Virus record (IMG/VR): IMGVR_UViG_3300037114_000074
Source of the DNA: an uncultured virus (IMG/VR IMGVR_UViG_3300037114_000074)
Lineage: Duplodnaviria > Heunggongvirae > Uroviricota > Caudoviricetes
DNA: 64,000 bases
Direction: 5' to 3' (one strand)
Shown here in pieces: positions 1 through 64,000 of the stretch; position 1 is the first letter of the stretch; every line of letters begins with the position of its first letter. The notes beneath the pieces are model-generated. The model was given only the letters and a program-made list of their open reading frames with translations. It made no database searches and was not told the origin of the DNA. The position numbers were made by a program, and so were the translations under genes.

Positions 1-191
1 ACGGCGCAGGATATGAGGCCGCGCGCCTTGAAGCGGAACTGTGTTCCCACCCGCAATGACAGAGCGGGGAGCGGCGCGCGCAACTGGCCGGCAGCTGGCG
101 TCGCGGCCACCAGCATAGAGGCAGCGGTCGCAGCGGTGAGCGTGGGGCCCGGGCCGCTGAGGGTGAAGAGAGTGCCGTTATAACCAAGCAT
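1..191 (-). CDS. Partial hypothetical virion protein (runs off the window start)
   Basis: ATG at 191 after purine-rich AAAGGGGAAA; reads MLGYNGTLFTLSGPGPTLTAATAASML... open to position 1; co-oriented with the head operon. Confidence 0.6.
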   Translation of the reverse strand, partial: MLGYNGTLFTLSGPGPTLTAATAASMLVAATPAAGQLRAPLPALSLRVGTQFRFKARGLISCA

Positions 192-203
192 GAATTTTCC
201 CCT

Positions 204-488
204 TTACGCCAGCGCGTCGACGTGCGCGACGAGCGCGTCGGCGATCGGGTTGGACTGGTCGGCGGTCATGCCCTCGACCGGCGCCCCGTCGCACTCCCCC
301 TGCCAGCTCTGCACCAGATCACTGTGTGCCTCGTCCGGCCACAGCGGCTTCACCACGCGCAGGATGCGCAGCTTGTGCCCCTTGTACTCGGCCACGTGGT
401 GCTCGCCTTTGTGCGGGAGCGTGAGCTTCTGGCTCGGGCCGATGAGCATAGTCTCGGTGTCGTCGTAGTTCCAGATGACGGGTTCCAT
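204..488 (-). CDS. Hypothetical protein
   Basis: 94 aa ORF with AAGGAG RBS, tightly packed in the operon. Confidence 0.6.
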   Translation of the reverse strand: MEPVIWNYDDTETMLIGPSQKLTLPHKGEHHVAEYKGHKLRILRVVKPLWPDEAHSDLVQSWQGECDGAPVEGMTADQSNPIADALVAHVDALA

Positions 489-501
489 ACGGGCGACTCC
501 T

Positions 502-1233
502 TCAGGACTTGTAGTACGCGAGTTGGTTGGCGGCGAAGCTCGGCGTGATACCCGAGCTGACGATGAGCGGGGACTGCTTGTAGAGGATGCCGCTGCCAGC
601 CGTGGCGCCGTTGATGCCGGTGCCGCTGGCGGTCGCCGAGAGCTGGAACGTGGTGCCGGACACGCTGACCGCGTAGTAGAGCGTGCCGAGGGTGAAGGCG
701 GCGGGGATCAGCGCCAGGGCGCCGGACTGCGGGAAGGGGTAGATCGACACGCGGTCGTTCAGCACCGGGGTGTACCCCGGGCAGGTGAACACGGCGGGGC
801 TGGCAAGCGTGGACGTCCACCCGACGTAGGGGCCTGCCACCGCTCCGATGGGCCCGTACCCCAGCAGCGTGCCGGCGCCCGAGGAGGCGAGGCCAACGCC
901 GAAGTGCGTCAGCGTGTCGCCCGTCGCCCCGCAGGCCGCAAAGCCGATCGAGGCAGCGTTCTGCACGTTGCTGGGCGTGGTGCCAGAGCCCAGCGTGACG
1001 GTGAAGCCGCCCGTGGTGCGCGCCACCGCGATGCGCCCGTAGTTGGTGTACGCGGTCTCGCTCGTCGTCTGCGAGCCGCCGTCCCCTGGGTCGGCGTTGT
1101 GCAGCGAGATGTAGAGGTTGGTCGCGGGGGAGCTGGTGGCGTTGAGGGCGACGGTCGCCCAGGTGCCGGTGAACACGGCGCAGAACAGCGCGTTCAGCTC
1201 CGCAGCGGTCTCGACGAAGGTGGACATGGGCAT
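502..1233 (-). CDS. Putative minor virion/fibre-associated structural protein
   Basis: Thr/Gly/Ala-rich; LYISLHNADPG...YTNYGRIAVARTT resembles phage structural proteins; AGGAG RBS. Confidence 0.6.
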   Translation of the reverse strand: MPMSTFVETAAELNALFCAVFTGTWATVALNATSSPATNLYISLHNADPGDGGSQTTSETAYTNYGRIAVARTTGGFTVTLGSGTTPSNVQNAASIGFAACGATGDTLTHFGVGLASSGAGTLLGYGPIGAVAGPYVGWTSTLASPAVFTCPGYTPVLNDRVSIYPFPQSGALALIPAAFTLGTLYYAVSVSGTTFQLSATASGTGINGATAGSGILYKQSPLIVSSGITPSFAANQLAYYKS

Positions 1234-1245
1234 GGGATCGGACTC

Positions 1246-1512
1246 CTACATCCGGCGCTGGCCGCGCCCATTGAGTTGTTCAAGAACACCGGCCGGGACC
1301 GGCGTCACGGCTTTCAACTGCTCCCCCAGCCACGCGGTCAGGTCCTGCGAGAGCGTCATCGCCAGCTCGGTGCGGAACACCATCAACGTGACCTCTCCCA
1401 AGAACTCCCCGTCCACGGCGTTGGTCCAGACGATGCGGTTGTGCACGCCAGGCACCACCTGCACGGTGCGCCGGAGCTGGAGCGGGCGCGGTTTGTCGGT
1501 CGGTTCATTCAT
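1246..1512 (-). CDS. Hypothetical protein
   Basis: 88 aa ORF packed between neighbours. Confidence 0.55.
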   Translation of the reverse strand: MNEPTDKPRPLQLRRTVQVVPGVHNRIVWTNAVDGEFLGEVTLMVFRTELAMTLSQDLTAWLGEQLKAVTPVPAGVLEQLNGRGQRRM

Positions 1513-1516
1513 TGGT

Positions 1517-1849
1517 TCAATACCCCACGGGTAAAATGGCCTGCGTTTCGACTTCCCAGACGCCGCTCGTCGTGCCGCACTGGACGTCGAACAGGTAGCG
1601 CACCCCCGGCACGCCGCCCTTGACCGGTTGCAGCACCTGCGTTTCCGTCGGATCGAGCGCGGGCTCGCCGTTGATGATCGCGCTGGGCTCGGGATCGGTC
1701 TCGGTCGCCGGCGGCCCGTACGCGGACACTGAGACCGCCACCACGATCGCCGTGTCGGTGAGCGTGACGCCGGCCGGGAGCTTGTCGGCGAAGTTGAACT
1801 CCAGCACCACCTCGTCCGCGGGGAGCTTGTTGCGGAAGATCTCCGTCAT
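1517..1849 (-). CDS. Putative fibre-adaptor-like virion protein
   Basis: KLPADEVVLEFNFADKL N-terminus resembles small phage adaptor proteins; start overlaps the upstream stop. Confidence 0.5.
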   Translation of the reverse strand: MTEIFRNKLPADEVVLEFNFADKLPAGVTLTDTAIVVAVSVSAYGPPATETDPEPSAIINGEPALDPTETQVLQPVKGGVPGVRYLFDVQCGTTSGVWEVETQAILPVGY

Positions 1850-2346
1850 CCGGGCGGCACCCGAGAAGAGGGGCGGCAGCTGGGAATGTAGGGACCCACG
1901 GACGCCGCGACCTGCAGCAGCGACAGCAGCAGGCGGCCGTAGGGCGGCGAGGCCAGGAGCATGGAGGAGAGCGCCGAGGAGCCAATATCCGGCAGCTGGA
2001 ACTGCACGGCCACGGAGCCCTGCGTGGCGGAGGCGACCGCCCCGGGCGCCCCATCAGGCTCCGCCCGGCCGCCACTGGCGCCCTGGGCCGAGTCCCCGCC
2101 GTAGAGCTGGGCGCAGACCACCGCGCCCATGAGGTCGGCCGCCAGCTGCAGCTTGGGGTCTGGCGCCGTCGGGTCCGCCGGGTTGTACGTGCGCACGCCC
2201 CAGCTCGCCGGGGACTGGCTCATCCAGTTAGCCCCCAGGTTCCACGCCAGCTCGCGCTGCGCCGCGGTGAGGCGGGCGAAGGCGGGGAACTGCGAGATGA
2301 AGTTCCCGTCAGCGTAGACGGGCGGGACGACGTCCGATCCCCACAC
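1846..2346 (-). CDS. Head-tail connector/neck protein (DUF4054-like)
   Basis: FISQFPAF, GAVASATQGSVAV and PYGRLL motifs; located downstream of the capsid gene. Confidence 0.7.
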   Translation of the reverse strand: MWGSDVVPPVYADGNFISQFPAFARLTAAQRELAWNLGANWMSQSPASWGVRTYNPADPTAPDPKLQLAADLMGAVVCAQLYGGDSAQGASGGRAEPDGAPGAVASATQGSVAVQFQLPDIGSSALSSMLLASPPYGRLLLSLLQVAASVGPYIPSCRPSSRVPPG

Positions 2347-2973
2347 CTACGGGATCCACTGGCAGGAGCTGCCCGGCTCCACGGTCACGGTGTAGGAGGC
2401 GTTGTTGCTCTCCGCGTACACCGTCAGCGTGTTCGGCGCCGCGCCGTTCACCAGCATGAAGGACAGGTACACCTGGTAGGTAGCGGCCGCCGTGGTGGTC
2501 ACCAGCGCTCCCGTGACCGCAGTGGTCGCCGTGGTGGTGATCGTCGCGAACGTCGGCACGACGAGCACGCCCGTGGTCGGGGCGCCCGTGACCCACAGGT
2601 TGGTCGGCGCGGCGCTCGCCCCCATGGCAAAGGTCGCGGTACCGGAGGTGCTGCTGACCGCGTACGTCAGCGTGCACTCCCCCCGCAGCACGGTGTTCCC
2701 CTGCACCGTGGGAAGGGTCAAGACCGCGGTGTAGCCGGTCGTGGCGTTGGTGTACGCGGTCGGCAGGTACGTGGCGAAGCACGGGGCGGCAGAGTCCGTC
2801 GCCGTCTGGCCGCTGGAGTTCATCGCCAGGATGCTTAGACAGTTCCCGGCCTGCGGCGCAAAGGCACCGTTCGTGCCGAAACGCATCAGCCCCCCGGGCA
2901 CCTGCGCGCTGGCGGGGGAGCCCAGGCAGGCGAGCGCCACCAGGGCGGCAATCATCAGCGCGTAACGTTTCAT
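2347..2973 (-). CDS. Thr-rich beta-strand protein with N-terminal signal peptide
   Basis: MKRYALMIAALVALACLGSPASA-Q is a Sec-type leader. Confidence 0.7.
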   Translation of the reverse strand: MKRYALMIAALVALACLGSPASAQVPGGLMRFGTNGAFAPQAGNCLSILAMNSSGQTATDSAAPCFATYLPTAYTNATTGYTAVLTLPTVQGNTVLRGECTLTYAVSSTSGTATFAMGASAAPTNLWVTGAPTTGVLVVPTFATITTTATTAVTGALVTTTAAATYQVYLSFMLVNGAAPNTLTVYAESNNASYTVTVEPGSSCQWIP

Positions 2974-3017
2974 TGCAGAGTACCTCGGTTGAACGGTGGA
3001 GAAGGGATGAAGCCGGG

Positions 3018-3464
3018 CTACCGCTTGTTGGTCCCGGGCTGCCCTGCAGGCGGGGCGTCGTCAGCCACGCCCGCCCGCCTGTTGGTCACGGCCTGCACTG
3101 CCGCGGTGTCGGTCTGGTCCCGGTTGGCGCGGCGGTTGTCCTCCGCCACGTCGGCCGCGGTCCGCGGGCGCGAGCCGTCCCGCTCCATCTCCCGCGCCGA
3201 CCGGTCCGGGTCTCGCTCGCTGCTCTCGATGCGCACGAACCCGCGCTCGGCGTGCTCCATGAACTGCGGGTGCGTGGCGAGGTACGCGGCGTCCTCGTCC
3301 GAGACCTCCGTCTGCACCCCTTCCGGGGCGACGCCGCCGCGCGGACGGATGCCCGCGCCTCCGCGCACCAGGACCTTGCGGTTGATGGTGTTGACGCCAT
3401 CGCTCTTGTTCCAGTTGGCGTACGTGTTGTCGGCGGCAAGGGTTGAGATGACATACTTGCTCAT
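3018..3464 (-). CDS. Conserved head-region protein
   Basis: AGGAG RBS; YVISTLAAD, VLVRGGAG and HPQFMEH..RGF motifs; sits directly after the capsid gene as in related myoviruses. Confidence 0.7.
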   Translation of the reverse strand: MSKYVISTLAADNTYANWNKSDGVNTINRKVLVRGGAGIRPRGGVAPEGVQTEVSDEDAAYLATHPQFMEHAERGFVRIESSERDPDRSAREMERDGSRPRTAADVAEDNRRANRDQTDTAAVQAVTNRRAGVADDAPPAGQPGTNKR

Positions 3465-3509
3465 TGAAATCTACTCCTGATTGGTTAAGCGCTGCCCGCG
3501 GCCCGCGCC

Positions 3510-4673
3510 TCAGATTCCCGTGTACCGCACGACGGCGTACGGCCGCTTCACCAGCACGCCAGCGGTGGCGTTGGTGAAGTCCTCGATGTAGCCCTTGGCG
3601 CGCTGCTCGACGCCCAGCGCCATGAACTTCACCGGCACGATCTGCGCAATGGTGCGCTTGTCGTCCGTGCCGCCGTCCTCCACCGTGTCGGCGTAGAGGT
3701 AGAACACGTCCGCTCCGCCGTTGGCCGCCGCGAGCTGCGGGGCGGAGACCACCCGGCACTTCGGGTACGTCTTCGCCAGCCACATCCGCACGTCCAGTGT
3801 GCCCAGCTCGTTCATCTTGGACAACTGCTGCGCCTTGGTCATCGGGATGGCGAGCGTGGTGGCCACTTCGTACGGGTCGATCACGTCCTGGCTCTGGATC
3901 TGCAGCTGGTTCATCCCGGTGATGATGTCCTGGGTGATCTCCAGGAACGTCTTCACCGCCCAGGTGCTGCCGCCCGCGCCGGCCGCCACCGTGACGTAGG
4001 AGAGGAGCGCCGGGTCGTTGAGGAAGCCGTAGGTGTTGTTGAGGCCGGAGTTGAAGCCGTAGAACCCGACCAGGTTCCTCCAGATCTCCAGCCGCAGCAC
4101 CGCCGCCGCCCGCTTCTCGGCGTCCGAGTTGATCATCGCCGCAGCGGCGCGCGCCTGCTCGAGGCGCCCGACCAGCACGCCGGCCTCGAAGCGCACGATG
4201 GTGCGCTCGACCCAGTTCACGTTCCAGTCGGCCAGCGGCACGTTGGTGCTGTCCTTGTAGACGTCGATGTTGCCCATCGGCTCCACGATCCCCTGCACGA
4301 TCCACTCGTCCCGCCAGTTGCCGATGGTCTCGATGCCGATCAGCTCGTCGATCTTGCGCGCAGCGGTGAGCACCTTGATGAACCCCGGGAGCCAGTTCTG
4401 CAGGAACTGGATGGGTGCCACGATGCTGCCGGTGCTGACGGCGGCGGGGTTCGCGACGCTGGGGAAGTACTGCGTGGTCCACGCGTCCATCGCGGCGAGC
4501 GCGTCCATCGCCACGCGTGTGGCGTCGCGCAGGTAAGCCGGCTCGAAGCCGATCCCGATCCGCTCCAGCAGCCTCACCGCGGCAAGATCCGGGAGGTCTT
4601 TGGTGGAGAGGGCCAGCGGCTTGACCTGGTTGGGCGCGAGCCGCGAGTGACTGACTGATGCAAGGGCGGACAT
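3510..4673 (-). CDS. Major capsid protein (DUF2184/encapsulin-like HK97 fold)
   Basis: 387 aa; GFYG..TYGFLNDPAL and C-terminal TAGVLVKRPYAVVRYTGI; AGGAG RBS. Confidence 0.9.
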   Translation of the reverse strand: MSALASVSHSRLAPNQVKPLALSTKDLPDLAAVRLLERIGIGFEPAYLRDATRVAMDALAAMDAWTTQYFPSVANPAAVSTGSIVAPIQFLQNWLPGFIKVLTAARKIDELIGIETIGNWRDEWIVQGIVEPMGNIDVYKDSTNVPLADWNVNWVERTIVRFEAGVLVGRLEQARAAAAMINSDAEKRAAAVLRLEIWRNLVGFYGFNSGLNNTYGFLNDPALLSYVTVAAGAGGSTWAVKTFLEITQDIITGMNQLQIQSQDVIDPYEVATTLAIPMTKAQQLSKMNELGTLDVRMWLAKTYPKCRVVSAPQLAAANGGADVFYLYADTVEDGGTDDKRTIAQIVPVKFMALGVEQRAKGYIEDFTNATAGVLVKRPYAVVRYTGI

Positions 4674-4707
4674 TGTGATGGTCTCCTGGTTTTGAAACGG
4701 CTCGCGA

Positions 4708-5208
4708 TTAGTTGGTCAGGCGAACGATGCCGAGTCCAGCGGTCGCGCTGCCGAACCGGACCATGACGGCGTTGGGGATCTGCGCGTTGCCGCCGGCGAA
4801 GGAACCGCTGGGGCTGTACGTCTGGATCACGCCGGTCGCGATGGTGTACGACACGAAGTCGCCCTCGTTCCACGCGTTGGGGATGTACACGATGCAGCTG
4901 CCGAGCGACAGCAGCGCCACCTGCTCCTCGGCCGCAACGTTGAGGTTGGGGTTGAGGGGGTTGTAGGCCGAGCTGCCGAACAGCGGCTCGATCTTCGGCA
5001 GCACGGCGATGCCGCCGAGGATGATGGTGCCGGCGGCGAGCGCGACCCCGGGGCTGCCGAGCCCGGTCTGGTTGGCGATGGTGAAGAACTGGCCGATCGC
5101 GCCAGCCACGGCCAACGTGACCGGGGTGACGCGGGACGGCTCATCCAGGGCGAAGTCGCCCACGACCCCGAGGTTGAGGTCAACGTTGACAGTGCTCTGA
5201 AGGGGCAT
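4708..5208 (-). CDS. Capsid decoration/cement protein
   Basis: MPLQSTVN...GVVGD start; located between protease and capsid genes; GGAGG RBS. Confidence 0.7.
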   Translation of the reverse strand: MPLQSTVNVDLNLGVVGDFALDEPSRVTPVTLAVAGAIGQFFTIANQTGLGSPGVALAAGTIILGGIAVLPKIEPLFGSSAYNPLNPNLNVAAEEQVALLSLGSCIVYIPNAWNEGDFVSYTIATGVIQTYSPSGSFAGGNAQIPNAVMVRFGSATAGLGIVRLTN

Positions 5209-5258
5209 GTGAAAACTTCCTCCGCGGCTGGCGCGGTGTTGAGGGAGAGGTGGGGGTG

Positions 5259-7370
5259 TTAGGCGGCCTTGACGTAGCGGTCCATGAACGTGTCGCCGGA
5301 AGCGTCCTGCGCGGCACCGCCTACGACCTGCAGCGGACGGCGGCCGGCCTGCGCCTCGGCCACCTGCGTGCGCCCGAGCAGCAGGAAGTCCAGCGCGGTG
5401 ACCGGGTCTTCAGCCGCGTCCTGCACGCCGAGCTTCTTCAGCCCGTACGCCGCCATCTCGACGTGCGACATCTCCGCCCCGTCGAACGCGCCGACGATGG
5501 GCGACAGCCGGTCGTACAGCTTGTGCTTCGCGGCCTCCTCCTTGCGGATGGCCGGCACGACCGCGGCAGTGGCCGCTGCCACCCGCTTGTCGACCAGCGC
5601 GGCGACCTCGGCGGCGTCCATACCCTTGCCCCTGTTGGCGTCTGCGGCGGCCTTGGCGTCGGCTGCAGCCTTCGCGGCGGCGTCCTTCGCCGACTTGTCG
5701 CGAGCGGCCTTGCGCTCGTCGCGAGCCCCGGCACGCTTGTCGCGGGCGCGGCGGCGGTCCTTGGCCTCCTTGGTGTCGTCGTCCTTGTCCTTGTCCTCCT
5801 CGGCGGCGTCCTTGGCGGACTCCTTCTCGTCGGACTCAGCGTCTGACGACTCGGTCTTGGTGTCGCGCTTCTCGTCCGGGTCTTCCTTCTTGCTGTTGGG
5901 GTCCTTGACGTCGCCCTTCTCGCCTTTGTCCCCCTTCTCGCCCTTGTCGCCTTTGTCGCCTTTGTCGCCTTTCTCGTCTGCCATGGAATGTGCTCCTAAT
6001 GAGTCGTGACCAGCCATGCCCTTTTCGGCGGCAACCTTTCCGGCGACCTTGGTCGCGTACTCCTTCGAGTAACCCTTCTTCTCCAGCTCGCCCGTGAGCG
6101 AGCCGAACGAATCCTCAATGAACCGCAGCGTGTCGACGTCGAACCGCTCCTCCAGCTCGTCCCTGCGCGGGAAGAAGCTCTGCAGGAACTGCGCCGGGGT
6201 CGCCATGCTGCCCGTGGTGACGGCGGCGGGGGCGGCGACGGCGCCGGGACCCAGGTCCAGCGCGAACGCCAGGCGCAGCGGCTCGGCCGCGTCGTGCACG
6301 TACACCTCCGACCCCATGCGCCCGGACTTGACCGAGGCGCCGTGGTTGCCGCGCAGGTTCTTCTGCACGAACTGGTACGGCTCGCCCTCGAACACGCCCA
6401 CCTCGGGCACGAAGTCGCAGTGGTACCCCAGCGACAGCTCGCGCTTGCCGCTGGCGAGCTTCTTCGCCAGGGCCTCGGAGAACACCTTGATGTTGCCGTA
6501 CAGCGTGCCGTCGCGGAAGTAAGTCTTCTCCCCGATCACGCCCTGCACGCCGTGGTCCTCCGCCGGCATCAGCCCCTTGTCCTTGTCGCCCAGCAGCGTC
6601 GCGGGGTGGTCGTCGATCCAGGGCATGAGGCGGAAGCTGGCTACAGTGTCCGCGTTCCCCAGCTCCTGCTCGCTGCGGAAGACGCCGACCATCTTGCGCG
6701 GGTCGCCGCCCCGCAGGATGCTGGCCTCGCTGTACTTGTAGACGCCGACCTTGGACAGCGGGTTGTCCAGCACCTCGAACCAGCCGTTGGTGTCGTACTC
6801 GCGGCGGTCGTGGGCCCGGCCAATCGCATCAGCGGCAATCAGGGCCGCCGCCTTCTTCTGCGCTTCAAGCTCCTGCTCCCGCCCTGCGTCCTGCGCCTCT
6901 GCAGTCAGCAGCTTGCGCAGCGTCGCGGCGACGCCCGGGTGCAGCGGGTGCGGCGGGTCGTCGAGCGGCGCCCACAGGTGCTCGGTGTGCTCGTGGTTGA
7001 GCTTGGGCGCGAACTCCTCGTCCACGTTCGCGCGGAAGGTGGCGAAGCCGGCGCCCTCGTCGATCTGCGTGAGGTCGCCCGTCGGGTACCCGGTCTCCTC
7101 CTGCGTCTCGCGCGCGGCGGCCTGCTCGGCGGTCTCGCCGCCCTCGATCGAGCCGCCCGCGCAGCACCACTCGCCGGCGTGGTCGCGGGCGCGCGGGCCG
7201 CGCTTGAGGAACAGCGCGCGATCGCCGTGCGTCAGCAGGACCCCGGCGCCGGAGTCGTAGGCGTTGCGCAGCGCCGCAGCCACGGCCTGCTTGTGCGGGT
7301 GGCCGGCCTTCTCCATCTCGCTGACGTTGTGGGCGATGGTCTCCTTGCTGGAGCCGCTGAGGAGAGGCAC
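5259..7370 (-). CDS. NUDIX + DUF2213 prohead protease/scaffold fusion
   Basis: Nudix box GGSIEGGETAEQAAARETQEETG; DUF2213 motifs NPLSKVGVYKY, DDHP, RELSLGYHC, NH..SVKSGRMG; charged C-terminal scaffold region. Confidence 0.85.
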   Translation of the reverse strand: MPLLSGSSKETIAHNVSEMEKAGHPHKQAVAAALRNAYDSGAGVLLTHGDRALFLKRGPRARDHAGEWCCAGGSIEGGETAEQAAARETQEETGYPTGDLTQIDEGAGFATFRANVDEEFAPKLNHEHTEHLWAPLDDPPHPLHPGVAATLRKLLTAEAQDAGREQELEAQKKAAALIAADAIGRAHDRREYDTNGWFEVLDNPLSKVGVYKYSEASILRGGDPRKMVGVFRSEQELGNADTVASFRLMPWIDDHPATLLGDKDKGLMPAEDHGVQGVIGEKTYFRDGTLYGNIKVFSEALAKKLASGKRELSLGYHCDFVPEVGVFEGEPYQFVQKNLRGNHGASVKSGRMGSEVYVHDAAEPLRLAFALDLGPGAVAAPAAVTTGSMATPAQFLQSFFPRRDELEERFDVDTLRFIEDSFGSLTGELEKKGYSKEYATKVAGKVAAEKGMAGHDSLGAHSMADEKGDKGDKGDKGEKGDKGEKGDVKDPNSKKEDPDEKRDTKTESSDAESDEKESAKDAAEEDKDKDDDTKEAKDRRRARDKRAGARDERKAARDKSAKDAAAKAAADAKAAADANRGKGMDAAEVAALVDKRVAAATAAVVPAIRKEEAAKHKLYDRLSPIVGAFDGAEMSHVEMAAYGLKKLGVQDAAEDPVTALDFLLLGRTQVAEAQAGRRPLQVVGGAAQDASGDTFMDRYVKAA
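5910..5975 (-). repeat. 9-bp tandem repeat encoding collagen-like (KGD/KGE)n
   Basis: EKGDKGDKGDKGEKGDKGEKGD at the start of the scaffold region. Confidence 0.8.
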
Positions 7371-7371
7371 G

Positions 7372-7653
7372 TCAGGGCACCGTCAGCGGCCGGCCCTCGC
7401 TGACCACCGCGGTCTTTGCGAGGCCGAGCAGCGCCTGCGCGGCGGCTTCCTTGTCCTCGCCGGGCTCGAGCGAGCACCACTCGAGAACCTTCATCACCAC
7501 GGCCTTGTAGCGCTCGCGGTCGGCGTACACCTGCCGCTCGACCGCGACGACCTGCTGGTCGTTGGTGAGCAGCGCTCGTTCGTTGTCGATCAGCGCTCGA
7601 TCGGCGCGGCGCTGCGCGATGGGTTTCTTCAGCAGTCTCTGCCTGGTTGCCAT
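7372..7653 (-). CDS. Hypothetical protein
   Basis: 93 aa ORF in the operon. Confidence 0.6.
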   Translation of the reverse strand: MATRQRLLKKPIAQRRADRALIDNERALLTNDQQVVAVERQVYADRERYKAVVMKVLEWCSLEPGEDKEAAAQALLGLAKTAVVSEGRPLTVP

Positions 7654-7659
7654 GTCTGA

Positions 7660-7917
7660 TTACCCCGCTACGTCCGGCTGCACGTCCAGCACCGCGCTGC
7701 CCTGGATCGCGTTCGCCCAGATGGCCTGCGCGAGGCTGAACTTGACGGTGGGGTTCTCCGAGCTCAGCACCACACCGTCAATGCCCGTGGGCTGCGCGGT
7801 CTGGCACTCCACCATGACCTCGAGGCCCGCGGCGTCGGGGGAGATCAACTGCACGATCGCCGGCCCCGTGCCGATGTTCTGCCAGGTGCCGACGGTGACT
7901 GTGACGCGCTGTGCCAT
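7660..7917 (-). CDS. Hypothetical (possibly structural) protein
   Basis: 85 aa ORF with GAGGT RBS. Confidence 0.6.
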   Translation of the reverse strand: MAQRVTVTVGTWQNIGTGPAIVQLISPDAAGLEVMVECQTAQPTGIDGVVLSSENPTVKFSLAQAIWANAIQGSAVLDVQPDVAG

Positions 7918-7943
7918 TGTGTACCTCTGCTACTTGTTTCGAT

Positions 7944-8147
7944 TTACGCCACAGTCGCACCAAACGCCGTGTACACCGTGGCCGACTGCAGGCGGCGCGC
8001 GGTGACGATGCGCGGGCGCAACCCGGTGCGGTCCGCCACCAGGTAGTGCTTGTCGCCAAGGCGGCTGACGATGGTGCCGTGGAAGCAGTGCGCGCTCGTG
8101 GTGCTCGCCCACTTGACGTGCTGCCCGGCGGCGAATTTCGTACCCAC
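7944..8147 (-). CDS. Small hypothetical protein
   Basis: 67 aa GTG-start ORF abutting the portal stop. Confidence 0.45.
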   Translation of the reverse strand: MGTKFAAGQHVKWASTTSAHCFHGTIVSRLGDKHYLVADRTGLRPRIVTARRLQSATVYTAFGATVA

Positions 8148-9839
8148 TCAGGACCCCGCCGGCTTGCCCTTGTCCTTGCCGTTCCCCTTGCCCTTGCTGT
8201 CCTGCTGCCGGGCGACGTCCGCTTTGGCCGCGCGGCGCGCGGGACCGGCAGCCTCGGCCGCAGCGTCCGGGTCGTCCAGGTCTGGCAGGTCCTCGGTCTC
8301 CAGGTCCTTGCCGATGCCGTGGTACCCGGAATCCTTGTCCCCGGCCACGCGCGCGCGCTCGTCGACTGGCGAAAGGGCGCCGGAGGCGATGAGCGAGGCG
8401 CCGGTCTCCGCCTTGTTGAGATTCACCTGGCTCCGCTCCACGTGCGTCAGCGCGTCCAGCTCGTGCCACTTGACGATGATCTCGGCGTCCGCGAGCTCCT
8501 TGAACTTCGGCAGCACCTCCGACTTCATCACCAGCGCGTGGTGCCGCTGCGCGAACGGGGTGAAGTCCCGCTCCTGCATCGACTCCAGCATCTCGTGGTA
8601 ACTCGCCTCGTCGTACTCCCCCGTGGCCGCGAAGCCGCCCGGGGTGGTGCCCAGCAGCTTGGTGATCGGGCAGCCGGCGGTGGCGGCCACCAGCCCGTAC
8701 TGCGTAAACACCAGCCCGTCGAAGTCCGCGAGCGGGGTGTCGAATTGCTTGAAGTCCTCGGTCTCCTTGTCGCCCATCTTGATGCCGAAGTTGTCGCGGT
8801 TCGCGATCCAGTTCTGCACCACCGTCTCCGCCTTTTCTGAGTCCGCCATGACCTTCGCCATGTCCGTCAGCCACACCGTGGTGCGCTTGGACAGCGCCAG
8901 CGCCGGAGCCTCGTTCGCCGTGCGCTCCGCGCAGTACACCCGCTCCATGATCATCTGCGGCAGCGGCACGCCGCCGAACATATACATCGGCTTCAGCACG
9001 TCCACCGGTTCCGCGTACCGGAAGATCACGAGGTGGCTGCGGTGCACGCGCCGGCTGCCGATAAGCCACCAGGTGGGCTCGTAGAAGTTGCGGTTGGTGG
9101 GCACCGCGGCCGACGTGATATCCAGAATCGGCGCGCACCAGTAGGGGTCCACCTGGCTAAAGCCTTTGTAGGAGCCCGCGGTCACGCCGTCGATGTTGAA
9201 GGGCTTCTCGTAGTACGCCGGGTCCTTGCTCTCCACCTCGAACAGCGCGATGCGTATGCCGAAGATGCGGCCCTTGGTGCCGAACTCTCTCAAGCCCTTG
9301 ATCATGCCGTGCCGGCGGTCGGCGCTCTTAATCAGCTTCAGCGCCTCCTCGGGGATGTCCTCACCCGAGACCGTGGTGATTTCGTAGCCGTTGCGGATCG
9401 CATCGTCCACCGGCACGGCGCACGCCTTGTACACGAGCCAGTGCTGCGCGATGAACCCGGCGCTCTGGTAGCCGATAAACCCCTGGCGCATGAACCAGGG
9501 TATGAGCGACAGCTGCTGCCCGGCCTGCAGCACGGCTTGCTTGAAGGCGGGGAGGCCGGAGTCCGCGTCATCCATCGCGGAGGATAGTGTGACCAGCGGG
9601 TCCTTGGCGTCCATCGCGGCGCCGGCGACGGGCGGGCGCCACACCTGGATGCGGTCGAACGCCGCGCGCGCTGCCGCCTGGAACGCCTCGACCTGGCGAC
9701 GCTCAAGCTCCTGCTGCGCGCGCAGCATGCGGCTCGACACCGAGTTGCCCTCGTACTTGTCGGCGCGGCTCCTGGGCTCAGGCGCAGCGGCGGCGGCGGG
9801 GCGCTTGCGGCGCAGCAGGTCAAGGAGACGGTTGAACAC
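8148..9839 (-). CDS. Portal protein (DUF1073 family)
   Basis: FIGYQ..GFIAQHWLVYKAC..PVDDAIR, EPTWW..VHRSHL and PITKLLGTTPGGFAATGE motifs; GAGG RBS. Confidence 0.9.
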   Translation of the reverse strand: MFNRLLDLLRRKRPAAAAAPEPRSRADKYEGNSVSSRMLRAQQELERRQVEAFQAAARAAFDRIQVWRPPVAGAAMDAKDPLVTLSSAMDDADSGLPAFKQAVLQAGQQLSLIPWFMRQGFIGYQSAGFIAQHWLVYKACAVPVDDAIRNGYEITTVSGEDIPEEALKLIKSADRRHGMIKGLREFGTKGRIFGIRIALFEVESKDPAYYEKPFNIDGVTAGSYKGFSQVDPYWCAPILDITSAAVPTNRNFYEPTWWLIGSRRVHRSHLVIFRYAEPVDVLKPMYMFGGVPLPQMIMERVYCAERTANEAPALALSKRTTVWLTDMAKVMADSEKAETVVQNWIANRDNFGIKMGDKETEDFKQFDTPLADFDGLVFTQYGLVAATAGCPITKLLGTTPGGFAATGEYDEASYHEMLESMQERDFTPFAQRHHALVMKSEVLPKFKELADAEIIVKWHELDALTHVERSQVNLNKAETGASLIASGALSPVDERARVAGDKDSGYHGIGKDLETEDLPDLDDPDAAAEAAGPARRAAKADVARQQDSKGKGNGKDKGKPAGS

Positions 9840-11568
9840 GGGGGGAAGTTCCTCGCCTTACGGCTGTGCGCTCCGAGGCGCGTTCCATTTCTTCAGGGAT
9901 AATCGGCCGGCTGATGCAGCGGCAATTATGCGCTATAATAGCACCGGCAATGTACCACCCACTGGCGGTCTCGAGGTTATACACATGGCCCTCAAACTTC
10001 ATACGTACGACCCTGACGAGTCGCGCGAGCTTCGCCGGCAACACGAAGCCGGTGTATCCGTGCTCTCGCTGGCGAGACAACACGGTATTGCCAGAGGTGC
10101 AATAGTCGCCAGGATCAAGTTCGCCGGCGGCTCCGTGCGAGGTTGCAGCGACGCCATGTTCGTGCGCATGAGTCGCGCTACCAAGGCGGAGCGCAAACGC
10201 CTCGCGCGCGCTGCCAATGCTGCGCGCCGCGGAAGCAAGGCCGGAGAAGCCGAGTTGCTTACGAAAGCTCGCGCGAAGTCTCGGATCGTCGGTAGAGGGG
10301 AGCGCGAACTCCTGGCAGCCCTGCAAACGCACCAACTCCCCACCGAAGGTCAGCGGCCGTGCGGCAAATACAACATCGACATCGCCATCGGCGACTGCGT
10401 CGCCGTGGAAGTCTTCGCTAAAAGTCTTCTTGATCACGCGAAGTTTACGGGCGGCATCGAGCGCGCCAAACACCTCAGAGATAGCGGGTACGCGTTGGTC
10501 TACGTTAAATTCACGCCGCGAGCTGGACGACGAGGACGCAAACTCGCTACTGCAGATCCCCTCATCGGGAACTTGCCACACATAGTCGCCTTCCTGGAGC
10601 GACTTTACGGCGACCCAACCTTGCGGCGTAAGAACTGGATGATTCTGTGTCGCGCGTACCGCTTTACCAGAGTCCGTAACCAGCTCGGTCACCTCACCGC
10701 TGTACCAACGCCGGTACGCTACTCTCACACGATCAGCGAACTGGACCTGTGAGTCTCCCGGAAAGCAGTTGATCGGCGTGCCAGGGAACACCCACTCCTG
10801 GTCCACCTCGCTCCACATGCCCTTGGCGAGGTCGTAGCGTTTGCGCTCCCGCCCCCACCGCACGTGCTCGGGCCGCGGCACCTTGCCGGCGTGGGAGTGG
10901 ATCCAGACGGCCTCCGTCACGCCCAGCTCCTGCCGCCGCGTGTTCTCCAGCACCGCCTTGGCTTTGTTGGTCTGATCGCGGCTGATGATCGCCGCCCGGC
11001 GGTACGTCACGCCGTACCGCTGCCGCAGCCCCTTCGACAGCTCGCGCTGCGCCCCGCCCTTCATCACGGCCGTCGCGACCAGCTTCTCGACCCCGCGGTG
11101 GAACTGCCGCGGGATGCTGCGGATCAGCGCCACGTTATCCGCCACCATCGCCTGGTGCGCGGTCACCATGCCGGCGCTGGGGGCGAAGCGCACGGTGAAC
11201 CCGGCGTCGCGGAGCCGGCGCTTGAAAGCGGCGTCTACGTAGCGGCGCGATCGCCGCACGAACAGCTTCGCCATGTCGGCCGCCATGCGGTCGAACCGCT
11301 CCTCCCACCGCACGCCCCACTCGGCGAACGCCCGGCGCAGCGCCACCTCGGGCGCCTCGTCGAACGCGGCCCCGACCGTTGCCAGCCTCGCACCCTCGGG
11401 GGAGGAGGGGACTGTTACCGGTTCGTCAACGGAAGGGGCCGTCGGATCAAACTTCTTCAGTACCTCCAACATCTCCACCGCCATCGCCCGCGCGAGCTGC
11501 TGCAGCCGGCGCGCGTACCAGGCGCGCACCGCTTGCGATGGGTAGACGGGCTTAAGGGTGGCGGGCAC
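9820..11568 (-). CDS. MuF (phage Mu gpF-like) head morphogenesis protein containing an intein
   Basis: RAAIISRDQT, WIHS..KVPRPEH; PGTPIN|CRC is split by a Hint domain. Confidence 0.9.
   Translation of the reverse strand: MPATLKPVYPSQAVRAWYARRLQQLARAMAVEMLEVLKKFDPTAPSVDEPVTVPSSPEGARLATVGAAFDEAPEVALRRAFAEWGVRWEERFDRMAADMAKLFVRRSRRYVDAAFKRRLRDAGFTVRFAPSAGMVTAHQAMVADNVALIRSIPRQFHRGVEKLVATAVMKGGAQRELSKGLRQRYGVTYRRAAIISRDQTNKAKAVLENTRRQELGVTEAVWIHSHAGKVPRPEHVRWGRERKRYDLAKGMWSEVDQEWVFPGTPINCFPGDSQVQFADRVRVAYRRWYSGEVTELVTDSGKAVRATQNHPVLTPQGWVAVKSLQEGDYVWQVPDEGICSSEFASSSSSSRREFNVDQRVPAISEVFGALDAARKLRVIKKTFSEDFHGDAVADGDVDVVFAARPLTFGGELVRLQGCQEFALPSTDDPRLRASFRKQLGFSGLASAARSIGSAREAFALRLGSATHAHEHGVAATSHGAAGELDPGDYCTSGNTVLSRQREHGYTGFVLPAKLARLVRVVRMKFEGHVYNLETASGWYIAGAIIAHNCRCISRPIIPEEMERASERTAVRRGTSPRVQPSP
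9934..9977 (+). promoter_or_regulatory. Putative -10 box and RBS of the antisense nuclease gene
   Basis: TATAAT at 9934-9939 and GAGGT at 9973-9977, 7 nt before ATG 9985; weak -35 CTGATG at 17-nt spacing. Confidence 0.55.
9985..10752 (+). CDS. HTH + Vsr/DUF559-like endonuclease nested antisense inside the intein
   Basis: 255 aa; HTH SVLSLARQHGIARGAIVARIK; nuclease pattern GERELLAAL..QRPCGKYNIDIAI..VAVEVF..ERAKHLRDSGYALVYV; own RBS. Confidence 0.75.
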   Translation: MALKLHTYDPDESRELRRQHEAGVSVLSLARQHGIARGAIVARIKFAGGSVRGCSDAMFVRMSRATKAERKRLARAANAARRGSKAGEAELLTKARAKSRIVGRGERELLAALQTHQLPTEGQRPCGKYNIDIAIGDCVAVEVFAKSLLDHAKFTGGIERAKHLRDSGYALVYVKFTPRAGRRGRKLATADPLIGNLPHIVAFLERLYGDPTLRRKNWMILCRAYRFTRVRNQLGHLTAVPTPVRYSHTISELDL

Positions 11569-11758
11569 GGGACTTCGGATTCAGGCTCTTGGTGCTCGGG
11601 CACAGCGGCGGCAGCCCAGCCTTCGCCCTCCGCCAGCTGCACAGCGCCCGGGCCGTGGGAGAAGCGTGGCCCCTGCAGTACCGGCGAGCGCGGCCGGCGT
11701 GGCCGTCAGCGGGCCGCGGCTCGACCTCGCACTCGCACTCCGGCTCCAGGCATTTCAT
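11552..11758 (-). CDS. Small Cys-rich hypothetical protein
   Basis: MKCLEPECECEV...YCRGH; ATG overlaps the terminase stop. Confidence 0.45.
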   Translation of the reverse strand: MKCLEPECECEVEPRPADGHAGRARRYCRGHASPTARALCSWRRAKAGLPPLCPSTKSLNPKSRARHP

Positions 11759-12957
11759 CCGAACGAACTCCTGCGGCGCTTGATCACCGGCTCCAGACCG
11801 TAGCGCACCGAGTCCCAGATGTGGTTGTGCCGGTCTTCCGCCTCCGCCATCACGTTGCCTGTAAGGCGGTCCACCTTGAACGAGTAGAGTCGTGCCTCCT
11901 GCTGCGCATGGGTGCAGCGCGGATGAATCACGATGCGCTCGTAACTGCGGATGTGCGCGATGCCGTCCTCGACGCACCCCTTCCACTTCTCGCACGCCCG
12001 CATGCGCGGGTACCCGTGCTGCTGCATGTAGCTGATGGTCTCGGGGCGCGCACTGTCGGCGCGGATGATCTCCTTATCGCTACCGGGGACGAGCTCGAAC
12101 AGCGCCGGAGTCTTGTCAATGTCGCGGCCGATCGCATAGGCCTCGTACTCGATGTAGAGCACGTTCTCGTATACCCACATCTTGACCAAGGCCGTGGGAT
12201 CCTGCGCGAAGCCCCAGTCCCCGCCAAAGTACGGACCGGACCAGTCAGGCTTCGGCTCGAACGCCTCGACACGCCACTTGCCGTGGAACACGACCGCCTC
12301 GCCATGGACCTGGCACTCGCCTTCCCACACATGCGCATAGGCATCCGGGTCTACGCGCAGCAGGTAGTCGCGTTCCGCGGCCAGCTCCGTGGTAAGATGC
12401 GGGTTGTCCCGCCAGCTAATCTTGCGCACCACCGCGTCAGGTGGAGGGTTCCTTACGAACCGCTGGTAGGTCGGGTCCATCTCACGGCGCGGGTTAAACG
12501 TTACCCAGATCTCGGAGCCCGGCTTCCTTATCGTCGGGATGAGGTTCTCCCAACTGTCGTTCGTAAAGGTGTCGCCCTCCTCCACCCAGGCGATATCAAC
12601 GCCCTCGAGACTCTTGATCCCTCGGGGGTTGATGTGAAGACCTCGGAAGATAAACTGCGACCCGCAACGCGTCTCGATCTCCGTCTTCCCTACGTCGTAC
12701 TCGTCGAGTAGCCCGAGGTTGTCGATCTGATCGACCAGCAGTCGGTGCACCGAGTCCGCGATGCTGGCCTGGTACTCGCGAGCGCATAGTATGCGCAGAG
12801 GGTGAATCGCAGCGAGGCCTGTCAGGACGCGAGAGACCGACCAGGACTTAGCGCCTCCGCGACCGCCCCAGGGGACTTTGTATCGGCCAGGACCTAAGAG
12901 GAAGTCGAAGGCCGGGGGGACAAGCTCGAAGTCGCTAGTCCTTAGCTGCGCGTTCAC
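11755..12957 (-). CDS. terL: Terminase large subunit (PBSX family)
   Basis: GGRGGAKS Walker A, CAREYQASIADSV, IAWVEE Walker B, TFNP, GGDWGFAQDPTA, DRHNHIWDSVRY; probable GTG start at 12957. Confidence 0.95.
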   Translation of the reverse strand: MNAQLRTSDFELVPPAFDFLLGPGRYKVPWGGRGGAKSWSVSRVLTGLAAIHPLRILCAREYQASIADSVHRLLVDQIDNLGLLDEYDVGKTEIETRCGSQFIFRGLHINPRGIKSLEGVDIAWVEEGDTFTNDSWENLIPTIRKPGSEIWVTFNPRREMDPTYQRFVRNPPPDAVVRKISWRDNPHLTTELAAERDYLLRVDPDAYAHVWEGECQVHGEAVVFHGKWRVEAFEPKPDWSGPYFGGDWGFAQDPTALVKMWVYENVLYIEYEAYAIGRDIDKTPALFELVPGSDKEIIRADSARPETISYMQQHGYPRMRACEKWKGCVEDGIAHIRSYERIVIHPRCTHAQQEARLYSFKVDRLTGNVMAEAEDRHNHIWDSVRYGLEPVIKRRRSSFG

Positions 12958-13309
12958 CGGCCACCGCCCGCGCCAGCATATTGGCGAGCGCCCCCTTGAC
13001 GCCCCCGAGCCCCGGCGTGTCGTCGCGCGTGGCGATCGGCCCGCCGTCAGGCCCGGAGACTTCACTACGTGAGAGCACGGGAATCGAGCGCTCGAGCAGG
13101 AGCTCCGCACCCTTCAGTTGATCGCGGGTGAGAACGATCTTGCGCTTGGTCTGCGGCAGCTTCTCTCCCAGCACAAAGGCCTCGAGCCGGTTGATCAGCG
13201 ACGTAGCGCGGATCTTCTCGCACGTCGACTCAGCCTGGCGCTTGTTGAGGCGCACGCCAGTCGGTCGGCCGGTGCGAGGTTTGCGTCCGCGGGGTGATTT
13301 GCGAGACAT
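12935..13309 (-). CDS. Probable terminase small subunit
   Basis: Immediately upstream of terL; EVSGPDGGPI C-terminal motif typical of TerS. Confidence 0.7.
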   Translation of the reverse strand: MSRKSPRGRKPRTGRPTGVRLNKRQAESTCEKIRATSLINRLEAFVLGEKLPQTKRKIVLTRDQLKGAELLLERSIPVLSRSEVSGPDGGPIATRDDTPGLGGVKGALANMLARAVAGERAAKD

Positions 13310-13675
13310 AGTAAGTTGATTCGGAACAGATCCGGGGTTCTGACTATCGGACGCTAGGCACCTTACGCTACTTAAATGCGGTCATTAAATCGAATCGCCG
13401 CGCATTCGGACTAACCGATTGATCGGTAACCTCGAATGGGTCGAAAATTTTTTCTCAAGAGCCAAACGAACTAAGGCAGATCTCCCCAGGTTTTCTGCTC
13501 GATACGCCAGGGACACCGCATTCCCCGGGCGCATGATTCAGCTGCTGTTTGTAGGAAGAATCGTCGCGCCCGTTCGATATGAGGGGAGAACTTACCATCG
13601 CGGGTGAAGTAGACTGGATTAGAAATAGTCCCGGTGGCAATCACAAAGGTGGGGGTCATTGAGTCAGGAGAAGAG

Positions 13676-14245
13676 TCATACATTGAGCAGAGCTCTCAGG
13701 GTCCACCTCGCACGATCAAGGTCGCGGCGGAAAGACTCTGACCCAGTAGTCCACGAGGCCGTCCTCACATGCTGCGGGCGTGTGCGAGCAAGAAAGCGTG
13801 CGAGCTGTTCGTAGATTTTCGAGCGCCGTTCGCAGGGGAGTGACATATGAAAGTAGTTCGCCATTACAGCTGCTATGTGTCGCGTCGGCAGATGTGAGAT
13901 TGCTGCATCAGCTGCGGCGACATTCTCAGGCCAAACCGGAAGGGGGATCTTACCCCCGCCCTTATCAGGGATGCCCCCCTCAGTCATTCGTTCAGTAACC
14001 CAGCGGGTGGGAAACCCTGTAGAGAAAGTAGGTTTAGCCCAGGGTGCCCAGATCTGCAGCTCGAGATCGAGTCGTATCAGCAGGGGGTGGAGCTTGCGGT
14101 GGGCGCAGAGGTTTGTCTCGAATCGATCCTCGTCGGGCGTCGTTTGCAGTTCAGCCATCTGGGCAGAGACCGAGTAGATGCGAGGAGGTGGAGGCAACTG
14201 CGCTGCGAGGTGGGTGATATCGACATTCCTAAGTCGCAGTGCCAT
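13676..14245 (-). CDS. Putative Q-like antiterminator/late transcription regulator
   Basis: LELQIWAPWAK...ADAAISHL...VMANY...RRDLDRARW resembles the Q family; located upstream of the late operon. Confidence 0.45.
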   Translation of the reverse strand: MALRLRNVDITHLAAQLPPPPRIYSVSAQMAELQTTPDEDRFETNLCAHRKLHPLLIRLDLELQIWAPWAKPTFSTGFPTRWVTERMTEGGIPDKGGGKIPLPVWPENVAAADAAISHLPTRHIAAVMANYFHMSLPCERRSKIYEQLARFLARTRPQHVRTASWTTGSESFRRDLDRARWTLRALLNV

Positions 14246-14324
14246 CGTTAGCCCCCTAGACCCAGAGAAATCGCGCCAAGGCCATCCTACGTCACTGGTG
14301 GTACTGAATTTGAGCTATTTTCTC

Positions 14325-14602
14325 GGGTGTATCGGGTGTACTACAAGAAGTACACCCCAAAAGCTCAAAATAAGCCGGCTGTTTACCTGAAAGTACGTAC
14401 TGGGTGTACGGGTGTACTGGGTGTATAATATATTACTCCGTATCCCTTTTACCCCACATTCATTCTCTCTTTCTGCGTCTGTCTGCGTCTGTTTTTAGAC
14501 ACCCAGTACACCCGTACACCCGGAGAGAGTTTTACAAGCAAATTACCGGCGTTTTTGGCGATTTCAGTGTGGGTACACCCAGCATACACCCCGCATACAC
14601 CC
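14325..14602. repeat. GGGTGTA iteron array, candidate replication origin
   Basis: GGGTGTA at 14325, 14334, 14402, 14410, 14419; reverse TACACCC at 14351, 14507, 14515, 14574, 14585, 14596; perfect 23-bp inverted repeat 14402-14424/14499-14521. Confidence 0.8.
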
Positions 14603-14606
14603 GGCG

Positions 14607-16733
14607 TCAGGGACAGCGATAGACGTGGGTCCCGCCGCTTGTGCCTTCGACGATTACTTCGCCTTCGAGGAGCACTTTTATCACGTCGTCGATGTCGCGA
14701 CGGCGATCGAACTTGACCATTCGATAGAGTACGCCGCGCGGCATTAGGCCCTTTAGCATCAGGGCTTTCTCTTTCGGGCGATCTGCTTTGGCGCGCGTGA
14801 CATACTTCTTCGGGTCCCCGACAGCGGCCTCGACCATGCGTGTCAGTCGCTCGTTGCGATCCCCGCTGGCCGAAACGCCTCCTAAACGACTAATCCAGGA
14901 TTCGACTGAGCGGGTAGAGAATTCAATCGCAAAGTCAGCCATTTCGGCGACGATTCGCGGGTGCTGTACGTCGCGCCCGATCGCGAGTAGTCCCGCAATA
15001 ATTAGCGCGTTTTGGTTCGCACGATTCCACAGCTCGGCATGCTCGGTCTGATCCATGCGCTTGCGGGCGGACTCGGCGAACTCGCGAAAGCGATGGAACA
15101 GTGACGGGGGGTCGAACTGTACATCGACGAAGCCGTGCCCGTTCAACTGCACATCTCGAAACGAACGGACGTGCTTATCTATCTTGGCCGGAAAGATATC
15201 CGTGCGCTCGTGGTTTAGAGGCTTCAGCTCGTCGCCGCAGTCGAGGAGGAGAAAGCGCGCGAGCAGACCTGTCGCGAGGTCTGCCGACGTGATTGCCTCG
15301 ATCATTTGGTCAGGCTGAGCAGTGGCCATCGTAATCAGAAATGGGCGGTCTATAGCGACGATCGCTTGGCCGCGGCCGGGCATTCCCGCGATGCCACTGT
15401 GGGCTTTCCCGTACATCTCGAGTAAGTGCGTCAGGATTTGATAGTCCTGAGAGCCTGTCGCTTTACCTGCACTCTTCAGCTTGCGGGCGGCTTCGTCCCA
15501 TAGCCAGCAGGCGATCGAGGGCTCGGTGACCAACGAGTCGAGCATCGCATGATAGGACTGAAATCCCCTGAATAGGTGATCACGCAGTTCGAAGCGGCGT
15601 GCAAACTCACCAATAGTCGAATGGGTCGAGTCTTTGCCCCCACCCGTAGGGGCGAGCACCATCAGATACGGCTGCAGTGGGGTCTTCCATGCGTCAATCA
15701 AGTAGCGATTGCCCGAAGCCAGGGCTGTACACATCAGGCCCGTTGCGAGATCAAACTGAGCGCCCTTCACGTATGCGCGTCGCGCTGCCCAAGCAGCGAT
15801 GTCAGCAACGAGGCCCTCGGGGAGCTTCTGGTCAGACTTCGCTTTATCCTCGCCATTAGGTTTTGATTTAACAGTAATGACCGGCATCTCGCGCAGAGTA
15901 GTTCCGATCAGAAAGCCTCGGATACGCTCGATCTGTTTCTCGCCGAGCCAATCCTTTAAGGTGTTCCAGCCGCGGGTGTGCCCCCCAGCTTCAGCGCGTG
16001 TGATCGTATTCAGTACCGTACGCACGCGCTGGTTGCGGTCGTCCTCTTTCTCGTCAGAGGCGATCGTCAGCACAGGTAAGATTATCGATTTGATCGCAGT
16101 GGCATCGTATCCGTCGCGGTAGAGAGCCCCGGCTACGGCATGGACGTAGTCGTGGCGGCCTGAGCCTGACGGGTACGCGCGCGCGAGGAGTGCGATCCCC
16201 GCGAGCTTACCGCATCGAACGCGCAGGTCCTTCCAATCGATCTCGGTAAACTCATCGGCTTCGTGATCGAAGCGGTAGAGATCCCCATCGGGGTGAATCG
16301 ATCCAACCCAAACGCTTTGGAGTAGCGTCGAGCGAATTTCGACGATCATCTTGCCATCGTCGTCGAGCCATTTGGTCGATTCGGCGTCCTCGCAGCGGTA
16401 TAGGAAGTGCGAGCTCGGGCGATTCGCGCGCCCATAGACGATCGTTTCGGGCAGTAGCTTTGGGCCAGCCTTTACGACTTCGTCGCAGTCTAGATCTACG
16501 TCGATAATTCCACCTGAGGGCTTGCCCCATAGGATACCGACGTTCTGACCACTAGAGAAGTAGTCGTCGACTTGATCCTCGCGGATGATTTTCTTATTCC
16601 ACCCTGGACCACCTGCCGGGCGCTTTGATCTCGAGTGAAGGGGGACAGGCTGCAATCCGAGTTGAAAAGCTGCTTGAGCGATTGCTCGAGCGTCAGTTTT
16701 ACTCGCGGGCCGCTCCGTTATATGATCAGCCAT
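14607..16733 (-). CDS. Bifunctional primase/polymerase (Prim-Pol) fused to a DUF3987-like P-loop helicase domain
   Basis: PVPL..SKRP..GW, NVGILWG, IIDVDLD, SHFLY, SIHPDG; Walker A APTGGGKDS, Walker B WLWDE, GLLARFL. Confidence 0.85.
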   Translation of the reverse strand: MADHITERPASKTDARAIAQAAFQLGLQPVPLHSRSKRPAGGPGWNKKIIREDQVDDYFSSGQNVGILWGKPSGGIIDVDLDCDEVVKAGPKLLPETIVYGRANRPSSHFLYRCEDAESTKWLDDDGKMIVEIRSTLLQSVWVGSIHPDGDLYRFDHEADEFTEIDWKDLRVRCGKLAGIALLARAYPSGSGRHDYVHAVAGALYRDGYDATAIKSIILPVLTIASDEKEDDRNQRVRTVLNTITRAEAGGHTRGWNTLKDWLGEKQIERIRGFLIGTTLREMPVITVKSKPNGEDKAKSDQKLPEGLVADIAAWAARRAYVKGAQFDLATGLMCTALASGNRYLIDAWKTPLQPYLMVLAPTGGGKDSTHSTIGEFARRFELRDHLFRGFQSYHAMLDSLVTEPSIACWLWDEAARKLKSAGKATGSQDYQILTHLLEMYGKAHSGIAGMPGRGQAIVAIDRPFLITMATAQPDQMIEAITSADLATGLLARFLLLDCGDELKPLNHERTDIFPAKIDKHVRSFRDVQLNGHGFVDVQFDPPSLFHRFREFAESARKRMDQTEHAELWNRANQNALIIAGLLAIGRDVQHPRIVAEMADFAIEFSTRSVESWISRLGGVSASGDRNERLTRMVEAAVGDPKKYVTRAKADRPKEKALMLKGLMPRGVLYRMVKFDRRRDIDDVIKVLLEGEVIVEGTSGGTHVYRCP

Positions 16734-16808
16734 GTGATACCTGCAAAGGTGTCTATGTTAGGTTCCCCGTCATTTGGTCATTTCGGGAAATCATTCGGGC
16801 GCGTCTCA

Positions 16809-17036
16809 TCAATGCGCCCTCTTTTTTGGTCTCCCTTGCGCAATGCGCTTTGTCTTAAACGCTTTCAGCACACGTGCGACTGCGCGGGCCTCGATCAGGA
16901 CAGTCCAACCCGAGCGCGCCACTGGAATACGGAGTTTCTTTACGGCTCGACGAAATCGCTGCCCTGAGACCTTAGCCCGACGGGCGGCCTCACCGATGTT
17001 GATCATCGAGCTCGTACGCTCAACATACCTTTCCAT
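16809..17036 (-). CDS. Small basic HTH DNA-binding protein
   Basis: INIGEAARRAKVSGQRFRRAVK; AAGAGG RBS before ATG 17036. Confidence 0.6.
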   Translation of the reverse strand: MERYVERTSSMINIGEAARRAKVSGQRFRRAVKKLRIPVARSGWTVLIEARAVARVLKAFKTKRIAQGRPKKRAH

Positions 17037-17122
17037 TGAATATTCCTCTTTACTGCTGACTCGGATGCGCCTAGGATCGAGCCATCGATCGTACGCCGAA
17101 TGCGTCAAAAGAGGAAAACTGA

Positions 17123-17617
17123 ATGTTAGTCGTAGTCGAGGGAGTCGACGGGTCGGGTAAATCGACCCTCGTGCAGACGCTGAGAAAGCAACCGGGACAA
17201 TATTGTATGATCATCCAGGCCTCGAGGCCTCGGGGTATCGGGGATTTAGAGAACTTCTTCGACGCGACCGCATCTCTCAAGAATCAGATCGACGGGACTG
17301 TGATCTGCGATCGATTCCATCCAATCAGCGAGTGCGTCTATGGCTCAGTCCTGCGGGGCAGGTCGACACCCCTGAGTGAGGTGGTGAAGTACCTCATACA
17401 CGTCGATCTGATCATATACTGCCGATCTTCCCTCGAGACGATACGAGTCAACCTACCAAAGAGTCCTCAGATGTTGGGAGTGTTTGAAAACCTCGTCAAG
17501 TTGACCGAGGCCTATGATTTGCTGATGAGGCATTTAAGACTCGTCCGACCTATCATAGAGTACGATTACACAACGAACTCAATCTCCGAGGTTACGAAGA
17601 TCATCTATGGAAACTAA
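17123..17617 (+). CDS. dNMP (thymidylate-like) kinase
   Basis: VVEGVDGSGKST P-loop and ICDRF..SECVYG. Confidence 0.85.
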   Translation: MLVVVEGVDGSGKSTLVQTLRKQPGQYCMIIQASRPRGIGDLENFFDATASLKNQIDGTVICDRFHPISECVYGSVLRGRSTPLSEVVKYLIHVDLIIYCRSSLETIRVNLPKSPQMLGVFENLVKLTEAYDLLMRHLRLVRPIIEYDYTTNSISEVTKIIYGN

Positions 17618-18334
17618 GAAGCATACCGAGTGGGACGAGCTGTATACCCTTGTCAGGGGGTACGCCGACGCGTCTCGCGCGGACGAGGTGAAGGGTGGCG
17701 GCGATTCGACCGACATCGATGTGATCGAAGCTCAACTAGACCTGGCGCACGCCCAGCTCGTCCGCCTGCATCGAACGGGTGAAGCGAGAATACGCATGAG
17801 CATACTTCGCCGTTGGCTGTGCGTCCGGCGCTGGCGCCGCGATCGCCTCTGGCTAAAGCGCGGCCCGCACCATAGCTGCGAGCGCAATAAGACCCAGGCG
17901 GTGACGCCGTGACCAACAAAGGCGCCCCACGCCAGCCCGCCCGCGGCCGCGCGCCAGGGGACAATATAAGGGAGTCCGCGGACTTCGCCGCCCGGGTGCG
18001 GAAGAACCGCGCGCGGGCGAAGCTCGCTCGCGCTGCGCGCAGGAAGAACAGGCGATGAGATTGCAATCGCTGTCACGCCACAAAGGGCGCTTCGCTTCGT
18101 CGTTCAAGCCGAAGGCTGCGGAGGAGCCGGCGGTCGACCCCGTGGCGTACGCCTGGCGCCGCGTGAACCCACGAGTGCCGCTGCCGCCCCCGCTGCGCGT
18201 GGACGGCGGCGGGAGCTTAGGAAGGGGCGCGCCGTGATCCTGAAACTCGTCCTGTGTTGCTCCGTGGCGGGGCTGCTTGTGCACCTCGCGGTGACCACGC
18301 GGCTCGCCCTCACGCTGTTCCGTCGGCCGCGCGC

Positions 18335-18424
18335 ATGACCCACAGGCAGCGCGTCTGGCTCGGCATCCTGGGGCTCGCGCTGGCGGCGGCGATGGTCGCA
18401 GCGTGCGTCGTGTGGCAGCCATGA
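18335..18424 (+). CDS. 29-aa membrane peptide, copy 1
   Basis: MTHRQRVWLGILGLALAAAMVAACVVWQP; paralogue at 19505. Confidence 0.6.
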   Translation: MTHRQRVWLGILGLALAAAMVAACVVWQP

Positions 18425-19504
18425 AGCCAATCTGCGTTCCGTGTCAGCGCTTCTACAGTCCGCTCAAAAACGGGTTTGAATTTATCGAGTCCCGCCCTAT
18501 TTCAACCCACGCACCGTTGCTAGAGGATGAAACTCAAATGAACGACCTTCTCTACAGTACGTTAAAGCTCGCGTCTGATGCGTCTGCGTCCGCCTACGAG
18601 GCAGGCCACGACGAAGGCTATAGGCTCGGATTCAAGGAAGGTATCGCGGCTGCACTTTTCCCAAGCGGGAAGATTGACTGGTCATGGGAACCGCAATGAA
18701 ACCGACTTCTCACGACTGGACCGGCCCTTCGCGCGTCATTCGCTATGTTCATTGCAAACGCTGCGAAAAGATTTTCGAGATTGGGAAGGCAAAAGGTGTG
18801 TGCCAGGGAGTAAGAGACATGAGCAAGCACGAACAGTCGGCCAACGCTCGGCTGATCGCGGCCGCTCCCGACCTGCTGGCCGCGCTGCGGAACTGCTGCG
18901 CCGCTATCAAGCACGCGGTCAGCCATGACGGCGAACCGACGGCCGATGAAACGATAGACTTAGCTATCGCGCTGGCAGAAGGCCGCGTTGCCATCGCCAA
19001 GGCCACGCAGTCATGAACTGCAAAAACCAGGCCCGTTGGACTGATTGGGTTTCCCTTTGCTTCATGCGCGTGGTGGGACTGGTTGCGATTGCGCTGCTGG
19101 CCCCACTGGCCCTGATCTACGCAGCCTTCGACCGCGTTACGCAGCGCGGGGTTCTGCCATGAGCAAGCTCGCCACGCTCGCCGGACTTCTCGTGCTGCTA
19201 GTGCCTGCTGCGGGCATCGTAGCTGGCATCGTCATGCTCATCGTCGCGTTCCACTGGTGGGGCGCGCTCATGGCGCTTGCGCTGTTGGTCTTTAGCTTTC
19301 GCGCTATAGAGGCATGGGTGCGCACGTGGCAGCCGTGAAACACATTCACTCATGGGACTGTCGCGGTGGGGTGTACGGGTGTCACCTGGAAGGGGAGTAC
19401 CCGCAGGACAGACGCCGAGCCTCGCGCTACACCATGCGCCTGATAGTCGCGGTAGGGCTGGCAGTCGTTGTGCTCACGGCCCTGGTGGGATTGGCGGTGA
19501 CGCC

Positions 19505-19594
19505 ATGACCCGCCATCAACGCATCTGGCTTGGTATCGCGGGACTCTCGCTGATGGCAGCCATGATCGCAGCGTGCGTCGTGTGGCAGCCGTGA
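19505..19594 (+). CDS. 29-aa membrane peptide, copy 2
   Basis: MTRHQRIWLGIAGLSLMAAMIAACVVWQP. Confidence 0.6.
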   Translation: MTRHQRIWLGIAGLSLMAAMIAACVVWQP

Positions 19595-22419
19595 GCGACA
19601 TTACAAGCAGGCTGCGCGAAGCATCGACTGTCATTGATGAACGCTTCCATCACGAAGCCATCGCCGCAACGATGCTGGAAGCCGCCGCCGAGATCGAACA
19701 GCTGACTGCGATGCGAGACGGCAGTTTCGTTACCAATTGCGACATCTACTCGCGTTCTGGGGACGGTGTTCTCTTTAACGATCCCACCGGCTGGGTGCGC
19801 CTTGATGGCTATGTAATCATACCGAAAGAGCAATACGTTAGGTCCGCTGCTGCCGACGAGATCGAGCGGCTTCGTGCGGCGCTGAACTGGTACGCCAGCA
19901 CCATCACTGCGGCAGTTAGAGCGCATGACAACGGTCATATCGCCCGCGAAGCCCCTGCGGGGCAGCCGTGAATAACCGCAAGAACATCTGGCACCACGCC
20001 ATCCAGAGGTAGCCGTCACATGAATGACACTGAATTTCGTGCCGTTTTGGACTGGTTCATGATTTCCGATCCTTGGGATGACATTGTTCCGCACGGCGTG
20101 ATTGAAGATTGGATCGAGCGCGAATCCAATGCACGAGGACATCAGACATGGGTTGACGCGTACCACAATCATTCTCCAATCACAGCGGACGATGGGCAAT
20201 TCGGAGTAGTCGAACGCCTGCGCCGATATGGAAGCGGCTCACCGGACTCCTTGCTGCTTATGCGCGAGGCCGCCGACGAACTTGAGCGGCTGAAACGCAC
20301 TGCGTTCGACAAGGATGTTGAGATCGAGCGGTTGACGCGCGAGCTGCAGATGCGGCTAGTGGACGAAGCCCTGGCAGCAACGGCACCCGACGCCGCCGTC
20401 AAGCTGAGCTGCGGCCACCCGGGCGACCGCGCTGAGACCATGAGGGCGGGTGACTTCGTGCTCTGCAAACAGTGCGGCGGCATGTCGACCATCGTGGAGC
20501 TGCCGTGAACGCAGGCAAGCACGACCCCGCTGCCGCCGCCCGCTACGCCAGCCACCACGCGAGGCGGCTGTCGCCCGGCTGCCCCCACCTGCTGGGGCAC
20601 TGCGGGTGCGACGTGCCTCACTACCTGCGCTGCGACGCCATGAGCGACGGGGTCCGCTGCGCGCTGGGCGACGGGCACCCACCGACCGCGCCCCACGTTT
20701 TTAAGGAGCCGAGGTGATGAAAAGAAAGCGGGCGAAGTGGCTGTTACGGATCGGGATGGAAGACGGTCGGCAGTATTGGCAGGTACCGATTCCGCGCTGT
20801 TGGATGGAGCTGTTCGGCTATGGCTATATCGCAGGTGGACTGCTGCACCGGTTCCTTGTGCAAAGGCGCCATAGGAAGAACGCTTTAGCGACCGGGCGTA
20901 CGCTTGATAAGTTGGCAGAGGGGTACACTTTCACGCGCAGGTTCGCGGAGTCAGATGCAGCATTTCGTGAACGCATCATGCGTCACGTCGGGAGAGTCGA
21001 ATGAACAGACGACACCGCTTCGCCGAGCCTACGAAGGAAGAGGAGCCCGCCGCCATGCCGCGCGACCCGCACAAGTACGACTGGGACCGCCCCGACAAAG
21101 AGCCGTCGCTGTTCGCCTTTTGGCACAGGGCGGCAGTCTGGGAGCGCGCGGGCTGGGTGGTGGCTGCTGTGGGCTTTGTTCTTCTCGCGTGGCTCGTGGC
21201 GAAGAGCGGGATCGTGATGGGGAGGGCGCCATGAAACCCTGGGACGCGAGCCCGGAGTTTCACTATCCGCAGTTCGAGGGTACATGGACGATCCACGAGA
21301 TGGAGCCGTTCCAGGCCACGATCGCCGACAACCGCGGGCGCGTCATCTGCCGCGGGGTGAACAAGCAGGATGCGGACGCGATCTTACTCGCCGTCAACAC
21401 GCGCGAGGGCCTGCTGACCGCGTTGCATATTGCCCACGCCGCTATCAAAGAGGTATTGCCATGACCGCCTCACACACCCCCGGGCCGTGGGCCAGTTCAC
21501 CGTACAGCAGCATCGTCGGTTGTGCGATCACCGCACAAGGCCATTTGATCGCAGGCGTACGGGGAGAAAAGGACGTCTCACTTGCCAACGCCAAACTGAT
21601 CGCTGCCGCTCCCAGCCTGCTGACCGCGCTGCAAGCGTTAGTGCGCCTATGCGCGGACGACGAATTTGAGCCGCGCAGCAACGCCGGTCGCGCAGCACTC
21701 GATAGCGCCCACGCGGCCATCGCCAAGGCGGTGCAGCCATGATCTACGCGATCTTCCTGTGCTTCGCGAACGCCGGTTATTGCGACATGGTCCCGCAGCT
21801 GGGCGTGTTCCAGTCGTCGGCCGACTGCCAAGCGCTGATCAGCCGGGTGTGGGGGCCGATGAACGTGAGGGAAGGCCGCTACTACCCGGTCACTCCGGCC
21901 CCGTTCGATTGGGCCGAGTGCGACGGTAAGCCCACCTGGCAGGCCGTGCCGTGAGCAAACCGGAGCTGGTCGTGCTGGTGGCGGTGTACGCAATTTTGGC
22001 GGTGGCGGGTGCCTGGTACCTGCTGTCGTGAAACGCAGGAGGGAGTGAACAATGACTAAGCGAAAGACGCCGGCGGCAGCCGGGAAGAAAAAGCTCACGG
22101 TTGTTGCCGTGGACCTGAAGGTGCAGGAACTGCGCACGGAGACGCTGGCGTACATTGAGGCGATCACGCTGGCGATTGCCAAGCCGCTCACCGTCAGCGG
22201 CTGGGCCGAGCTGGTGCGCAGCGTCAAGGACAGCGCGGCCGCCGTGTCGAAGATGGCCGACGAGCTGGCGGGCGTGACGCAGGCGGTCGAGGACCTCCAG
22301 CACACCAACAACGTCTACGTGGACGCCTTGGCGCACCTCAGCGGCCAGCTCGACGAACTCGCCGCGCAGTCGCGACTCAACACCGAGGCGCTATTGGCAC
22401 TCAAGCCAAGGAGGACATC

Positions 22420-23187
22420 GTGACCGACATCGTGCAGTGGGCGCACAGAGACCTGCGCCCGTTCGTCCGCGCGGCGCTGGGCGCCGGGTGGCGCGTGCAG
22501 CACAGCGGCGACTCGCACCTCAAGTGGCTGAGCCCCGATGGGGAGAGCATCGTGCACTCGTCGGGGAAGACGCTCACCAGCCGCCGCACGCTCGAGAACA
22601 TCCGCCAGCAACTAATGCACGCCGGGCTGAAGCTCGGGTACGACAACCACGCAGAGGAGAGACCCGTGACAGAGACCACACCGCCCGCCACCACTAACCT
22701 CGGCGACGTACTCAAACAGGCACAGGCGCCGCCCACCGCGCCGGCGCAGCCCGAGAAGTCTAACGGTCACGCCAGGGTAATCGACGACCGCGATACGCGG
22801 ACGGTCGTCGAGGAGCTGATGGGCCGCGAGCCCGAACGTGTGTGGAAGAGCGAGGACGTGGTGGCGGGGGTGCTGCGCGTCAAGGACGTCTCGGCGGCCG
22901 CGGTGTACCTGGCGATCAAGAACGCTATGCTCAGCGGCCGCGTCCACAAGTTCGGGCGCGGCTCCTACCAGTGGCGCTCGACGTCTGGTCGGGCAACCGC
23001 GCGCCTGGAACCTGCGCCGCTGCCCGCCGGCGCGCGCACCGGGGACGAGGCGACGGACCGCGATCTCGAGGAGCTCGACGAGGCGCTCGCGGCGCTGGCG
23101 CGGATCGAGGCGATGATCCGCAAGCACCGGAAGGCGGTGACGCAGCTCGCGGAGTTGAAGCGCACGCTGGCGGGGATCGCGCTATGA
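22420..23187 (+). CDS. HicA-like N-terminal domain fused to a winged-helix-like domain
   Basis: GWRVQHSGDSHLKWLSPDG...SRRTLENIRQQL is HicA-like; SAAAVYLAIK..GRVHKFGRGSYQW is wHTH-like. Confidence 0.55.
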   Translation: MTDIVQWAHRDLRPFVRAALGAGWRVQHSGDSHLKWLSPDGESIVHSSGKTLTSRRTLENIRQQLMHAGLKLGYDNHAEERPVTETTPPATTNLGDVLKQAQAPPTAPAQPEKSNGHARVIDDRDTRTVVEELMGREPERVWKSEDVVAGVLRVKDVSAAAVYLAIKNAMLSGRVHKFGRGSYQWRSTSGRATARLEPAPLPAGARTGDEATDRDLEELDEALAALARIEAMIRKHRKAVTQLAELKRTLAGIAL

Positions 23188-23606
23188 CTACACCCTTCGA
23201 AGATGTTGGTGAGTTCCATGATCGCATGGGTCTCCCCCACCTAAAGGATGGTATGCCTCGAATAATGGAAGATCGAGAATATCGATACCGACTCACATTT
23301 CTACAGGAGGAGTTGACCGAGTTTATCGAGGCTCATGCTCGGGGGGATCTCGCAGGTTGCGCCGATGCTCTGGCGGATTTGATCTGGGTTGCATATGGGA
23401 CGGCTCACCATATGAAGTTGCCTCTCGATGCGGTCTGGGCCGAAGTTCGACGCGCGAACATGGACAAACGGCGTTGGCGGGAAGGGGACCTGGTAAAGGC
23501 ACGAAACTACACCGAGAACGAAATAGTCAAACCCTCGGGGTGGGTGGCCCCCAATATTGAGAGAGTCTTGATCATCCATAGGAACCTCCTGAGAAACAAC
23601 GAATGA
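23184..23606 (+). CDS. MazG/PRA-PH-like nucleoside triphosphate pyrophosphohydrolase
   Basis: DVGEFH, LQEELTEF, ADALADLIWVAYG, EVRRANMDK, IVKPSGW. Confidence 0.85.
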   Translation: MTTPFEDVGEFHDRMGLPHLKDGMPRIMEDREYRYRLTFLQEELTEFIEAHARGDLAGCADALADLIWVAYGTAHHMKLPLDAVWAEVRRANMDKRRWREGDLVKARNYTENEIVKPSGWVAPNIERVLIIHRNLLRNNE

Positions 23607-23944
23607 TCGACTGCAAGCAAGGAATCCCGAGACATCCCTCTTATAAACGACTCTTGCTCATTCGAGGGAGTCTCGATGTAGAACCGGGAATTTATGTAGT
23701 CAAGTGGTTTCCGGTCGTCTCAGCAGACGACCCTGAATCCATCTGGACTTGGGTCTCGGAGGGACGAGGATTATCAATCCTAACTCTCGAATTGAATCGC
23801 GAAATCCTTCGTAAGAAATGGTTGGATCTTGTTGGTCGAGTCCAAGTGAATATCGAGTATTTTGATTCCTTACGGTTCGATCGTCCCGTAAGATCCAAAG
23901 AATTATCTACTGAGGGGCAGGGATTTGCCGTTAACTCCACCTAA
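23603..23944 (+). CDS. Hypothetical protein
   Basis: 113 aa ORF coupled to both neighbours. Confidence 0.5.
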   Translation: MIDCKQGIPRHPSYKRLLLIRGSLDVEPGIYVVKWFPVVSADDPESIWTWVSEGRGLSILTLELNREILRKKWLDLVGRVQVNIEYFDSLRFDRPVRSKELSTEGQGFAVNST

Positions 23945-24701
23945 GGATTTCCCCGCTTGGGGCGCAATTATGGCCTGCCTCGAGGCGCCGTTGTTTGAGT
24001 ACAACGGGGCGCGTCGCATCTCTACCAACGTACTGTGGCAGCCCGAAAGACTTCCATGGATTACCCTTGAGCAGATGGCGCACCTCGGCTACGCACGCCC
24101 TGAGACGAAACTGAAGGCCCTTGATCGAATGTACTACAACGAGCTAGAGGCTGCTCGCGTACGAGCTCTACTGAAGAAGCGAGAGGGCCAAGCTTTCTCA
24201 GCTGTCTCCATGTCGATGCTTGCCGGAGCGAAGGATGCTCGATCGATGGGGCATTGTCTAAGTGCTATCATGCTCTCTCTAACCCCGAAACGGGCCGAAG
24301 TGACTGTAACCTACCGCTCTACTGAATTGATCAAGAAATTCTCCGCGGATCTAGCTTTCATACCTCGAGTGCTAGAGCGGATTGGCGTGATGAAACCTGA
24401 TCGCGTCTCATTTTTCTTCTCCAATTGCTTTGTATCGGGGGTGTTCTTCCCCACGCTAATGCGATACGTCGATCCGATTGAGTTTCTTGAGTTCCTGCGC
24501 AAGCGGGAGCACCCAATGTTTATCGTAGCGACGAGATTTCTGCGTCGATCGGTTCGTACTCGCGAGCAGGACTTCCCATTTTCGCCTGAGCGAATGCAGC
24601 ACGAGTTTGCCTGGAAGCACTACCCCGAGAAGATGCCACTCATCCGTCGATACTTGAAGGAACACCTCCATGGCAAGCAGCCGAAAATCAATCGCCGGTA
24701 A
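23925..24701 (+). CDS. Divergent thymidylate-synthase-fold protein A
   Basis: GHCLSAIML...VTYRSTELIKKFSADLAF mirrors the TS PC...RSxD...N region. Confidence 0.6.
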   Translation: MPLTPPKDFPAWGAIMACLEAPLFEYNGARRISTNVLWQPERLPWITLEQMAHLGYARPETKLKALDRMYYNELEAARVRALLKKREGQAFSAVSMSMLAGAKDARSMGHCLSAIMLSLTPKRAEVTVTYRSTELIKKFSADLAFIPRVLERIGVMKPDRVSFFFSNCFVSGVFFPTLMRYVDPIEFLEFLRKREHPMFIVATRFLRRSVRTREQDFPFSPERMQHEFAWKHYPEKMPLIRRYLKEHLHGKQPKINRR

Positions 24702-24957
24702 AGTTGAGTATGTCAAAGCACAAGGTCAGAGTCGATTTCACACCTGTCACTGGCCTGGATGTAAGACACAAGTCCCCCCCGCGATGTGGGGTTGTCAACT
24801 TCACTGGTTCCGGCTCCCCGCCGGTCTTCGTGCGCGCATCTGGCGAGCTTACCAACCAGGACAGGAAAGAACTCTCCAAGTTTCTGAAGCGTATCTCGAG
24901 GTTGCAAACGAAGTCCAGGAGTGGATCTCCAAACAGATTCGTCCCATCAACCGATGA
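24670..24957 (+). CDS. Cys/His-rich conserved phage protein
   Basis: HTCHWPGC..QVPPAMWGC..HWFRLP. Confidence 0.6.
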   Translation: MASSRKSIAGKVEYVKAQGQSRFHTCHWPGCKTQVPPAMWGCQLHWFRLPAGLRARIWRAYQPGQERTLQVSEAYLEVANEVQEWISKQIRPINR

Positions 24958-25040
24958 AGACCTTAAACGCTATGCTGCAGCGGGGGCGAAGAAGCGCGGG
25001 TTGAAGAGCGAGGATAAATCCGAAGCGAGGAGGCGTCGCC

Positions 25041-25265
25041 GTGCCGAAAGAAAGCGTCGAGAAAACCGCGGCTGAATTCGCAGCTGAGTTGAACCGTGAC
25101 ACCCTGATAGCTCAGGCCGTAGAGATCCGTCAGCTTCGTAGTCTCGTCGATGAAGCCAAGCGATTCATCGACGGATTCGCAGCGAGTGCCGAATCAGGTT
25201 TTACTCGCCGACGCAAGGCGCTAGAATGGATCAAACGCTACAAGGAAATTCGGGATGTACCATAA
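25041..25265 (+). CDS. Hypothetical protein
   Basis: GGAGG RBS, 74 aa. Confidence 0.55.
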   Translation: MPKESVEKTAAEFAAELNRDTLIAQAVEIRQLRSLVDEAKRFIDGFAASAESGFTRRRKALEWIKRYKEIRDVP

Positions 25266-26037
25266 CTTCGACGGAATGCTCATCAATCTGCACAAGAAGA
25301 TGAAGAACTGCTCGGTCCCAGTTCACCCTGACAAGTGGCAATCGATCGACGTCTCGAAGAAGCCCGAAGCCGAGATGCGTGAGCTCCTCAACGTCTACTT
25401 CCAGGTCGTTATTGGAACGACTGATCTTCAGAGTCATCGGCTCGACATTAAGCCCGCGCTCCCCTGGGCGGATCGCCACTTCGAACTCGAGCGCGTCAGT
25501 GGGCAGCCGATCAACCCTGGGACGACGTGGAAGGAGTGGCCCTTCGCCCACAGCGCTGATCGGTTTCGGACCGAGGGTGAGTGCTTCTCCCACACGTACG
25601 CCGAAAGGTACTGGCCAAAGATGGCCAACGCCGAGTTGCTGAATGATCTACGACCGCTTCAGGGTGTTCGCTATTTATATGGCGACCTTAAGGACGTAGT
25701 TGATCTTCTCATACGTGAGCCCTTAACGCGTCAGGCATACCTTCCTGTGTGGTTCCCGGAGGACACCGGCGTTGTCCACGGCGAACGCGTACCCTGCACG
25801 CTGGGGTACCACTTCATGCGTCGCAACGATGAGTTCTCGATTTTCTATCCAATACGCTCATGCGACTTCGTCCGGCACTTTCGTGATGATCTCTACCTGA
25901 CGGTGCGCCTGCTGCTGTGGGTTCTGAACGAACTGCGCGAGCGCGATATGGGCGTATGGAATAAAGTTCGCCCAGGAACTTTCACAATGTGGATCGGATC
26001 TCTCCATGTGTTTATAAATGACTGGAGAAAACTATGA
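25255..26037 (+). CDS. Thymidylate synthase / pyrimidine hydroxymethylase-like protein B
   Basis: EPLTRQAYLPVW, RVPCTLGYHF, IRSCDFVRHFRDD, IGSLHVF. Confidence 0.85.
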   Translation: MYHNFDGMLINLHKKMKNCSVPVHPDKWQSIDVSKKPEAEMRELLNVYFQVVIGTTDLQSHRLDIKPALPWADRHFELERVSGQPINPGTTWKEWPFAHSADRFRTEGECFSHTYAERYWPKMANAELLNDLRPLQGVRYLYGDLKDVVDLLIREPLTRQAYLPVWFPEDTGVVHGERVPCTLGYHFMRRNDEFSIFYPIRSCDFVRHFRDDLYLTVRLLLWVLNELRERDMGVWNKVRPGTFTMWIGSLHVFINDWRKL

Positions 26038-26297
26038 ATAAGAAAGCCACTACCACCTCAACTCGTGCAAAATATCTCGTCGCGAGTTTCGACGATCATC
26101 CGTATGGATACGGCTACTGTTCCCTCCTAGGACAACCTCAGCGGACTACTCGGTTGTTAGCTGAATTACCACTCCCCTCAAGGTTGGAGAATGGACTAAT
26201 GGCATTCGAGCTCAGAGACGCCGCTGATGCAGCGGGACTTCCCGGTACTCAAGTCTTCACTCGGATGCTGAAGGATCGTCAGCTCTGGAAGCTGTAA
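26034..26297 (+). CDS. Hypothetical protein
   Basis: 87 aa, coupled to neighbours. Confidence 0.45.
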   Translation: MNKKATTTSTRAKYLVASFDDHPYGYGYCSLLGQPQRTTRLLAELPLPSRLENGLMAFELRDAADAAGLPGTQVFTRMLKDRQLWKL

Positions 26298-26744
26298 ATG
26301 ACCAATCGAATCTCCCGCTACGACCTCTACTTCACGATCGCGCGAGCGGCCGCTAAGCGCTCGACGTGTCAACGTAAACACATTGGGGCTGTGATAGTTC
26401 CCCGCCGTGGAGTTCTACTGATAGGCTACAACGGCGCCCCTCAGGGCCTTCCACACTGCCTCGATGCTGGCTGCCTAATAGGCTCGGATGGAGGTTGCCT
26501 ACGCACCCAGCACGCTGAGGCCAACGTGATTGCCTGGGCCGCTCGAAACGGTATCGCTCTCGCAGGCGCTGAGATGTTTACAACAGTCAGTCCATGCCTC
26601 TCCTGCGCGAAGATGATCATCAACGCTGGGGTCGAATCGGTTTTATACCTCGAGGCATACCGTGAGGTTCAGCCTCTCGAATATCTAAAAGACGCCCGAG
26701 TACATGTAGACATTTATCACCCAGAGAAAATTGATGCCTCGTAA
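26298..26744 (+). CDS. dCMP deaminase
   Basis: RSTC..IGAVIV, GYNG, HAEAN, PCLSCAK zinc motifs. Confidence 0.92.
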   Translation: MTNRISRYDLYFTIARAAAKRSTCQRKHIGAVIVPRRGVLLIGYNGAPQGLPHCLDAGCLIGSDGGCLRTQHAEANVIAWAARNGIALAGAEMFTTVSPCLSCAKMIINAGVESVLYLEAYREVQPLEYLKDARVHVDIYHPEKIDAS

Positions 26745-29223
26745 CCCCCATTGCGAGAAGTGTGGCCTATCGAAGACGACCACTGGGAATATCTGTGTAT
26801 GGGGTGACGGGCCTCAGAACGCCGACGTGGTGATCATCGGCGAGGCCCCCGGCGAGGCCGAAGCCAGGACGGGCAAGCCATTTCAGGGGAAGTCAGGTCA
26901 GCTTTTACGAGGCGAGCTCGCCACGGCTGGCCTAACGAGTACCTACATCACCAACGTAGTGAAGTGTCGTCCCCCCCAGAATCGAGCCCCGACGCCTACC
27001 GAGATCAAAGCCTGTCGCGAATATCTCGACGACGAGTTCGCGACGATCAAGCCGAAAGCGATCTTAGCTCTGGGAGCGGTTGCCTCGAAGGCCGTACTGA
27101 AGAAGGCCAAGATCACCAGCATCCACGGTCAGATTCTCGAGAAGGACGGCGTTGTGACCTCAGCGATCTACCACCCGGCCTACTGTCTGCGCGATCCATC
27201 AAAGCTACCGGCCTTTCAGCAAGACTTGCGTCGATTCTCTGCCCACCTGCGGGGCGAGAAGCGTACCTCGACGGTCAACTGGGCGATCGTACAGCGAGAG
27301 AACTTGTCGAAGTTCATCAGCGACCTGCGGATCTGCACGGAGTTTGCGTTTGACACCGAGACCTCTGGGCTTAACTGGTTCGACCCCGAAAATCGATTTT
27401 TCCGTTGCGTCCAAATTGCAATCCAGTACCCAGGGGGCGCTGACTTTGGTTGGGTGATCCCGATGTCAATGGAGGGTTCTCCCTTCCCGACGGGCCGCCT
27501 GCAGACTCAGATCATGGACATCGTCTTCGACGAGCTCGAAGGCAAGCCGGCCTGCGCTCAGAACGGCAAGTTCGACAACCTGTGGCTTTGGGCGATCTTC
27601 CGCCGCAAGTTTCACTTGACCTTCGACACGATGCTCGCGAGTCACACGCTCAACGAGAATCAGGACCACGACCTGAAGTCCCTAGTTCGAGGAATACTCG
27701 ACGAGCCGGACTATGACATCGATCTCGCGATCAAGCGGGGCGAGGTCGTCAGTCCAATGCGACTTTACAAGTACGGTGCTTTCGATGCCGTCTATACGCT
27801 ACGCCTGAAGCACAAGTTCATGGCGCAATTCCGACGCGATGTGACACTCCGAAAATTGTTCTTCAAACTAGTGATGCCGGCCGCACGCTCCTTCCAGGAC
27901 ATCGACAGCAATGGCCTGTACGTTAATCTCGAGAGAATGGCCGAGACCGAGCTGGATGTCGCGAAACAACTCAAGCAGACGTTAGCCGAGTTAAACTCGA
28001 TGACGCCACGCCAGATCAACTGGAACTCGTCGCAGCAGGTAGCGTCCTTGCTCTACGGGGATCTGAAGCTCCCGGTAGTAGTGAAGACTGATAAGGGCGC
28101 GCCGTCTACTGGGGAAGAGGCTCTCCTCGCGATCAAAGGCAAGCACCCGATCGCCGAGAAACTCGTGAAGTACCGCGAGCTCGAGAAATTCCGCTCGACC
28201 TATCTGGACGGATGGAAAGAGTTTATGGTCGGTCCGATGCTCTACTTGTCGACCAAGTTACACGGGACCGTGACGGGTCGTTACTCGAGTCGCCTCCATC
28301 AGGTGCCACGCGACGGTACGATCCGCTCGCTAGTCGAAGCCCCTGAGGGCTGGACGTTTGTGCAGGGAGACCTCAGTCAGGCCGAGCTACGCGTGGCAGC
28401 GATTCTCTCACATGACGCTGAGTTAGTCACCTGCTATCGCCGCGGAGTGGACGTCCACTGGCGTACGCTCCTCCATCTGATAGGAAAAGGTTCAGCCGCC
28501 TCTTATGTCGACCCAGCGTGGAAGACAGCCACCGCTCTGAACGGACGCCGACGACCCTCCTCGTTAACCATCGCTCTTGAGCTTCTCATGAAGGCTGGTC
28601 CTGATCGTTGCACTGAGGTCTGGAAGGGATGGAAGGAAGCTCGTAAGACTGCGAAGGCTACCAACTTTGGATTCCTGTTCGGGATGATGGAGGCGAAGTT
28701 CATCGAGACTTGCAAATTGAAGTACGGTTTTGAGCCGACGATGAAGGAAGCTAAATCGATGCGAGAGGGTTTCTTCCAACTTTATAGACAGTTGCCTGAC
28801 TGGCACAAGAAGCAGAAACGCCTCGTCCATCTAAACGGCTACGTCCGAAACCTTGCGGGTCGTATGCGACGTCTGCCAGGGGTCCACTCTCCTGATTGGT
28901 CCCTCGCGAGCGAGTGCGAACGACAAGCGATTAACTCACCGGTGCAGGGTTACATCGGGGACCACAAGGCGATGGCAGCCATCGAAATCCATGAGACCTT
29001 CGATTGGGAGCGCGAACTTCGAATTGTTGGAGAAGTGCACGACGCTCTGCTACTATGGATACGAACCGATCGACTTCAAAAAATTCTACCGCGCGTCGCC
29101 GCCATCATGAGAGAGCCTAAGCTCGTCCGAGAATTTGGAATCAAACTCACAGTGCCGCTTGAAGCTGATCTGACGATTGGGCCGTGGGGCGCCGGGAAGA
29201 CGTGGAGAGAAACTCATGCCTGA
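26734..29223 (+). CDS. Family A DNA polymerase with N-terminal family-4 uracil-DNA glycosylase-like domain and 3'-5' exonuclease
   Basis: UDG: CEKC, GEAPG, TNVVKCRPP.NR.P, HPAY; exonuclease: FDTET, NGKFD, YGAFD; polymerase: DLSQAELR, AKATNFG, EVHD. Confidence 0.93.
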   Translation: MPRNPHCEKCGLSKTTTGNICVWGDGPQNADVVIIGEAPGEAEARTGKPFQGKSGQLLRGELATAGLTSTYITNVVKCRPPQNRAPTPTEIKACREYLDDEFATIKPKAILALGAVASKAVLKKAKITSIHGQILEKDGVVTSAIYHPAYCLRDPSKLPAFQQDLRRFSAHLRGEKRTSTVNWAIVQRENLSKFISDLRICTEFAFDTETSGLNWFDPENRFFRCVQIAIQYPGGADFGWVIPMSMEGSPFPTGRLQTQIMDIVFDELEGKPACAQNGKFDNLWLWAIFRRKFHLTFDTMLASHTLNENQDHDLKSLVRGILDEPDYDIDLAIKRGEVVSPMRLYKYGAFDAVYTLRLKHKFMAQFRRDVTLRKLFFKLVMPAARSFQDIDSNGLYVNLERMAETELDVAKQLKQTLAELNSMTPRQINWNSSQQVASLLYGDLKLPVVVKTDKGAPSTGEEALLAIKGKHPIAEKLVKYRELEKFRSTYLDGWKEFMVGPMLYLSTKLHGTVTGRYSSRLHQVPRDGTIRSLVEAPEGWTFVQGDLSQAELRVAAILSHDAELVTCYRRGVDVHWRTLLHLIGKGSAASYVDPAWKTATALNGRRRPSSLTIALELLMKAGPDRCTEVWKGWKEARKTAKATNFGFLFGMMEAKFIETCKLKYGFEPTMKEAKSMREGFFQLYRQLPDWHKKQKRLVHLNGYVRNLAGRMRRLPGVHSPDWSLASECERQAINSPVQGYIGDHKAMAAIEIHETFDWERELRIVGEVHDALLLWIRTDRLQKILPRVAAIMREPKLVREFGIKLTVPLEADLTIGPWGAGKTWRETHA

Positions 29224-29458
29224 CTTAGAACGTGGTCTCTACCCGAAGTTCATTGTTCACCGAACCGATCGTGAAGACGGCGAAGGACGACGGCATTACG
29301 ACTGCGAGTACTTCGTACTCGACGTGAATCATGACCCGCATGCGAAGGCGGCGATCAAAGCCTACGCTGAGTCGTGTCGAGCTGAGTACCCTGCGTTAGC
29401 TGCAGACCTCGACCTGATGCTCACGAGGTGTCGATTCACTCGAGACTGGGAGAAGTAG
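29216..29458 (+). CDS. Conserved small phage protein
   Basis: MPDLERGLYPKFIVHRTD...YFVLDVNHDPHAKAA..AYA. Confidence 0.65.
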   Translation: MPDLERGLYPKFIVHRTDREDGEGRRHYDCEYFVLDVNHDPHAKAAIKAYAESCRAEYPALAADLDLMLTRCRFTRDWEK

Positions 29459-29459
29459 A

Positions 29460-30440
29460 ATGCTCATCGTCGGTTTCTCTCGCATCCGAGCTTGGCGTCG
29501 ATGCCACAGACTCTACTGGTACCGATACATCCTGTGCTTGGAGCGAAAGCGCCCGAAGGTCCAGTTAATCCGCGGGACGATCCTCCACGCGATGCTCGAC
29601 GCGAAGGCTAAGGGCAAAAACCCAGCCTCGGTGCTGCGTCAGTACGCCAAGGAATACGGTAAGCTCTTCCGTGAGGAGCGCGATGAGTATGGAGATTTAA
29701 TTGGCGATTGCAAAAAGCTCTTCGACAACTACCAGCGACACTACGCTGACGACGGCTACAAGATCCTCGAGTCTGAGTACGAGGTACAGGTCCCACTTCT
29801 GAAAGAGGTGACCTTCCAGGGGCACATCGACAAGGTCGTCCTGGATCCGCAGAAGCGCCGTTGGATCAAGGATCATAAGAGCCACAAGAACATCCCAGGA
29901 GAGGAAGCGCGATTCTCCGATCTGCAGACGGTGTTCTACACATGGGCGTGGAACAAGTTAAATCCACGCCGCCCAGTTGACGGCATCATCTGGGACTACA
30001 TCCGCACCAAGCTGCCGGTCGAGCCCGAAGTCCTGAAGTCGGGGCAGCTCTCGCAGCGGGCGAACATCGACACTACGTATGACGTCGCCTTAGCGGCTGT
30101 ACAGGCCCACTGCAAGCGAACTGGCGAGGACCAGCAGCACTATACTGAATGGCTCGAAGGACTGAAAGGGCGCGAGGAGAAGTTCCTGAGGCGAGTGTAC
30201 CTCCCGAGTCCGCCGAGAGTAATGGTTGATCAAATCGTTAGCGAGATGGTAACGACCTCTCAGGAGATCTTACGATCGCACGACGATACGACCCGCAATA
30301 TGACGAAGGACTGCTCGTGGTGCTCGTTCTACAATCTGTGCCACGCCGAGCTCCGAGGTCAGGACTCCGACTTCATCCGCAAGACCGAATACGTAGTCAA
30401 CCAGGAGATGCTTGATGGCGATCAAGAAGAGGAAGAGTAA
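29460..30440 (+). CDS. PD-(D/E)XK exonuclease (RecB/Cas4-like)
   Basis: C..LYWY, GTILH, GHIDKV, IKDHKS, QTVFY, CSWCSFYNLC. Confidence 0.85.
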   Translation: MLIVGFSRIRAWRRCHRLYWYRYILCLERKRPKVQLIRGTILHAMLDAKAKGKNPASVLRQYAKEYGKLFREERDEYGDLIGDCKKLFDNYQRHYADDGYKILESEYEVQVPLLKEVTFQGHIDKVVLDPQKRRWIKDHKSHKNIPGEEARFSDLQTVFYTWAWNKLNPRRPVDGIIWDYIRTKLPVEPEVLKSGQLSQRANIDTTYDVALAAVQAHCKRTGEDQQHYTEWLEGLKGREEKFLRRVYLPSPPRVMVDQIVSEMVTTSQEILRSHDDTTRNMTKDCSWCSFYNLCHAELRGQDSDFIRKTEYVVNQEMLDGDQEEEE

Positions 30441-31230
30441 CCCGACTCAATTCGGGGACATCAAGTCGAAGATCGCGCCCGTCAGTGAACTGGCGAGTGA
30501 GTTCTCGAGTTTGATTTACGGGCGCAGTGGAACTGGCAAGACTGCGGTGTCGTCGAGTTGGCCGAAGCCAATGCTGCTCGTCGACATCCGTGAAAAAGGT
30601 ACCGACACCATCGCGAAGGTTCCTGGCATCGATGTCATCTCGATCGAAGAATGGGCCGAGATAGAGCAGGTCTACTGGTACTTGAAGTCGAACGAGTCAA
30701 AGTACAAAACGGTCTCGATCGATCAGATTTCCCAGATGCAAGACCTGGCGATGGCTGAGATCAAGGGGACCGGTAAAGAGGAGAGCGACATTCTCTCGCG
30801 ACGCGACTGGGGTCAGATCGCCGGTCTGATGAAAACCTGGCTCTACAATTATCGAGACCTGACGAACTCCGGGATCTACGTGGTCTTCATCGCTCACGAA
30901 CGCACGAACAGCGCCGACGAGAGCGTAGAGGACCAGATCGATCCGTCGATCGGAGCTCGCCTGATGCCGTCGCTTGCCTCGGCGGTCAACGGTGCGGTCT
31001 CAGTGATCGGCAACACTTTCATCCGTGAGGAGTACACAGGTCAGGGGAAGGACAAGGAGCGCGCAGTGAAGTACTGCATGCGCATCGGGCCACACGCGTA
31101 CTACACGACGAAGATCCGACGTCCAATTGACTTCGTCGCCCCTGAGTTTATCGTCAATCCGACGTTTGACAAGATCACCAAGATCATTCGTGGTGAGAGA
31201 TCCGAGCCAAAACGAAAAGTTCATAAGTGA
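30415..31230 (+). CDS. AAA_24 / Sak4-like ATPase
   Basis: IYGRSGTGKT, TVSIDQIS, VVFIAHE. Confidence 0.85.
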   Translation: MAIKKRKSNPTQFGDIKSKIAPVSELASEFSSLIYGRSGTGKTAVSSSWPKPMLLVDIREKGTDTIAKVPGIDVISIEEWAEIEQVYWYLKSNESKYKTVSIDQISQMQDLAMAEIKGTGKEESDILSRRDWGQIAGLMKTWLYNYRDLTNSGIYVVFIAHERTNSADESVEDQIDPSIGARLMPSLASAVNGAVSVIGNTFIREEYTGQGKDKERAVKYCMRIGPHAYYTTKIRRPIDFVAPEFIVNPTFDKITKIIRGERSEPKRKVHK

Positions 31231-31242
31231 AGGAGTAGATCA

Positions 31243-31872
31243 ATGGCGATTAGAAAAGGTGGAAAGAAGAAGGGACTGTCTGTCGACTTCTCTGGCGTCG
31301 AGTCCGGGGGGAAGGCCGTACCCGACGGCGCCTACGAGGTCGAGGTCGTCGAGGTCACTGAGGAGGAAGGTGCCGATAGCGGCAACCCCTATCTGAAGTG
31401 GAAGTTCCGTATTACCGAGGGGGACTCGAAGGGCGCCGCCCTGTACGACAACACCTCGTTGCAGCCGCAGGCCCTCTGGCGGTTGAAGGGACTCCTCGAG
31501 GTCCTGGGTGTCGAGGTTCCCGATAGCTCGATGGAGTTGGACCTCGCCGAGTACACGGGCCAGACGCTGACCGTCACCGTAGTGAACGAGGAGTTCCAGG
31601 GGCGCGACCGTCCGAAGGTGGATTCCTACGGCGGCGATGCCGATAAGTCGTCTCGCAGTGGTAAGACGACTAAGAAGAAGACGCCCACCAAGGATGATGA
31701 CGACGACGACGACGACGACGACGAATTTAAGAAAGGCGACCTCGTTCAGTTCGAGGACGAGGGCAAGAAACTGAAGGGCAAGGTCGTCTCGGTCGACGGG
31801 GATACCGCGACCGTCGAAACGAGCGACGGGGAAGAGTGGGAAATCGAAGCGAGTGACCTGAAGAAGTTGTGA
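31243..31872 (+). CDS. DUF669-like single-stranded DNA-binding protein
   Basis: VPDGAYEVEV..SGNPYLKWKF..ALWRLK; poly-Asp tract; AAGGAG RBS. Confidence 0.8.
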   Translation: MAIRKGGKKKGLSVDFSGVESGGKAVPDGAYEVEVVEVTEEEGADSGNPYLKWKFRITEGDSKGAALYDNTSLQPQALWRLKGLLEVLGVEVPDSSMELDLAEYTGQTLTVTVVNEEFQGRDRPKVDSYGGDADKSSRSGKTTKKKTPTKDDDDDDDDDDEFKKGDLVQFEDEGKKLKGKVVSVDGDTATVETSDGEEWEIEASDLKKL

Positions 31873-33212
31873 TCCGAAAGCAACTTCGGCCGAACCAGGC
31901 CGAAGCCGTCCAGCGGTGGAAAGATCGACTCGCTGACGGCTTCGGCCTTTTCGATGAGCAGCGCGTCGGGAAGAACCTTCCCGCCCTCGCGATTGTCGAT
32001 CACGAGAAACCCGCCCGCCTACTGATTATCACTCTCAAGAAAGGGATCAAAGTCTGGCAGAAGGAGATCGCCGAGAGCTTAGCGCTCGACTGGCCATGTG
32101 AAATCCAGATCATCAACTTCAACCAGGTCGAGCGTAAGTCGACCTTCCGCAAGTTGAAGCTCTGGCTCGCGGGCGACACTTCCTTTATGATCGTCGATGA
32201 GGCGCAGCACATCAAGCGTCGAGGATCGAAGTGGTCCAGGCGTTGTCGCCTGATCGGGCGCAAGGCGGATCATCGACTCGCCCTGACTGGGACCCCGATT
32301 GCTCAGGGGATCTGGGACGCCTGGGCGATCTTCGACTACCTCGGCCCGAGCATCTTCGGTAAGTGGGCGATCACCCAAAAGAAACTCCGACCCGGGCAGC
32401 GGCCGATCATTCAGGTGGTGAGTGGTTTTCAGCATCGCTACCTGCTGATGGACCCCTTCTGGCGGTCGAAGGTGATTGGCACGCAAAACGAGGAGGAGTT
32501 CTATCAGGTCTTCCACGCCCATTCGATTCGCCACACGCTAGCTGAGGTGCGCAGACGCGCTGGACTGAAACCCGCGCGTATCCGTCGAGTAGTCCTGACT
32601 GAGCCTCTTAGTGACGCTGAGCGGCGCTCGTACATAGAGCTCGAGAAGGAGCTCGTGACCGTCGTTAATCGGCGGCGCATTGAGACCCCCCTTGCTATGA
32701 CCCTGACGATGAAGCTCCAGCAGATCTGTGGAGGCTTCGTTATCGACGAGGACGGAGTAGTCCACGAGCTCGGCAACACGAAACTCAGACTCCTTCTGCT
32801 GGCGCTGGGGCGCCTGACGAAGAAAGACCGACCCCTCGTGATCTGTCGCTTCCTGCACGAGCTCGAAGCGATCGCGCGAGTCCTAGACTTCGCAGGCTAC
32901 TCAGTCAAGCGCATTCAGGGAGGCATCGACTTCGATCCAAACGAGAAGATCAAGGAGACCGCGATCGTACTACAAATCCAATCGGGAGTAGCGATCGATC
33001 TAGCCATAGCGAACGTCGCGATCTTCTACTCCTGGGATTTCAGCTATATCAACCATGAGCAGAGCCGCTTTCGGATTTTGCAGTACATCTCAACGAGGGT
33101 GTCATATTATTACCTCGTTATGAAGGGGACCATCGACGAACTGATTCTCGAGGCGGTCCTGAGAAAGAAGAGACTCGCAGATCTTGTCTGCGATCACTAC
33201 AGGAGACGATGA
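31869..33212 (+). CDS. SNF2-like SF2 helicase
   Basis: IVDEAQHIK, LALTGTP, KLQQICGGF, GTIDE. Confidence 0.85.
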   Translation: MIRKQLRPNQAEAVQRWKDRLADGFGLFDEQRVGKNLPALAIVDHEKPARLLIITLKKGIKVWQKEIAESLALDWPCEIQIINFNQVERKSTFRKLKLWLAGDTSFMIVDEAQHIKRRGSKWSRRCRLIGRKADHRLALTGTPIAQGIWDAWAIFDYLGPSIFGKWAITQKKLRPGQRPIIQVVSGFQHRYLLMDPFWRSKVIGTQNEEEFYQVFHAHSIRHTLAEVRRRAGLKPARIRRVVLTEPLSDAERRSYIELEKELVTVVNRRRIETPLAMTLTMKLQQICGGFVIDEDGVVHELGNTKLRLLLLALGRLTKKDRPLVICRFLHELEAIARVLDFAGYSVKRIQGGIDFDPNEKIKETAIVLQIQSGVAIDLAIANVAIFYSWDFSYINHEQSRFRILQYISTRVSYYYLVMKGTIDELILEAVLRKKRLADLVCDHYRRR

Positions 33213-33529
33213 TGGAAGCCGAAGAGACCAACCCTGACGATTTGAAGAAAGACATGTCTGATTTGAAAACAGAGGAGAAAGATCCAGTGGCAACAAAAAA
33301 GAAACCCGTCCGTAAGGTGAAGGCGAAGACGACGGCAGCGAAGAGCAACGGCGCAGATCCAAATCAGGTCACCCTGAAGCAGCTCTGCAAGGACCATAAG
33401 ATGGAGCCTCGCATCGCGCGACGCAAGCTCCGTGCAGCTGGTCTGAAGCCTGAGGGTCGTTGGTCCTGGGGGAAAGGTACCCCCGCGTTGAGGAAGGCCG
33501 AGACTGCGCTGGCAGCCAGTGACGACTGA
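33209..33529 (+). CDS. Small basic putative DNA-binding protein
   Basis: TLKQLCKDHKMEPRIARRKLR. Confidence 0.65.
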   Translation: MMEAEETNPDDLKKDMSDLKTEEKDPVATKKKPVRKVKAKTTAAKSNGADPNQVTLKQLCKDHKMEPRIARRKLRAAGLKPEGRWSWGKGTPALRKAETALAASDD

Positions 33530-33941
33530 GGCTCGATTCTGGTCGAGATTGAAGGGGAAGCTCGGCCCGGGCGACTTCGTCCGGGTCGAGAACCCCTGCG
33601 ACCCTGGGACTCCAGACGTCAATTTCCATGCTCAGGGGCGTGAGGGATGGATGGAATTGAAGTTCCGTCGGAAGCCAACGCGCCCATCCACGATCGTTCT
33701 GACCGACAAGCATGGACTGCGCCCTGCGCAGAAACTTTGGATTCGCCGGCGCACAAAGGTCGGTGGTCTGGTGTTGATCGTCGTCGGCATCGGCGACTAC
33801 GTTTACCTCGTCCCGGGTCGATACGCCGCTGTAATCAACGACTGGACACTTCTCGACTTCCTAAGGTCTGAGATTCCTACAGCGCAACGACGCGATCCGA
33901 GTCAGGTCAGGAAGGCCCTCCGCCAGGCGGTTTATCGATGA
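33519..33941 (+). CDS. VRR-NUC/Holliday junction resolvase-like nuclease
   Basis: RVEN..PGTPD..WMELK..LRPAQKLW. Confidence 0.8.
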   Translation: MTTEARFWSRLKGKLGPGDFVRVENPCDPGTPDVNFHAQGREGWMELKFRRKPTRPSTIVLTDKHGLRPAQKLWIRRRTKVGGLVLIVVGIGDYVYLVPGRYAAVINDWTLLDFLRSEIPTAQRRDPSQVRKALRQAVYR

Positions 33942-34459
33942 CCTTTTCCATCAACCGATTGACCTCGATACAACGTGAGCTTCTCGAGAAGAAACTTTGG
34001 ACTCGAGTTGAAAAGACCTCAACCTGCTGGCTTTGGAAAGGAGCAAGGAATAAGCGAAGAGGAATCGCAGGATCAGGAGTGATCGGTACTGGTCTATTGA
34101 AGCCCTCTGGCCACCAGATACCAACTTTGGTCCATAGACTCTCGTATGAGCTGACTCATGGCCCTATTCCACGGGGACTCCTCGTCCTCCACGGGTGTGA
34201 TATTCGGAATTGCGTTCGACCGGGACATCTTCACTTAGGAACTGCGACTCAGAATGCCGCTGAGTGTAACCGAAGGAATCGACGCCCCGTGGGCTCCCAG
34301 GTAAAATCATCGAAACTCACCGAGGTAGACGTGGCCCAGATCAGGGGACTCCACGCCACGAATCAACGGACAATCACTCAATTGAGTCGGGACTACGGAA
34401 TGACCTACGCGGCCGTCCGTGGAATCATCCGACGCAAGAACTGGAAGCACGTCGAATAA
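33938..34459 (+). CDS. HNH homing endonuclease with C-terminal HTH
   Basis: CWLWKG, VHRLSYEL, VLHGCD.RNCVRPGHL.LGT..QN, SKLTE. Confidence 0.9.
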   Translation: MTFSINRLTSIQRELLEKKLWTRVEKTSTCWLWKGARNKRRGIAGSGVIGTGLLKPSGHQIPTLVHRLSYELTHGPIPRGLLVLHGCDIRNCVRPGHLHLGTATQNAAECNRRNRRPVGSQVKSSKLTEVDVAQIRGLHATNQRTITQLSRDYGMTYAAVRGIIRRKNWKHVE

Positions 34460-34530
34460 AATCCTCGTTTTTGCCGGCAAATACGCAATTCGCCTCGCGC
34501 AACACGTTGATTTAATTCCCTATTTACCTA

Positions 34531-34559
34531 TTTACATGTCAATGGGAAGAGCTTACTAT
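34531..34559 (+). promoter_or_regulatory. Sigma70-type early promoter
   Basis: TTTACA (34531-36), 17-nt spacer, TACTAT (34554-59), AT-rich upstream region. Confidence 0.75.
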
Positions 34560-34740
34560 GTACACGTCAAGGAAGACAAGGCAGGGTAGGCCCAGGACTT
34601 TCTGACGAACACTCTCCCGGGGAAACGAGCTCGGGTCACGATCAGAAAACGAACCTTCAACTACCTCGACTGACCACGATTCAGGTCCCGGGCTGGCCGT
34701 CTCCAAAACAAAAATAGCAGCGGCATCCAATCCCGGTAAA

Positions 34741-34829
34741 GACGAAACGATCGATGCGCGTTGCGCGTAACAGCTTCAGGCTGTCGTCGATCGTATACGC
34801 GCGGGTGGCTCCCGCCGTACTGACGAGTC
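34741..34829 (+). ncRNA. Type II hammerhead ribozyme 1
   Basis: gac-GAAA-cgatcga...tcgatcg-UA-tacg..cgta-CUGACGA-gtc; all three stems pair; GUA cleavage predicted after 34795. Confidence 0.85.
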
Positions 34830-34860
34830 AAGCCCAATCCCAAAACTGGAGGAATCCGAA

Positions 34861-35223
34861 ATGACCACGTTCAAAAAAGAGTTCACGATGCCTAATGGCA
34901 CGAAGTACACCCTCTCTCAGCAGTCTGACATGCCAGTACTGATGAGCCTAGGAGAATTGAAGATGAGCAAACAGATCACACCCCGGTCACTCGAACTTTT
35001 CCTCGCTTACGCACGCGACGCCGGAAACTGGCGCGGCACACCGCTGATCGGTGGGAACGTGGGCGGCAGCAAAGAGGACCGTGGCAACTTGACGCAGTTG
35101 AAGCGCGCCGGTTTGGTCACGTCATTTGACGACGGCGAAGGTTGCCAATGGCTGCAGTTCACCGACGCAGGCAAGGCGCTCGCCATTCAGCATGGCGTTG
35201 ACGGCGCGGAGTTTGTGTCATGA
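34861..35223 (+). CDS. Early hypothetical protein (second RBS and ATG at 34963)
   Basis: GGAGG RBS before 34861; AGGAG before the in-frame MSKQITPR. Confidence 0.65.
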   Translation: MTTFKKEFTMPNGTKYTLSQQSDMPVLMSLGELKMSKQITPRSLELFLAYARDAGNWRGTPLIGGNVGGSKEDRGNLTQLKRAGLVTSFDDGEGCQWLQFTDAGKALAIQHGVDGAEFVS

Positions 35224-35525
35224 GCCTCGTAATCAAAGCCACGGAAGCCGACCGCGTTGATTACCAAAAGACCGGGCCAGTTTATCCGCTTTACGGGTGG
35301 GCCACGTTGGACGGCCAACGCATGGCCATTGAGGATGTGGCCCGAAGGATTGAAATTCATAGAACGCAAAACCGTTGCACTCTGAAACAGAAGGACAAAA
35401 CAGCATGATTGACGAAGACGCTCACGGCGAACAAACCGCACAAGCGGAACGGCAGACCCGCAACGAGCTGGTGAACTTCATCAATTCGCTGCGGGCCCAC
35501 CTGCAAACCCTGGGAGTGAACTCCG

Positions 35526-36056
35526 ATGGAAGCAAGCGTTAAGTACATCCAGACAGTCGATCCCGTAACTGACCTGACCAACTCTGGGCTCAAACCTGCG
35601 CTCTGCCTACGGGGGCGCAAGTTCGCCTCCTGCGTGATCAATGACGAAGGGACGATCCGCATCCTGCGCGTCGAGCTCAGACACTACGACAAGATGCGCG
35701 TGGTCCCCCACAAAGGCAAAGCGTACGAACCGAAGGCCTGCGCGAAGTACTTCATGTCCTTGCTCGATCGCGAGCAGATACGCCGTACGGCGACGCAAGG
35801 CGCGATCGAGTTGATCAAGCGAGTCCTCGACGGGAACGTACCGACCGAGGACATCGAGTTCATCGAAACGCCAGTCCATTCTGAGACGCCCCCCGAGGAG
35901 AAGGCGAACGGCGCGTCTGCGTCGCACTCGACGATCCTGGGGGCAATCTGCAACGAGCTGAAGATCGAGCCAACAGCTGCACGCCGCAAGCTACGCAAGG
36001 CCGGCCTTCACGCACCCTACGATAACGAAGCTGCGATCCGAGGAGCCCTGAAGTAA
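35526..36056 (+). CDS. Hypothetical protein with C-terminal putative DNA-binding motif
   Basis: GGAG RBS; ICNELKIEPTAARRKLRKAG. Confidence 0.7.
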   Translation: MEASVKYIQTVDPVTDLTNSGLKPALCLRGRKFASCVINDEGTIRILRVELRHYDKMRVVPHKGKAYEPKACAKYFMSLLDREQIRRTATQGAIELIKRVLDGNVPTEDIEFIETPVHSETPPEEKANGASASHSTILGAICNELKIEPTAARRKLRKAGLHAPYDNEAAIRGALK

Positions 36057-36113
36057 GGTCGAAACGTCGCAGGGATGGCGACGTCCGCTAGTGATGCTGG
36101 CGCTGATGAGACC
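36057..36113 (+). ncRNA. Type II hammerhead ribozyme 2
   Basis: ggtc-GAAA-cgtcgc/gcgacg-UC-cgctag/ctggcg-CUGAUGA-gacc; GUC cleavage predicted after 36085. Confidence 0.92.
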
Positions 36114-36136
36114 AAATTAACCGAGGAGAATCCAAA

Positions 36137-36811
36137 ATGTCCACGCCATTAGAAGAGTTCCAGGGAGCGCGCAAGACCGCCGAAATGGTATCATCCCTGC
36201 GTCAGCTGTACGCCAACGGACGCATCCCCGAGTCTGACAAGAACTTCATCAACTCTCTCCTGAGAGCTGCCGATAACCGTGGCCTGTCGATCAAGCAGGC
36301 TGCTTGGGTAGACAAGCTCGTCGATCGATTCACGCGTCCCCCTGCGTCGGCGCAGACGCCGGTTCAGCTCTCAGGTATGTCGGGCGTCGTCGCGCTGCTG
36401 ACGAAGGCACGTGAGAACGGCCTGAAGTTCCCGAAGCTCTGGCTGAAGCTCCCCCTCGGCGACGATCTGCGGATCACAATCGCGGGCGAACGCTCGAAGA
36501 CCCCCGGCTTCCTCGTCCTGACAGACGGCGAAGCGTTCGGGAGCAACCGCTACTACGGTCGCATCTCGCCGGACGGGCAGCTGACGATTGGCAAGGATGG
36601 CCACGTCTGCGAGACCAACCTCGTCGAACTGCTGATGCGGCTTGGTCAGGATCCGGCGCGCGTTGCTGCTGAGTTCGGGCACTTGACCGGCCACTGCTGC
36701 TTCTGCTCGTTGCAGCTAACCGATGAGCGCTCGACTGTCGTCGGATATGGACGAATCTGCGCTGGCAAGTTCGGTCTGCCTTGGGGCAAATCTGGGGAGC
36801 AGTCACCATGA
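36137..36811 (+). CDS. Protein with C-terminal DUF6011-like zinc-binding domain
   Basis: GHCCFCSLQLTDERS..GYGRICA; GAGGAG RBS. Confidence 0.75.
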   Translation: MSTPLEEFQGARKTAEMVSSLRQLYANGRIPESDKNFINSLLRAADNRGLSIKQAAWVDKLVDRFTRPPASAQTPVQLSGMSGVVALLTKARENGLKFPKLWLKLPLGDDLRITIAGERSKTPGFLVLTDGEAFGSNRYYGRISPDGQLTIGKDGHVCETNLVELLMRLGQDPARVAAEFGHLTGHCCFCSLQLTDERSTVVGYGRICAGKFGLPWGKSGEQSP

Positions 36812-37134
36812 TCGTCCAGGCTATCCCGTGTCCCTGCGGCTGCGCTAAGTGGATGGTGACCCCGCTCTTCGGGCACGTCGAGTCGTCCCTCAGTAGAGAA
36901 GAGGCCGATGAGCTGGTACGTCGATGGAATCACTTCGAGGAGAAACCTGAGCGGTGGTCTCAGAGCGTGAAGGATCAGGCCTACAAGCTCGATCCTGAAT
37001 GCTGGGTGAGTTACTCAGGGAAGACGCGGCCCTACAAGCAGGCGATGGAAGTTCGTCGCAAGGCCTCACTCGAAGCTGCTGCGCGACTGTTGGGACGATC
37101 CTCGGTATCACTTCTGAAGAAACAAGCTGAGTAG
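36808..37134 (+). CDS. Hypothetical protein
   Basis: MIVQAIPCPCGC..., ATG overlaps the upstream stop. Confidence 0.6.
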   Translation: MIVQAIPCPCGCAKWMVTPLFGHVESSLSREEADELVRRWNHFEEKPERWSQSVKDQAYKLDPECWVSYSGKTRPYKQAMEVRRKASLEAAARLLGRSSVSLLKKQAE

Positions 37135-37190
37135 GTCGAAACGCGGCAGGGACGCTGCGTCTGGGCGTGATTCGCCCCACTGATGAGACC
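37134..37190 (+). ncRNA. Type II hammerhead ribozyme 3
   Basis: ggtc-GAAA-cgcggc/gctgcg-UC-tgggcg/cgcccca-CUGAUGA-gacc; GUC cleavage predicted after 37161. Confidence 0.92.
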
Positions 37191-37212
37191 ACACACAAAG
37201 TAGGAGATTGAA

Positions 37213-38028
37213 ATGACCCGATCCACAACCATGGCTCGTTTCCCGTCGATCACGGACCCGAAGGGTCTCTCGATGGACGAGCTTAAGAAATTCCCGTCGC
37301 TGTTCGCAACGGCCCCCCACCCGAAGATGTCTGAGCGTTACACCTTCCTCTCGACGGCTGACGTGATCGAGCCGCTTCTGAAGGACGGCTACGCCATCAC
37401 GCATGTTGCGCAGCGTGCGACTCGCTTTGGCCATCGCGATCCTCGCTTCACGCGTCACTTGGTTCGCATGCGCCGCCTTAAGGACAAGCCGATCGTCGGC
37501 GACGTCTTCCCGGAGGTGCACCTCGAGAACAGCCACGACGGCCAGTCGCGCCACCGCCTGTTCGGGGGACTCCTGCGTCTCGCCTGCTTAAACGGCATGG
37601 CCATCTCGACAATGGCGTTCAAGGGTATTGCGCTGATCCACCGCGGCAACCTTGAGGAGATGCTGAAGCAGATTCGCGAGGCGGTCACGCAGGCCGCATC
37701 CGCGGCGCAGTTCGTCGAGAAGATGGCAGCGAAGAAGCTGACCCCGGCGGCACAGCTGCGCTTCGCGCAGAAGGCCGCTGAAATCGTTTTCGACAATGTC
37801 GACTTCGATGCGAAGTTGCTGTTGGTCCCGCGTCGTGAGCAGGACAAGACGAACGATCTCTGGACCACTTATAACGTCGTCCAGGAGAATCTCGTCCGAG
37901 GCGGGGTTCAGATTCAGCACACGACCGGTCAGCAGCGAGCAGCGACGACGCGTGGCATCACGCACATCCGTCGTGAGCTCGATACCAACCTGGCCCTCTG
38001 GCAGCTCGCCTCGCGAGTGGCAGCCTGA
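37213..38028 (+). CDS. DUF932/DUF945 family protein
   Basis: SERYTFLST, HLVRMR, NSHDGQS, RLACLNG, LWTTYNVVQEN. Confidence 0.85.
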   Translation: MTRSTTMARFPSITDPKGLSMDELKKFPSLFATAPHPKMSERYTFLSTADVIEPLLKDGYAITHVAQRATRFGHRDPRFTRHLVRMRRLKDKPIVGDVFPEVHLENSHDGQSRHRLFGGLLRLACLNGMAISTMAFKGIALIHRGNLEEMLKQIREAVTQAASAAQFVEKMAAKKLTPAAQLRFAQKAAEIVFDNVDFDAKLLLVPRREQDKTNDLWTTYNVVQENLVRGGVQIQHTTGQQRAATTRGITHIRRELDTNLALWQLASRVAA

Positions 38029-38053
38029 CGCACACACAACTCTAAGGAGAAGG

Positions 38054-38494
38054 ATGATGGGTTACAGACAGGCCGCACAAGAGTGCAGCATCGCTGACGC
38101 AGTTTCGACTGCGTTTGGTATGTTAGAGGAGCTCGCGAGCGAATGCCGCGAGATTGTCGATAACGCCTCAGAAGGACTGGCTCAGACTCAGCGTATCCAG
38201 ACGCTCGAGCAGACCGCATCAAGCCTGGAAAACCTGAGTGAGCCAAGCGTCCCTGAGAAGTTCGTCGAGATTCAGGTGAAGTACGACTGGGCAACTAAGT
38301 CACGCGGGGTATCGCGCGCTGTTCGATGCAGCAACGCAGTCAGCGCCCTACAGGCCGTGGTTGGGGCCTGTGAGGAACGACTGGAGAACAAATCGGAGAA
38401 CGGGGACCTCGAGGAGATCGAGACCCTGCGCGACGAGTGTCAGGGTGCGATCGACGAGGCCGAGGGATGCGAGTTCCCCGGGATGTACGGATGA
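38054..38494 (+). CDS. Acidic hypothetical protein
   Basis: TAAGGAG RBS; ends EFPGMYG. Confidence 0.7.
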   Translation: MMGYRQAAQECSIADAVSTAFGMLEELASECREIVDNASEGLAQTQRIQTLEQTASSLENLSEPSVPEKFVEIQVKYDWATKSRGVSRAVRCSNAVSALQAVVGACEERLENKSENGDLEEIETLRDECQGAIDEAEGCEFPGMYG

Positions 38495-38833
38495 ACACTA
38501 CACCAAATCACCTCTCGCGGCGATTCATGATTCACGTCTGCAAGGACGGCACCATTACTTACCGCGACACCTCGACCAGGGAGCACGTGTTCAACGGCAT
38601 AGCGCTGCCGGTGTTCTCGGTGGACACCGTGGCGCAGGCGCAAGCACTCCAGGTGCGGTTCGGACGGTTGGCTCACGAGGAGCACCCGCTGATGCCGGGG
38701 AAAGTCTTGGTACCGGTTAAGCACGCTCGGTGGGGGGGAGCTCTTGCTCCGGTCGTTGGAGCTGGAGGACTTGGACCAGGTGACGGCGTTGTTTCGAGGT
38801 TGGTACAAGCAGGAGGAGAGCCATTATGCTTGA
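38491..38833 (+). pseudogene. Hypothetical gene apparently frameshifted (+1) at GGGGAAAG near 38700
   Basis: The +1 frame after 38704 reads SWYRLSTLGGGELLLRSLELEDLDQVTALFRGWYKQ and ends overlapping the next ATG. Confidence 0.45.
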
Positions 38834-39026
38834 GCACCTGGGATGGAGCGCAGTGCTAGCGTGGACATGCGGGCTCGGATCGGCGGGGTGTCTCGTGTTG
38901 GCAATCGCGCTTAGCCCCAATCCGCGCCCGCGTCGCCGCTCCTTGATCGATGACGCCGGTCGGAGTCGTGTAGACGATCGCGATTCGTTGCGTCGGTTCT
39001 ACAACATACACCGAAGGGGATGAGCA

Positions 39027-39215
39027 ATGAGCAAGTATCTTAGAGTTGGGAGACACCTGGTGGAGATTGCGGAGGGCGGAACTCAGGTGGCCGAGCCAGA
39101 GACCCTCAGCAGCATCAACGCTGCCAAGCGTCGCAGTCGGGAGTTGCAGAAGACTGGGCACACAGTGCGTCTCGCAGAGAGGCTACCACCGAAGAGGGGC
39201 GAGTTGCATCGATAG
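39027..39215 (+). CDS. Small basic hypothetical protein
   Basis: 62 aa, SINAAKRRSRELQK; last gene before the terminator. Confidence 0.55.
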   Translation: MSKYLRVGRHLVEIAEGGTQVAEPETLSSINAAKRRSRELQKTGHTVRLAERLPPKRGELHR

Positions 39216-39249
39216 AAGTAATTCTGCACTGCAGCATAACTTGGCACTC

Positions 39250-39297
39250 AAAAGGGTCCTCGAGGTCGAAAATTACGACCCTGAAGGACCCTTTTTT
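39250..39297. terminator. Bidirectional rho-independent terminator
   Basis: AAAAGGGTCCT..GGTCG/CGACC..AGGACCCTTTTTT between convergent operons. Confidence 0.8.
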
Positions 39298-39383
39298 GTG
39301 CTTGCTAGGCGAAAGCAGGCGTGCGGTACGGGTCGATTGCGCCAAAGCGCAGGAAGGAGACGGGGGGTGGGGGTCGATCGAGC

Positions 39384-40190
39384 CTAAACGGTCCTAGGTA
39401 GGTTCCATCCCGCAACCTTAGCGACCGTCGGGTCGAGCAGGCGGGCGTAGGTGAGGGCGTGGTGGTTGCTGAGGGGGTTGTCCGGGATCGCCGCGTCCTT
39501 GGGCAGCGTCACCAGGCTAGGGAGCGAGGCGTAGCCGAGCAGTTCCGCGGGAAGCTGCGGCACGAGGTCCGGCTCATAGTCGTAGGCGACGGAATCGGGG
39601 ACCGCGGCGAGGAGCATCCGCGCGAAGGCGGTGTCCCCAGGGCGGGGCGAGGCGACGGCGCGCAGCGCGACGTGCGCCTGGGGGAGCGCGGCGGCGACCG
39701 TCAGCGCCAGGTACGTGGCGATGGCCGCCCCAAGGCTGTGCCCGACCACGGTGACCGCGGTAGCAGTCCCCAGCGCGTCCGCGATCCACAACGCCTGGCT
39801 CGGGGCGTCCGCTGCGGGCGGCAGGAACCGGATGCTCCTGTAGACGCCGTAGAACCCGTCCTCCACGTGGCCGCCGGAGGGGTGAGGCTGCAGGAAGAAC
39901 TCAGCGTCGATGATCCACTCGACGAAGTTCTCCGTCCCCCGCACCACGACCACAGCCGTGCCCGGGGCGGCGATCGACTCGGCCACGATGCCGTAGTACA
40001 GGCGCCGCGCGAAGATGTCGCGCACGTCGTCGACCGCGGTGAGGTACCCGCGCAGGTCCCAGCCGAGCGCGGCGAGGCCGGCCTCGACCGGCGGCCGCTG
40101 CACCTGCGGGGCTTTCGAGTACGCGTTCTCGGAGAACGCAGCCAGCAACGCGAGGCGGGCGTCCTCCTGCTGCGCGGTCACAGATGCCAC
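39384..40190 (-). CDS. Class 3 lipase (alpha/beta hydrolase)
   Basis: VVVRGT..EWIIDA, VEDGF, VGHSLGAA, ASPRPGD..FA, DLVPQLP, NHHAL. Confidence 0.88.
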   Translation of the reverse strand: MASVTAQQEDARLALLAAFSENAYSKAPQVQRPPVEAGLAALGWDLRGYLTAVDDVRDIFARRLYYGIVAESIAAPGTAVVVVRGTENFVEWIIDAEFFLQPHPSGGHVEDGFYGVYRSIRFLPPAADAPSQALWIADALGTATAVTVVGHSLGAAIATYLALTVAAALPQAHVALRAVASPRPGDTAFARMLLAAVPDSVAYDYEPDLVPQLPAELLGYASLPSLVTLPKDAAIPDNPLSNHHALTYARLLDPTVAKVAGWNLPRTV

Positions 40191-40528
40191 TCACCTTTCG
40201 TGAGCCAGCCGTGCCAGCCGTCGCTAATCGTGCCCGCACCGCGCGTATCGCCTATTGAGGCTGTGATCGTAAGGGTGCCGTCTGGCTCCTCGATGAAGGT
40301 GTGCGGCGGCGACACGACATGGTGTATTTCCCTTGCAACGGGCGGCGCGCCTGGGTCGAAGGCATTTGGCTTGAGGAAAAAGACCGCAGGGAAGTCACCA
40401 GTCCATCCCTTCACCGGCCCGCAGTAATCGCCCGGCTTCTCAATGCCCATGAACGGAATTGAGCCGTTCGCCTCGCTAACATACCGTGCGTTGTAAGCAG
40501 GGTCAACCGGAAGGCGACGCCCTTTCAC
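40178..40528 (-). CDS. DUF6527-like protein
   Basis: HTFIEEPDGTLTITASI...WHGWLTKGEW. Confidence 0.65.
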   Translation of the reverse strand: MKGRRLPVDPAYNARYVSEANGSIPFMGIEKPGDYCGPVKGWTGDFPAVFFLKPNAFDPGAPPVAREIHHVVSPPHTFIEEPDGTLTITASIGDTRGAGTISDGWHGWLTKGEWHL

Positions 40529-40529
40529 A

Positions 40530-40823
40530 TCAGCACTCCGTCCACACGCCCTTCGCGAGGTGCCCGTGCCACAGTATTTTCTTAGGGCGCGTATCGGGCG
40601 GGGTTGCGGGCGGCGGCCCCTCGAGGACGCTCACCTCGATCGACGGCGACACGGTGATGGTGCCGTCCGCGTGCTCGGTGATCTGGTGCGAGCGCAGCCA
40701 GCAACCGTCCCCGTCCGGCGTGCACCCGTACCACGTGCCGTCGGTCCACCGGCCGTACTCGCCCGGCTTCAGGCTCTGGAAGCCTCCCTGCTGCGCCACC
40801 AGCTCGACGCGCTTGCCTTGCAC
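40530..40823 (-). CDS. DUF6527-like protein (paralogue)
   Basis: HQITEHADGTITVSPSI...WHGHLAKGVW; GTG start overlaps the upstream stop. Confidence 0.65.
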   Translation of the reverse strand: MQGKRVELVAQQGGFQSLKPGEYGRWTDGTWYGCTPDGDGCWLRSHQITEHADGTITVSPSIEVSVLEGPPPATPPDTRPKKILWHGHLAKGVWTEC

Positions 40824-41611
40824 TACGCCGCCTGCTCCACCGCCGGCAGGTCTGCCAGCAGCTGCGCGAGGTTGAAGCCGTTGGGCGCGCTGCCGGTCGA
40901 GGCGATGAAGTCCGGCCACACCTCGGCGTGCACTTCGTCGAGGAACGCGGTGTTGGCCATGAGCGACCAGGAGACCGCCTGCAGGCCGCCCCAGGTGATC
41001 ACGTACGCGTAGTCCGCGTCGTACTTGACCACCGGCACGTCGTGCCCGCCAGCGTTTGGGTCGGTGGTTGGCGCGACCCACGGCTGCCCGGCGGTAAACT
41101 GCTGGATGAAGTCCTGCCCGACCACGATCCCCAGGCGCACGGTGCCGAAGATCTGCACGCCCCAGCGCAGGTTGGTGAGGTTCGCGGGATCGATGCTGCC
41201 GCTGCCCGCGATCTTCTCCCCGCACAACCCAGTGGCCATGAGGTACTCGCACATCGAGACCTCGTCGCACCCCTGATCGGTTGAGGGGTTGCCCGGGACG
41301 TATCCGCCCACCGCTTCATACAGCGCCAGGCAGTCCGCATCGGTCGGCACGACGAGGCCGGAGCCGTTTGCAGAATGCAGCATGATCTGGTGGCAGGAGT
41401 CGGCGCAAACGCAATCCCCCAACGAATCGTTCAAGAACATGCCGAGATCGCCCATGGGCGGGGTAAGCGCCTTAATGGCGGTTATCAGCGGCGTCACGTA
41501 GTCGTCGCTGACCGCGGGCGGGGTGCCGAGCCCCGCGAGCGCGCGGTCCATCGCGATCGCGCTGCGCATCGTGCATCGCGTGTGTCGAGCGGGTCTGCGC
41601 CCCAGTTTCAT
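40823..41611 (-). CDS. Papain-like (C1-related) cysteine peptidase
   Basis: MFLNDSLGDCVCA, DQGC, GGHDV, VITWG. Confidence 0.65.
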   Translation of the reverse strand: MKLGRRPARHTRCTMRSAIAMDRALAGLGTPPAVSDDYVTPLITAIKALTPPMGDLGMFLNDSLGDCVCADSCHQIMLHSANGSGLVVPTDADCLALYEAVGGYVPGNPSTDQGCDEVSMCEYLMATGLCGEKIAGSGSIDPANLTNLRWGVQIFGTVRLGIVVGQDFIQQFTAGQPWVAPTTDPNAGGHDVPVVKYDADYAYVITWGGLQAVSWSLMANTAFLDEVHAEVWPDFIASTGSAPNGFNLAQLLADLPAVEQAA

Positions 41612-41799
41612 GGCGCTGCCCTCCCGCCGCCGAACACGAACGGCAGCAGCACGAAGAAGAACCCCCACGAGGTCCAGTTCCACGCCCTGCTCGGCGGCCT
41701 GGGCACCACCAGCTGCAGCCCCGCGATGGCGAAGCACACCAGCGCGATGATCCAGCTGACGGACGTGAAGCTGAGACTGAAGTTGACGTTGTTGTGCAC
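41608..41799 (-). CDS. Small two-TM membrane protein
   Basis: WIIALVCFAIAGLQLVV and WGFFFVLLPFVF hydrophobic segments. Confidence 0.55.
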   Translation of the reverse strand: MHNNVNFSLSFTSVSWIIALVCFAIAGLQLVVPRPPSRAWNWTSWGFFFVLLPFVFGGGRAAP

Positions 41800-41801
41800 G
41801 G

Positions 41802-41933
41802 CTAGTGCCCTCCGTGGTCCTGGTGGTCGCCGTGATCCCCGTGGTTGCCGTCGTGGTGCGGCAGGATCGGGCACCCGGCCAGCAGCGCGGCGAGCGCCGC
41901 CAACACCGCCAGCGGTGACAGTTTCTTCAACAT
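41802..41933 (-). CDS. 43-aa His-rich lipoprotein
   Basis: MLKKLSPLAVLAALAALLAGC lipobox followed by PILPHHDGNHGDHGDHQDHGGH; AAGGAG RBS. Confidence 0.7.
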   Translation of the reverse strand: MLKKLSPLAVLAALAALLAGCPILPHHDGNHGDHGDHQDHGGH

Positions 41934-42119
41934 GGGACTCTCCTTTTACTCAAAACCAAGGGCACTCTTCACGTTCTCCCACCACGTCGCCACCTTCGCC
42001 CGCACCTCCGGGTCCGGGATGATCTCCAGCGGCGGCGGAGGTGGTGGCTCGCGCACTGGTTCCGCTCGCTGAATGTGGCGCTTTGGCTTACCGCGGCGCA
42101 CAGTGGATTTCTTCACGGG

Positions 42120-42293
42120 TCACTCCTCATCGCCGCGTTGCGGCTCGTTCGGTGAATCATCCGGCGCGATGTACTCCCTGCAGTCGCAGAGGGTGCAGGC
42201 GCCAGTCTGGCCTTCGTGGTCACGCTTGCCGTGCTCACAGACGCACGGCTCAGCAGGACGCACAGTTAATGGCCGACCTGGTTTGCGCGCCAT
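42120..42293 (-). CDS. Small Cys/His putative zinc-binding protein
   Basis: CVCEH..DH..ACTLCDC. Confidence 0.5.
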   Translation of the reverse strand: MARKPGRPLTVRPAEPCVCEHGKRDHEGQTGACTLCDCREYIAPDDSPNEPQRGDEE

Positions 42294-42294
42294 C

Positions 42295-42465
42295 TCAGAG
42301 TCTGCCACTAAGGAGGAGCAGAACGACCACGATAAGGATGATCGCCCCGATGCCGATCGGCGCGTGACCGTACCCGTAGCCGTACGAGCTGCCGTCGCCG
42401 TAGAAGCGACCGCCGATGCCACCGCACAGGAACAGGACCACGAGGATGAGTAGGATTAGGCCCAT
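42295..42465 (-). CDS. DUF3309-like small membrane protein
   Basis: MGLILLILVVLFLCGG..YGYG..IGAIILIVVVLLLLSGRL; AGGAG RBS. Confidence 0.65.
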   Translation of the reverse strand: MGLILLILVVLFLCGGIGGRFYGDGSSYGYGYGHAPIGIGAIILIVVVLLLLSGRL

Positions 42466-42475
42466 GATGATTCTC

Positions 42476-42913
42476 CTAGCTGGCGGTCAGAGCTGTCGGC
42501 GGGTTCGGGATCGCAGGCGCCGCGGGGATTGTCTTGCACACCTCCACGCTCGGCCCGCTGGCTCCATTTGAGTCAACCGCCTTGATGTACACGTAGTAGC
42601 TGGTGCCGGCCACAAGCCCCGTGTTGACCACGACGGGCGAGGTGGTGAGCCCCGTCGCCACCTGCACTTCGCCCCCGGAACTCGTGCCCTGGAACACGCT
42701 GTAGGTCAGGGCCAGCGTGATCGCCGTGCCGTCCGTGTTCAGCGTCGGCGGGGTGAACGTCAGCGTGATGGTGGGCGTGGCACCAGCCGTGCCCACGATG
42801 CACGAGGTGGCGGCCGTCACCGTGTCCGGCAGCGCCGCGTGGATCGCGGGCGGCAGGGTGAACACGCAGAACGCGAGCAGCGCGGCTGCGCGCAGTTTTC
42901 TAAAAGTACTCAT
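42476..42913 (-). CDS. Secreted fibronectin type III-like protein
   Basis: Signal peptide; LTFTPP, YSVFQGTSSG, TSYYVYIKAVD..SGPS. Confidence 0.75.
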   Translation of the reverse strand: MSTFRKLRAAALLAFCVFTLPPAIHAALPDTVTAATSCIVGTAGATPTITLTFTPPTLNTDGTAITLALTYSVFQGTSSGGEVQVATGLTTSPVVVNTGLVAGTSYYVYIKAVDSNGASGPSVEVCKTIPAAPAIPNPPTALTAS

Positions 42914-42925
42914 CGAAGTTTCTCC

Positions 42926-43279
42926 TTACGGCGCGGCCGGTGTGTTCGCCGCTACGGCCGCCGCCACCGAGGAGGCGTTCGCGGTCATCGTGGCGCTGAG
43001 CGCGTCGAAGGCCGCGAGCTGCGCCGGGGTTGCCCCCGCGGCGGTAGCTTGCGCGACGGCGGCGGCGATCAGCGCGGGGATGCCGTTGACGAAGGTGATG
43101 ACGGACTGGTCGACGGTGGTCTCCGCGGTGACGTCGGCCGTCAGCTCGAGCAGGGCTGCGTTGATGTTCGTGGACATGGCGTTAAGGCTCCCGATGATGA
43201 GGTCGAGCTTCTGCTCGATGCGGTTGAGTTGGGCTTTTGACACGGAACGCTTACTTCCTGGCGGCTGCCGGCGCGGCAC
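42926..43279 (-). CDS. Ala-rich coiled-coil hypothetical protein
   Basis: LELTADVTAETTVDQS...AAAVAANTP; exact start uncertain. Confidence 0.6.
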   Translation of the reverse strand: MPRRQPPGSKRSVSKAQLNRIEQKLDLIIGSLNAMSTNINAALLELTADVTAETTVDQSVITFVNGIPALIAAAVAQATAAGATPAQLAAFDALSATMTANASSVAAAVAANTPAAP

Positions 43280-43679
43280 TCAGCTGCTGCACGTAGTAGG
43301 TGGCCACGGCGTCGATCTGCGACAGGATGAGGCCGCCGGTGGCGCCCTCGAGCTTGCCGATGAGCGTGCCCTCCACCGCCGACAACTGCGCGGCGAACGT
43401 GGCCAGCAACTCGTTCACGATGATCTGCGCGGCCGGGTCCTTGATCGTGGCGACCAGGTTCGCGAGCGCGGTCTGCAGGTCTGCGACGCCGGAAGCCGAG
43501 CCGGTGTTGATCTCTTCCAGTGCCTCCGTGAAGCCCGCGATCGCCTTCGCGCGCGCGAGCTGCGCGGGGACGCCGGACTGGCCGAGTATGTCCTTGGCGG
43601 TGATGTACTGGATGAGGCCGGAGGCGAGCGCCTGCAGGGGGTCGATGGACGGAATAACAGGGGTGGGAATAAGGGCCAT
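43251..43679 (-). CDS. Hypothetical protein
   Basis: AAGGAG RBS before MALIPTP. Confidence 0.65.
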   Translation of the reverse strand: MALIPTPVIPSIDPLQALASGLIQYITAKDILGQSGVPAQLARAKAIAGFTEALEEINTGSASGVADLQTALANLVATIKDPAAQIIVNELLATFAAQLSAVEGTLIGKLEGATGGLILSQIDAVATYYVQQLSAAPAAARK

Positions 43680-43756
43680 GACAGGAGTCTCCTTGGTGGT
43701 GAAATCAAAACCTACGGGTTCGCGAAAGAGCCAGTCGCGCCAGCGGCGCAATAGCC

Positions 43757-43960
43757 TCACTTTCTGCCGCCGCTGAATAAAAATCCAGCGCCGGCGGAGA
43801 GCAGCGTGGTGAGCGCTGCCGTCCAGGCGTCACCCATCACGTGCCCGAAGCTCGCCAGCGTCAGCGAGATGAACACAGCCGCGGCGCCGCCCACGACACT
43901 AGCGTAGGTGGAGTTGGTGGGCGCCCAGCCCGGGGGTGGCAGGGGGTTCGGCGAGTTCAT
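43757..43960 (-). CDS. Putative holin
   Basis: 67 aa, two TM segments, basic C-terminus, near the lysin candidate. Confidence 0.5.
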   Translation of the reverse strand: MNSPNPLPPPGWAPTNSTYASVVGGAAAVFISLTLASFGHVMGDAWTAALTTLLSAGAGFLFSGGRK

Positions 43961-44213
43961 GGCTTGCTCCTATTGGTCAGTGTGTTGCGCTTCTCAAGCA
44001 GGCGGCGAAATTCAGCAATGTGCTCCGGCACCGGTTTCGGCTCCGCGCCGCGCGCAGCCTGCCGCGCCTCGAGGCGCGCGTGCCAGCGCTCCAGCTGCGC
44101 GCCCTTCAGCCCCCCGCACTTCTCCAGCCACTCGCGTGCCTGGCGCCTGACGAACGCCCCCGTGCGGCGGTGCGTAAACTTCTGCCGCCCGAGCGCCAGA
44201 GCTTCAGTCCTAT

Positions 44214-44654
44214 TCACTGCACGTCGCTGCACGCTGGCAGGTCGAACGCGACCTTCGACAGCTTGTCGTATTTGCGCATCAGCTCGTCGATGCGCACCCA
44301 GTACGCCTGCTTCAGCTGCGCCACCTTCGCCCCCTTCACCGCGCACTGCAGCGCGCGCAGGTTGTCGAGCGTGGTGGCGAGGTACTCCAGCCGCTGCCGC
44401 CGGTCGTCCTCCCCGTTGCGCGCCAGCTCGTGCTCGTCCGCCTGCAGCTGCGCGGTGATGGCCGCCAGGTGGTCCGTGCGCGCCAGCCCGGGGAGGAACG
44501 GCACCTTGCCGACGTACAGCGCAGCGCTCACCCCCATGTAGACGATCGCCGCCACGCACACCGCGGCGACGTTGAGCCGCCAGCGGTAGTCGAGCTTCGG
44601 GTCCCCGGCGTGGGGCGGCACCAGCGCACGCAGCAGGCCCAGGAGGTAGTCCAC
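44214..44654 (-). CDS. Membrane-anchored coiled-coil protein
   Basis: One TM segment followed by a helical region; directly downstream of the lysin candidate. Confidence 0.55.
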   Translation of the reverse strand: MDYLLGLLRALVPPHAGDPKLDYRWRLNVAAVCVAAIVYMGVSAALYVGKVPFLPGLARTDHLAAITAQLQADEHELARNGEDDRRQRLEYLATTLDNLRALQCAVKGAKVAQLKQAYWVRIDELMRKYDKLSKVAFDLPACSDVQ

Positions 44655-44655
44655 G

Positions 44656-45129
44656 TCAAGGGCCCGGTCCCTGCGTGATGACCAGGGTGTGGCCGTCGGT
44701 CCACGGCACCGCGGCCTTAAGGTCCGCGAACGCCGCGCGCGAGTCGGCGATGTCGGGCTCGCCGTTGAGCGTCGAGCGCGTGAGCCCCACGCCCACGCAG
44801 CCCGCCAGCGTCTCGACGATATTGTCCGGGTGCAGCAGGCAGCCGAAGCGGGCGGGGACGCCCGCCGGGATGTCGCCCGGCTCGTGGTAGATGCCCAGCG
44901 CCGGGTTCACCAGCGCCCAGGTGTAAGGGTGGTCGGGCGTGTTGTGCCGCGCCAGCGCGTACGTGCCCAGCGGCACGCAGGAGGTGTCCGGGTGCCCGCC
45001 AGGCGAGCCGTCCGGCGCCGGCACCCACGGGCGCTCCAGCGTCTGCAGCACGAGGTTGCCCCCGGGCAGCAGCCGCCCGTACGTGCGCTGCGGCTGTGGG
45101 CCCGGGTCGCGGTTGAGGAAGAGCTTCAT
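44656..45129 (-). CDS. DUF5675 family protein, candidate endolysin
   Basis: TYGRL, TLERPW, SCVPLGTY, LLHPDN, GCVGVG, SRAAF. Confidence 0.75.
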   Translation of the reverse strand: MKLFLNRDPGPQPQRTYGRLLPGGNLVLQTLERPWVPAPDGSPGGHPDTSCVPLGTYALARHNTPDHPYTWALVNPALGIYHEPGDIPAGVPARFGCLLHPDNIVETLAGCVGVGLTRSTLNGEPDIADSRAAFADLKAAVPWTDGHTLVITQGPGP

Positions 45130-45131
45130 TT

Positions 45132-45854
45132 TCAGTGCGTCATGTGTCCGGCGTAGTACGCGATGCTGGCTGCGCCAACCACTATCGCGACGATGAGCCC
45201 CCATCGATTCTGCACGTCGTTGCTGTTCTCGCGCACCTCGACGCGCGACTCCAGCTGACCGGTGGCGCGGCCCTCGATGACCGTCAACCGTTGCTTAACG
45301 TCGTCGATCTTCTCGCTTAGCGTCGTGTTGAGCGTGGCAATGCTGCTGATCAGCCCGTCGATCTGCTTCAATGTCGCCGCCTCGCTTTTCGCGATTGACA
45401 GATTGTTGGCTTTGTTCTGTTCCGTCACAGCTTCTTTCTGACCAGTGAGCGCAGCGCCCAGCGCCTCCTTCGCCTCCTTCGCTGCCAGTTCGACCCGAGT
45501 GTCGCGCTCAGCGAACTGCGTCTGGATGCCATTGAACTTCTCGACGTTCGCGCTATTAGTCCCGTCACACTCCGCCTTCACGGTATCAAGCCTGCCCCAG
45601 ATCAGGGCCTTGAGGTTCGCGATCCCGTCCTGGAGCATCGTCGGGATACGCACCGCGTCCGCGTGCGCTACCTCTATCGATTTCTCGATGCCCTCGATGC
45701 GCGACGTCAGCACTTTTTCCAGCCCATTCATCTGGGTGTTCGTCCCATCCTTCAGCGCACTGATCTCCCGCTGCAGCGCCGCGGTGGTGGCGGAGGTAGG
45801 GTCCGGGTCCGGTCGTACAGTGCGCTGCTCTTGCATGTGTTTACTTCTCAGCAT
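45132..45854 (-). CDS. Coiled-coil protein with C-terminal TM helix
   Basis: Heptad-rich; WGLIVAIVVGAASIAYY. Confidence 0.7.
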   Translation of the reverse strand: MLRSKHMQEQRTVRPDPDPTSATTAALQREISALKDGTNTQMNGLEKVLTSRIEGIEKSIEVAHADAVRIPTMLQDGIANLKALIWGRLDTVKAECDGTNSANVEKFNGIQTQFAERDTRVELAAKEAKEALGAALTGQKEAVTEQNKANNLSIAKSEAATLKQIDGLISSIATLNTTLSEKIDDVKQRLTVIEGRATGQLESRVEVRENSNDVQNRWGLIVAIVVGAASIAYYAGHMTH

Positions 45855-46045
45855 GTGCTCGGCGGCGTGCCGATGAGGAAGACGGCGTTGCCGTACCCGC
45901 TCTCCGGCAAGCTGACCGACGACCCCACCGCCGCTCCGCTGTTGGTCGTGCCGTCGCCGCCGAGCGTCACGGTGTAGCCGAGTTCGGCCGCCTTCTGGAT
46001 CAGCTTGGCGGCGGACTGTGCGAACTCTTCCTGTAAGGCACTCAT
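45848..46045 (-). pseudogene. Chimeric remnant: M15-type endolysin N-terminus fused to unrelated sequence
   Basis: MSALQEEFAQSAAKLIQKAAELGYTVTLG resembles phage M15 peptidase N-termini, then switches abruptly to Gly/Ser-rich sequence. Confidence 0.5.
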
Positions 46046-46404
46046 TTTTTCCAGAACTCCAGCGCCAAATAGATCACGACCTGCAACGCCATCACGATCC
46101 CGATGCCGGTATAGATTTTGGCGGACAACCCATTGATCCTGGTTTCCGTCGCATCTCTGTCTCTGCGAGACTCGGTGCGTACCGTCTCAGTAAGCAACTT
46201 GCTCTCCCTCATTCCAGCGTCGAACAGTTCACGCGACACAACTACTGTGCGTTCCTCCAAGGCTTTTTGATGCGCGTGGTTCAGCAAGTCAAGACGCCGT
46301 TCGTACTCTGCGGCCTGTAACCTTCGCGCCTCATCAGCCGCGTGAAGCCTAGTCTCCAGTACCGCAATGCGCACTGAGTATTCATTGGAAGACAGCTCGC
46401 TCAT
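46042..46404 (-). CDS. Coiled-coil protein with C-terminal TM (holin-like/lysis-associated)
   Basis: TAAGGA RBS; IYTGIGIVMALQVVIYLAL. Confidence 0.65.
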   Translation of the reverse strand: MSELSSNEYSVRIAVLETRLHAADEARRLQAAEYERRLDLLNHAHQKALEERTVVVSRELFDAGMRESKLLTETVRTESRRDRDATETRINGLSAKIYTGIGIVMALQVVIYLALEFWKK

Positions 46405-46408
46405 ATCC

Positions 46409-49400
46409 TTAATACACCGTCGCGCTGTTCAAAAGAACGATGGAGTCCCGGTCCCGCGGAAATGTCCACGAAGTCTCGGAAGCGCCGCTGTAGGTAGAGT
46501 CCTGCGAGCTCGTGTAGAGGTGGTAGGTCTTGTTCCCGAGCATCGTCGCGGTCACGGTCACTGAGGTCGTGTTGGCCGTCGTCACCGGAGCGTTCGTCGG
46601 AATACGCACCAGCACGATGCCGTTTGCGAAATCCCGTCTCCAAATCTGCTGACCGGAGATTGTCTGCCACGCCGCTGTCTGAATAGCCCCTTGCGCGGTG
46701 GTGAGCGGCTGGCCCAAGTACTCATAGCCTTGCGTCGAGGTGAGGCCCGCGCCCTCGTTCATCACGTCGAGGTTGAACTGCGCGGCGCTGTTGTATCCGG
46801 TCGAGGTCGAGTTTGCCGTGACCGCGTAATAACATCCAAGCACCATTGATGCCCCGATGGTATAGCGCACGGCTTGCCAGTTGGGGTCGCTTCGGAGCGT
46901 GGATGCGTAATCCTGTCCGGTGGTCCCCGACATGCTGTCGGCGTGCCAGATGCAGCCGCTATTGGGAAGGCCGGTCCACATTGTCTGGGCCTGCTGGACT
47001 ACTGAGAGGACGCGCGCCCAGCTCACGGTCTCCTGCGAATACGACTGGCCTGACATTGACTCCAGATATGGGACATCCAGCGTGTTAGTAAGTCCGGTGA
47101 GCGTAATACCGGGCCCGACAGCAGCAGCAACATTGCCTCCTTGAATGTAGGTCGATGGTGCAGCCGAGCGCAGCGCCGACACGATCCCGGCCTCGCCCGT
47201 TCGCACCCACTGGTTGGGGTCAGGTTCACCGGGAGCGGATGAGGCTGTCAGGTTCCAGTACCCGGTCGCAACGGCACCGTGCTCGTAGTTATCAAAGAAC
47301 AGGCCGTCCATGAGAGGATTTGCGGTCTGTCCAACGCCATTGAAGTTCCAGCCCAAGAGCCACGGGGCATAGTACTGAGTAAAGGTTTGACTGCTGTAGG
47401 TTGGCGCGTAGGTGGTAACGTTGACTACCGGCTCACCACCATTCGTGACCACGGAGCCTGTACTTCCAGCGGCGTTGTAGAGCAGCCACTTGGCGCCCAG
47501 CAGGTACTCATAGAACGAGTAATAGACTGAACCTGAGCCTGTGGAGCCGGCTGGAACCGTTGTGGCGATGAAGTAATTGAGAACGCGCGCAGGAGCCGCC
47601 ATTACGTTCGCAGACTTGACTGACGCAGTTACAGTGGCGGCTGTACCTCCAGATGAATCATTCCAAGTTGGGTACCAACTCGTCAATGAATAATGTCTGC
47701 GACTGGCCATCTGCGTCCACGTCACGCCTGCCGTAGCAGTAGTTTCTGTCTCTGTCCCTCCATAACTCGTCATCGCCAGCAGCGGATAGCCGTCCTGCTC
47801 AAACGCCGCGCCGAGCGCTCCGCCCGTAGTCGAGGCCGCGGAGTAGCTACCGGCGCCCACGTTCCACTGGTTGGCGGGCTGCGGCTGGTAGCTGTTGGCG
47901 TTGAAGCCCCAGAAGCCAATGGAGCCGTATGCCACATGGCTGAACGTGCCGGTGGGCGCTGCTGAGTTGTCCAGAACCGTGAGGTTCTTGTTCCATGTGG
48001 TGTTCTTGAAGTACGCGGCAAGGGCGGTGTTGGTGCTGGCGCCGGCCTCGCTGGTGCCGCTCACAGCCGCCGTCCCGTCCATGATGTTGTTGGTGATTGT
48101 CCAGCGGTCGGTGTACAGCGTGTTTGGGCCGGCGCTGTCATCGTAGATGCTGGCCGTGTACAGACCGCTGTTCTGGAGGTGGGCCGTATCGATAATGAAT
48201 GTGTTGTGGTCGATTGTTGCGTCAGGAACGATGCCGTCCGTCCAGATGCCATAACCCTGATCGACAGTGCCGGAGACCGGAACGCCGGGCTGTATCTGGC
48301 AAATGTTGTTCGAGAAGTTTACGCGCCCGGTCCACCCCTCGGCGCTGTGATCGGCGCTGAAGAAGTACGCGCAGGAGTTCACCCCATAGATTTTATTGTC
48401 ATGAGCGCTGAAATCAGACACGTAGATCCACGGATTCTGCGTGGTCATCGTCGTGTTGTATGCCACGCCGCCTGCGCTCCACGCGGTGAACGCAGAGCTG
48501 TTGATATTGGTGGTCGCGGTCCAGGCGCCGGACGAGCCGCCGGTCGCGGTGACGGTCCCCTGGATGTTGTTGATCTGCGTCATGCCGGTGGTAATGGCAG
48601 ACACGATGATGCTGTTCGAGCCACTCACGGTGCTGAAGGGATTGGTGCCCTGCACGGTGCTGACGGTGACGACGGCTGACGACGCCTTAGTGATGCCGCT
48701 CACCGTATAACCGCTGCCTACGGAAGCGGTCTGGTCACGCGCGCCAATCACGAACGAGCGGCCGTGCTGGCCCTCGGACGCCACGCCTGACCAGTTGCCT
48801 TGATGCAGGTTGCCGTAGGCGGCGACCCGCTGCCCCATCTTCAGCTCGAAGTGATTCTTGGGGCTCTCGCCCAGCTCGTTCGCCAGCCACTGCGTGGGCT
48901 TGGTGTTGTAGTTGTAGCGATAGACGACATCGTGGGACTGGTTCGCCTGCGCGATATACGTCCCACCGAGCATCATCCCTTCGCTCTGGCCCTCAAGATA
49001 GGTTTGCTCGACAGCAATCGGACCACCGCCGAACGTAAAGATGCCGTTGGCGTCCCCGCCCGCCGCCCCGCCGCTGCCGGAGTCGTTAGTGATGCCGCGG
49101 ATGTAGCTTTGGTGTACGAAAAGGTTGTTGCACCCCGAGCCGATGCCATGAGTTACGAAGCTCATGCCGCTGCCGTAGGTGGCCGTGTCCGGCCCGATCA
49201 GGTCGCGGTCGAAGTAGATGCTGGCGCAAGGCGTGGGCGTATTGCCGGCGGAGGCAATGTTGCCGGCGTACACCGCGTAAAACATCTGCGTGGTGATGCT
49301 CGGCGTCGGGGTGATGTTGATCCCGACGATGCGCACCTTGGTGGCAGCAGGGGGGATGATGAGACCATCGCCCTGGTTCCCGTAGGGAAAGCTGATAGTC

Positions 49401-50491
49401 GCCATCGACGGAATGTCGAACGGCGTCACGCCGCTTAAGACGCACGGGTAGATCGTCGCGCTCGCCGCATTGACGAGTCCAACAGACCACGAGACCGTGG
49501 TCAGCCCGTTGGTGTAGATCACCGAGCGGGTGTCTGGAACCGCCCCGGCAGTCGTCGGCTTGAAGAGTGTCGGGTAATTGCCCGAGCGCCCGGCCCACGG
49601 GGTCGTGAGAGTTGCACTTACCGCTGAAGCCGCCAGCGTGCCAGTGATCGGCGCGGGGCTGTAATCCAGCGGCGTGCTGTTGGTCGTGTACGCAGGCAGA
49701 GTTCCGGAACCGTTGTAGCCGGGGTCCTGGCTGGAGACGAGGTAGGTCCAGCCACTAGCTCCAGTGAACGCCGGCATGGTGAAGTTGCCGGAGTACGTCG
49801 CCCCAGCAGTCGCAACGATCACATCCCCGCCAGCGATGTTTGCCGCGCTCAGTGCGTACTGCAGCCCGCAGCCGGTGGCAACGCCCCCTGAAGGCGTGCA
49901 GCTTTGGCTATTGGTGGTGGTGTTGGTCGCCTTCCACGTCGTGCCGCCTGTGGGCAGCGAGTAGGCGACGACCCATGAGGATGGGTCAGTGGGCGCTGTG
50001 GGAGCCGTGGTCGCAGTTGTGGTGCCGGCGAGTGTCGTGAACGACCAGGAAGGCGACGGCGCGCTCTCCACCCCGCCTAAGACCGCCGTGTAGTAATAGG
50101 TGTAGTTGGTGCTGTAGGTCAGCGATTGATCAAGGTAGAAGATCTGCGGCTGCGCGCCGGTGTCCGGTGGCGTAGGGACGATGCCGGTGGCGAGCTGCGT
50201 GCCGTTGCGGTACAGGTTGTAGGTGTACGGCGGGGTCGGCGTAGCGACGTTCGGCGGCCACGCCCCGACCTCCGCCGCGGTGCTCGAGACCACCCCGGGC
50301 CAGATCGCTTGCGGAGCGGGTGGCAGCGGATTGCCACTGCACAAGATCCCCGCGCCGGTCGACAGCAGCGAGCCGTTGGACAGCACGATGCAGCCCTGCG
50401 CGGCGGTCTGCGGCGCCGGAACCAGTGCCGCCGAGAGTGCGAGCAGGGCGAGCGAGAAGAAGCGGGTGATCTTATTCATAGCTGTCCCCAA
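46409..50491 (-). CDS. Large multidomain carbohydrate-active/receptor-binding protein (FN3 + beta-helix + GHL15-like domain)
   Basis: Signal-like N-terminus; FN3 YNLYRNG..YYYTAV..ESAPS; parallel beta-helix Asn ladders (KNHFELK, IDHNTF, ITNNI); DGLFFDN, YLGQPL, IWRRDFANGIVLV. Confidence 0.75.
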   Translation of the reverse strand: MGTAMNKITRFFSLALLALSAALVPAPQTAAQGCIVLSNGSLLSTGAGILCSGNPLPPAPQAIWPGVVSSTAAEVGAWPPNVATPTPPYTYNLYRNGTQLATGIVPTPPDTGAQPQIFYLDQSLTYSTNYTYYYTAVLGGVESAPSPSWSFTTLAGTTTATTAPTAPTDPSSWVVAYSLPTGGTTWKATNTTTNSQSCTPSGGVATGCGLQYALSAANIAGGDVIVATAGATYSGNFTMPAFTGASGWTYLVSSQDPGYNGSGTLPAYTTNSTPLDYSPAPITGTLAASAVSATLTTPWAGRSGNYPTLFKPTTAGAVPDTRSVIYTNGLTTVSWSVGLVNAASATIYPCVLSGVTPFDIPSMATISFPYGNQGDGLIIPPAATKVRIVGINITPTPSITTQMFYAVYAGNIASAGNTPTPCASIYFDRDLIGPDTATYGSGMSFVTHGIGSGCNNLFVHQSYIRGITNDSGSGGAAGGDANGIFTFGGGPIAVEQTYLEGQSEGMMLGGTYIAQANQSHDVVYRYNYNTKPTQWLANELGESPKNHFELKMGQRVAAYGNLHQGNWSGVASEGQHGRSFVIGARDQTASVGSGYTVSGITKASSAVVTVSTVQGTNPFSTVSGSNSIIVSAITTGMTQINNIQGTVTATGGSSGAWTATTNINSSAFTAWSAGGVAYNTTMTTQNPWIYVSDFSAHDNKIYGVNSCAYFFSADHSAEGWTGRVNFSNNICQIQPGVPVSGTVDQGYGIWTDGIVPDATIDHNTFIIDTAHLQNSGLYTASIYDDSAGPNTLYTDRWTITNNIMDGTAAVSGTSEAGASTNTALAAYFKNTTWNKNLTVLDNSAAPTGTFSHVAYGSIGFWGFNANSYQPQPANQWNVGAGSYSAASTTGGALGAAFEQDGYPLLAMTSYGGTETETTATAGVTWTQMASRRHYSLTSWYPTWNDSSGGTAATVTASVKSANVMAAPARVLNYFIATTVPAGSTGSGSVYYSFYEYLLGAKWLLYNAAGSTGSVVTNGGEPVVNVTTYAPTYSSQTFTQYYAPWLLGWNFNGVGQTANPLMDGLFFDNYEHGAVATGYWNLTASSAPGEPDPNQWVRTGEAGIVSALRSAAPSTYIQGGNVAAAVGPGITLTGLTNTLDVPYLESMSGQSYSQETVSWARVLSVVQQAQTMWTGLPNSGCIWHADSMSGTTGQDYASTLRSDPNWQAVRYTIGASMVLGCYYAVTANSTSTGYNSAAQFNLDVMNEGAGLTSTQGYEYLGQPLTTAQGAIQTAAWQTISGQQIWRRDFANGIVLVRIPTNAPVTTANTTSVTVTATMLGNKTYHLYTSSQDSTYSGASETSWTFPRDRDSIVLLNSATVY

Positions 50492-52402
50492 TCAATACGG
50501 AAGCCATGTCGTTGCCGGAGCGTTGGCAGGGGTGCCGCTGACGGCGTTGTAGACCATCTCGAAACAGGGACCATTCCCGCTTGCTGGCCCCAAGGTTGTC
50601 GGGAATCCCGACGTCGCTGTCGCGGGCGTCGTCACTGTCCACGTGATCGTGCCAGTGAGGTTCTTAAAACAGATGCGGCGCCGTTCACCGTCGCTCTGTG
50701 GAGCCGCGAGCGTGACCGTGAATGCGCCTGAGGCGGTGTTGGCCGATTCGTAGACCGTCTGTAGTTTGGTCGCAAGGGTATCGGAAGTCGTTCCGGTGTT
50801 CACCGCCCTCATGGCGCTCGTGACGTTCAGATAACTCCCAAGAACTATCTCGTTAGACCCGCCACCGATGGTCACTGAACCTGTGTCTGCGCCAGTGCCG
50901 ATGGTTGTAGCGCTGGCGCCATCCGCATCAATACTCGCTCCGCCTGTAACGGTCATCCCACCGTTAAACAGCGCTTCCCCACTCAGAACACCCATTGCCC
51001 ATTTCGCGGAGCACGTAGCATTGGTGCCGCACGAAGGGATGCCAAAAGTCACGCCGAAGACATTCGAGTACGTTGTCGCCGTACTCGCCGCCGCAGTGAA
51101 GGTCGGGAAAGCAAATCCAGTGAAAGTGCTTATCGTTCCACCCGTGCCGCTCGAGTCAGTGTAGGTGGGGAAGGCGGTCACCAGCCCTACGCCATTGGAG
51201 AGAGTGGCGCCAGTGGAAATGTTGCCCGCGATCGAAAGGCTGTTTAAGGTGTAGGCGGTGCCTGTGCTCAACGCGTTTGCCGTCACCGTTCCCGTGCCAG
51301 TGGGACCCAGGGTGCAGCCCGTGCCGCAGAGCATCGCGGCGGACGTGTTCGTGCCGCCGGTGAGTCCGCTGAAGGCCCCGCCCCCGCCGCTGCTGAACAA
51401 TGTCGCGAGTGCAGTGCCCGTGACGCTTTCGGTCGCGGTCGCCGATTGCGAGTAGATCAGGAACAGGTCCGCCAGCGCCGGCGTCGTGTCGGCCGTCAAA
51501 CCGGCGAGGGTGTTGACGGACTGCCAGGTGGGCGGCGAGACGGTGCCGGCAGAGGCGAGGATCTGGCCTGACGTACCGCTGGGGATTACGCCGCCGTTGC
51601 CGGTAGACGTAAGCGAGACGGCCGCCGCGGTAAGCGTGTTCCACGTGCCATCCCCGCGCCAAAAGGTCGAGGCGCTCGCGCTCGTGCCCCCGTTCAGGTT
51701 GCCTACGGGTAGATTGCCGGTCACGCCTCCCGGACCCGAAGCCGTCAACGAGATCACCGAAGGCGTGATGGTCCCGGAGCCGCTCGTCGTGAGACTAGCG
51801 CCAGAGCCCACCACCATCGCAGCGGTCGTGTTCGTGCTGCTTGTGATTCCACTGAAGGTCCCGGAGCCGCCGCCGGAGCCGCAGGCGAAGCCCGCGCCCG
51901 CGACCACCCCGGCGGAGTTGACCTGCAGGCACTGCGTCGAGCCCGTGGGGGTGCTCTGCGTGGCGAACGTACCGAAGGGCGTGCCGAGCGTCGAACTGCA
52001 GGTGATCGTGAGCGAGCCGGAGGTCGTGCAGTCCCCGCTTAGATTCCCCACACTGATCGTCGTGGCGCCGGTGAACGCCGCGAGATTCCCGCTGGCCGGA
52101 AAGCCGCTGGTGTTGACGGTGCCGGTGCCCACCGCGCTCCACTGCAGGGCCGTCCCGTTCCAGTAAAGGAAGCCGACCGTGTAGGTGGGGAAGAAATTCC
52201 CAGACCCCAGCAGGAAGGTTGAGATCTGATCCGGCGTCAGGTTCACCGTGCAGCCGGTGCAGGGGAAGGTCACAGACTGGTCCGCGAGGATGCGCTCGGT
52301 ACCCGTGAGCACGCCGGCATTCGGGTAGCTGCCGACCTCTTGAGCTGCACCTACTGCCGGCAAGAGCAGGCAAATCAAAATGGCTAAACTTAACCGCTTC
52401 AT
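50492..52402 (-). CDS. Tail-fibre-like Gly/Thr-rich protein with signal-like N-terminus
   Basis: [26 protein letters not shown] fibre motif; internal repeat [14 protein letters not shown] / [14 protein letters not shown]. Confidence 0.7.
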
Positions 52403-52415
52403 GGAAATAAATTCC

Positions 52416-53351
52416 TTACTGGATAGTCACGGAGTGATTTCCGCCAGAAGCAAGAATGGCTGCGTAGCCGCTACTTGAACCAGTCCAACTCCAAAATGTA
52501 TATCCGCTCGATTGGCTGTACGAAGCACTCGAAGACGCATACGGATTGTCGCCGTCAACTACCATCACAGCGAAATAATTCTGCGGCAAATTCCCGTGAA
52601 TTACGAGGAGCGTCCCGTACGAATAAGGTATTGGGGACCCTGACTCGCTTCCGTAGACAGCGCCGATAGCATTGCCGTGGATATCTGATCCCGGAGAGAT
52701 CGAACCCATTACAGTGCCTCCCGTAAATGCAGAGAGTGACCAGCCAAACTGTCTAATCTCGACGGAACCGGACCCGGTGCTGATCTCGCCCGCCGACACG
52801 GTGCCGTTGTAGATATACGCAGAAGTCGTGTTCTGGAGTGAGCAGTTGACCGTGTTGGTGTTGATGCTGGTGACGCCATCGGAGATCGTGCAATAGATCT
52901 GTCCGCTGACGGACTGGCCTGCGGGGACCGTGCCGGTGATTGCCGTCGTGGCGGAGTTCGGTGCCGTCAACGTAAAGCCCGAGCCATTGGCAATGTGCCA
53001 GACGTAGGTGTAAGTGCCTCCCCCTTTGCTGCCGGCACAAGTCGTCGTGTTGCTCGTAACAGTGCCCGATGGATTCCCGGCTGCGGCGGAACCCGACACG
53101 GCACTGGGTTGCGTGAGCACAGCGACGCCCGTGGACCCATAGGCTGCGAAAATCGTGTTGAGGTCGGCCCCGCCACTCTCCTTGAAGTTGGTGACCGCCG
53201 CTGCCACGCCCGCCGAGAGCTTCGCGTAGCGGGCGTTCAGGTCAACGCCCGCGATCTCAAATTCCGTCGCCGCCGCTTGTGACCACCCGGTCTGCCAGGG
53301 GGCGAAGATGCTGTCGAGGTCGACCGCCACGTCTTTAAACCCAGAGGCCAT
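52416..53351 (-). CDS. Tail fibre-associated protein
   Basis: Repeated DLxxxF/Y motif at the N-terminus; Ig-like middle region; lower-GC variable C-terminus. Confidence 0.65.
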
Positions 53352-54406
53352 TACCTGTTACCTGGCTCAAGCGCCGCCACGCGCGCTTCCAACTCGCCGC
53401 GCGCGCGCCGCTCCTCGTTCAGCGCCTCGACCAGCAGTGCGATGACGCCCATCGGGTCGACGAACAGTGCCCCGTCTTTATTGCTCACAGCCTCAGGCAA
53501 TGCCTCGAGGAGCTGCTGCGCGATGATGCCGGCGGCCCGAACCCCACTCTCTTTCCAGGTGAACGTCACTCCATCGAGGAGATTAAGGCGCGCCAGGGCG
53601 TCTGGGATCGGCTCGATGTTGTCCTTCAAGCGCGCATCCGAGGACACGTTGAAGGACGAAGCCGTGAGCCCGCCTCCCGAGTCCCGCAGCGCCAGGGTGT
53701 TCGCCACGGCACCAACATTCGCCGACAACGAGTTGCCCACGAGATCGATGTTGGTCCCGTCCCCGTAAATCATTGTCGTGACGCCCTGCGGGACGATCAC
53801 CCCGGTGCCGGCGGCGGTCTTGCAGGTGACGGTGAAGGCGCCGGTGGTGGCGTTCTGGACCAGCCACCGGCTCGTCCACGGCGGGAGGATGATCTGTATG
53901 TTCCCGGTCAGTGTGCCAGCGAGCGTGAGGGTTGCTTTCGCGGCCTGCGGCGCGGAGAGCGTGACGTTCGCGTTGGTGAGTCCCGTGAGGGCCGTCAGTC
54001 CGTACTGCGCGAGCGGCGCCCAGCCCGAGCCCGCAGCCGCCGTGTCGGGATTTGCGGTATTGCCATTCGTCCCATTCAGCCAGAAGCCGGAGTTGTCTGC
54101 GGCGAGCACAATGGCGCCAGTGAGGTAGCCTCCATCCGCCGTGGAGATCGCGGCTGAGAACTGCTGGAACTGGCCGGCCGAGAAGGCGGCGATATTGGCG
54201 CTGACCGCGAACAGGATGCCGTTGAAATCCCGCACATCAGGCGGGGTCCCGGTCGCCCCTACCGTCTGCGGGGGGAATCCGTCGGTGTACGACGCGCGAG
54301 GGTTGGGCTGCTGCGAGGCCAGCGGGATCGGGGTCGTGATGTAACTGCCGCCGGCACCAGTGCCGAAGCCTTCAAGAATGACCGGTGGTGAGGGTACGCC
54401 TGGCAT
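53351..54406 (-). CDS. Tail fibre protein with peptidase S74 intramolecular chaperone
   Basis: ASYTDGFPP..PPDVRDFNGIL baseplate-anchoring N-terminus; SDARLKDNI..GIIAQ C-terminus. Confidence 0.85.
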   Translation of the reverse strand: MPGVPSPPVILEGFGTGAGGSYITTPIPLASQQPNPRASYTDGFPPQTVGATGTPPDVRDFNGILFAVSANIAAFSAGQFQQFSAAISTADGGYLTGAIVLAADNSGFWLNGTNGNTANPDTAAAGSGWAPLAQYGLTALTGLTNANVTLSAPQAAKATLTLAGTLTGNIQIILPPWTSRWLVQNATTGAFTVTCKTAAGTGVIVPQGVTTMIYGDGTNIDLVGNSLSANVGAVANTLALRDSGGGLTASSFNVSSDARLKDNIEPIPDALARLNLLDGVTFTWKESGVRAAGIIAQQLLEALPEAVSNKDGALFVDPMGVIALLVEALNEERRARGELEARVAALEPGNR

Positions 54407-54415
54407 AGAGTTGTC

Positions 54416-55288
54416 CTAAAGGTGTGTGACCGTCACGGCGACGCCGGTTGGATGCGGGACGGCGCCGGACTGTTCCACGATCGCCAACTGGATCGCGGTC
54501 GGTGCCCATCCCAGGTAATAGGTCATCGCCATGTTGCCGCTGTCCAGGCAGTACGTATCTCCAAAGCCCGGGAACAGTAGCCGCATGAGCTGGTTGAGTA
54601 CCGGGATGGAAGTGCGGCAGATGTTCGCGAACGCCTTGGCGTAGAGCAGCGTACGGTAGGCTGCGTCTGAAAGCGCATAGGTCTGTGTTGAGGTCGCCCC
54701 ATCGTAAAAGACACCCACGTCGAACGGGTAGCCACTCGCCGTGGCGCCTGAGCCATCCAGTCCCAGGTACTCCGCAGTGACCGGGATCTCCAGATACCGG
54801 CTCACCCCCAGAATCTTCCCCCAGAAGTCCAGGCCCCACGCCTGCGCGGTGTCGATGTTCCAGACGTACTGGTAGAAGTTATTCCAGTTCGCACTCTGGT
54901 CGAAATACTCCGCGAGGTTGTCGATGAGCTCTGTCAGCACCGGGCTCTGCGCGTACTGACTGATGAGCGTCTGGTCGATGTTCGGAGAGATCGCGATCGC
55001 CGAGATGCCAAGGTCCACCGCCGTGGGCACCGTGACGCGGTTATAGATCGGGTTCCCGTCGCTGTCGTCGACCTGGTTGCCGTCGGCATCCACCACGGGG
55101 TTCAGCACGATCGTCGTCGCCTGAACCAGCTTGTAGGCGGCGGGGGTCTGGAATGCGATGTCACCGATCGCGACATACGGATTGAGCGCCGGGGTCTCAG
55201 TCCCGAGGACGAGCCCGACCGCCTCGATGGCAGCCGTCGCCGCGGCAACGGTCATTCCGACGACGTTCGGTGTGGTGACGAGTGCCAC
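54416..55288 (-). CDS. DUF2612 baseplate wedge protein with N-terminal PASTA-like domain
   Basis: TLISQYAQSP, WNIDTAQAWGLDFWGKILGVSR; N-terminal PNVVGMTVAAATAAIEAVGL..QTPAA. Confidence 0.8.
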   Translation of the reverse strand: MALVTTPNVVGMTVAAATAAIEAVGLVLGTETPALNPYVAIGDIAFQTPAAYKLVQATTIVLNPVVDADGNQVDDSDGNPIYNRVTVPTAVDLGISAIAISPNIDQTLISQYAQSPVLTELIDNLAEYFDQSANWNNFYQYVWNIDTAQAWGLDFWGKILGVSRYLEIPVTAEYLGLDGSGATASGYPFDVGVFYDGATSTQTYALSDAAYRTLLYAKAFANICRTSIPVLNQLMRLLFPGFGDTYCLDSGNMAMTYYLGWAPTAIQLAIVEQSGAVPHPTGVAVTVTHL

Positions 55289-56730
55289 TAGACGAGGCTC
55301 ACGATGACGTTCGCCGCCGAAATAGTCGGCGCCTGGTCGATCCCGAAGGTCGCGGCGTCCCCAGGGGTACCAGTAATTGCCTCGGCGCTCGACACGGTGC
55401 CGGTCGCGTTCGCACTCATCTGGTAGGTGCCCACTCCACCGGCGGTTCCTGTGAGCTGCTGCACGATGTAGGTTCCAGCCGGGATGTCGGTCCCGCCGAC
55501 GACCGTGCCGAAGCTCAAAAGCCCGGTGCTTGCGGTTGTGACGGTGAGGACGTCCGACCCATTGACGAGCGTGGCGAGGCCCGTGAAGGCGGTGCCGATG
55601 CCGATCGAGAGCACGGGCACCACGATCCCCACACCCGCCGCGCCCTGCACCGCCGCCGCGTAGGTGAGCGCCACGAGCTGCGATCCGATGCGTGCGCGCG
55701 GCAAGCCCTGCGTCTGGCCGGTGAACTGGTTCACGATCGCCGTCTGCACGAGAGCCACGATATTGGCTGGCAGGCTCGCGAGGTTCGTGATCGAGATCGT
55801 GAAGTAGCAGTTGGCCGGGTTCTCGCTGTTGTTGTTGAACTTGACGGTGTACGCGGGCGGGCTCACGTAGTTTCCGGACGTGTCGTATACCGTCCCGCTG
55901 GTGTTGCCGTTGTAGTTGCACCCCGGGGACTTCTTGCTCCAGATCGCCTGCTCGATGGCCGCGGGCGCCCCGCCGATCACGCCCACGTAGATCGAATTGG
56001 CGGCGAGCGAAAGCCCAGTCGAGCCGTAGGTGATGGGGCTCGCGGTGTCGTTCTCGTAGAGGAATGCGTCTATCACGCCAGGCACCGCGAACACTGCGCC
56101 GTACACGGCCGCCTGCCAGCCCTGGGCGTTACCGGCGACGGAGTTCTGCCGGCGGAACTCCAGCGCGGTCGGCGTCTCGATCGCGGCACCCACGACCCCC
56201 GGGGCAGGATTGGTGATCGACTCCCAGCCGTTGATGCCCTGGTAGATGATCGTGAGCGTGCTGGCGGGACAGGCCACCGCCCCCACCACGACGTTCGCGA
56301 AGGTCAGGCTCACCGTGCCGCCCGAGCCAATCGTGCCGCCCGCCGTGCATTGATAGAGGTTGCCGCTCGTGTCCTGCGCCTGCGCGCCGGTGGGGATCGG
56401 CGTGCCAACCGCCCCGGTGCAGGTGCACTGCACGACGGTCGCGACGCCGGGATTGCGGTTGAGGAAGTAGATGCGCGCGATGGCGTCCTGCATAAACCCG
56501 ACCGCCGTGCCGGGTTCGATGCCGCTGACGATCGCGGCGAAGATGGCGTTGGCCGCCGCAACAGCGGCAGACTGCGCCGTCGCCCACAGGCCCTGCGGCG
56601 TGTTGAGTGCGGGGTTGAGGTTGCCGCCATACGCGGCGTTCATGTCCGCCTGGACGCCCGCGAGGACCTGCGCCTCGGCCGGCACCGACAGCCCGGTGGG
56701 CAGGAACAGGGTGGGTGGGACGTTCGTCAT
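55288..56730 (-). CDS. Baseplate J-like protein
   Basis: TPQG, MQDAIARIYFLNR, GWESITNP, ET...RR..SV. Confidence 0.9.
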   Translation of the reverse strand: MTNVPPTLFLPTGLSVPAEAQVLAGVQADMNAAYGGNLNPALNTPQGLWATAQSAAVAAANAIFAAIVSGIEPGTAVGFMQDAIARIYFLNRNPGVATVVQCTCTGAVGTPIPTGAQAQDTSGNLYQCTAGGTIGSGGTVSLTFANVVVGAVACPASTLTIIYQGINGWESITNPAPGVVGAAIETPTALEFRRQNSVAGNAQGWQAAVYGAVFAVPGVIDAFLYENDTASPITYGSTGLSLAANSIYVGVIGGAPAAIEQAIWSKKSPGCNYNGNTSGTVYDTSGNYVSPPAYTVKFNNNSENPANCYFTISITNLASLPANIVALVQTAIVNQFTGQTQGLPRARIGSQLVALTYAAAVQGAAGVGIVVPVLSIGIGTAFTGLATLVNGSDVLTVTTASTGLLSFGTVVGGTDIPAGTYIVQQLTGTAGGVGTYQMSANATGTVSSAEAITGTPGDAATFGIDQAPTISAANVIVSLV

Positions 56731-57092
56731 GAGAGTGAGAGCGTCTGCGTCACGTTGTTGACATCCACGAACTGCACCTGCCCCGTCACCTGGCGCCCGT
56801 TAACCAACTGGATCGTGCACACGGCCGACACCACCCCCGGGACGCTCAGCGCCGCGGCCTCGATCTGCGAGCGGATGAACGACAGCGGGGGGTTCTTGCC
56901 GAGGATCTTGCCCTTGTACTGCACACCGATGGTGGTGTCATAAAATACCTCCCCGAGAAACGTGCGTATCGCACTCGAGACGTCCTGTGCGATCGCGTAG
57001 GGCGGAGCGGCGACCGCCATGTTGCCAAATGCATCCAGGCACAGGTCCCAAGTCCCGATGTCGAGCAGCAAGGTGTCGTATGGCACGCTCAT
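56727..57092 (-). CDS. Baseplate wedge subunit (gp25/W-like)
   Basis: WDLCLD..GN..IAQDVSSAIRTFLGE..YDTT.G. Confidence 0.8.
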   Translation of the reverse strand: MSVPYDTLLLDIGTWDLCLDAFGNMAVAAPPYAIAQDVSSAIRTFLGEVFYDTTIGVQYKGKILGKNPPLSFIRSQIEAAALSVPGVVSAVCTIQLVNGRQVTGQVQFVDVNNVTQTLSLS

Positions 57093-57757
57093 GGCACGGG
57101 CTCTCCAGAAAGACCCACCACCGGGCCGCCGCCGCTTGGCGCGACGTAGGTCCCAGGCGTGTGATCGTGCGTCCCGAGCACAACGCCCAACGCGTCCTGT
57201 ATCTCTCCCGCGCCGTTCACGGTGGCGCCGTTGAGGTTGATGCTCGAGCCATCGAACGTAATGACGCCCGGGGAGACGATCCTAATACCCCCCGCAGCCG
57301 GAAGAAATTGCACGTACTGGGTTGGCGCTACGGCAGACATTGCACAGCCCACATAAATGCCATCGGCGAAGTTGAAGCGCCGAAGCGATCCGGGGAGCGC
57401 GGCTGAGAGCGTAGCGATCACGTTGGAGATGTCCCGGTCGCAGCACACAAGCAACCCGAGGTCACCAACGGCCGGGTCTAGAATGACCGCGGAAGTGCCG
57501 CCCTGATAACGCAGGTATGGGCGCCCGTAGACCGTCTTGTGCACTTGTCCCTGGCCGATGCCGTTGACCTGCGACACCAGAGGCAGCACGTCCATCGTAC
57601 CGATAGGCCCAAGGCCACCGTCGTAGACCGCCAGCACCCTGACCGGGTGAGCCGTGCGCACGTTCGCCAGGATAGAGTTCACGAGGAAGCTGAGCGCCTG
57701 GTACTCCGTCGCTGCGGACGAAAGGTCCTGCAGCGGGTACGAGAGGTTCGCGCTCAT
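57089..57757 (-). CDS. Baseplate spike (GpV/gp138-like)
   Basis: PYLRYQGG..DPAVGDLG..CDRDIS; C-terminal HxH (THDH). Confidence 0.85.
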   Translation of the reverse strand: MSANLSYPLQDLSSAATEYQALSFLVNSILANVRTAHPVRVLAVYDGGLGPIGTMDVLPLVSQVNGIGQGQVHKTVYGRPYLRYQGGTSAVILDPAVGDLGLLVCCDRDISNVIATLSAALPGSLRRFNFADGIYVGCAMSAVAPTQYVQFLPAAGGIRIVSPGVITFDGSSINLNGATVNGAGEIQDALGVVLGTHDHTPGTYVAPSGGGPVVGLSGEPVP

Positions 57758-58677
57758 GCGGCCGCCAAGGCTGCGGCTGCCTGTGCCGGGCCGTAGTAGC
57801 AGTCGATGTGGCTGAACCATGCGCCGTCGGGCTGCAGGCTCTCCAGGTCGTGCGTCATCGCCACCGCGAACCACGGCCCGTTCGCGCCAGGCACAATGCT
57901 ATCTCGTATCTGAAATTCAGAGCCGATTGTGAGCGCCGGGGTGAAGATTACGTCTGCGTGAATCCCGAACCGCTGCACCGTGGGGAACCCCACGAGGCCG
58001 GAAGTCGGAGAGAACACCGGCACCGGCTTTCCCTGGCGCGGCTGGTTCTTCGGGCAGATCGCGAGTACGTTGTTACCGTCGAAGTAGAAGTCCAGGTCGG
58101 CGTGCTCGCAGAGCGCCTTGAACTGGTCCATGAGTGTGCCTGGGAAGTACGGGGTCGGCAGGCTCCCGCTCACGTTGTTGGGCTCGAGCGTGAAGCCCAT
58201 CTGTCCGGCCAAGTACTGCGCGATCGAGACGACAGACGGCGCGTCAGTGCCAACCCCAGGGTAGGAGGTCGGCGCCGCAATCGCGAGTTGCACGCCATTG
58301 GCGACCGCCGCGAGGACGTGCAGTTTGACGTTCGGTGCGTTCGTATAGTCCGGCGCCGCGTCGATAAAGTTGCCCTCGAACACCTGAGTCCACGGCGGGT
58401 TGCCGTCCGAGCTGGCCTCGAGCTGCACGAGGGCTTCCGCGCCCGGCGTCGTCACCGCCGGTCCGCCCCACAGGACCGTGAGCTGGTTCATGTCGGACTG
58501 CGTCATGCCGAACACAGACAGGTCCAACTGAGAGGCGAAACAAGCGGCAGCGGTGATGTGGGCGAGCATGCGGTAACCGACCAGCGTCAGCGTGTTGCTC
58601 GGGGTACCGGGGAAATTCGCCTGCGGCAATATCAGCGTGGCCCGCAGGGACTTCTGCCCGTAGCTGCCACTGCTCAC
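57754..58677 (-). CDS. Baseplate hub protein
   Basis: Position; VFGMTQSDM, VFEGNF, SPTSGLVGFP, HDLES..WFS. Confidence 0.8.
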   Translation of the reverse strand: MSSGSYGQKSLRATLILPQANFPGTPSNTLTLVGYRMLAHITAAACFASQLDLSVFGMTQSDMNQLTVLWGGPAVTTPGAEALVQLEASSDGNPPWTQVFEGNFIDAAPDYTNAPNVKLHVLAAVANGVQLAIAAPTSYPGVGTDAPSVVSIAQYLAGQMGFTLEPNNVSGSLPTPYFPGTLMDQFKALCEHADLDFYFDGNNVLAICPKNQPRQGKPVPVFSPTSGLVGFPTVQRFGIHADVIFTPALTIGSEFQIRDSIVPGANGPWFAVAMTHDLESLQPDGAWFSHIDCYYGPAQAAAALAAA

Positions 58678-59054
58678 GCGGCGACCGCCTGCTGCGTCGG
58701 GTCCCCGATCGCAGCCAAGTCGGAAGGCGCGAAGTACAGCAACTGCCAACGCGTGCCGAGCCCCGCAGCCTGCGGGTCGGCATCCCCTATGGTGTCGACG
58801 AACAGAAAGTCGCCCTCAAATCCCAAGTAGCGCGAGTCAAGAAGCAGGAACGGAGGGGCTTCATCAGCGCCCCCCGCGTACGCGCGACACCGCCGGCAGT
58901 TCACGATCGGCACCCCGTCTGCAGCGAGGTCGCAGTAGAGGTCGGCGACCGGAGCCAGGCCCAGTTGGTAGATCGCGAGGCTCACGGACTGGCCGCCCAG
59001 GCTCACTGAGAGTGACTGCGAAGGGACTGGCGAGAGCGGAACGACCTGCATCAC
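58674..59054 (-). CDS. Baseplate plug protein
   Basis: VPLSPVPSQSL, GFEGDFLFVDT.G.DP..GLGTRWQL. Confidence 0.8.
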   Translation of the reverse strand: MMQVVPLSPVPSQSLSVSLGGQSVSLAIYQLGLAPVADLYCDLAADGVPIVNCRRCRAYAGGADEAPPFLLLDSRYLGFEGDFLFVDTIGDADPQAAGLGTRWQLLYFAPSDLAAIGDPTQQAVAA

Positions 59055-59800
59055 TGGCTCCCGAACGAGTTGGCGAGCGAGGCGCTGTCGGGCAGCACGG
59101 AAACCACAGAGAGCGGCACCGGCTGCGGCAGCACCGCGCCCGCGTTCGTCGACGGCAGCGCCGAGCGGTTCACCGCATTCTGCAGCACGGTCGAAGAGTA
59201 CTGCGCCTGCACGGGGTTGATCCCTTTGAAGTAGACGTCCACCTCGGTGAGGAAATAAGCTCCGTCGGCCGTCACGCCCTGCGTGGTGCGCACCACGTCG
59301 TAGTACTCAATGTCAACGTTCTGGTAGCTGTACTCCGGCGTCATGATCGTGTAGAGCGCGATAGAGTCAGCCGCCGCATCCAGGGTCTTGAGAAACTCCT
59401 TGCGTTCCGCGAGCGTGCTGCCCTTGGACATACGCACGCGGCAGTCGAACGGCAGTTTCACCTTGTTGTAGGTGGCGTAGGCGGTGGGCGACGAGGCGGT
59501 CCCCTGGATAGGGAAGTCGCTGATCCGCCAGCGCGGGTGGTGCTCGAACTCCAGGATCGAGTCCGGCACGAACACGGCATTGCCAGACTGGTCGAAGATG
59601 CCCCACTGGTTCTGGCTCGACACGGAAATCATCCCGAAGAGCGTCGACAGCCCCAGCCCGGCCGCGTACGTGATGACGGAGCTCTCGTTCGGCAGCGCCG
59701 CGCCCGCGAGCTGGGTCGGCGTAGGTACGTTCGACAGCGTGGTGCGCGCCAGCTGCGGGACGCCCGGCAGGTTCGGCACGTTGGGGAACAGCAGGCTCAC
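59051..59800 (-). CDS. Tail tube initiator/baseplate (Dit-like) protein
   Basis: PNVPNLPGVP, WGIFD, ISDFPIQG, YNKVKLP; follows the tape measure gene. Confidence 0.75.
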   Translation of the reverse strand: MSLLFPNVPNLPGVPQLARTTLSNVPTPTQLAGAALPNESSVITYAAGLGLSTLFGMISVSSQNQWGIFDQSGNAVFVPDSILEFEHHPRWRISDFPIQGTASSPTAYATYNKVKLPFDCRVRMSKGSTLAERKEFLKTLDAAADSIALYTIMTPEYSYQNVDIEYYDVVRTTQGVTADGAYFLTEVDVYFKGINPVQAQYSSTVLQNAVNRSALPSTNAGAVLPQPVPLSVVSVLPDSASLANSFGSQ

Positions 59801-61278
59801 TACGCCAGCCCCGGGTCTGACTGCGCGACCAGGAACTTGCGCTCGATCGCGCGGTTCACATCAGAGGCCATGCGGTTCGCGTCCGTGGCCTGCGTGTTGA
59901 TCGTCATGCTGCCGATGTTGAGGCGCGGACCGAGCGTGGAGCTGGTCGGCTTCGAGCCTGCTGCGCCTACCGCTGGCGGCCTCTTCGCGCCCGGGGTGCC
60001 CAACTCAGCGCCTGAGAACCACGGAGACCCCGTCCTCCCACCACCTGTGAACCACGGCGAGCCCATAAATTCAGGCGTCAGTTGGCCACTAGACATACCT
60101 TGAGCAACATAGCCGGCTGGATTTTTCAGTGAGTCGTAAGCGACGAGGGCTTTTGACCAGGAAGAGTCCCCTGCAGACCCGCCGGCCTCCATGTGCAGGA
60201 GCTTCAGCGCGTCGAGATTCACGCCGGAAGGCAGTCGCGCAGCAACCTTTGGAGGGATCTGAATCGCGGCGAGTCTGTCCTTACGTCCCGCGTACATTAC
60301 GTCCGCCGCCTTACCGCCAAGCCACGACATCGCGTCCGCCGCCTTATCGCCAAGCCACTTGTCCGCGTCGTCAAGCATCTTCCCTGTATCCCCGGCATTC
60401 CAGATCGACTGCGCCCATTCAAAGAGTTTGGCTATCGACTTGAGCGCGGGGGTGAGATCCTTGATGGCGCCTACTAAGTCGTCAATCGCAGGGGTAAGAG
60501 TCCCCAGCATTACCGCAGCATTATCCTCCAGCCCGTACCCCACGTCGGTGAGGTGCCGCCCGAGTTCCTTCTGCTGATCGATGAGCTTGTCGGTGATGTC
60601 TTTGTTGCTTGCGGTGGCCTTTTTGTAATTGTCTTCAAACTCCTTGAGCGGTCCGCCTACCGCGTTAGAAATTCCAGGTGCCCCGGGGAACATCTGCTGC
60701 GCCCACCACACGCGCCTCGATGTCTGGGTTTTGTCATCCGGAAACCGTTCATGCAAACGCTTCGCGGCATTGAACAAAGTATCCTTCGTTGGTAAGGGGT
60801 TCCCGTGCTCGTCCGTGTACTTCACGCCCATGCGATTCAGCATGACGAGGCTCTGCGAGACCTGCCCCTGGTACTCCAGGCCGAAGATCGCGGCGTTGAG
60901 TCCCTGCACCGCGCTGATCGCGTCCTGCGCCTTGCCGCCAGAAAGCTCCGCGACCTCGCCGAAGCGCCGCAACTCGGCGCCCGACGTCCCGAGGTACTCC
61001 GCGGCGTAACCCAGGTCCCGGAGCTCGTGCTGCAGGTTGATGAAATAATCGACCAGCCCCTCGACGCTCTTGAACGCCAGGAACAGGCTGGTGAAGCGCC
61101 ACACGAGGGACGCGACCGATGAGCCAAGCGACGCGAAGGAGGCCGCCATGCCCTCGCCGGTCTCGGTCGCGGTGCTCCCCATCCGCTCCATCGAGCCGAG
61201 GATCTTGTTGACGCCGGACTGGAACTCCTCGCTGCTCAGTCCGATGTCAAGCGTCAGGCTGTCAATTGTCTCGGGCAC
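59800..61278 (-). CDS. Tape measure protein
   Basis: TIDSLTLDIGL N-terminus; helical; follows the chaperone genes. Confidence 0.8.
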   Translation of the reverse strand: MPETIDSLTLDIGLSSEEFQSGVNKILGSMERMGSTATETGEGMAASFASLGSSVASLVWRFTSLFLAFKSVEGLVDYFINLQHELRDLGYAAEYLGTSGAELRRFGEVAELSGGKAQDAISAVQGLNAAIFGLEYQGQVSQSLVMLNRMGVKYTDEHGNPLPTKDTLFNAAKRLHERFPDDKTQTSRRVWWAQQMFPGAPGISNAVGGPLKEFEDNYKKATASNKDITDKLIDQQKELGRHLTDVGYGLEDNAAVMLGTLTPAIDDLVGAIKDLTPALKSIAKLFEWAQSIWNAGDTGKMLDDADKWLGDKAADAMSWLGGKAADVMYAGRKDRLAAIQIPPKVAARLPSGVNLDALKLLHMEAGGSAGDSSWSKALVAYDSLKNPAGYVAQGMSSGQLTPEFMGSPWFTGGGRTGSPWFSGAELGTPGAKRPPAVGAAGSKPTSSTLGPRLNIGSMTINTQATDANRMASDVNRAIERKFLVAQSDPGLA

Positions 61279-61947
61279 GCGCTAGCCTCCGCTCGTTCTC
61301 CAGGTCCACCGCGATGATCTCGATGAAGTCGTAAAGGTCGCGAGTGCCGTAAATAGTCTGTAGCTCGTAGCGAGTCGCAAGGCCGCGGGCGGATATGACT
61401 ACCGCGATGGTCTGCGGCACATTCGCGTACCTCAGGAGCGCGACGCCACCGGAGAGTCCTGAGAGGTCGAGCGCCTTGCGTTTGAAAAAAAACCTGTGTG
61501 CAGTTGCACGAACTCCACGCGCAGCCTGAGCCGCGTCGTCCACTCCTCGATCTGGCAGGCGTCGCCCTCGAACAACTGCTGCGGTGGCGGCTTCGCGGCG
61601 TGGCCCTTGGCCTTGGGTTGGTACTGCACGTATCGCCACATGTTATCAAGCGCCTGGTCCTGCAGCGCGCGCCCAGTCTCAAACGTGAAGGGCTGCACTT
61701 TAAGAGCCAGCCCAGCCATGCCGCTCACTTTGGCCTCTTCGCCGGGTTCGTCCTGTGCCTCCGCACTTGCCTTGGGCTCTGCGCCGCCCTTGACAGTCTC
61801 TAAGACGAGGAAGCCGGACTTCTGTAGCAGATCCATTGCCAACGTTGCCCACAGCTCGCCCTCTTCGGCGGGCATCTCAGTAAGCAGAAACACCTTGCCC
61901 TGGTCCCGGCCGGGCTGGGTGATTGTTACTTCTTGAGTGCGACGCAT
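61262..61947 (-). CDS. Tail assembly chaperones G/GT (short form 61432-61947; long form by -1 frameshift)
   Basis: GRDQGKVFLLTEMPA; T8 slippery run at 61485-61492 leads into the -1 frame ...LATRYELQTIYGTRDLYDFIEI. Confidence 0.85.
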
Positions 61948-61949
61948 GG

Positions 61950-62384
61950 CTACAGCACCGAGGAGATCATCTTGCCGAAGGTGATCTCGTACTTCATTGG
62001 CTGCATGAGCTTCTTGCCCGCGGGGATTTTCGGGAACTCCGTGAGCGAGCCGTCGCTGCTGAAGGTCCACAGCTTCCCTAAGCCCGGGGCGGACAGGCTG
62101 ACGCCGATCCCGTAAGCATCCTGCGCGGCTTCCTGCGCCTCCTGTATCGCGTCCATGATCGCGACGGAAGGGGAGTCAGCTTGCAGGGTGAACGGGAACG
62201 GCACGAGGAAGGCGACGTAGCCCTGGGACTTCCTGGCGTCCACCCCCACCATCACCTCGACCGGCTTGACCGCGATCGCGCCGAAGGCGTCGTCGGTAGC
62301 GAAGCCCTGGATCTGCACGGGCCCGATGTCCAGGTCAGTGCAGGTGAGGGTGAGGACGGCGTTTGCGACTGTCAGCGTTGCCAT
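61950..62384 (-). CDS. Tail tube protein (DUF3277-like)
   Basis: IQGFATDDAF, MVGVD, TLQADSPS. Confidence 0.85.
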   Translation of the reverse strand: MATLTVANAVLTLTCTDLDIGPVQIQGFATDDAFGAIAVKPVEVMVGVDARKSQGYVAFLVPFPFTLQADSPSVAIMDAIQEAQEAAQDAYGIGVSLSAPGLGKLWTFSSDGSLTEFPKIPAGKKLMQPMKYEITFGKMISSVL

Positions 62385-62387
62385 GAT

Positions 62388-63911
62388 TTACTCCACGTCC
62401 ACAGCGTTGACGGTGAACTGCTGGATGTTGCCGCCGTCGGTGTAGTAGAAATAGATGTTTGGTGACGCCCGGGCGTTGCGCGCGGTAGCCCCCGGGTCCG
62501 TCACACTCAGGTACCACCCTTGGTTCTCCAGCGTCGCCAGCGCCCCGGCGCTCAGGGCAGCGGTGATCTCCGCGTCCTGCGCGCCCGACAGGTCCACGTT
62601 ATTCGTCCACGCGCCAAAGGTCCCCATCTGGTCGATGGCGCCCTGCAGCGCCTGGCGCACGCCGTTGTACCCGGCTTCCGTGTAGGGGACCCACTTGATC
62701 GACGTGCGGTAGACCAGCAGATCGTTCTGCATCTGCGAATTGAAGTAGAGCTGGTTGATGTACGGGTCGATCCACTCCCACTCCCCCGGCATGCTCCCGG
62801 GCTGCAGGAATTGGAACTGCGCCGTGCGCGTGGCCACATTGCAGTAGCAGTTGTAGCCATTGCCGACGAGGTTGTTGTAGACGGTGAGGCTGGACACGTC
62901 CGGCGTGAGACCGGCTTGGCCCAAGTACGCGAAATCGATGCGCCCGTCTTCCTGCGTAAAGTCGATCGAGGCGATCGCGCCTAAGACGAAGGCTGCCTTG
63001 GTGGGATCCAGCCCCCACAGCGGGATCGTGCCGTTGTACTGGGCGGCCGTGAGCAGTGCGCCGAAGCAAGCGGCGTCGTTGGTTGAGGTCGAAGGCGTCG
63101 GGTCCGAGTCCCACGGGACGTACGCGTACTGCCCGTTCTGCTGGCTCGCCCACAAGGAGAACTGCAGCTTGAGCGGGCCGCCGGGGGCGCCGGCGTCCGG
63201 GTCGAACAGTGTGGTGAATGCCGCCCAGTTCTGCGTGGCCGCGATGATGGACGCCATCACGCCCGCCGGGGTGGCGATTGCAGCGCCAGCCGAAAGCACC
63301 GCGCCGAGCGTGGCCGTGAAGTTGAAGTCCGGGGAGAGCGAGGAGTCGGTGCCGTAGCCGACGCTGCTCGCGCTCCCGGTCGTGCCGCTGGTAATGAGGA
63401 AGGCTTGGCGCAGCACGTCGTAGGTCACGGTCGCGGTCGTGGTCGGGGTGCCCGCCTGCAGGCCGGTCTGGATGAGCGCGGCGGCGGCGGTAAAGCTGGA
63501 GGCAGACGCAAGGTTGATCGCGGCGGAGGTGTGGCTCACCCCGTCGATCACCACCGTGATGGTGCCGGAGAGCGCCTGGAGCTGCGCGAGCGTGAGCCCC
63601 GCGACCGAGCCGCCGCGCATGTAGCCCGCGACCACCGTGGTGTTGTACTGGACGAAGTAGAGCTCGGACGGGATCTGCTGCGCGCCGGTGAAGCCTGCGA
63701 AGTAGATGGCGGCGGCCTGGGCGTGCACCGAAGCCGGGCCGAACCACGCGCTCACCGCAGCCGCGCTACCGAAGCCCTGCACGGTGCCGATGGGGATGGA
63801 CGGGTCCTTCTGCAGGATTATGCCGTTCATCGAGAGCGGCACACCGGCGGCCGACAGCACCGACGGCAGGGAGCTCACGAACTTGGATGCGGGGATGGCG
63901 GCGATGGTCAT
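62388..63911 (-). CDS. Tail sheath protein (DUF3383)
   Basis: AIPASKFV..PSVL, QNWAAFTT, WIDPYINQ, YYTDGG.IQ. Confidence 0.92.
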   Translation of the reverse strand: MTIAAIPASKFVSSLPSVLSAAGVPLSMNGIILQKDPSIPIGTVQGFGSAAAVSAWFGPASVHAQAAAIYFAGFTGAQQIPSELYFVQYNTTVVAGYMRGGSVAGLTLAQLQALSGTITVVIDGVSHTSAAINLASASSFTAAAALIQTGLQAGTPTTTATVTYDVLRQAFLITSGTTGSASSVGYGTDSSLSPDFNFTATLGAVLSAGAAIATPAGVMASIIAATQNWAAFTTLFDPDAGAPGGPLKLQFSLWASQQNGQYAYVPWDSDPTPSTSTNDAACFGALLTAAQYNGTIPLWGLDPTKAAFVLGAIASIDFTQEDGRIDFAYLGQAGLTPDVSSLTVYNNLVGNGYNCYCNVATRTAQFQFLQPGSMPGEWEWIDPYINQLYFNSQMQNDLLVYRTSIKWVPYTEAGYNGVRQALQGAIDQMGTFGAWTNNVDLSGAQDAEITAALSAGALATLENQGWYLSVTDPGATARNARASPNIYFYYTDGGNIQQFTVNAVDVE

Positions 63912-64000
63912 GTTGGGTACCTTACGTTGATGTCTACCAACTCGAGGTCAAGCTCGTCGGTGTACTGCTGCGGCGCAGTCACCACCGGGTTGTATTGCAG
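63908..64000 (-). CDS. Partial neck/tail terminator protein (C-terminus)
   Basis: LQYNPVVTAPQQYTDEL...; TGA overlaps the sheath ATG. Confidence 0.65.
   Translation of the reverse strand: MQYNPVVTAPQQYTDELDLELVDINVRYPT

Follow-up and report, generated by a model that had tools for sequence, protein, structure and literature searches.

A tightly packed cassette in the genome of an uncultured virus encodes two divergent proteins of the thymidylate synthase (TS) fold, designated here A and B, both of which carry Asp at the specificity site. Protein A and its pairing with B are the part of which we found no published description; cassettes of this kind have already been linked to cytosine-replacing viruses. 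The window analyzed is the whole stretch of 64,000 nucleotides (IMG/VR IMGVR_UViG_3300037114_000074). We regard the locus as probably that half of a phage replication module which deals with the nucleotide pool, that is, a pre-replicative cassette that would rewrite the deoxypyrimidine pool around cytosine. The original prediction proposed a pathway that makes a modified cytosine nucleotide or deaminates one into a thymidine analogue or dTMP. We favor this, with moderate confidence, as the best reading of the locus, and overall the original interpretation is partly supported.

According to the ORF call, genes for a MazG/PRA-PH protein, protein A, protein B, a dCMP-deaminase-family enzyme and a UDG-exonuclease-PolA protein occupy positions 23184-29223 on the + strand. 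The features are as follows.

17123..17617, +, dNMP (thymidylate-type) kinase (phrog_761 "thymidylate kinase", E 5.6e-23)
23184..23606, +, all-alpha MazG/PRA-PH-type NTP pyrophosphatase (PF01503, E 1.5e-17, 64.2 bits, cut-off 21.3; phrog_671, E 3.1e-26)
23603..23944, +, small ORF, 113 aa, with a few-base overlap with both neighbors
23925..24701, +, protein A, an orphan of the TS fold carrying Cys111, R131-S-T-E134 and Asp142 (fold and conserved residues)
24670..24957, +, 95-aa ORF rich in Cys and His, lying between A and B (phrog_18063, of unknown function, E 1.7e-28)
25255..26037, +, protein B, TS-fold enzyme of the Asp177 type from a large clade of phages, without the TS C-terminal tail (phrog_160, E 1.5e-25)
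26034..26297, +, small ORF, 87 aa (ORF call)
26298..26744, +, dCMP-deaminase-family zinc deaminase (PF00383, E 9.4e-21, 74.1 bits; phrog_174, E 7.7e-46)
26731..29223, +, UDG, 3'-5' exonuclease and family A DNA polymerase (PF03167, E 5e-33; PF01612, E 1.9e-14; PF00476, E 8e-63)
29460..33212, +, remaining replication module: PD-(D/E)XK nuclease, AAA_24 ATPase, DUF669, SNF2 helicase (Pfam)

ORF calls together with Pfam and PHROG matches placed the genes named in the original prediction exactly where it had put them, all on the + strand. The putative pyrophosphatase belongs to the MazG/all-alpha NTP pyrophosphohydrolases by the PF01503 gathering score (64.2 vs 21.3 bits), and its top PDB match is DR2231 (E 3.8e-9). 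The deaminase, whose substrate is putative, passes the PF00383 gathering score (74.1 vs 25 bits; top PDB match 2hvv, E 1.8e-26), and its closest relatives in cultured phages come from phages that also carry B. For the kinase, Pfam Thymidylate_kin covers the P-loop only and stays under its cut-off (24.5 vs 27 bits). A kinase homologue lies at most 8 kb away in 31 of 42 loci with A, and the deaminase was found in 41 of 42. The 113-aa and 87-aa ORFs have neither Pfam or PHROG matches nor homologues in related loci, and homologues of the 95-aa ORF are likewise absent from related loci.

The cassette is a tightly packed operon in which stop codons overlap start codons. The B gene ends 260 nt and the MazG gene 2.7 kb upstream of the deaminase gene, and the PolA gene overlaps the deaminase stop codon. 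G+C content is 0.55-0.57 in the replication region vs 0.66-0.69 in structural regions. Neither DHFR, nor a glycosyltransferase, nor a carbamoyltransferase was recognized in the window among 71 ORFs compared with Pfam, the ORF list being a crude greedy call; for the first two this agrees with the original prediction. The gene order of the replication module is common to MW202455, Polewnik, Serbin, PMBT14, Muddy and Nibbles. The whole module shares ancestry, which confounds evidence based on synteny.

Protein B scores 16.6 bits against PF00303 (E 0.0044), under the cut-off of 24.3. Its AF2 model has a pLDDT of 84.8, with low-confidence stretches at residues ~110-140 and 170-180 (block means 49-59). 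The TS fold is evident from a VIA search (top Z 18.2, rmsd 2.6, 212 residues aligned), and the top Foldseek match is MilA (E 9.3e-12). The VIA Z scores of cytosine enzymes (18.2-17.4) and of ordinary TS (17.7-17.1) are tied, so the structure does not separate these classes. In a comparison of the B sequence profile with PDB, cytosine-specific enzymes lead (MilA, E 2.4e-6; AfhB, E 2.3e-5). Residues R178, C181, R201 and D212 are found in all 80 distinct B sequences, and Asp204 in 79 of them (one has Glu). The C-terminus extends a median of 14 residues past His251 in these 80 sequences, and the model stops at the position of E. coli TS residue 216.

Protein A has zero matches in Pfam and is assigned to phrog_34294 (unknown function, E 4.3e-7). 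Its AF2 model is of high confidence (pLDDT 93.6), and all 50 rows of the VIA search with this model are TS-fold structures, headed by AfhB (9iqu; Z 11.8, rmsd 3.6, 172 residues aligned). Foldseek gave T4 dCMP hydroxymethylase (T4 dCH) as the top match (E 1.8e-5). The original prediction had allowed for the case that A lacks the TS fold; the fold is there. All 142 family representatives have K62, Y70, C111, R131 and D142, and 139 of them also have E134. Because Cys, Arg and Asp are invariant, we read A not as a dead paralogue but as a putatively active second enzyme or subunit.

The numbering of E. coli ThyA (S167, C168, D169, G173, N177) was taken from the text of PMC13326640. Both motif strings reported earlier are exact: RSTELIKKFSAD corresponds to residues 131-142 of A and RSCDFVRHFRDD to residues 201-212 of B. 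Their alignment to ThyA, made by eye, is borne out by the profiles. The B-family register matches the alignments with MilA and HY126 AfhB. T4 dCH is the only TS-fold sequence match of the A-family profile in PDB, a weak one (E 0.11), with C111 placed on C148 and D142 on D179; hhalign of A versus B gives the identical register, again weakly (E 0.11). The claim that both proteins have Asp in place of Asn177 holds throughout both families (D142 in 142/142, D212 in 80/80), and the catalytic Cys is kept in both. The residue three positions before this Cys is Arg178 in all 80 B sequences; in A it is Met108 in the window, and Gln (80/142) or Met (39/142) in the family.

The co-occurrence analysis suggested in the original prediction showed that the cluster is conserved. 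All 18 GenBank records with A also contain B, and B is adjacent in all eight IMG/VR loci found through A; A was never seen without B. Among 70 evaluable metavirome loci with B, A is present in 53, and in 38 of these 53 it lies directly upstream of B on the same strand; in about half of the 38 the stop codon of A overlaps the start codon of B. A distant form of A was found in mycobacteriophage Muddy (gp47) and in Gordonia phages including Nibbles (gp43), where its position relative to B is kept. This form and B have identical totals in each genus (Gordonia 68, Mycobacterium 9, Streptomyces 4, Microbacterium 2), the comparison being of totals by genus.

TS functions as an obligate dimer whose active sites are shared. 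Since these sites span the dimer interface, each paralogue would complete the site of its partner, and A and B may together make up an obligate TS-fold heterodimer, each supplying one half. We put this forward tentatively, as a possible refinement of the preferred reading that does not exclude it. The constant company of B, the frequent overlap of stop and start codons and the matching position and genus totals of the actinophage form all argue for it, although tight packing is usual in phage operons anyway. On the other hand, A and B each retain a full set of catalytic residues, and B stands alone in 17 of the 70 loci with its catalytic residues unchanged. Besides, genes may intervene: A and B are separated by 553 bp including a small gene in the window, and by ThyX in loci L009 and L067. 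No fused A-B form was found, which is weak evidence against a heterodimer.

Returning to the preferred reading of a cassette that acts on cytosine nucleotides, we infer a product, a division of labor between A and B and a modified virion DNA as follows. The MazG-type pyrophosphatase would bring dCTP and/or dUTP back to monophosphate. The conserved Cys of B, and probably also that of A, would then attack C6 of the cytosine nucleotide, and a group would be placed on C5. A cytosine substrate is suggested by the Asp rule, as replacement of Asn177 by Asp turns TS toward dCMP, according to the available text of PMC8670742. The dNMP kinase would move the product into the dNTP pool, from which the phage's own PolA would incorporate it, and some of the (modified) cytosine nucleotides in the pool would become thymidine-type nucleotides through the deaminase. 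Virion DNA would thus contain a C5-substituted cytosine, the simplest candidates being 5-methyl and 5-hydroxymethyl.

Alternatively, the C5-substituted dCMP could be an intermediate only, being converted from dCMP through 5-methyl-dCMP/dCTP and deamination to dTMP/dTTP, with canonical virion DNA. The accessible part of bioRxiv 2024.12.05.627091 describes a route of the Xp12 type by which 5mdCTP yields dTTP, but in the cases described there 5mC also fills the DNA. The linkage of the deaminase to B in 41 of 42 loci with A is consistent with such a route. So is the fact that no post-replicative modification genes were recognized in the window, and that we found no literature report of a modified base in the cultured carriers (PMBT14, Serbin, Muddy, Gordonia phages). 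However, B has no tail like that of TS, nor the Leu that a methylase should have. ThyX, moreover, lies within or beside the A-B cassette in four distinct contigs with A, which speaks against either A or B being the dTMP synthase in those contigs and makes a second thymidylate route redundant in such carriers. We therefore consider this scheme unlikely.

It is quite improbable that the cassette serves the ordinary dTTP supply, with B a plain dUMP-methylating TS fed by dCTPase and dCMP deaminase, and A an unrelated accessory protein. Public records do use the names thymidylate synthase for homologues of B and thymidylate kinase for the kinase, ordinary TS structures are level with cytosine enzymes by VIA Z, and with the lower G+C content of the replication region extra dTTP could be useful. 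Against this, every B sequence has Asp rather than Asn at site 177, B has Arg for Leu143, no C-terminal tail and a PF00303 score under the cut-off, ThyX co-occurs in some cassettes, and A is itself a TS-fold protein with Asp. Least probable of all is that A is a TS-fold binding protein outside the pathway enzymes (one that regulates, senses nucleotides or, as a subunit, poisons the host TS dimer): its TS similarity is undetectable by Pfam, it diverges faster than B and the actinophage form has lost the equivalent of Glu134, but Cys, Arg and Asp, together with K62 and Y70, are invariant, as befits a catalytic site and not a binding scaffold.

Among known enzymes, neither A nor B fits the residue signature of TS, dCMP methylase, dCMP hydroxymethylase or 5-hydroxy-dCMP synthase, so the residues do not assign the product. 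Both share the TS fold and the catalytic Cys (Cys111, Cys181) with classical ThyA. They depart from it in the Asp at site 177, in the residue at the site of Leu143 (Arg178 in B, Met/Gln in A), in the early end of B before the folate-sealing C-terminal tail, and in Pfam, where B is below the PF00303 gathering score and A has no match. With Arg or Met/Gln three residues before Cys and no folate-site tail in B, folate chemistry itself is an assumption.

The T4 gp42 system (gp56 dCTPase, gp1 dNMP kinase, Cd deaminase) has the same pathway logic. T4 dCH has in common with A and B the TS fold, Cys and Asp179 at the 177/179 site, and with B a short C-terminus; for A and for B alike it ranks near the top of the structural matches. 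It requires Asp/Glu three residues before Cys to activate water, and its D145N mutant makes no 5hm-dCMP (PMC6400193). This residue is Arg in B and Met/Gln in A, unlike a T4-type hydroxymethylase, and no glucosyltransferase was recognized in the window. The flavin-dependent 5-hydroxy-dCMP synthases (RB69 gp48, DLP3 gp80, HY126 AfhB) include the top structural match of A and one of the best of B, which stops at the same point as AfhB. Their diagnostic is D169N (PMC13326640); the residue at this site is Asp204 in B and Glu134 in A, and no arabinosyl or glycosyl transferases were recognized in the window. MilA, the CMP 5-hydroxymethylase of mildiomycin biosynthesis, is the best profile and structural match of B (Z 18.2, TM 0.61-0.67) and also has Asp at 177. 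It differs in the Asp three residues before Cys, in its ribonucleotide substrate and bacterial antibiotic pathway, and is 16-17% identical to B.

In pathways of the Xp12/PaMx74 type 5mC fully replaces C, and a 5mdCTP deaminase makes dTTP. PaMx74 has the order pyrophosphohydrolase, TS homologue, deaminase; its pyrophosphohydrolase is homologous to MazG of the window (E 1.4e-15), and its TS has Asp at 177. This TS is, however, a ThyA-like protein of 298 aa (RSSDVFVGLPYD) whose C-terminal region is long, and a DHFR lies next to it. Protein B shares 24% identity with it over 135 aa, ends about 48-57 residues earlier and has no DHFR nearby. A dCMP methyltransferase of this type combines N177D with a retained TS C-terminal region, and B ends soon after the His motif. 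No homologue of A is annotated in the PaMx74 cassette.

The locus also resembles the modified-cytosine neighborhood of the two MetaGPA papers. The original prediction called the pathway uncharacterised. This stands for protein A and the A-B pairing, of which we found no description in the literature; a second TS-fold gene goes unmentioned in the available parts of PMC8670742 and bioRxiv 10.1101/2024.12.05.627091. Pfam gives no match for A, and B has a PF00303 E of 0.0044 vs the 1e-7 used there, so the locus would escape those screens. It does not stand for the surrounding cassette, since the available text of both papers (PMC8670742; bioRxiv 2024.12.05.627091) ties an Asp177 TS with an in-cis deaminase, PRA-PH and PolA in metaviromes to modified cytosine and 5mC-nucleotide deaminases. 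In the former, cytosine-modified contigs are the specific setting in which Asp177 TS homologues, PRA-PH and dCMP deaminase are found together. In the accessible part of the latter, deaminases lie less than 3 kb from TS in 104 of 149 cases on modified vs 17 of 277 on unmodified contigs, and their top neighbors are TS, PRA-PH and DNA_pol_A with its exonuclease. Of seven cognate TSs in that study, five produced 5mdCMP, and 5mdCTP was a substrate for one deaminase. The Asp177 TS homologue, PRA-PH/MazG, PolA and the deaminase are all present in the window in the same close order, at most 2.7 kb from the dCMP-family deaminase and thus inside the 3 kb limit.

The entire 64-kb window is phage DNA and includes genes for a portal, a cement protein, a NUDIX-fused head protease, a prim-pol primase and a DUF3383 sheath-like protein. 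The region of 22.4-33.2 kb is a single co-directional, tightly packed block on the plus strand with frequent stop/start overlaps. It encodes proteins A and B, two putative paralogues of thymidylate synthase (TS). The gene list of the original prediction agrees exactly with the ORFs of the window, and the motif strings quoted there for A and B are found unchanged in the translated proteins.

Genes of the nucleotide cassette and its surroundings
17123-17617, +, dNMP kinase (phrog_761, E 5.6e-23)
23184-23606, +, MazG/PRA-PH pyrophosphatase (PF01503, 64.2 bits)
between the pyrophosphatase and A, +, 113-aa ORF (gene order)
23925-24701, +, protein A (no match in Pfam; the model has a TS fold)
between A and B, +, 95-aa Cys/His-rich ORF (phrog_18063)
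25255-26037, +, protein B (phrog_160, E 1.5e-25)
between B and the dCMP-deaminase-family gene, +, 87-aa ORF (gene order)
26298-26744, +, dCMP-deaminase-family enzyme (PF00383, 74.1 bits)
26731-29223, +, UDG + exonuclease + PolA protein (domain matches)
after PolA, +, in this order: PD-(D/E)XK nuclease, AAA_24 ATPase, DUF669 protein, SNF2 helicase (Pfam/PHROG)

A 93-aa ORF at 29177-29458 (+), between PolA and the PD-(D/E)XK nuclease, matches phrog_9572, “sulfatase-modifying factor enzyme” (E 1.7e-21). The head maturation protease (5259-7370, minus strand; phrog_3778, DUF2213) has an N-terminal NUDIX hydrolase domain (PF00293, E 2.1e-15). The structural regions have a G+C content of 0.66-0.69, against 0.55-0.57 for the replication/nucleotide module (14-36 kb). 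The 23184-29223 stretch was found in contigs of 20 public runs, labeled mostly as peat or permafrost metagenomes; 11 of the 20 contain half or more of its sampled words, three are possible sources of the stretch, and none of those listed is RNA. These contigs are plain sequence and carry no base-modification signal.

Both proteins were predicted to have the TS fold, and the models bear this out. By sequence, B is a weak match to PF00303 (16.6 bits, cut-off 24.3). Its model (pLDDT 84.8) matches MilA with a Foldseek E of 9.3e-12 and TM of 0.61-0.67, and in VIA with Z 18.2 (rmsd 2.6, 212 aligned residues). Ordinary TS structures (Z 17.7-17.1) are level with the cytosine enzymes, so the structure gives the fold of B and not its specificity. 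A alone has no match in Pfam or in a PDB sequence search. Its model (pLDDT 93.6) matches T4 dCMP hydroxymethylase (T4 dCH) with a Foldseek E of 1.8e-5; in VIA the phage HY126 dCMP hydroxylase AfhB gives Z 11.8 (rmsd 3.6, 172 aligned), MilA 10.5 and T4 dCH 9.7, and all 50 of 50 rows are TS-fold entries. The closest BFVD models are “uncharacterized” phage proteins, the first being the PMBT14 orthologue (TM 0.74). An hhalign comparison of A with B is weak (probability 0.5%, E 0.11) and serves for alignment register, not as proof of homology.

The original prediction placed Asp at position 177 (E. coli ThyA numbering) in both proteins. Profile alignments back this register, to MilA and AfhB for B and, weakly, to T4 dCH for A. 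In the B-family profile C181 falls on the Cys of MilA and AfhB, and RSCD...D212 on their R..D. The only TS-fold match of the A-family profile in PDB is T4 dCH (weak, E 0.11), with C111 on C148, M108 on D145 and R131...D142 on R...D179. Invariant residues are C181, R178, R201, H208 and D212 among 80 distinct B sequences, and K62, Y70, C111, R131 and D142 among 142 A-family representatives (E134 in 139/142); the latter were counted in 142 out of 150 representatives listed, those outside 180-340 aa being left out. This invariance argues that A is not a decayed copy. The family of A lacks annotation; it numbers at least 192 clusters at 50% identity, and its Cys-Arg-Asp site is invariant.

According to the available parts of the literature, N177D shifts the substrate to cytosine (PMC8670742). 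Three positions before the catalytic Cys, methylating TSs have Leu and hydroxymethylases have Asp or Glu (PMC6400193; PMC13326640); T4 dCH D145N gives no 5hm-dCMP product (PMC6400193). For hydride transfer the site is sealed by the TS C-terminal tail (PMC6400193; PMC13326640), and D169N marks flavin-dependent 5-hydroxy-dCMP synthases (PMC13326640). At positions -3, 169 and 177, B has Arg, Asp and Asp, and A has Met (Gln in most relatives), Glu and Asp. B lacks the TS C-terminal tail: its model stops at residue 216 of E. coli TS, and across the B sequences a median of 14 residues follows His251. Judged by these residues, neither A nor B falls into a characterized class, and the signature of B fits neither methylase nor hydroxymethylase; the product therefore cannot be assigned.

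The proposed co-occurrence analysis showed that A recurs alongside B. A homologues occur in 18 GenBank phage records, with B adjacent in all 18; B homologues occur in 116. The A homologue is labeled “pyrimidine hmase synthase” in two of the 18 (MW202455.1 and PP693299.1), apparently by an automatic pipeline; in the remaining 16 it is hypothetical or its place is unannotated. The record nearest to the window, a fragment of 34 kb, gave no A match, which says little either way. In phage Muddy and Gordonia phage Nibbles a “hypothetical protein” of 297-302 aa lies directly upstream of B. The two share 46% identity and have weak hhalign matches to the A profile (E 1.8e-4 and 8.2e-5); they keep the Cys and the Arg-x10-Asp spacing and have lost the Glu. 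This form of A was found in 85 records, and genus by genus it is as numerous as B (Gordonia 68, Mycobacterium 9, Streptomyces 4, Microbacterium 2) when totals rather than individual records are compared.

From the 425 B loci in IMG/VR we took the 80 best, with 74 distinct B sequences among them; upstream DNA was too short in four, leaving 70 evaluable. A was found at E<1e-10 in 53 of these 70, a count inflated, like the other A-B counts, by common ancestry of the replication module. Only the first-generation A profile was used for counting, because the iterated profile drew in short ORFs downstream of B; it recruited Muddy gp47 only in the third round, and later-round matches would lift 53/70 to about 57. 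In 38 of the 53 loci A is immediately upstream of B on the same strand, with stop/start codon overlap in about half of them.

In 55 loci B is flanked by 3 kb or more on both sides; 42 of these have A and 13 do not. The deaminase accompanies 41/42 loci with A vs 7/13 without it, and PolA 41/42 vs 4/13; MazG and the kinase are each found in 31/42 loci with A. The pyrophosphatase slot is filled by a MazG or a dimeric-dUTPase type, and ThyX lies within or beside the cassette in four distinct contigs with A, in one of them between A and B. The B loci without A have other genomic backbones, and their upstream neighbors include C5 DNA methylases (four), an N6/N4 methylase and IMPDH/GMP-reductase-like genes (two). 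The C5 cytosine methylases are at L020:6884-8005, L022:4892-7054, L025:6444-7700 and L073:6275-7513 (L-numbers denote B loci); that of L022 also has intein and endonuclease-like domains.

Some related phages, but not the window, have a third short TS-fold-like ORF (175-226 aa) just 3' of B (L029:9398-9967; L014:10216-10743; L009:12890-13570, the same as L067:8815-9495; L046:9044-9580). It has a Cys, the motif YRS-x-ELIGGF-x-YD and the Arg-x10-Asp spacing of A; against the A profile of the first generation it scores E 3e-7 to 1e-5. No longer (fused) form of A was found among 1042 candidates, which is weak evidence, and nine longer or odd matches have no informative domain; P0250 (3475 aa, Big_3 repeats) was rejected as a spurious repeat match. 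The rank-8 BFVD match of the A model, a 408-aa deaminase-domain protein, may point to TS-fold domains fused with a deaminase. The PMBT14 “dCMP deaminase” CDS (L012, 9799-10758; 319 aa) is much extended at its N-terminus. It overlaps an ORF in a different frame (L012:9789-10337) that the A profile picks up in its third round (E 4e-10) but not in its first generation, which could reflect a gene-call problem or profile drift.

The T4 pathway includes gp56, gp42, gp1 and Cd. By analogy with T4 and Xp12, the block is probably a pre-replicative pyrimidine-pool cassette for C5 modification of a cytosine nucleotide. The pyrophosphatase would supply the monophosphate; B, and probably A, would attack C6 through the Cys and then modify C5; the kinase and PolA would bring the product into DNA; and the deaminase would supply thymidine-type nucleotides. 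What is observed here is the folds, the residues and the synteny; substrate, product and DNA modification are inferred.

An obligate A/B heterodimer, as originally suggested, is a tentative variant compatible with this cassette for cytosine modification. It is rather unlikely that A and B work together, as two TS-fold enzymes or as a heterodimer, to add a C5 group to cytosine nucleotides by chemistry unlike all four characterized classes, with a base or route undescribed so far; this reading has its basis in Arg, or Met/Gln, at the methyl-vs-hydroxymethyl position, the missing tail of B and the absence of D169N. If true, the chemistry would be widespread, including cultured PMBT14, Serbin, Gordonia Emalynviruses and the therapeutic mycobacteriophage Muddy. 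That the modified nucleotide is a mere intermediate en route to dTMP seems unlikely. One MetaGPA deaminase is 5mdCTP-specific and yields dTTP (bioRxiv 2024.12.05.627091). Ordinary TS function is highly improbable for two proteins with Asp at position 177, for all the structural likeness of B to ordinary TSs.

Modification of phage DNA governs its cutting by host restriction and other nucleases, and is a source of enzymes for epigenetic sequencing. Should A and B produce or process a modified cytosine, an unrecognized DNA chemistry would be present in several cultured phages in wide use, one of them therapeutic, and a new class would have to be added to the residue rules predicting TS-homologue products. 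Should the DNA prove canonical, the A-B pair would still be an unknown route in thymidylate metabolism.

Phage PaMx74 (JQ067093), reported to have 5mC in place of C (bioRxiv 2024.12.05.627091, available part), encodes a ThyA-like TS homologue of 298 aa (RSSDVFVGLPYD) with an adjoining DHFR. B is 24% identical to it over 135 aa, and a DHFR of this type was absent from every locus examined. The accessible parts of the two MetaGPA papers describe TS homologues (mostly Asp177), PRA-PH and dCMP deaminase as co-occurring specifically on cytosine-modified contigs (PMC8670742). A TS is within 3 kb of the deaminase in 104/149 cases on modified contigs vs 17/277 on unmodified ones; PRA-PH and DNA_pol_A with its exonuclease are further top neighbors, and five of seven cognate TSs make 5mdCMP (bioRxiv 2024.12.05.627091). 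A literature search, with most subscription journals outside it, returned no report of an Asp-type TS homologue with another TS-fold gene next to it. The genes of A and B both slip past the Pfam-based screens that find such cassettes. As far as these papers are accessible, the gene set of the window exactly matches their neighborhood; the cassette, originally predicted to be an uncharacterized pathway, is thus already known apart from A, the second TS-fold gene, which they do not mention.

Follow-up and report, generated by a model that had tools for sequence, protein, structure and literature searches.

Whether a phage can use self-cleaving RNA to divide a transcript into separate messages is the question raised by three hammerhead-like elements (HH1, HH2 and HH3) in an uncultured phage from peat and permafrost metagenomes. 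The window, that is, the whole 64-kb stretch of DNA that was analysed, is phage throughout, with portal, baseplate, DNA polymerase A and other families recognised in a Pfam scan of its ORFs. All three elements lie downstream of the replication genes in a non-structural module on the + strand, where they occur within 2.45 kb and bound blocks of about four and two ORFs (Table 1).

Table 1. Positions in the window of the three hammerheads, the putative promoter and the ribosome binding sites (RBS) that follow the ribozymes
Feature	Position	Strand	Predicted cut	Details
HH1, type II hammerhead	34741..34829 (to 34834 with 3′ tail AGCC)	+	34795/34796	GAC / GAAA / stem III CGAUCGA...UCGAUCG, branched insert / U-A / stem I / CUGACGA / GUC
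HH2, type II hammerhead	36057-36113 (36056..36114 with flanking As)	+	36085/36086	GGUC / GAAA / CGUCGC-AGGGAUG-GCGACG / U-C / CGCUAG-UGAUG-CUGGCG / CUGAUGA / GACC
HH3, type II hammerhead	37134-37190 (37133..37191 with flanking As)	+	37161/37162	GGUC / GAAA / CGCGGC-AGGGAC-GCUGCG / U-C / UGGGCG-UGAUU-CGCC(C)CA / CUGAUGA / GACC
Putative sigma-70-type promoter	34531..34559	+		TTTACA-17 nt-TACTAT; the HNH endonuclease gene precedes the 400-nt gap that contains it
RBS GGAGG and ATG of block A	34848..34863	+		First gene of block A, 34861-35223
RBS GAGGAG and ATG of DUF6011 gene	36123..36139	+		Gene 36137-36811
RBS AGGAG and ATG of DUF932 gene	37202..37215	+		Gene 37213-38028

A strict descriptor (CUGANGA, GAAA and UH, together with a minimum of 3 bp in stem II, the first of them Watson-Crick, and of 4 uninterrupted bp in each of stems I and III) matched exactly three sites when both strands of the window were scanned, all on the + strand, and had no match in 200 dinucleotide-preserving shuffles of the window. 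The Rfam type II model (RF02276, Hammerhead_II), proposed as a check by an earlier reading of the sequence only, matched all three by E-value in a 5-kb scan, with 28.7 bits for HH2 (E 0.008), 24.6 bits for HH3 (E 0.098) and 23.8 bits for HH1 (E 0.16), and none at the curated gathering score of 37, which is one model's score threshold and not a structural feature. Automatic Rfam annotation misses all three because of these lower scores, and at gathering score the whole window yielded no Rfam match. For HH1, an all-family Rfam scan of the whole window returned an E-value of 2, and a single-family scan of a 34-kb twin record one of 2.5e-4. A model made from 110 other phage hammerheads (R1, alignment A1), from which HH2 and HH3 had been left out, scored HH2 at 63.9 bits (E 2.7e-17) and HH3 at 55.6 bits (E 8.9e-15), and revealed no further copies in the window; the low score of HH1 (7.6 bits) reflects its different subtype. 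The observation of three type II hammerheads at the positions given by the sequence-only reading is thus confirmed by the descriptor, by RF02276 below its gathering score and by direct reading, and for HH2 and HH3 also by R1. A stretch of the leader near 34602-34630 resembles a hammerhead (CUGACGA ... GAAAC) but was rejected, as it can form no stem II hairpin and was matched by no model.

The catalytic core (C3 U4 G5 A6 N7 G8 A9, G12 A13 A14, A15.1-U16.1 and H17) is complete in all three elements, and H17 at the predicted cut is not G, being A in HH1 and C in both HH2 and HH3. The cuts proposed from the sequence alone, after 34795, 36085 and 37161, agree with our own reading. All three have type II topology, in which loops close stems I and III while the ends leave through an open stem II. 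The core-adjacent pairs, which together with three helices form the acceptance rule in the cited passages of Perreault, Weinberg, Roth et al. 2011 (N1.1-N2.1, N10.1-N11.1 and 15.1-16.1; PMC3088659), are standard, with G-C at 10.1-11.1 in all three and a stem I that starts with U-A in HH1, C-G in HH2 and U-A in HH3. Core, topology and helix lengths are likewise those of RF02276, from which the three differ in falling below the gathering score. The minimum-energy folds of HH2 and HH3 alone are three-way junctions, and the one bulged C in stem I of HH3 lies away from the core. As first noticed in the sequence-only reading, HH2 and HH3 share loop letters (loop III AGGGA, loop I UGAU) and carry compensatory stem changes: of the 12 pairs in stems I and III, 6 have both bases replaced between the two ribozymes, and all of these still pair.

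The gene layout follows the ribozymes closely. Block A consists of four ORFs, overlapping or abutting, that run up to 36056, where the TAA stop codon (36054-36056) of ORF 35526-36056 abuts HH2 and its last A forms HH2 position –1. The DUF6011 gene is joined by an ATGA overlap to ORF 36808-37134, whose TAG stop codon (37132-37134) provides HH3 with its A at –1 as well as with the first G of stem II. HH2 and HH3 therefore begin at the stop codon of the preceding gene, as had been claimed, and the further claim that the ribozymes close before strong RBSs also holds, their ends lying 18, 9 and 11 nt before GGAGG, GAGGAG and AGGAG, respectively. ORFs inside the blocks overlap by 4–17 nt, and the only two sizeable gaps between blocks (80 and 78 nt) are each occupied by a ribozyme. 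No terminator-like sites were seen on the + strand between 33800 and 38200. The sigma-70 promoter that the sequence-only reading had placed at 34531 does lie upstream of all three ribozymes and matches the consensus at 9 of 12 positions; 4.4 kb contain 2 such sites where shuffles contain 1.1 +/- 1.2, which leaves this promoter plausible without being significant on its own. The leader piece 34601-34736 carries no structure signal (z-score –0.01). Logan contigs from one metatranscriptome run (X19) map to 34601-34736, 34981-35195, 35151-35185 (5 differences) and 35264-35424, all outside the ribozymes. Three further sequencing runs placed on the window contained no sequence variants, and so offer no usable population-level covariation.

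HH1 is of a different subtype, with a pseudoknot-capable tail, and sits in the leader after the plausible promoter. It combines a 3-bp stem II (GAC/GUC) with a branched stem III and a GUA cleavage triplet. Its loop I letters follow the RF02276 consensus, as does its 3′ tail (AGCC...AA) letter for letter, and the AGCC of that tail (34831-34834) can form 4 bp with the GGCU of loop I. A scan with an HH1-type pattern returned 48 stretches (40 distinct sequences), in most of which the GTA that matched the pattern belonged to loop I of a hammerhead that cleaves at GUC; about five appeared by eye to be coding-like and without stems. The branched stem III of HH1 was found in none of the 48. One might then suspect that at least one of the three elements, and HH1 most of all, is an inactive relic or a chance look-alike. 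The modest RF02276 score of HH1, its whole-window E-value of 2, the missing relatives of its branched stem III and a minimum-energy fold that contains stems I and III and lacks the 3-bp stem II all point in that direction. Against this stand the descriptor that found nothing in 200 shuffles, the complete core of HH1, its consensus tail with a pairing partner in loop I, and its location: HH1 shares the strand of the genes, occupies the one long gap between them and is followed 31 nt later by a start codon. We consider a relic or look-alike extremely improbable.

HH2 and HH3 belong to a GGUC/GACC subfamily, of which HH1 is not a member and which we defined as A-GGUC-GAAA-C ... GUC, a stem I of 6 bp closed by a 5-nt loop whose first base is U, and CUGAUGA-GACC-A, located between a stop codon and an RBS. 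This subfamily is very abundant, the most abundant among phage hammerheads, and its exact strands GGUCGAAAC...CUGAUGAGACC occur in no fewer than 128 stretches of viral DNA and no fewer than 120 from bacterial genomes. Across 110 copies, 98.7% of the cells in stems I and III are paired, 499 cells carry changes on both sides compared with 158 +/- 11 in shuffles, and sliding the stem partners lowers pairing to 30–45%. The surroundings are equally regular, as 115 of 138 testable copies begin between –3 and +15 nt from the stop codon that closes a preceding frame of 40 codons or more (12.9% for random positions), and a Shine-Dalgarno sequence and start codon follow within 80 nt, at a median of 20 nt, in 117 of 135 copies (33% for random positions). 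HH2 and HH3 fit this layout: their distances from the stop codon are 0 and –1, and the start codons lie at +23 and +22. Moreover, 142 of 143 other copies have an A immediately before the ribozyme (–1); in 58 of the 143 a stop codon either ends at this position or runs into the first G of stem II, and loop I opens with U in 108 of 110. Motifs, positions and family-typical layout can all be read directly from the DNA.

A blastn search with 34400-38100 found no match among cultured phages, and the nearest viral record is 100% identical over the region and does not count as independent; protein queries with the DUF6011 and DUF932 products in viral contigs returned this same record and nothing else. 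The DUF932 protein matched 27 cultured-phage records by tblastn, all below 60% identity (33% at best among the 25 matches listed), and provided no syntenic relative for comparison. In a metagenome scan, the DUF6011 protein matched four loci at identities of 58, 37, 51 and 34%, two of the four being short or partial, and neither R1 nor Rfam found a hammerhead in their 11,096 bases, which indicates that the ribozymes are not tied to the genes of the DUF6011 region. These ribozyme-free relatives could suit a model in which gene cassettes are shuffled and the motifs chiefly flag or favour this exchange, with single genes moving as portable units together with a ribozyme and an RBS, the 9–11-nt core strands common to thousands of phages serving as microhomology, and cleavage being secondary. 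The wide recurrence of the exact subfamily strands and the varying genes that flank the arrays treated in the cited part of PMC3088659 would agree with it as well. However, a role at the DNA level would not need the strong covariation that preserves the RNA helices, and both the invariance of the catalytic core and the strand specificity speak for a function in RNA, so that we regard shuffling as very unlikely to be the main role.

In the cited passages of PMC3088659, a loop I/tail pseudoknot of at least 4 bp is described for most type II examples, without being obligatory. HH2 and HH3 appear to differ in this respect: their loop I could pair with the 3′ tail over 4 bp (including a G-U) and 3 bp, respectively, which is not above subfamily chance. 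Throughout the subfamily the best helix averages 2.65 bp compared with 2.64 bp when tails are permuted, helices of at least 4 bp occur in 18 of 110 copies where 19.4 are expected, and mutual information does not exceed its null. A pseudoknot in HH2 and HH3 thus found no support above chance, and their speed of cleavage at cellular Mg2+ is uncertain. A bolder reading, which we think unlikely, has the subfamily rely on some tertiary contact different from the published pseudoknot and, given the fusion of the GGUC/GACC ribozyme with the upstream stop codon, proposes that cleavage is gated by upstream translation, since a ribosome terminating at the fused stop would cover stem II and the GAAA strand. 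If this were true, cutting would occur only on messages that are ribosome-free at that site, and the ribozymes would be sensors that couple segmentation to translation instead of constitutive scissors.

The motifs, the covariation in the family and the gene layout make it probable that cleavage-competent type II hammerheads on the coding strand of the non-structural module split the + transcript into independent mRNAs. Self-cleavage is predicted here from the conformity of the core and from published assays on like arrays, and co-transcription of the blocks is inferred, as is every later consequence. As the + transcript emerges, each ribozyme would fold and cut itself after H17 at the three positions given above. 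The first cut, after 34795, would remove the leader made from the promoter region, and the rest of the message would be left in three pieces: 34796-36085 with about four small genes, 36086-37161 with two genes, and a last one that carries the DUF932 gene and whatever lies beyond it. Upstream pieces would keep their stop codon plus 27–29 nt and end in the stem III hairpin with a 2′,3′-cyclic phosphate, whereas downstream pieces would open with the stem I hairpin, its first nucleotide bearing the 5′-OH, and continue through a short spacer rich in A and C to an exposed RBS. The predicted products thus have the stem I hairpin at their start and the stem III hairpin at their end, and the likely result would be blocks that form independent mRNAs with hairpin-capped ends and defined leaders, whose stability and translation are uncoupled from one another. 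In the early genes of phage T7, RNase III cuts intercistronic RNA structures to yield stable mRNAs with hairpin ends; that processing requires the host protein and leaves 5′-phosphate and 3′-OH ends. RNA that cuts itself would instead leave 5′-OH and 2′,3′-cyclic phosphate ends, and the likeness to T7 is one of function and not of family. A 5′-OH end can also destabilise RNA in hosts with RNase J, as in the glmS case, so that any effect on stability could go in either direction. This point is touched on in the cited sections of PMC6765202.

The same cuts could have a different main purpose, namely to set translation, with the ribozymes acting either as insulators that give a fixed 5′ leader or as switches that free a masked RBS. 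For the insulator version, synthetic RiboJ offers a comparison. The position of each ribozyme 9–18 nt before a strong Shine-Dalgarno sequence would fit this purpose, as would the A- and C-rich spacers of the subfamily (A 46% and C 24% over the first 9 nt). The predicted probability of being unpaired between Shine-Dalgarno sequence and AUG, however, hardly changes on cleavage (uncleaved 0.49–0.56 versus cleaved 0.58 for HH1, 0.58–0.68 versus 0.64 for HH2, and 0.43–0.57 versus 0.55 for HH3), and no extended stem II that reaches the Shine-Dalgarno sequence was seen at the three sites. Activation of translation by cleavage was rejected on the ground that cutting leaves predicted Shine-Dalgarno accessibility unchanged, and translation as the main role seems improbable overall.

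The pieces between cuts might also be joined into circular mRNAs, by an RtcB-type ligase, as the sequence-only reading had suggested, or by the reverse ribozyme reaction. RtcB chemistry suits 5′-OH and 2′,3′-cyclic phosphate ends, which are those that the predicted cuts would leave. The window ORFs, on the other hand, held no Pfam match to RtcB or another RNA ligase, either in 13 ORFs at E 0.01 or in 67 at E 1e-5. The sequencing runs placed on the window likewise contained no joined ends, although their coverage was too thin for this to carry weight. Circles were raised as a possibility by Perreault et al., who state in the cited passage that neither circular nor spliced products were detected (data not shown; PMC3088659). 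Circularisation is in our judgement highly improbable, and separation of the blocks into independent linear mRNAs is the reading we retain.

Precedents for such an arrangement exist. The sequence-only reading had spoken of isolated phage examples; hammerheads were indeed known from phages, but that wording understated the case, for clustered arrays were published in 2011. In the passages cited here, clustered prophage hammerheads flank single genes or short blocks, the processing of phage transcripts to operon- or gene-length mRNAs is already proposed, and tandem prophage arrangements of three bacteria were tested for cleavage while being transcribed in vitro (PMC3088659). The present array resembles those in having several hammerheads on the gene strand within a few kb, in gaps between varying genes and with the same proposed role, and differs in coming from an uncultured peat and permafrost phage and in its other genes (DUF6011 and DUF932). 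Three type II hammerheads of Desulfovibrio vulgaris cleave in vivo according to cyPhyRNA-seq, as given in the cited part of PMC8782182; they are of the same ribozyme type, with at least one locus beside phage-derived genes, but they occupy three separate places in the genome whereas ours form one array. Twister and other self-cleaving classes adjoin the same kinds of phage-associated genes (cited sections of PMC6765202), and these loci share the neighbourhood and the question of purpose with the present one; no non-hammerhead ribozyme family, however, matched the window at E-values up to 10. In the part of this 2019 review cited here, the purpose of hammerheads in phage DNA is said to need additional work to define.

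Segmentation by hammerheads without the help of a protein, as the sequence-only reading also proposed, is the standard published hypothesis for arrays of this kind, and it seems reasonable for this phage. Phage DNA holds thousands of hammerheads, to which the window adds one clean three-copy example and no new principle. The example does show that the Rfam gathering score misses real copies, and the numbers obtained for the family, that is, the stop-codon fusion, the constant spacing to the RBS, the invariant flanking A and the missing pseudoknot signal, may be of use in the design of experiments.

A strict descriptor was run over the 64-kb window in both orientations. It asked for CUGANGA, GAAA and UH, for stem II to have 3 bp or more and to open with a Watson-Crick pair, and for 4 or more contiguous pairs in each of stems I and III. 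It returned exactly three matches, HH1, HH2 and HH3, and none in 200 dinucleotide-preserving shuffles of the window. These are the three type II hammerhead ribozymes that the sequence-only reading had located there, each with a full core and stems, and the cleavage sites predicted here are the same as those it had proposed. The Rfam type II model that it had suggested as a check recovered the sites by E-value only: no match was found anywhere in the window at Rfam gathering thresholds, while an E-value scan of 33500-38500 aligned HH2, HH3 and HH1 across the full RF02276 (Hammerhead_II) model with 28.7, 24.6 and 23.8 bits, respectively (E = 0.008, 0.098 and 0.16), against a gathering threshold of 37. 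When the E-value scan covered the whole window, HH2 and HH1 were listed together with two weak unrelated matches, and HH3 was not listed.

Positions and sequence elements of the three hammerhead ribozymes, with predicted cleavage sites and the distance from each ribozyme 3′ end to the following RBS
Ribozyme	Position	Strand	Elements	Predicted cleavage after	Distance to RBS
HH1	34741-34829	+	GAC, GAAA, 7-bp stem III CGAUCGA/UCGAUCG with two-hairpin insert, U-A, stem I loop UGGCU, CUGACGA, GUC	34795	18 nt (GGAGG)
HH2	36057-36113	+	GGUC, GAAA, CGUCGC-AGGGAUG-GCGACG, U-C, CGCUAG-UGAUG-CUGGCG, CUGAUGA, GACC	36085	9 nt (GAGGAG)
HH3	37134-37190	+	GGUC, GAAA, CGCGGC-AGGGAC-GCUGCG, U-C, UGGGCG-UGAUU-CGCC(C)CA, CUGAUGA, GACC	37161	11 nt (AGGAG)

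The isolated minimum-energy folds of HH2 and HH3 were the hammerhead junction, and 6 of the 12 pairs in stems I and III differed on both sides between the two with pairing intact, bearing out the compensatory changes noted earlier. HH1 is of another subtype, with stem II GAC/GUC and core CUGACGA; in its minimum-energy fold stems I and III formed and the 3-bp stem II was absent. According to Perreault et al. 2011 (PMC3088659), a stem II with as few as two pairs is common in type II hammerheads. Stem III of HH1 (34749-34792) contained a 32-nt insert of two small hairpins (GCGC-GUU-GCGC and ACAGC-UUCAG-GCUGU), yielding a branched stem III that was present in none of the other HH1-type copies retrieved by a subtype pattern scan (48 viral stretches with 40 distinct sequences, some of them false).

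A scan with the exact stem II and core strands common to HH2 and HH3 matched at least 128 stretches of viral contigs and at least 120 stretches of bacterial genomes or MAGs from many phyla. Among the matches listed, 17 of 73 viral contigs carried 2 to 8 copies (counted by hand). One of these, a 43-kb contig (L079-L081), held 8 exact-pattern hammerheads in ~3.6 kb, or about one per small gene, a density far above that of the three hammerheads in the window (coordinates combined by hand). The viral loci yielded 143 instances distinct with their flanks and 136 distinct ribozyme sequences, of which 110 of 50-58 nt were aligned. Under the hammerhead structure 98.7% of the cells in this alignment were paired, changes on both sides of a pair occurred in 499 cells versus 158 ± 11 in shuffles, and sliding the partners by 1-3 columns cut pairing to 30-45%; the invariance of stem II and of two pairs in stem III was imposed by the search pattern. 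With the covariance model derived from these other phage copies, the score was 63.9 bits for HH2 (E = 2.7e-17) and 55.6 bits for HH3 (E = 8.9e-15); both are therefore typical representatives of a phage subfamily that is very abundant. HH1 reached only 7.6 bits on this model, and no further copies were detected in the window. The AGGGA in the stem III region is common to HH2 and HH3 and was seen just once among the 143 other instances, so the two are most likely paralogues. A 206-nt peat metagenome DNA contig also matched the 3′ half of HH2 (window 36078-36116) with 5 differences; its flanks were unlike the window, with another GGUCGAAAC start upstream and a different RBS and ATG downstream, and it is a related hammerhead belonging to another phage of a similar habitat.

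The tail AGCC of HH1 (34831-34834) is complementary to GGCU in loop I and identical, letter for letter, to the Rfam consensus tail. This pairing fits the pseudoknot that Perreault et al. 2011 (PMC3088659), who described the first natural type II hammerheads, report for most of them. Across the 110 aligned copies of the HH2/HH3 subfamily, no such loop I/tail pairing was evident beyond chance: the best helix averaged 2.65 bp versus 2.64 bp with permuted tails, 18 copies had a helix of at least 4 bp versus 19.4 expected, and mutual information did not exceed its null. The first loop I base was U in 108 of the 110, and in this abundant subfamily a different tertiary contact may take the place of the published pseudoknot; how fast HH2 and HH3 cleave at cellular Mg2+ is uncertain. 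In 18 of the 110 copies the tail AUCAG directly followed GACC and, being exactly complementary to CUGAU of the core, could fold back on the core as a competing or post-cleavage hairpin; this tail is absent from HH1, HH2 and HH3.

The window is phage throughout, with portal, cement, baseplate J, baseplate hub and DUF3383 genes on its minus-strand arms, and with DNA polymerase A, PD-(D/E)XK nuclease, AAA_24, DUF669, SNF2 and HNH genes on the plus strand just upstream of the ribozymes, which are followed by small genes of no assigned function (DUF6011, DUF932). G+C was 0.66-0.69 in the left structural-gene arm (1-12000) versus 0.55-0.57 in the replication/ribozyme module (24000-36000), and third-position G+C, from crude ORF picking, ~0.9 versus 0.5-0.75; so large a contrast within one phage genome suggests that the modules differ in origin. 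The sole close record was an IMG/VR contig (100% identity across the region), while cultured phages gave no DNA match to the region and only distant DUF932 relatives. Sequencing runs containing the phage DNA came from peat, permafrost and freshwater metagenomes. None of the four DUF6011 relatives from metagenomes was accompanied by a hammerhead, which agrees with published work noting that the flanked genes vary. One of the metagenome loci from the DUF6011 scan (L186) carried a cobalamin riboswitch at 2635-2834 (RF00174, 94.6 bits); it is probably bacterial and its weak DUF6011 match (34% over 56 residues) is probably unrelated.

The position of HH2 and HH3 at the preceding stop codon, as the sequence-only reading had it, was confirmed: HH2 adjoins the TAA of ORF 35526-36056, and HH3 shares its first G with the TAG (37132-37134) of ORF 36808-37134. 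Likewise, each ribozyme does lie just before an RBS, followed by an ATG. This layout recurs in the subfamily, where 115 of 138 testable copies started -3 to +15 nt from the stop codon of a preceding frame with 40 or more codons (random positions from the same loci, 12.9%), mostly with a gap of -1 to +3 nt. In 117 of 135, a Shine-Dalgarno and the start of a frame, again with 40 or more codons, lay within 80 nt 3′ (median 20 nt; random positions, 33%). Both HH2 (gap 0, start +23) and HH3 (gap -1, start +22) fit this pattern. An A stood 5′ of GGUC in 142 of 143 copies, and in 84 of the 85 that had no stop codon to supply it, and the base 3′ of GACC was A in 118 of 143; the ribozyme therefore reaches one base further on either side, and stop codons often serve as the source of the 5′ A. 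HH1 is the exception: it has no gene end in front of it and is located in a 400-nt gap after the HNH gene. The promoter proposed at 34531 corresponds to a 9/12 match (34531-34559) ~180 nt upstream of the HH1 start, but this match is not significant by itself.

Within blocks the ORFs overlapped by 4-17 nt, the sole gaps (80 and 78 nt) were occupied by HH2 and HH3, and no terminator-like sites were found on the plus strand of the region. The simplest reading would be a single transcript with three self-cuts, in which HH1 would remove the leader and HH2 and HH3 would separate the remainder into some four genes, a pair of genes, and DUF932 plus downstream sequence. Hammerhead cleavage leaves 2′,3′-cyclic phosphate and 5′-OH ends. 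The predicted 5′ products retain the stop codon plus 27-29 nt and end in the stem III hairpin, and the predicted 3′ products start at the stem I hairpin. A translation switch activated by cleavage was not indicated in the window, because predicted Shine-Dalgarno accessibility was the same in uncleaved and cleaved RNA.

Contigs from one metatranscriptome covered parts of the leader and the first two ORFs, and none covered the ribozymes. One contig of 167 nt (depth 3.5) matched leader positions 34601-34736 exactly; the letters flanking the match on both sides resemble Illumina adapter, as expected if the cDNA insert was short (136 nt) and had fixed ends, and at that depth it may represent copies of one fragment. 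The match ended 5 nt before the HH1 start rather than at the predicted cut, and this leader segment folded no better than shuffles (z = -0.01).

Every checked detail of the sequence-only observation held. The processing idea had been presented as more novel than it is; it is the standard, textbook hypothesis for an arrangement of phage hammerheads that was already known. The 2011 paper describes in vitro cleavage assays on three tandem arrangements and considers circular or spliced products, detecting none (PMC3088659), a later study reports cleavage by three type II hammerheads inside Desulfovibrio vulgaris cells (PMC8782182), and a 2019 review restates the processing hypothesis with the purpose still undefined (PMC6765202). 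A 2026 paper put DNA-bacteriophage matches aside as previously described (PMC13725137), and no published resolution of hammerhead function in phages was found further in the literature outside subscription journals. Segmentation of the transcript would uncouple the stability and translation of its blocks, with the direction of the stability effect being set by host RNases. In the boldest reading, the fusion of stop codon and ribozyme may gate cleavage by the ribosome terminating on the upstream gene.
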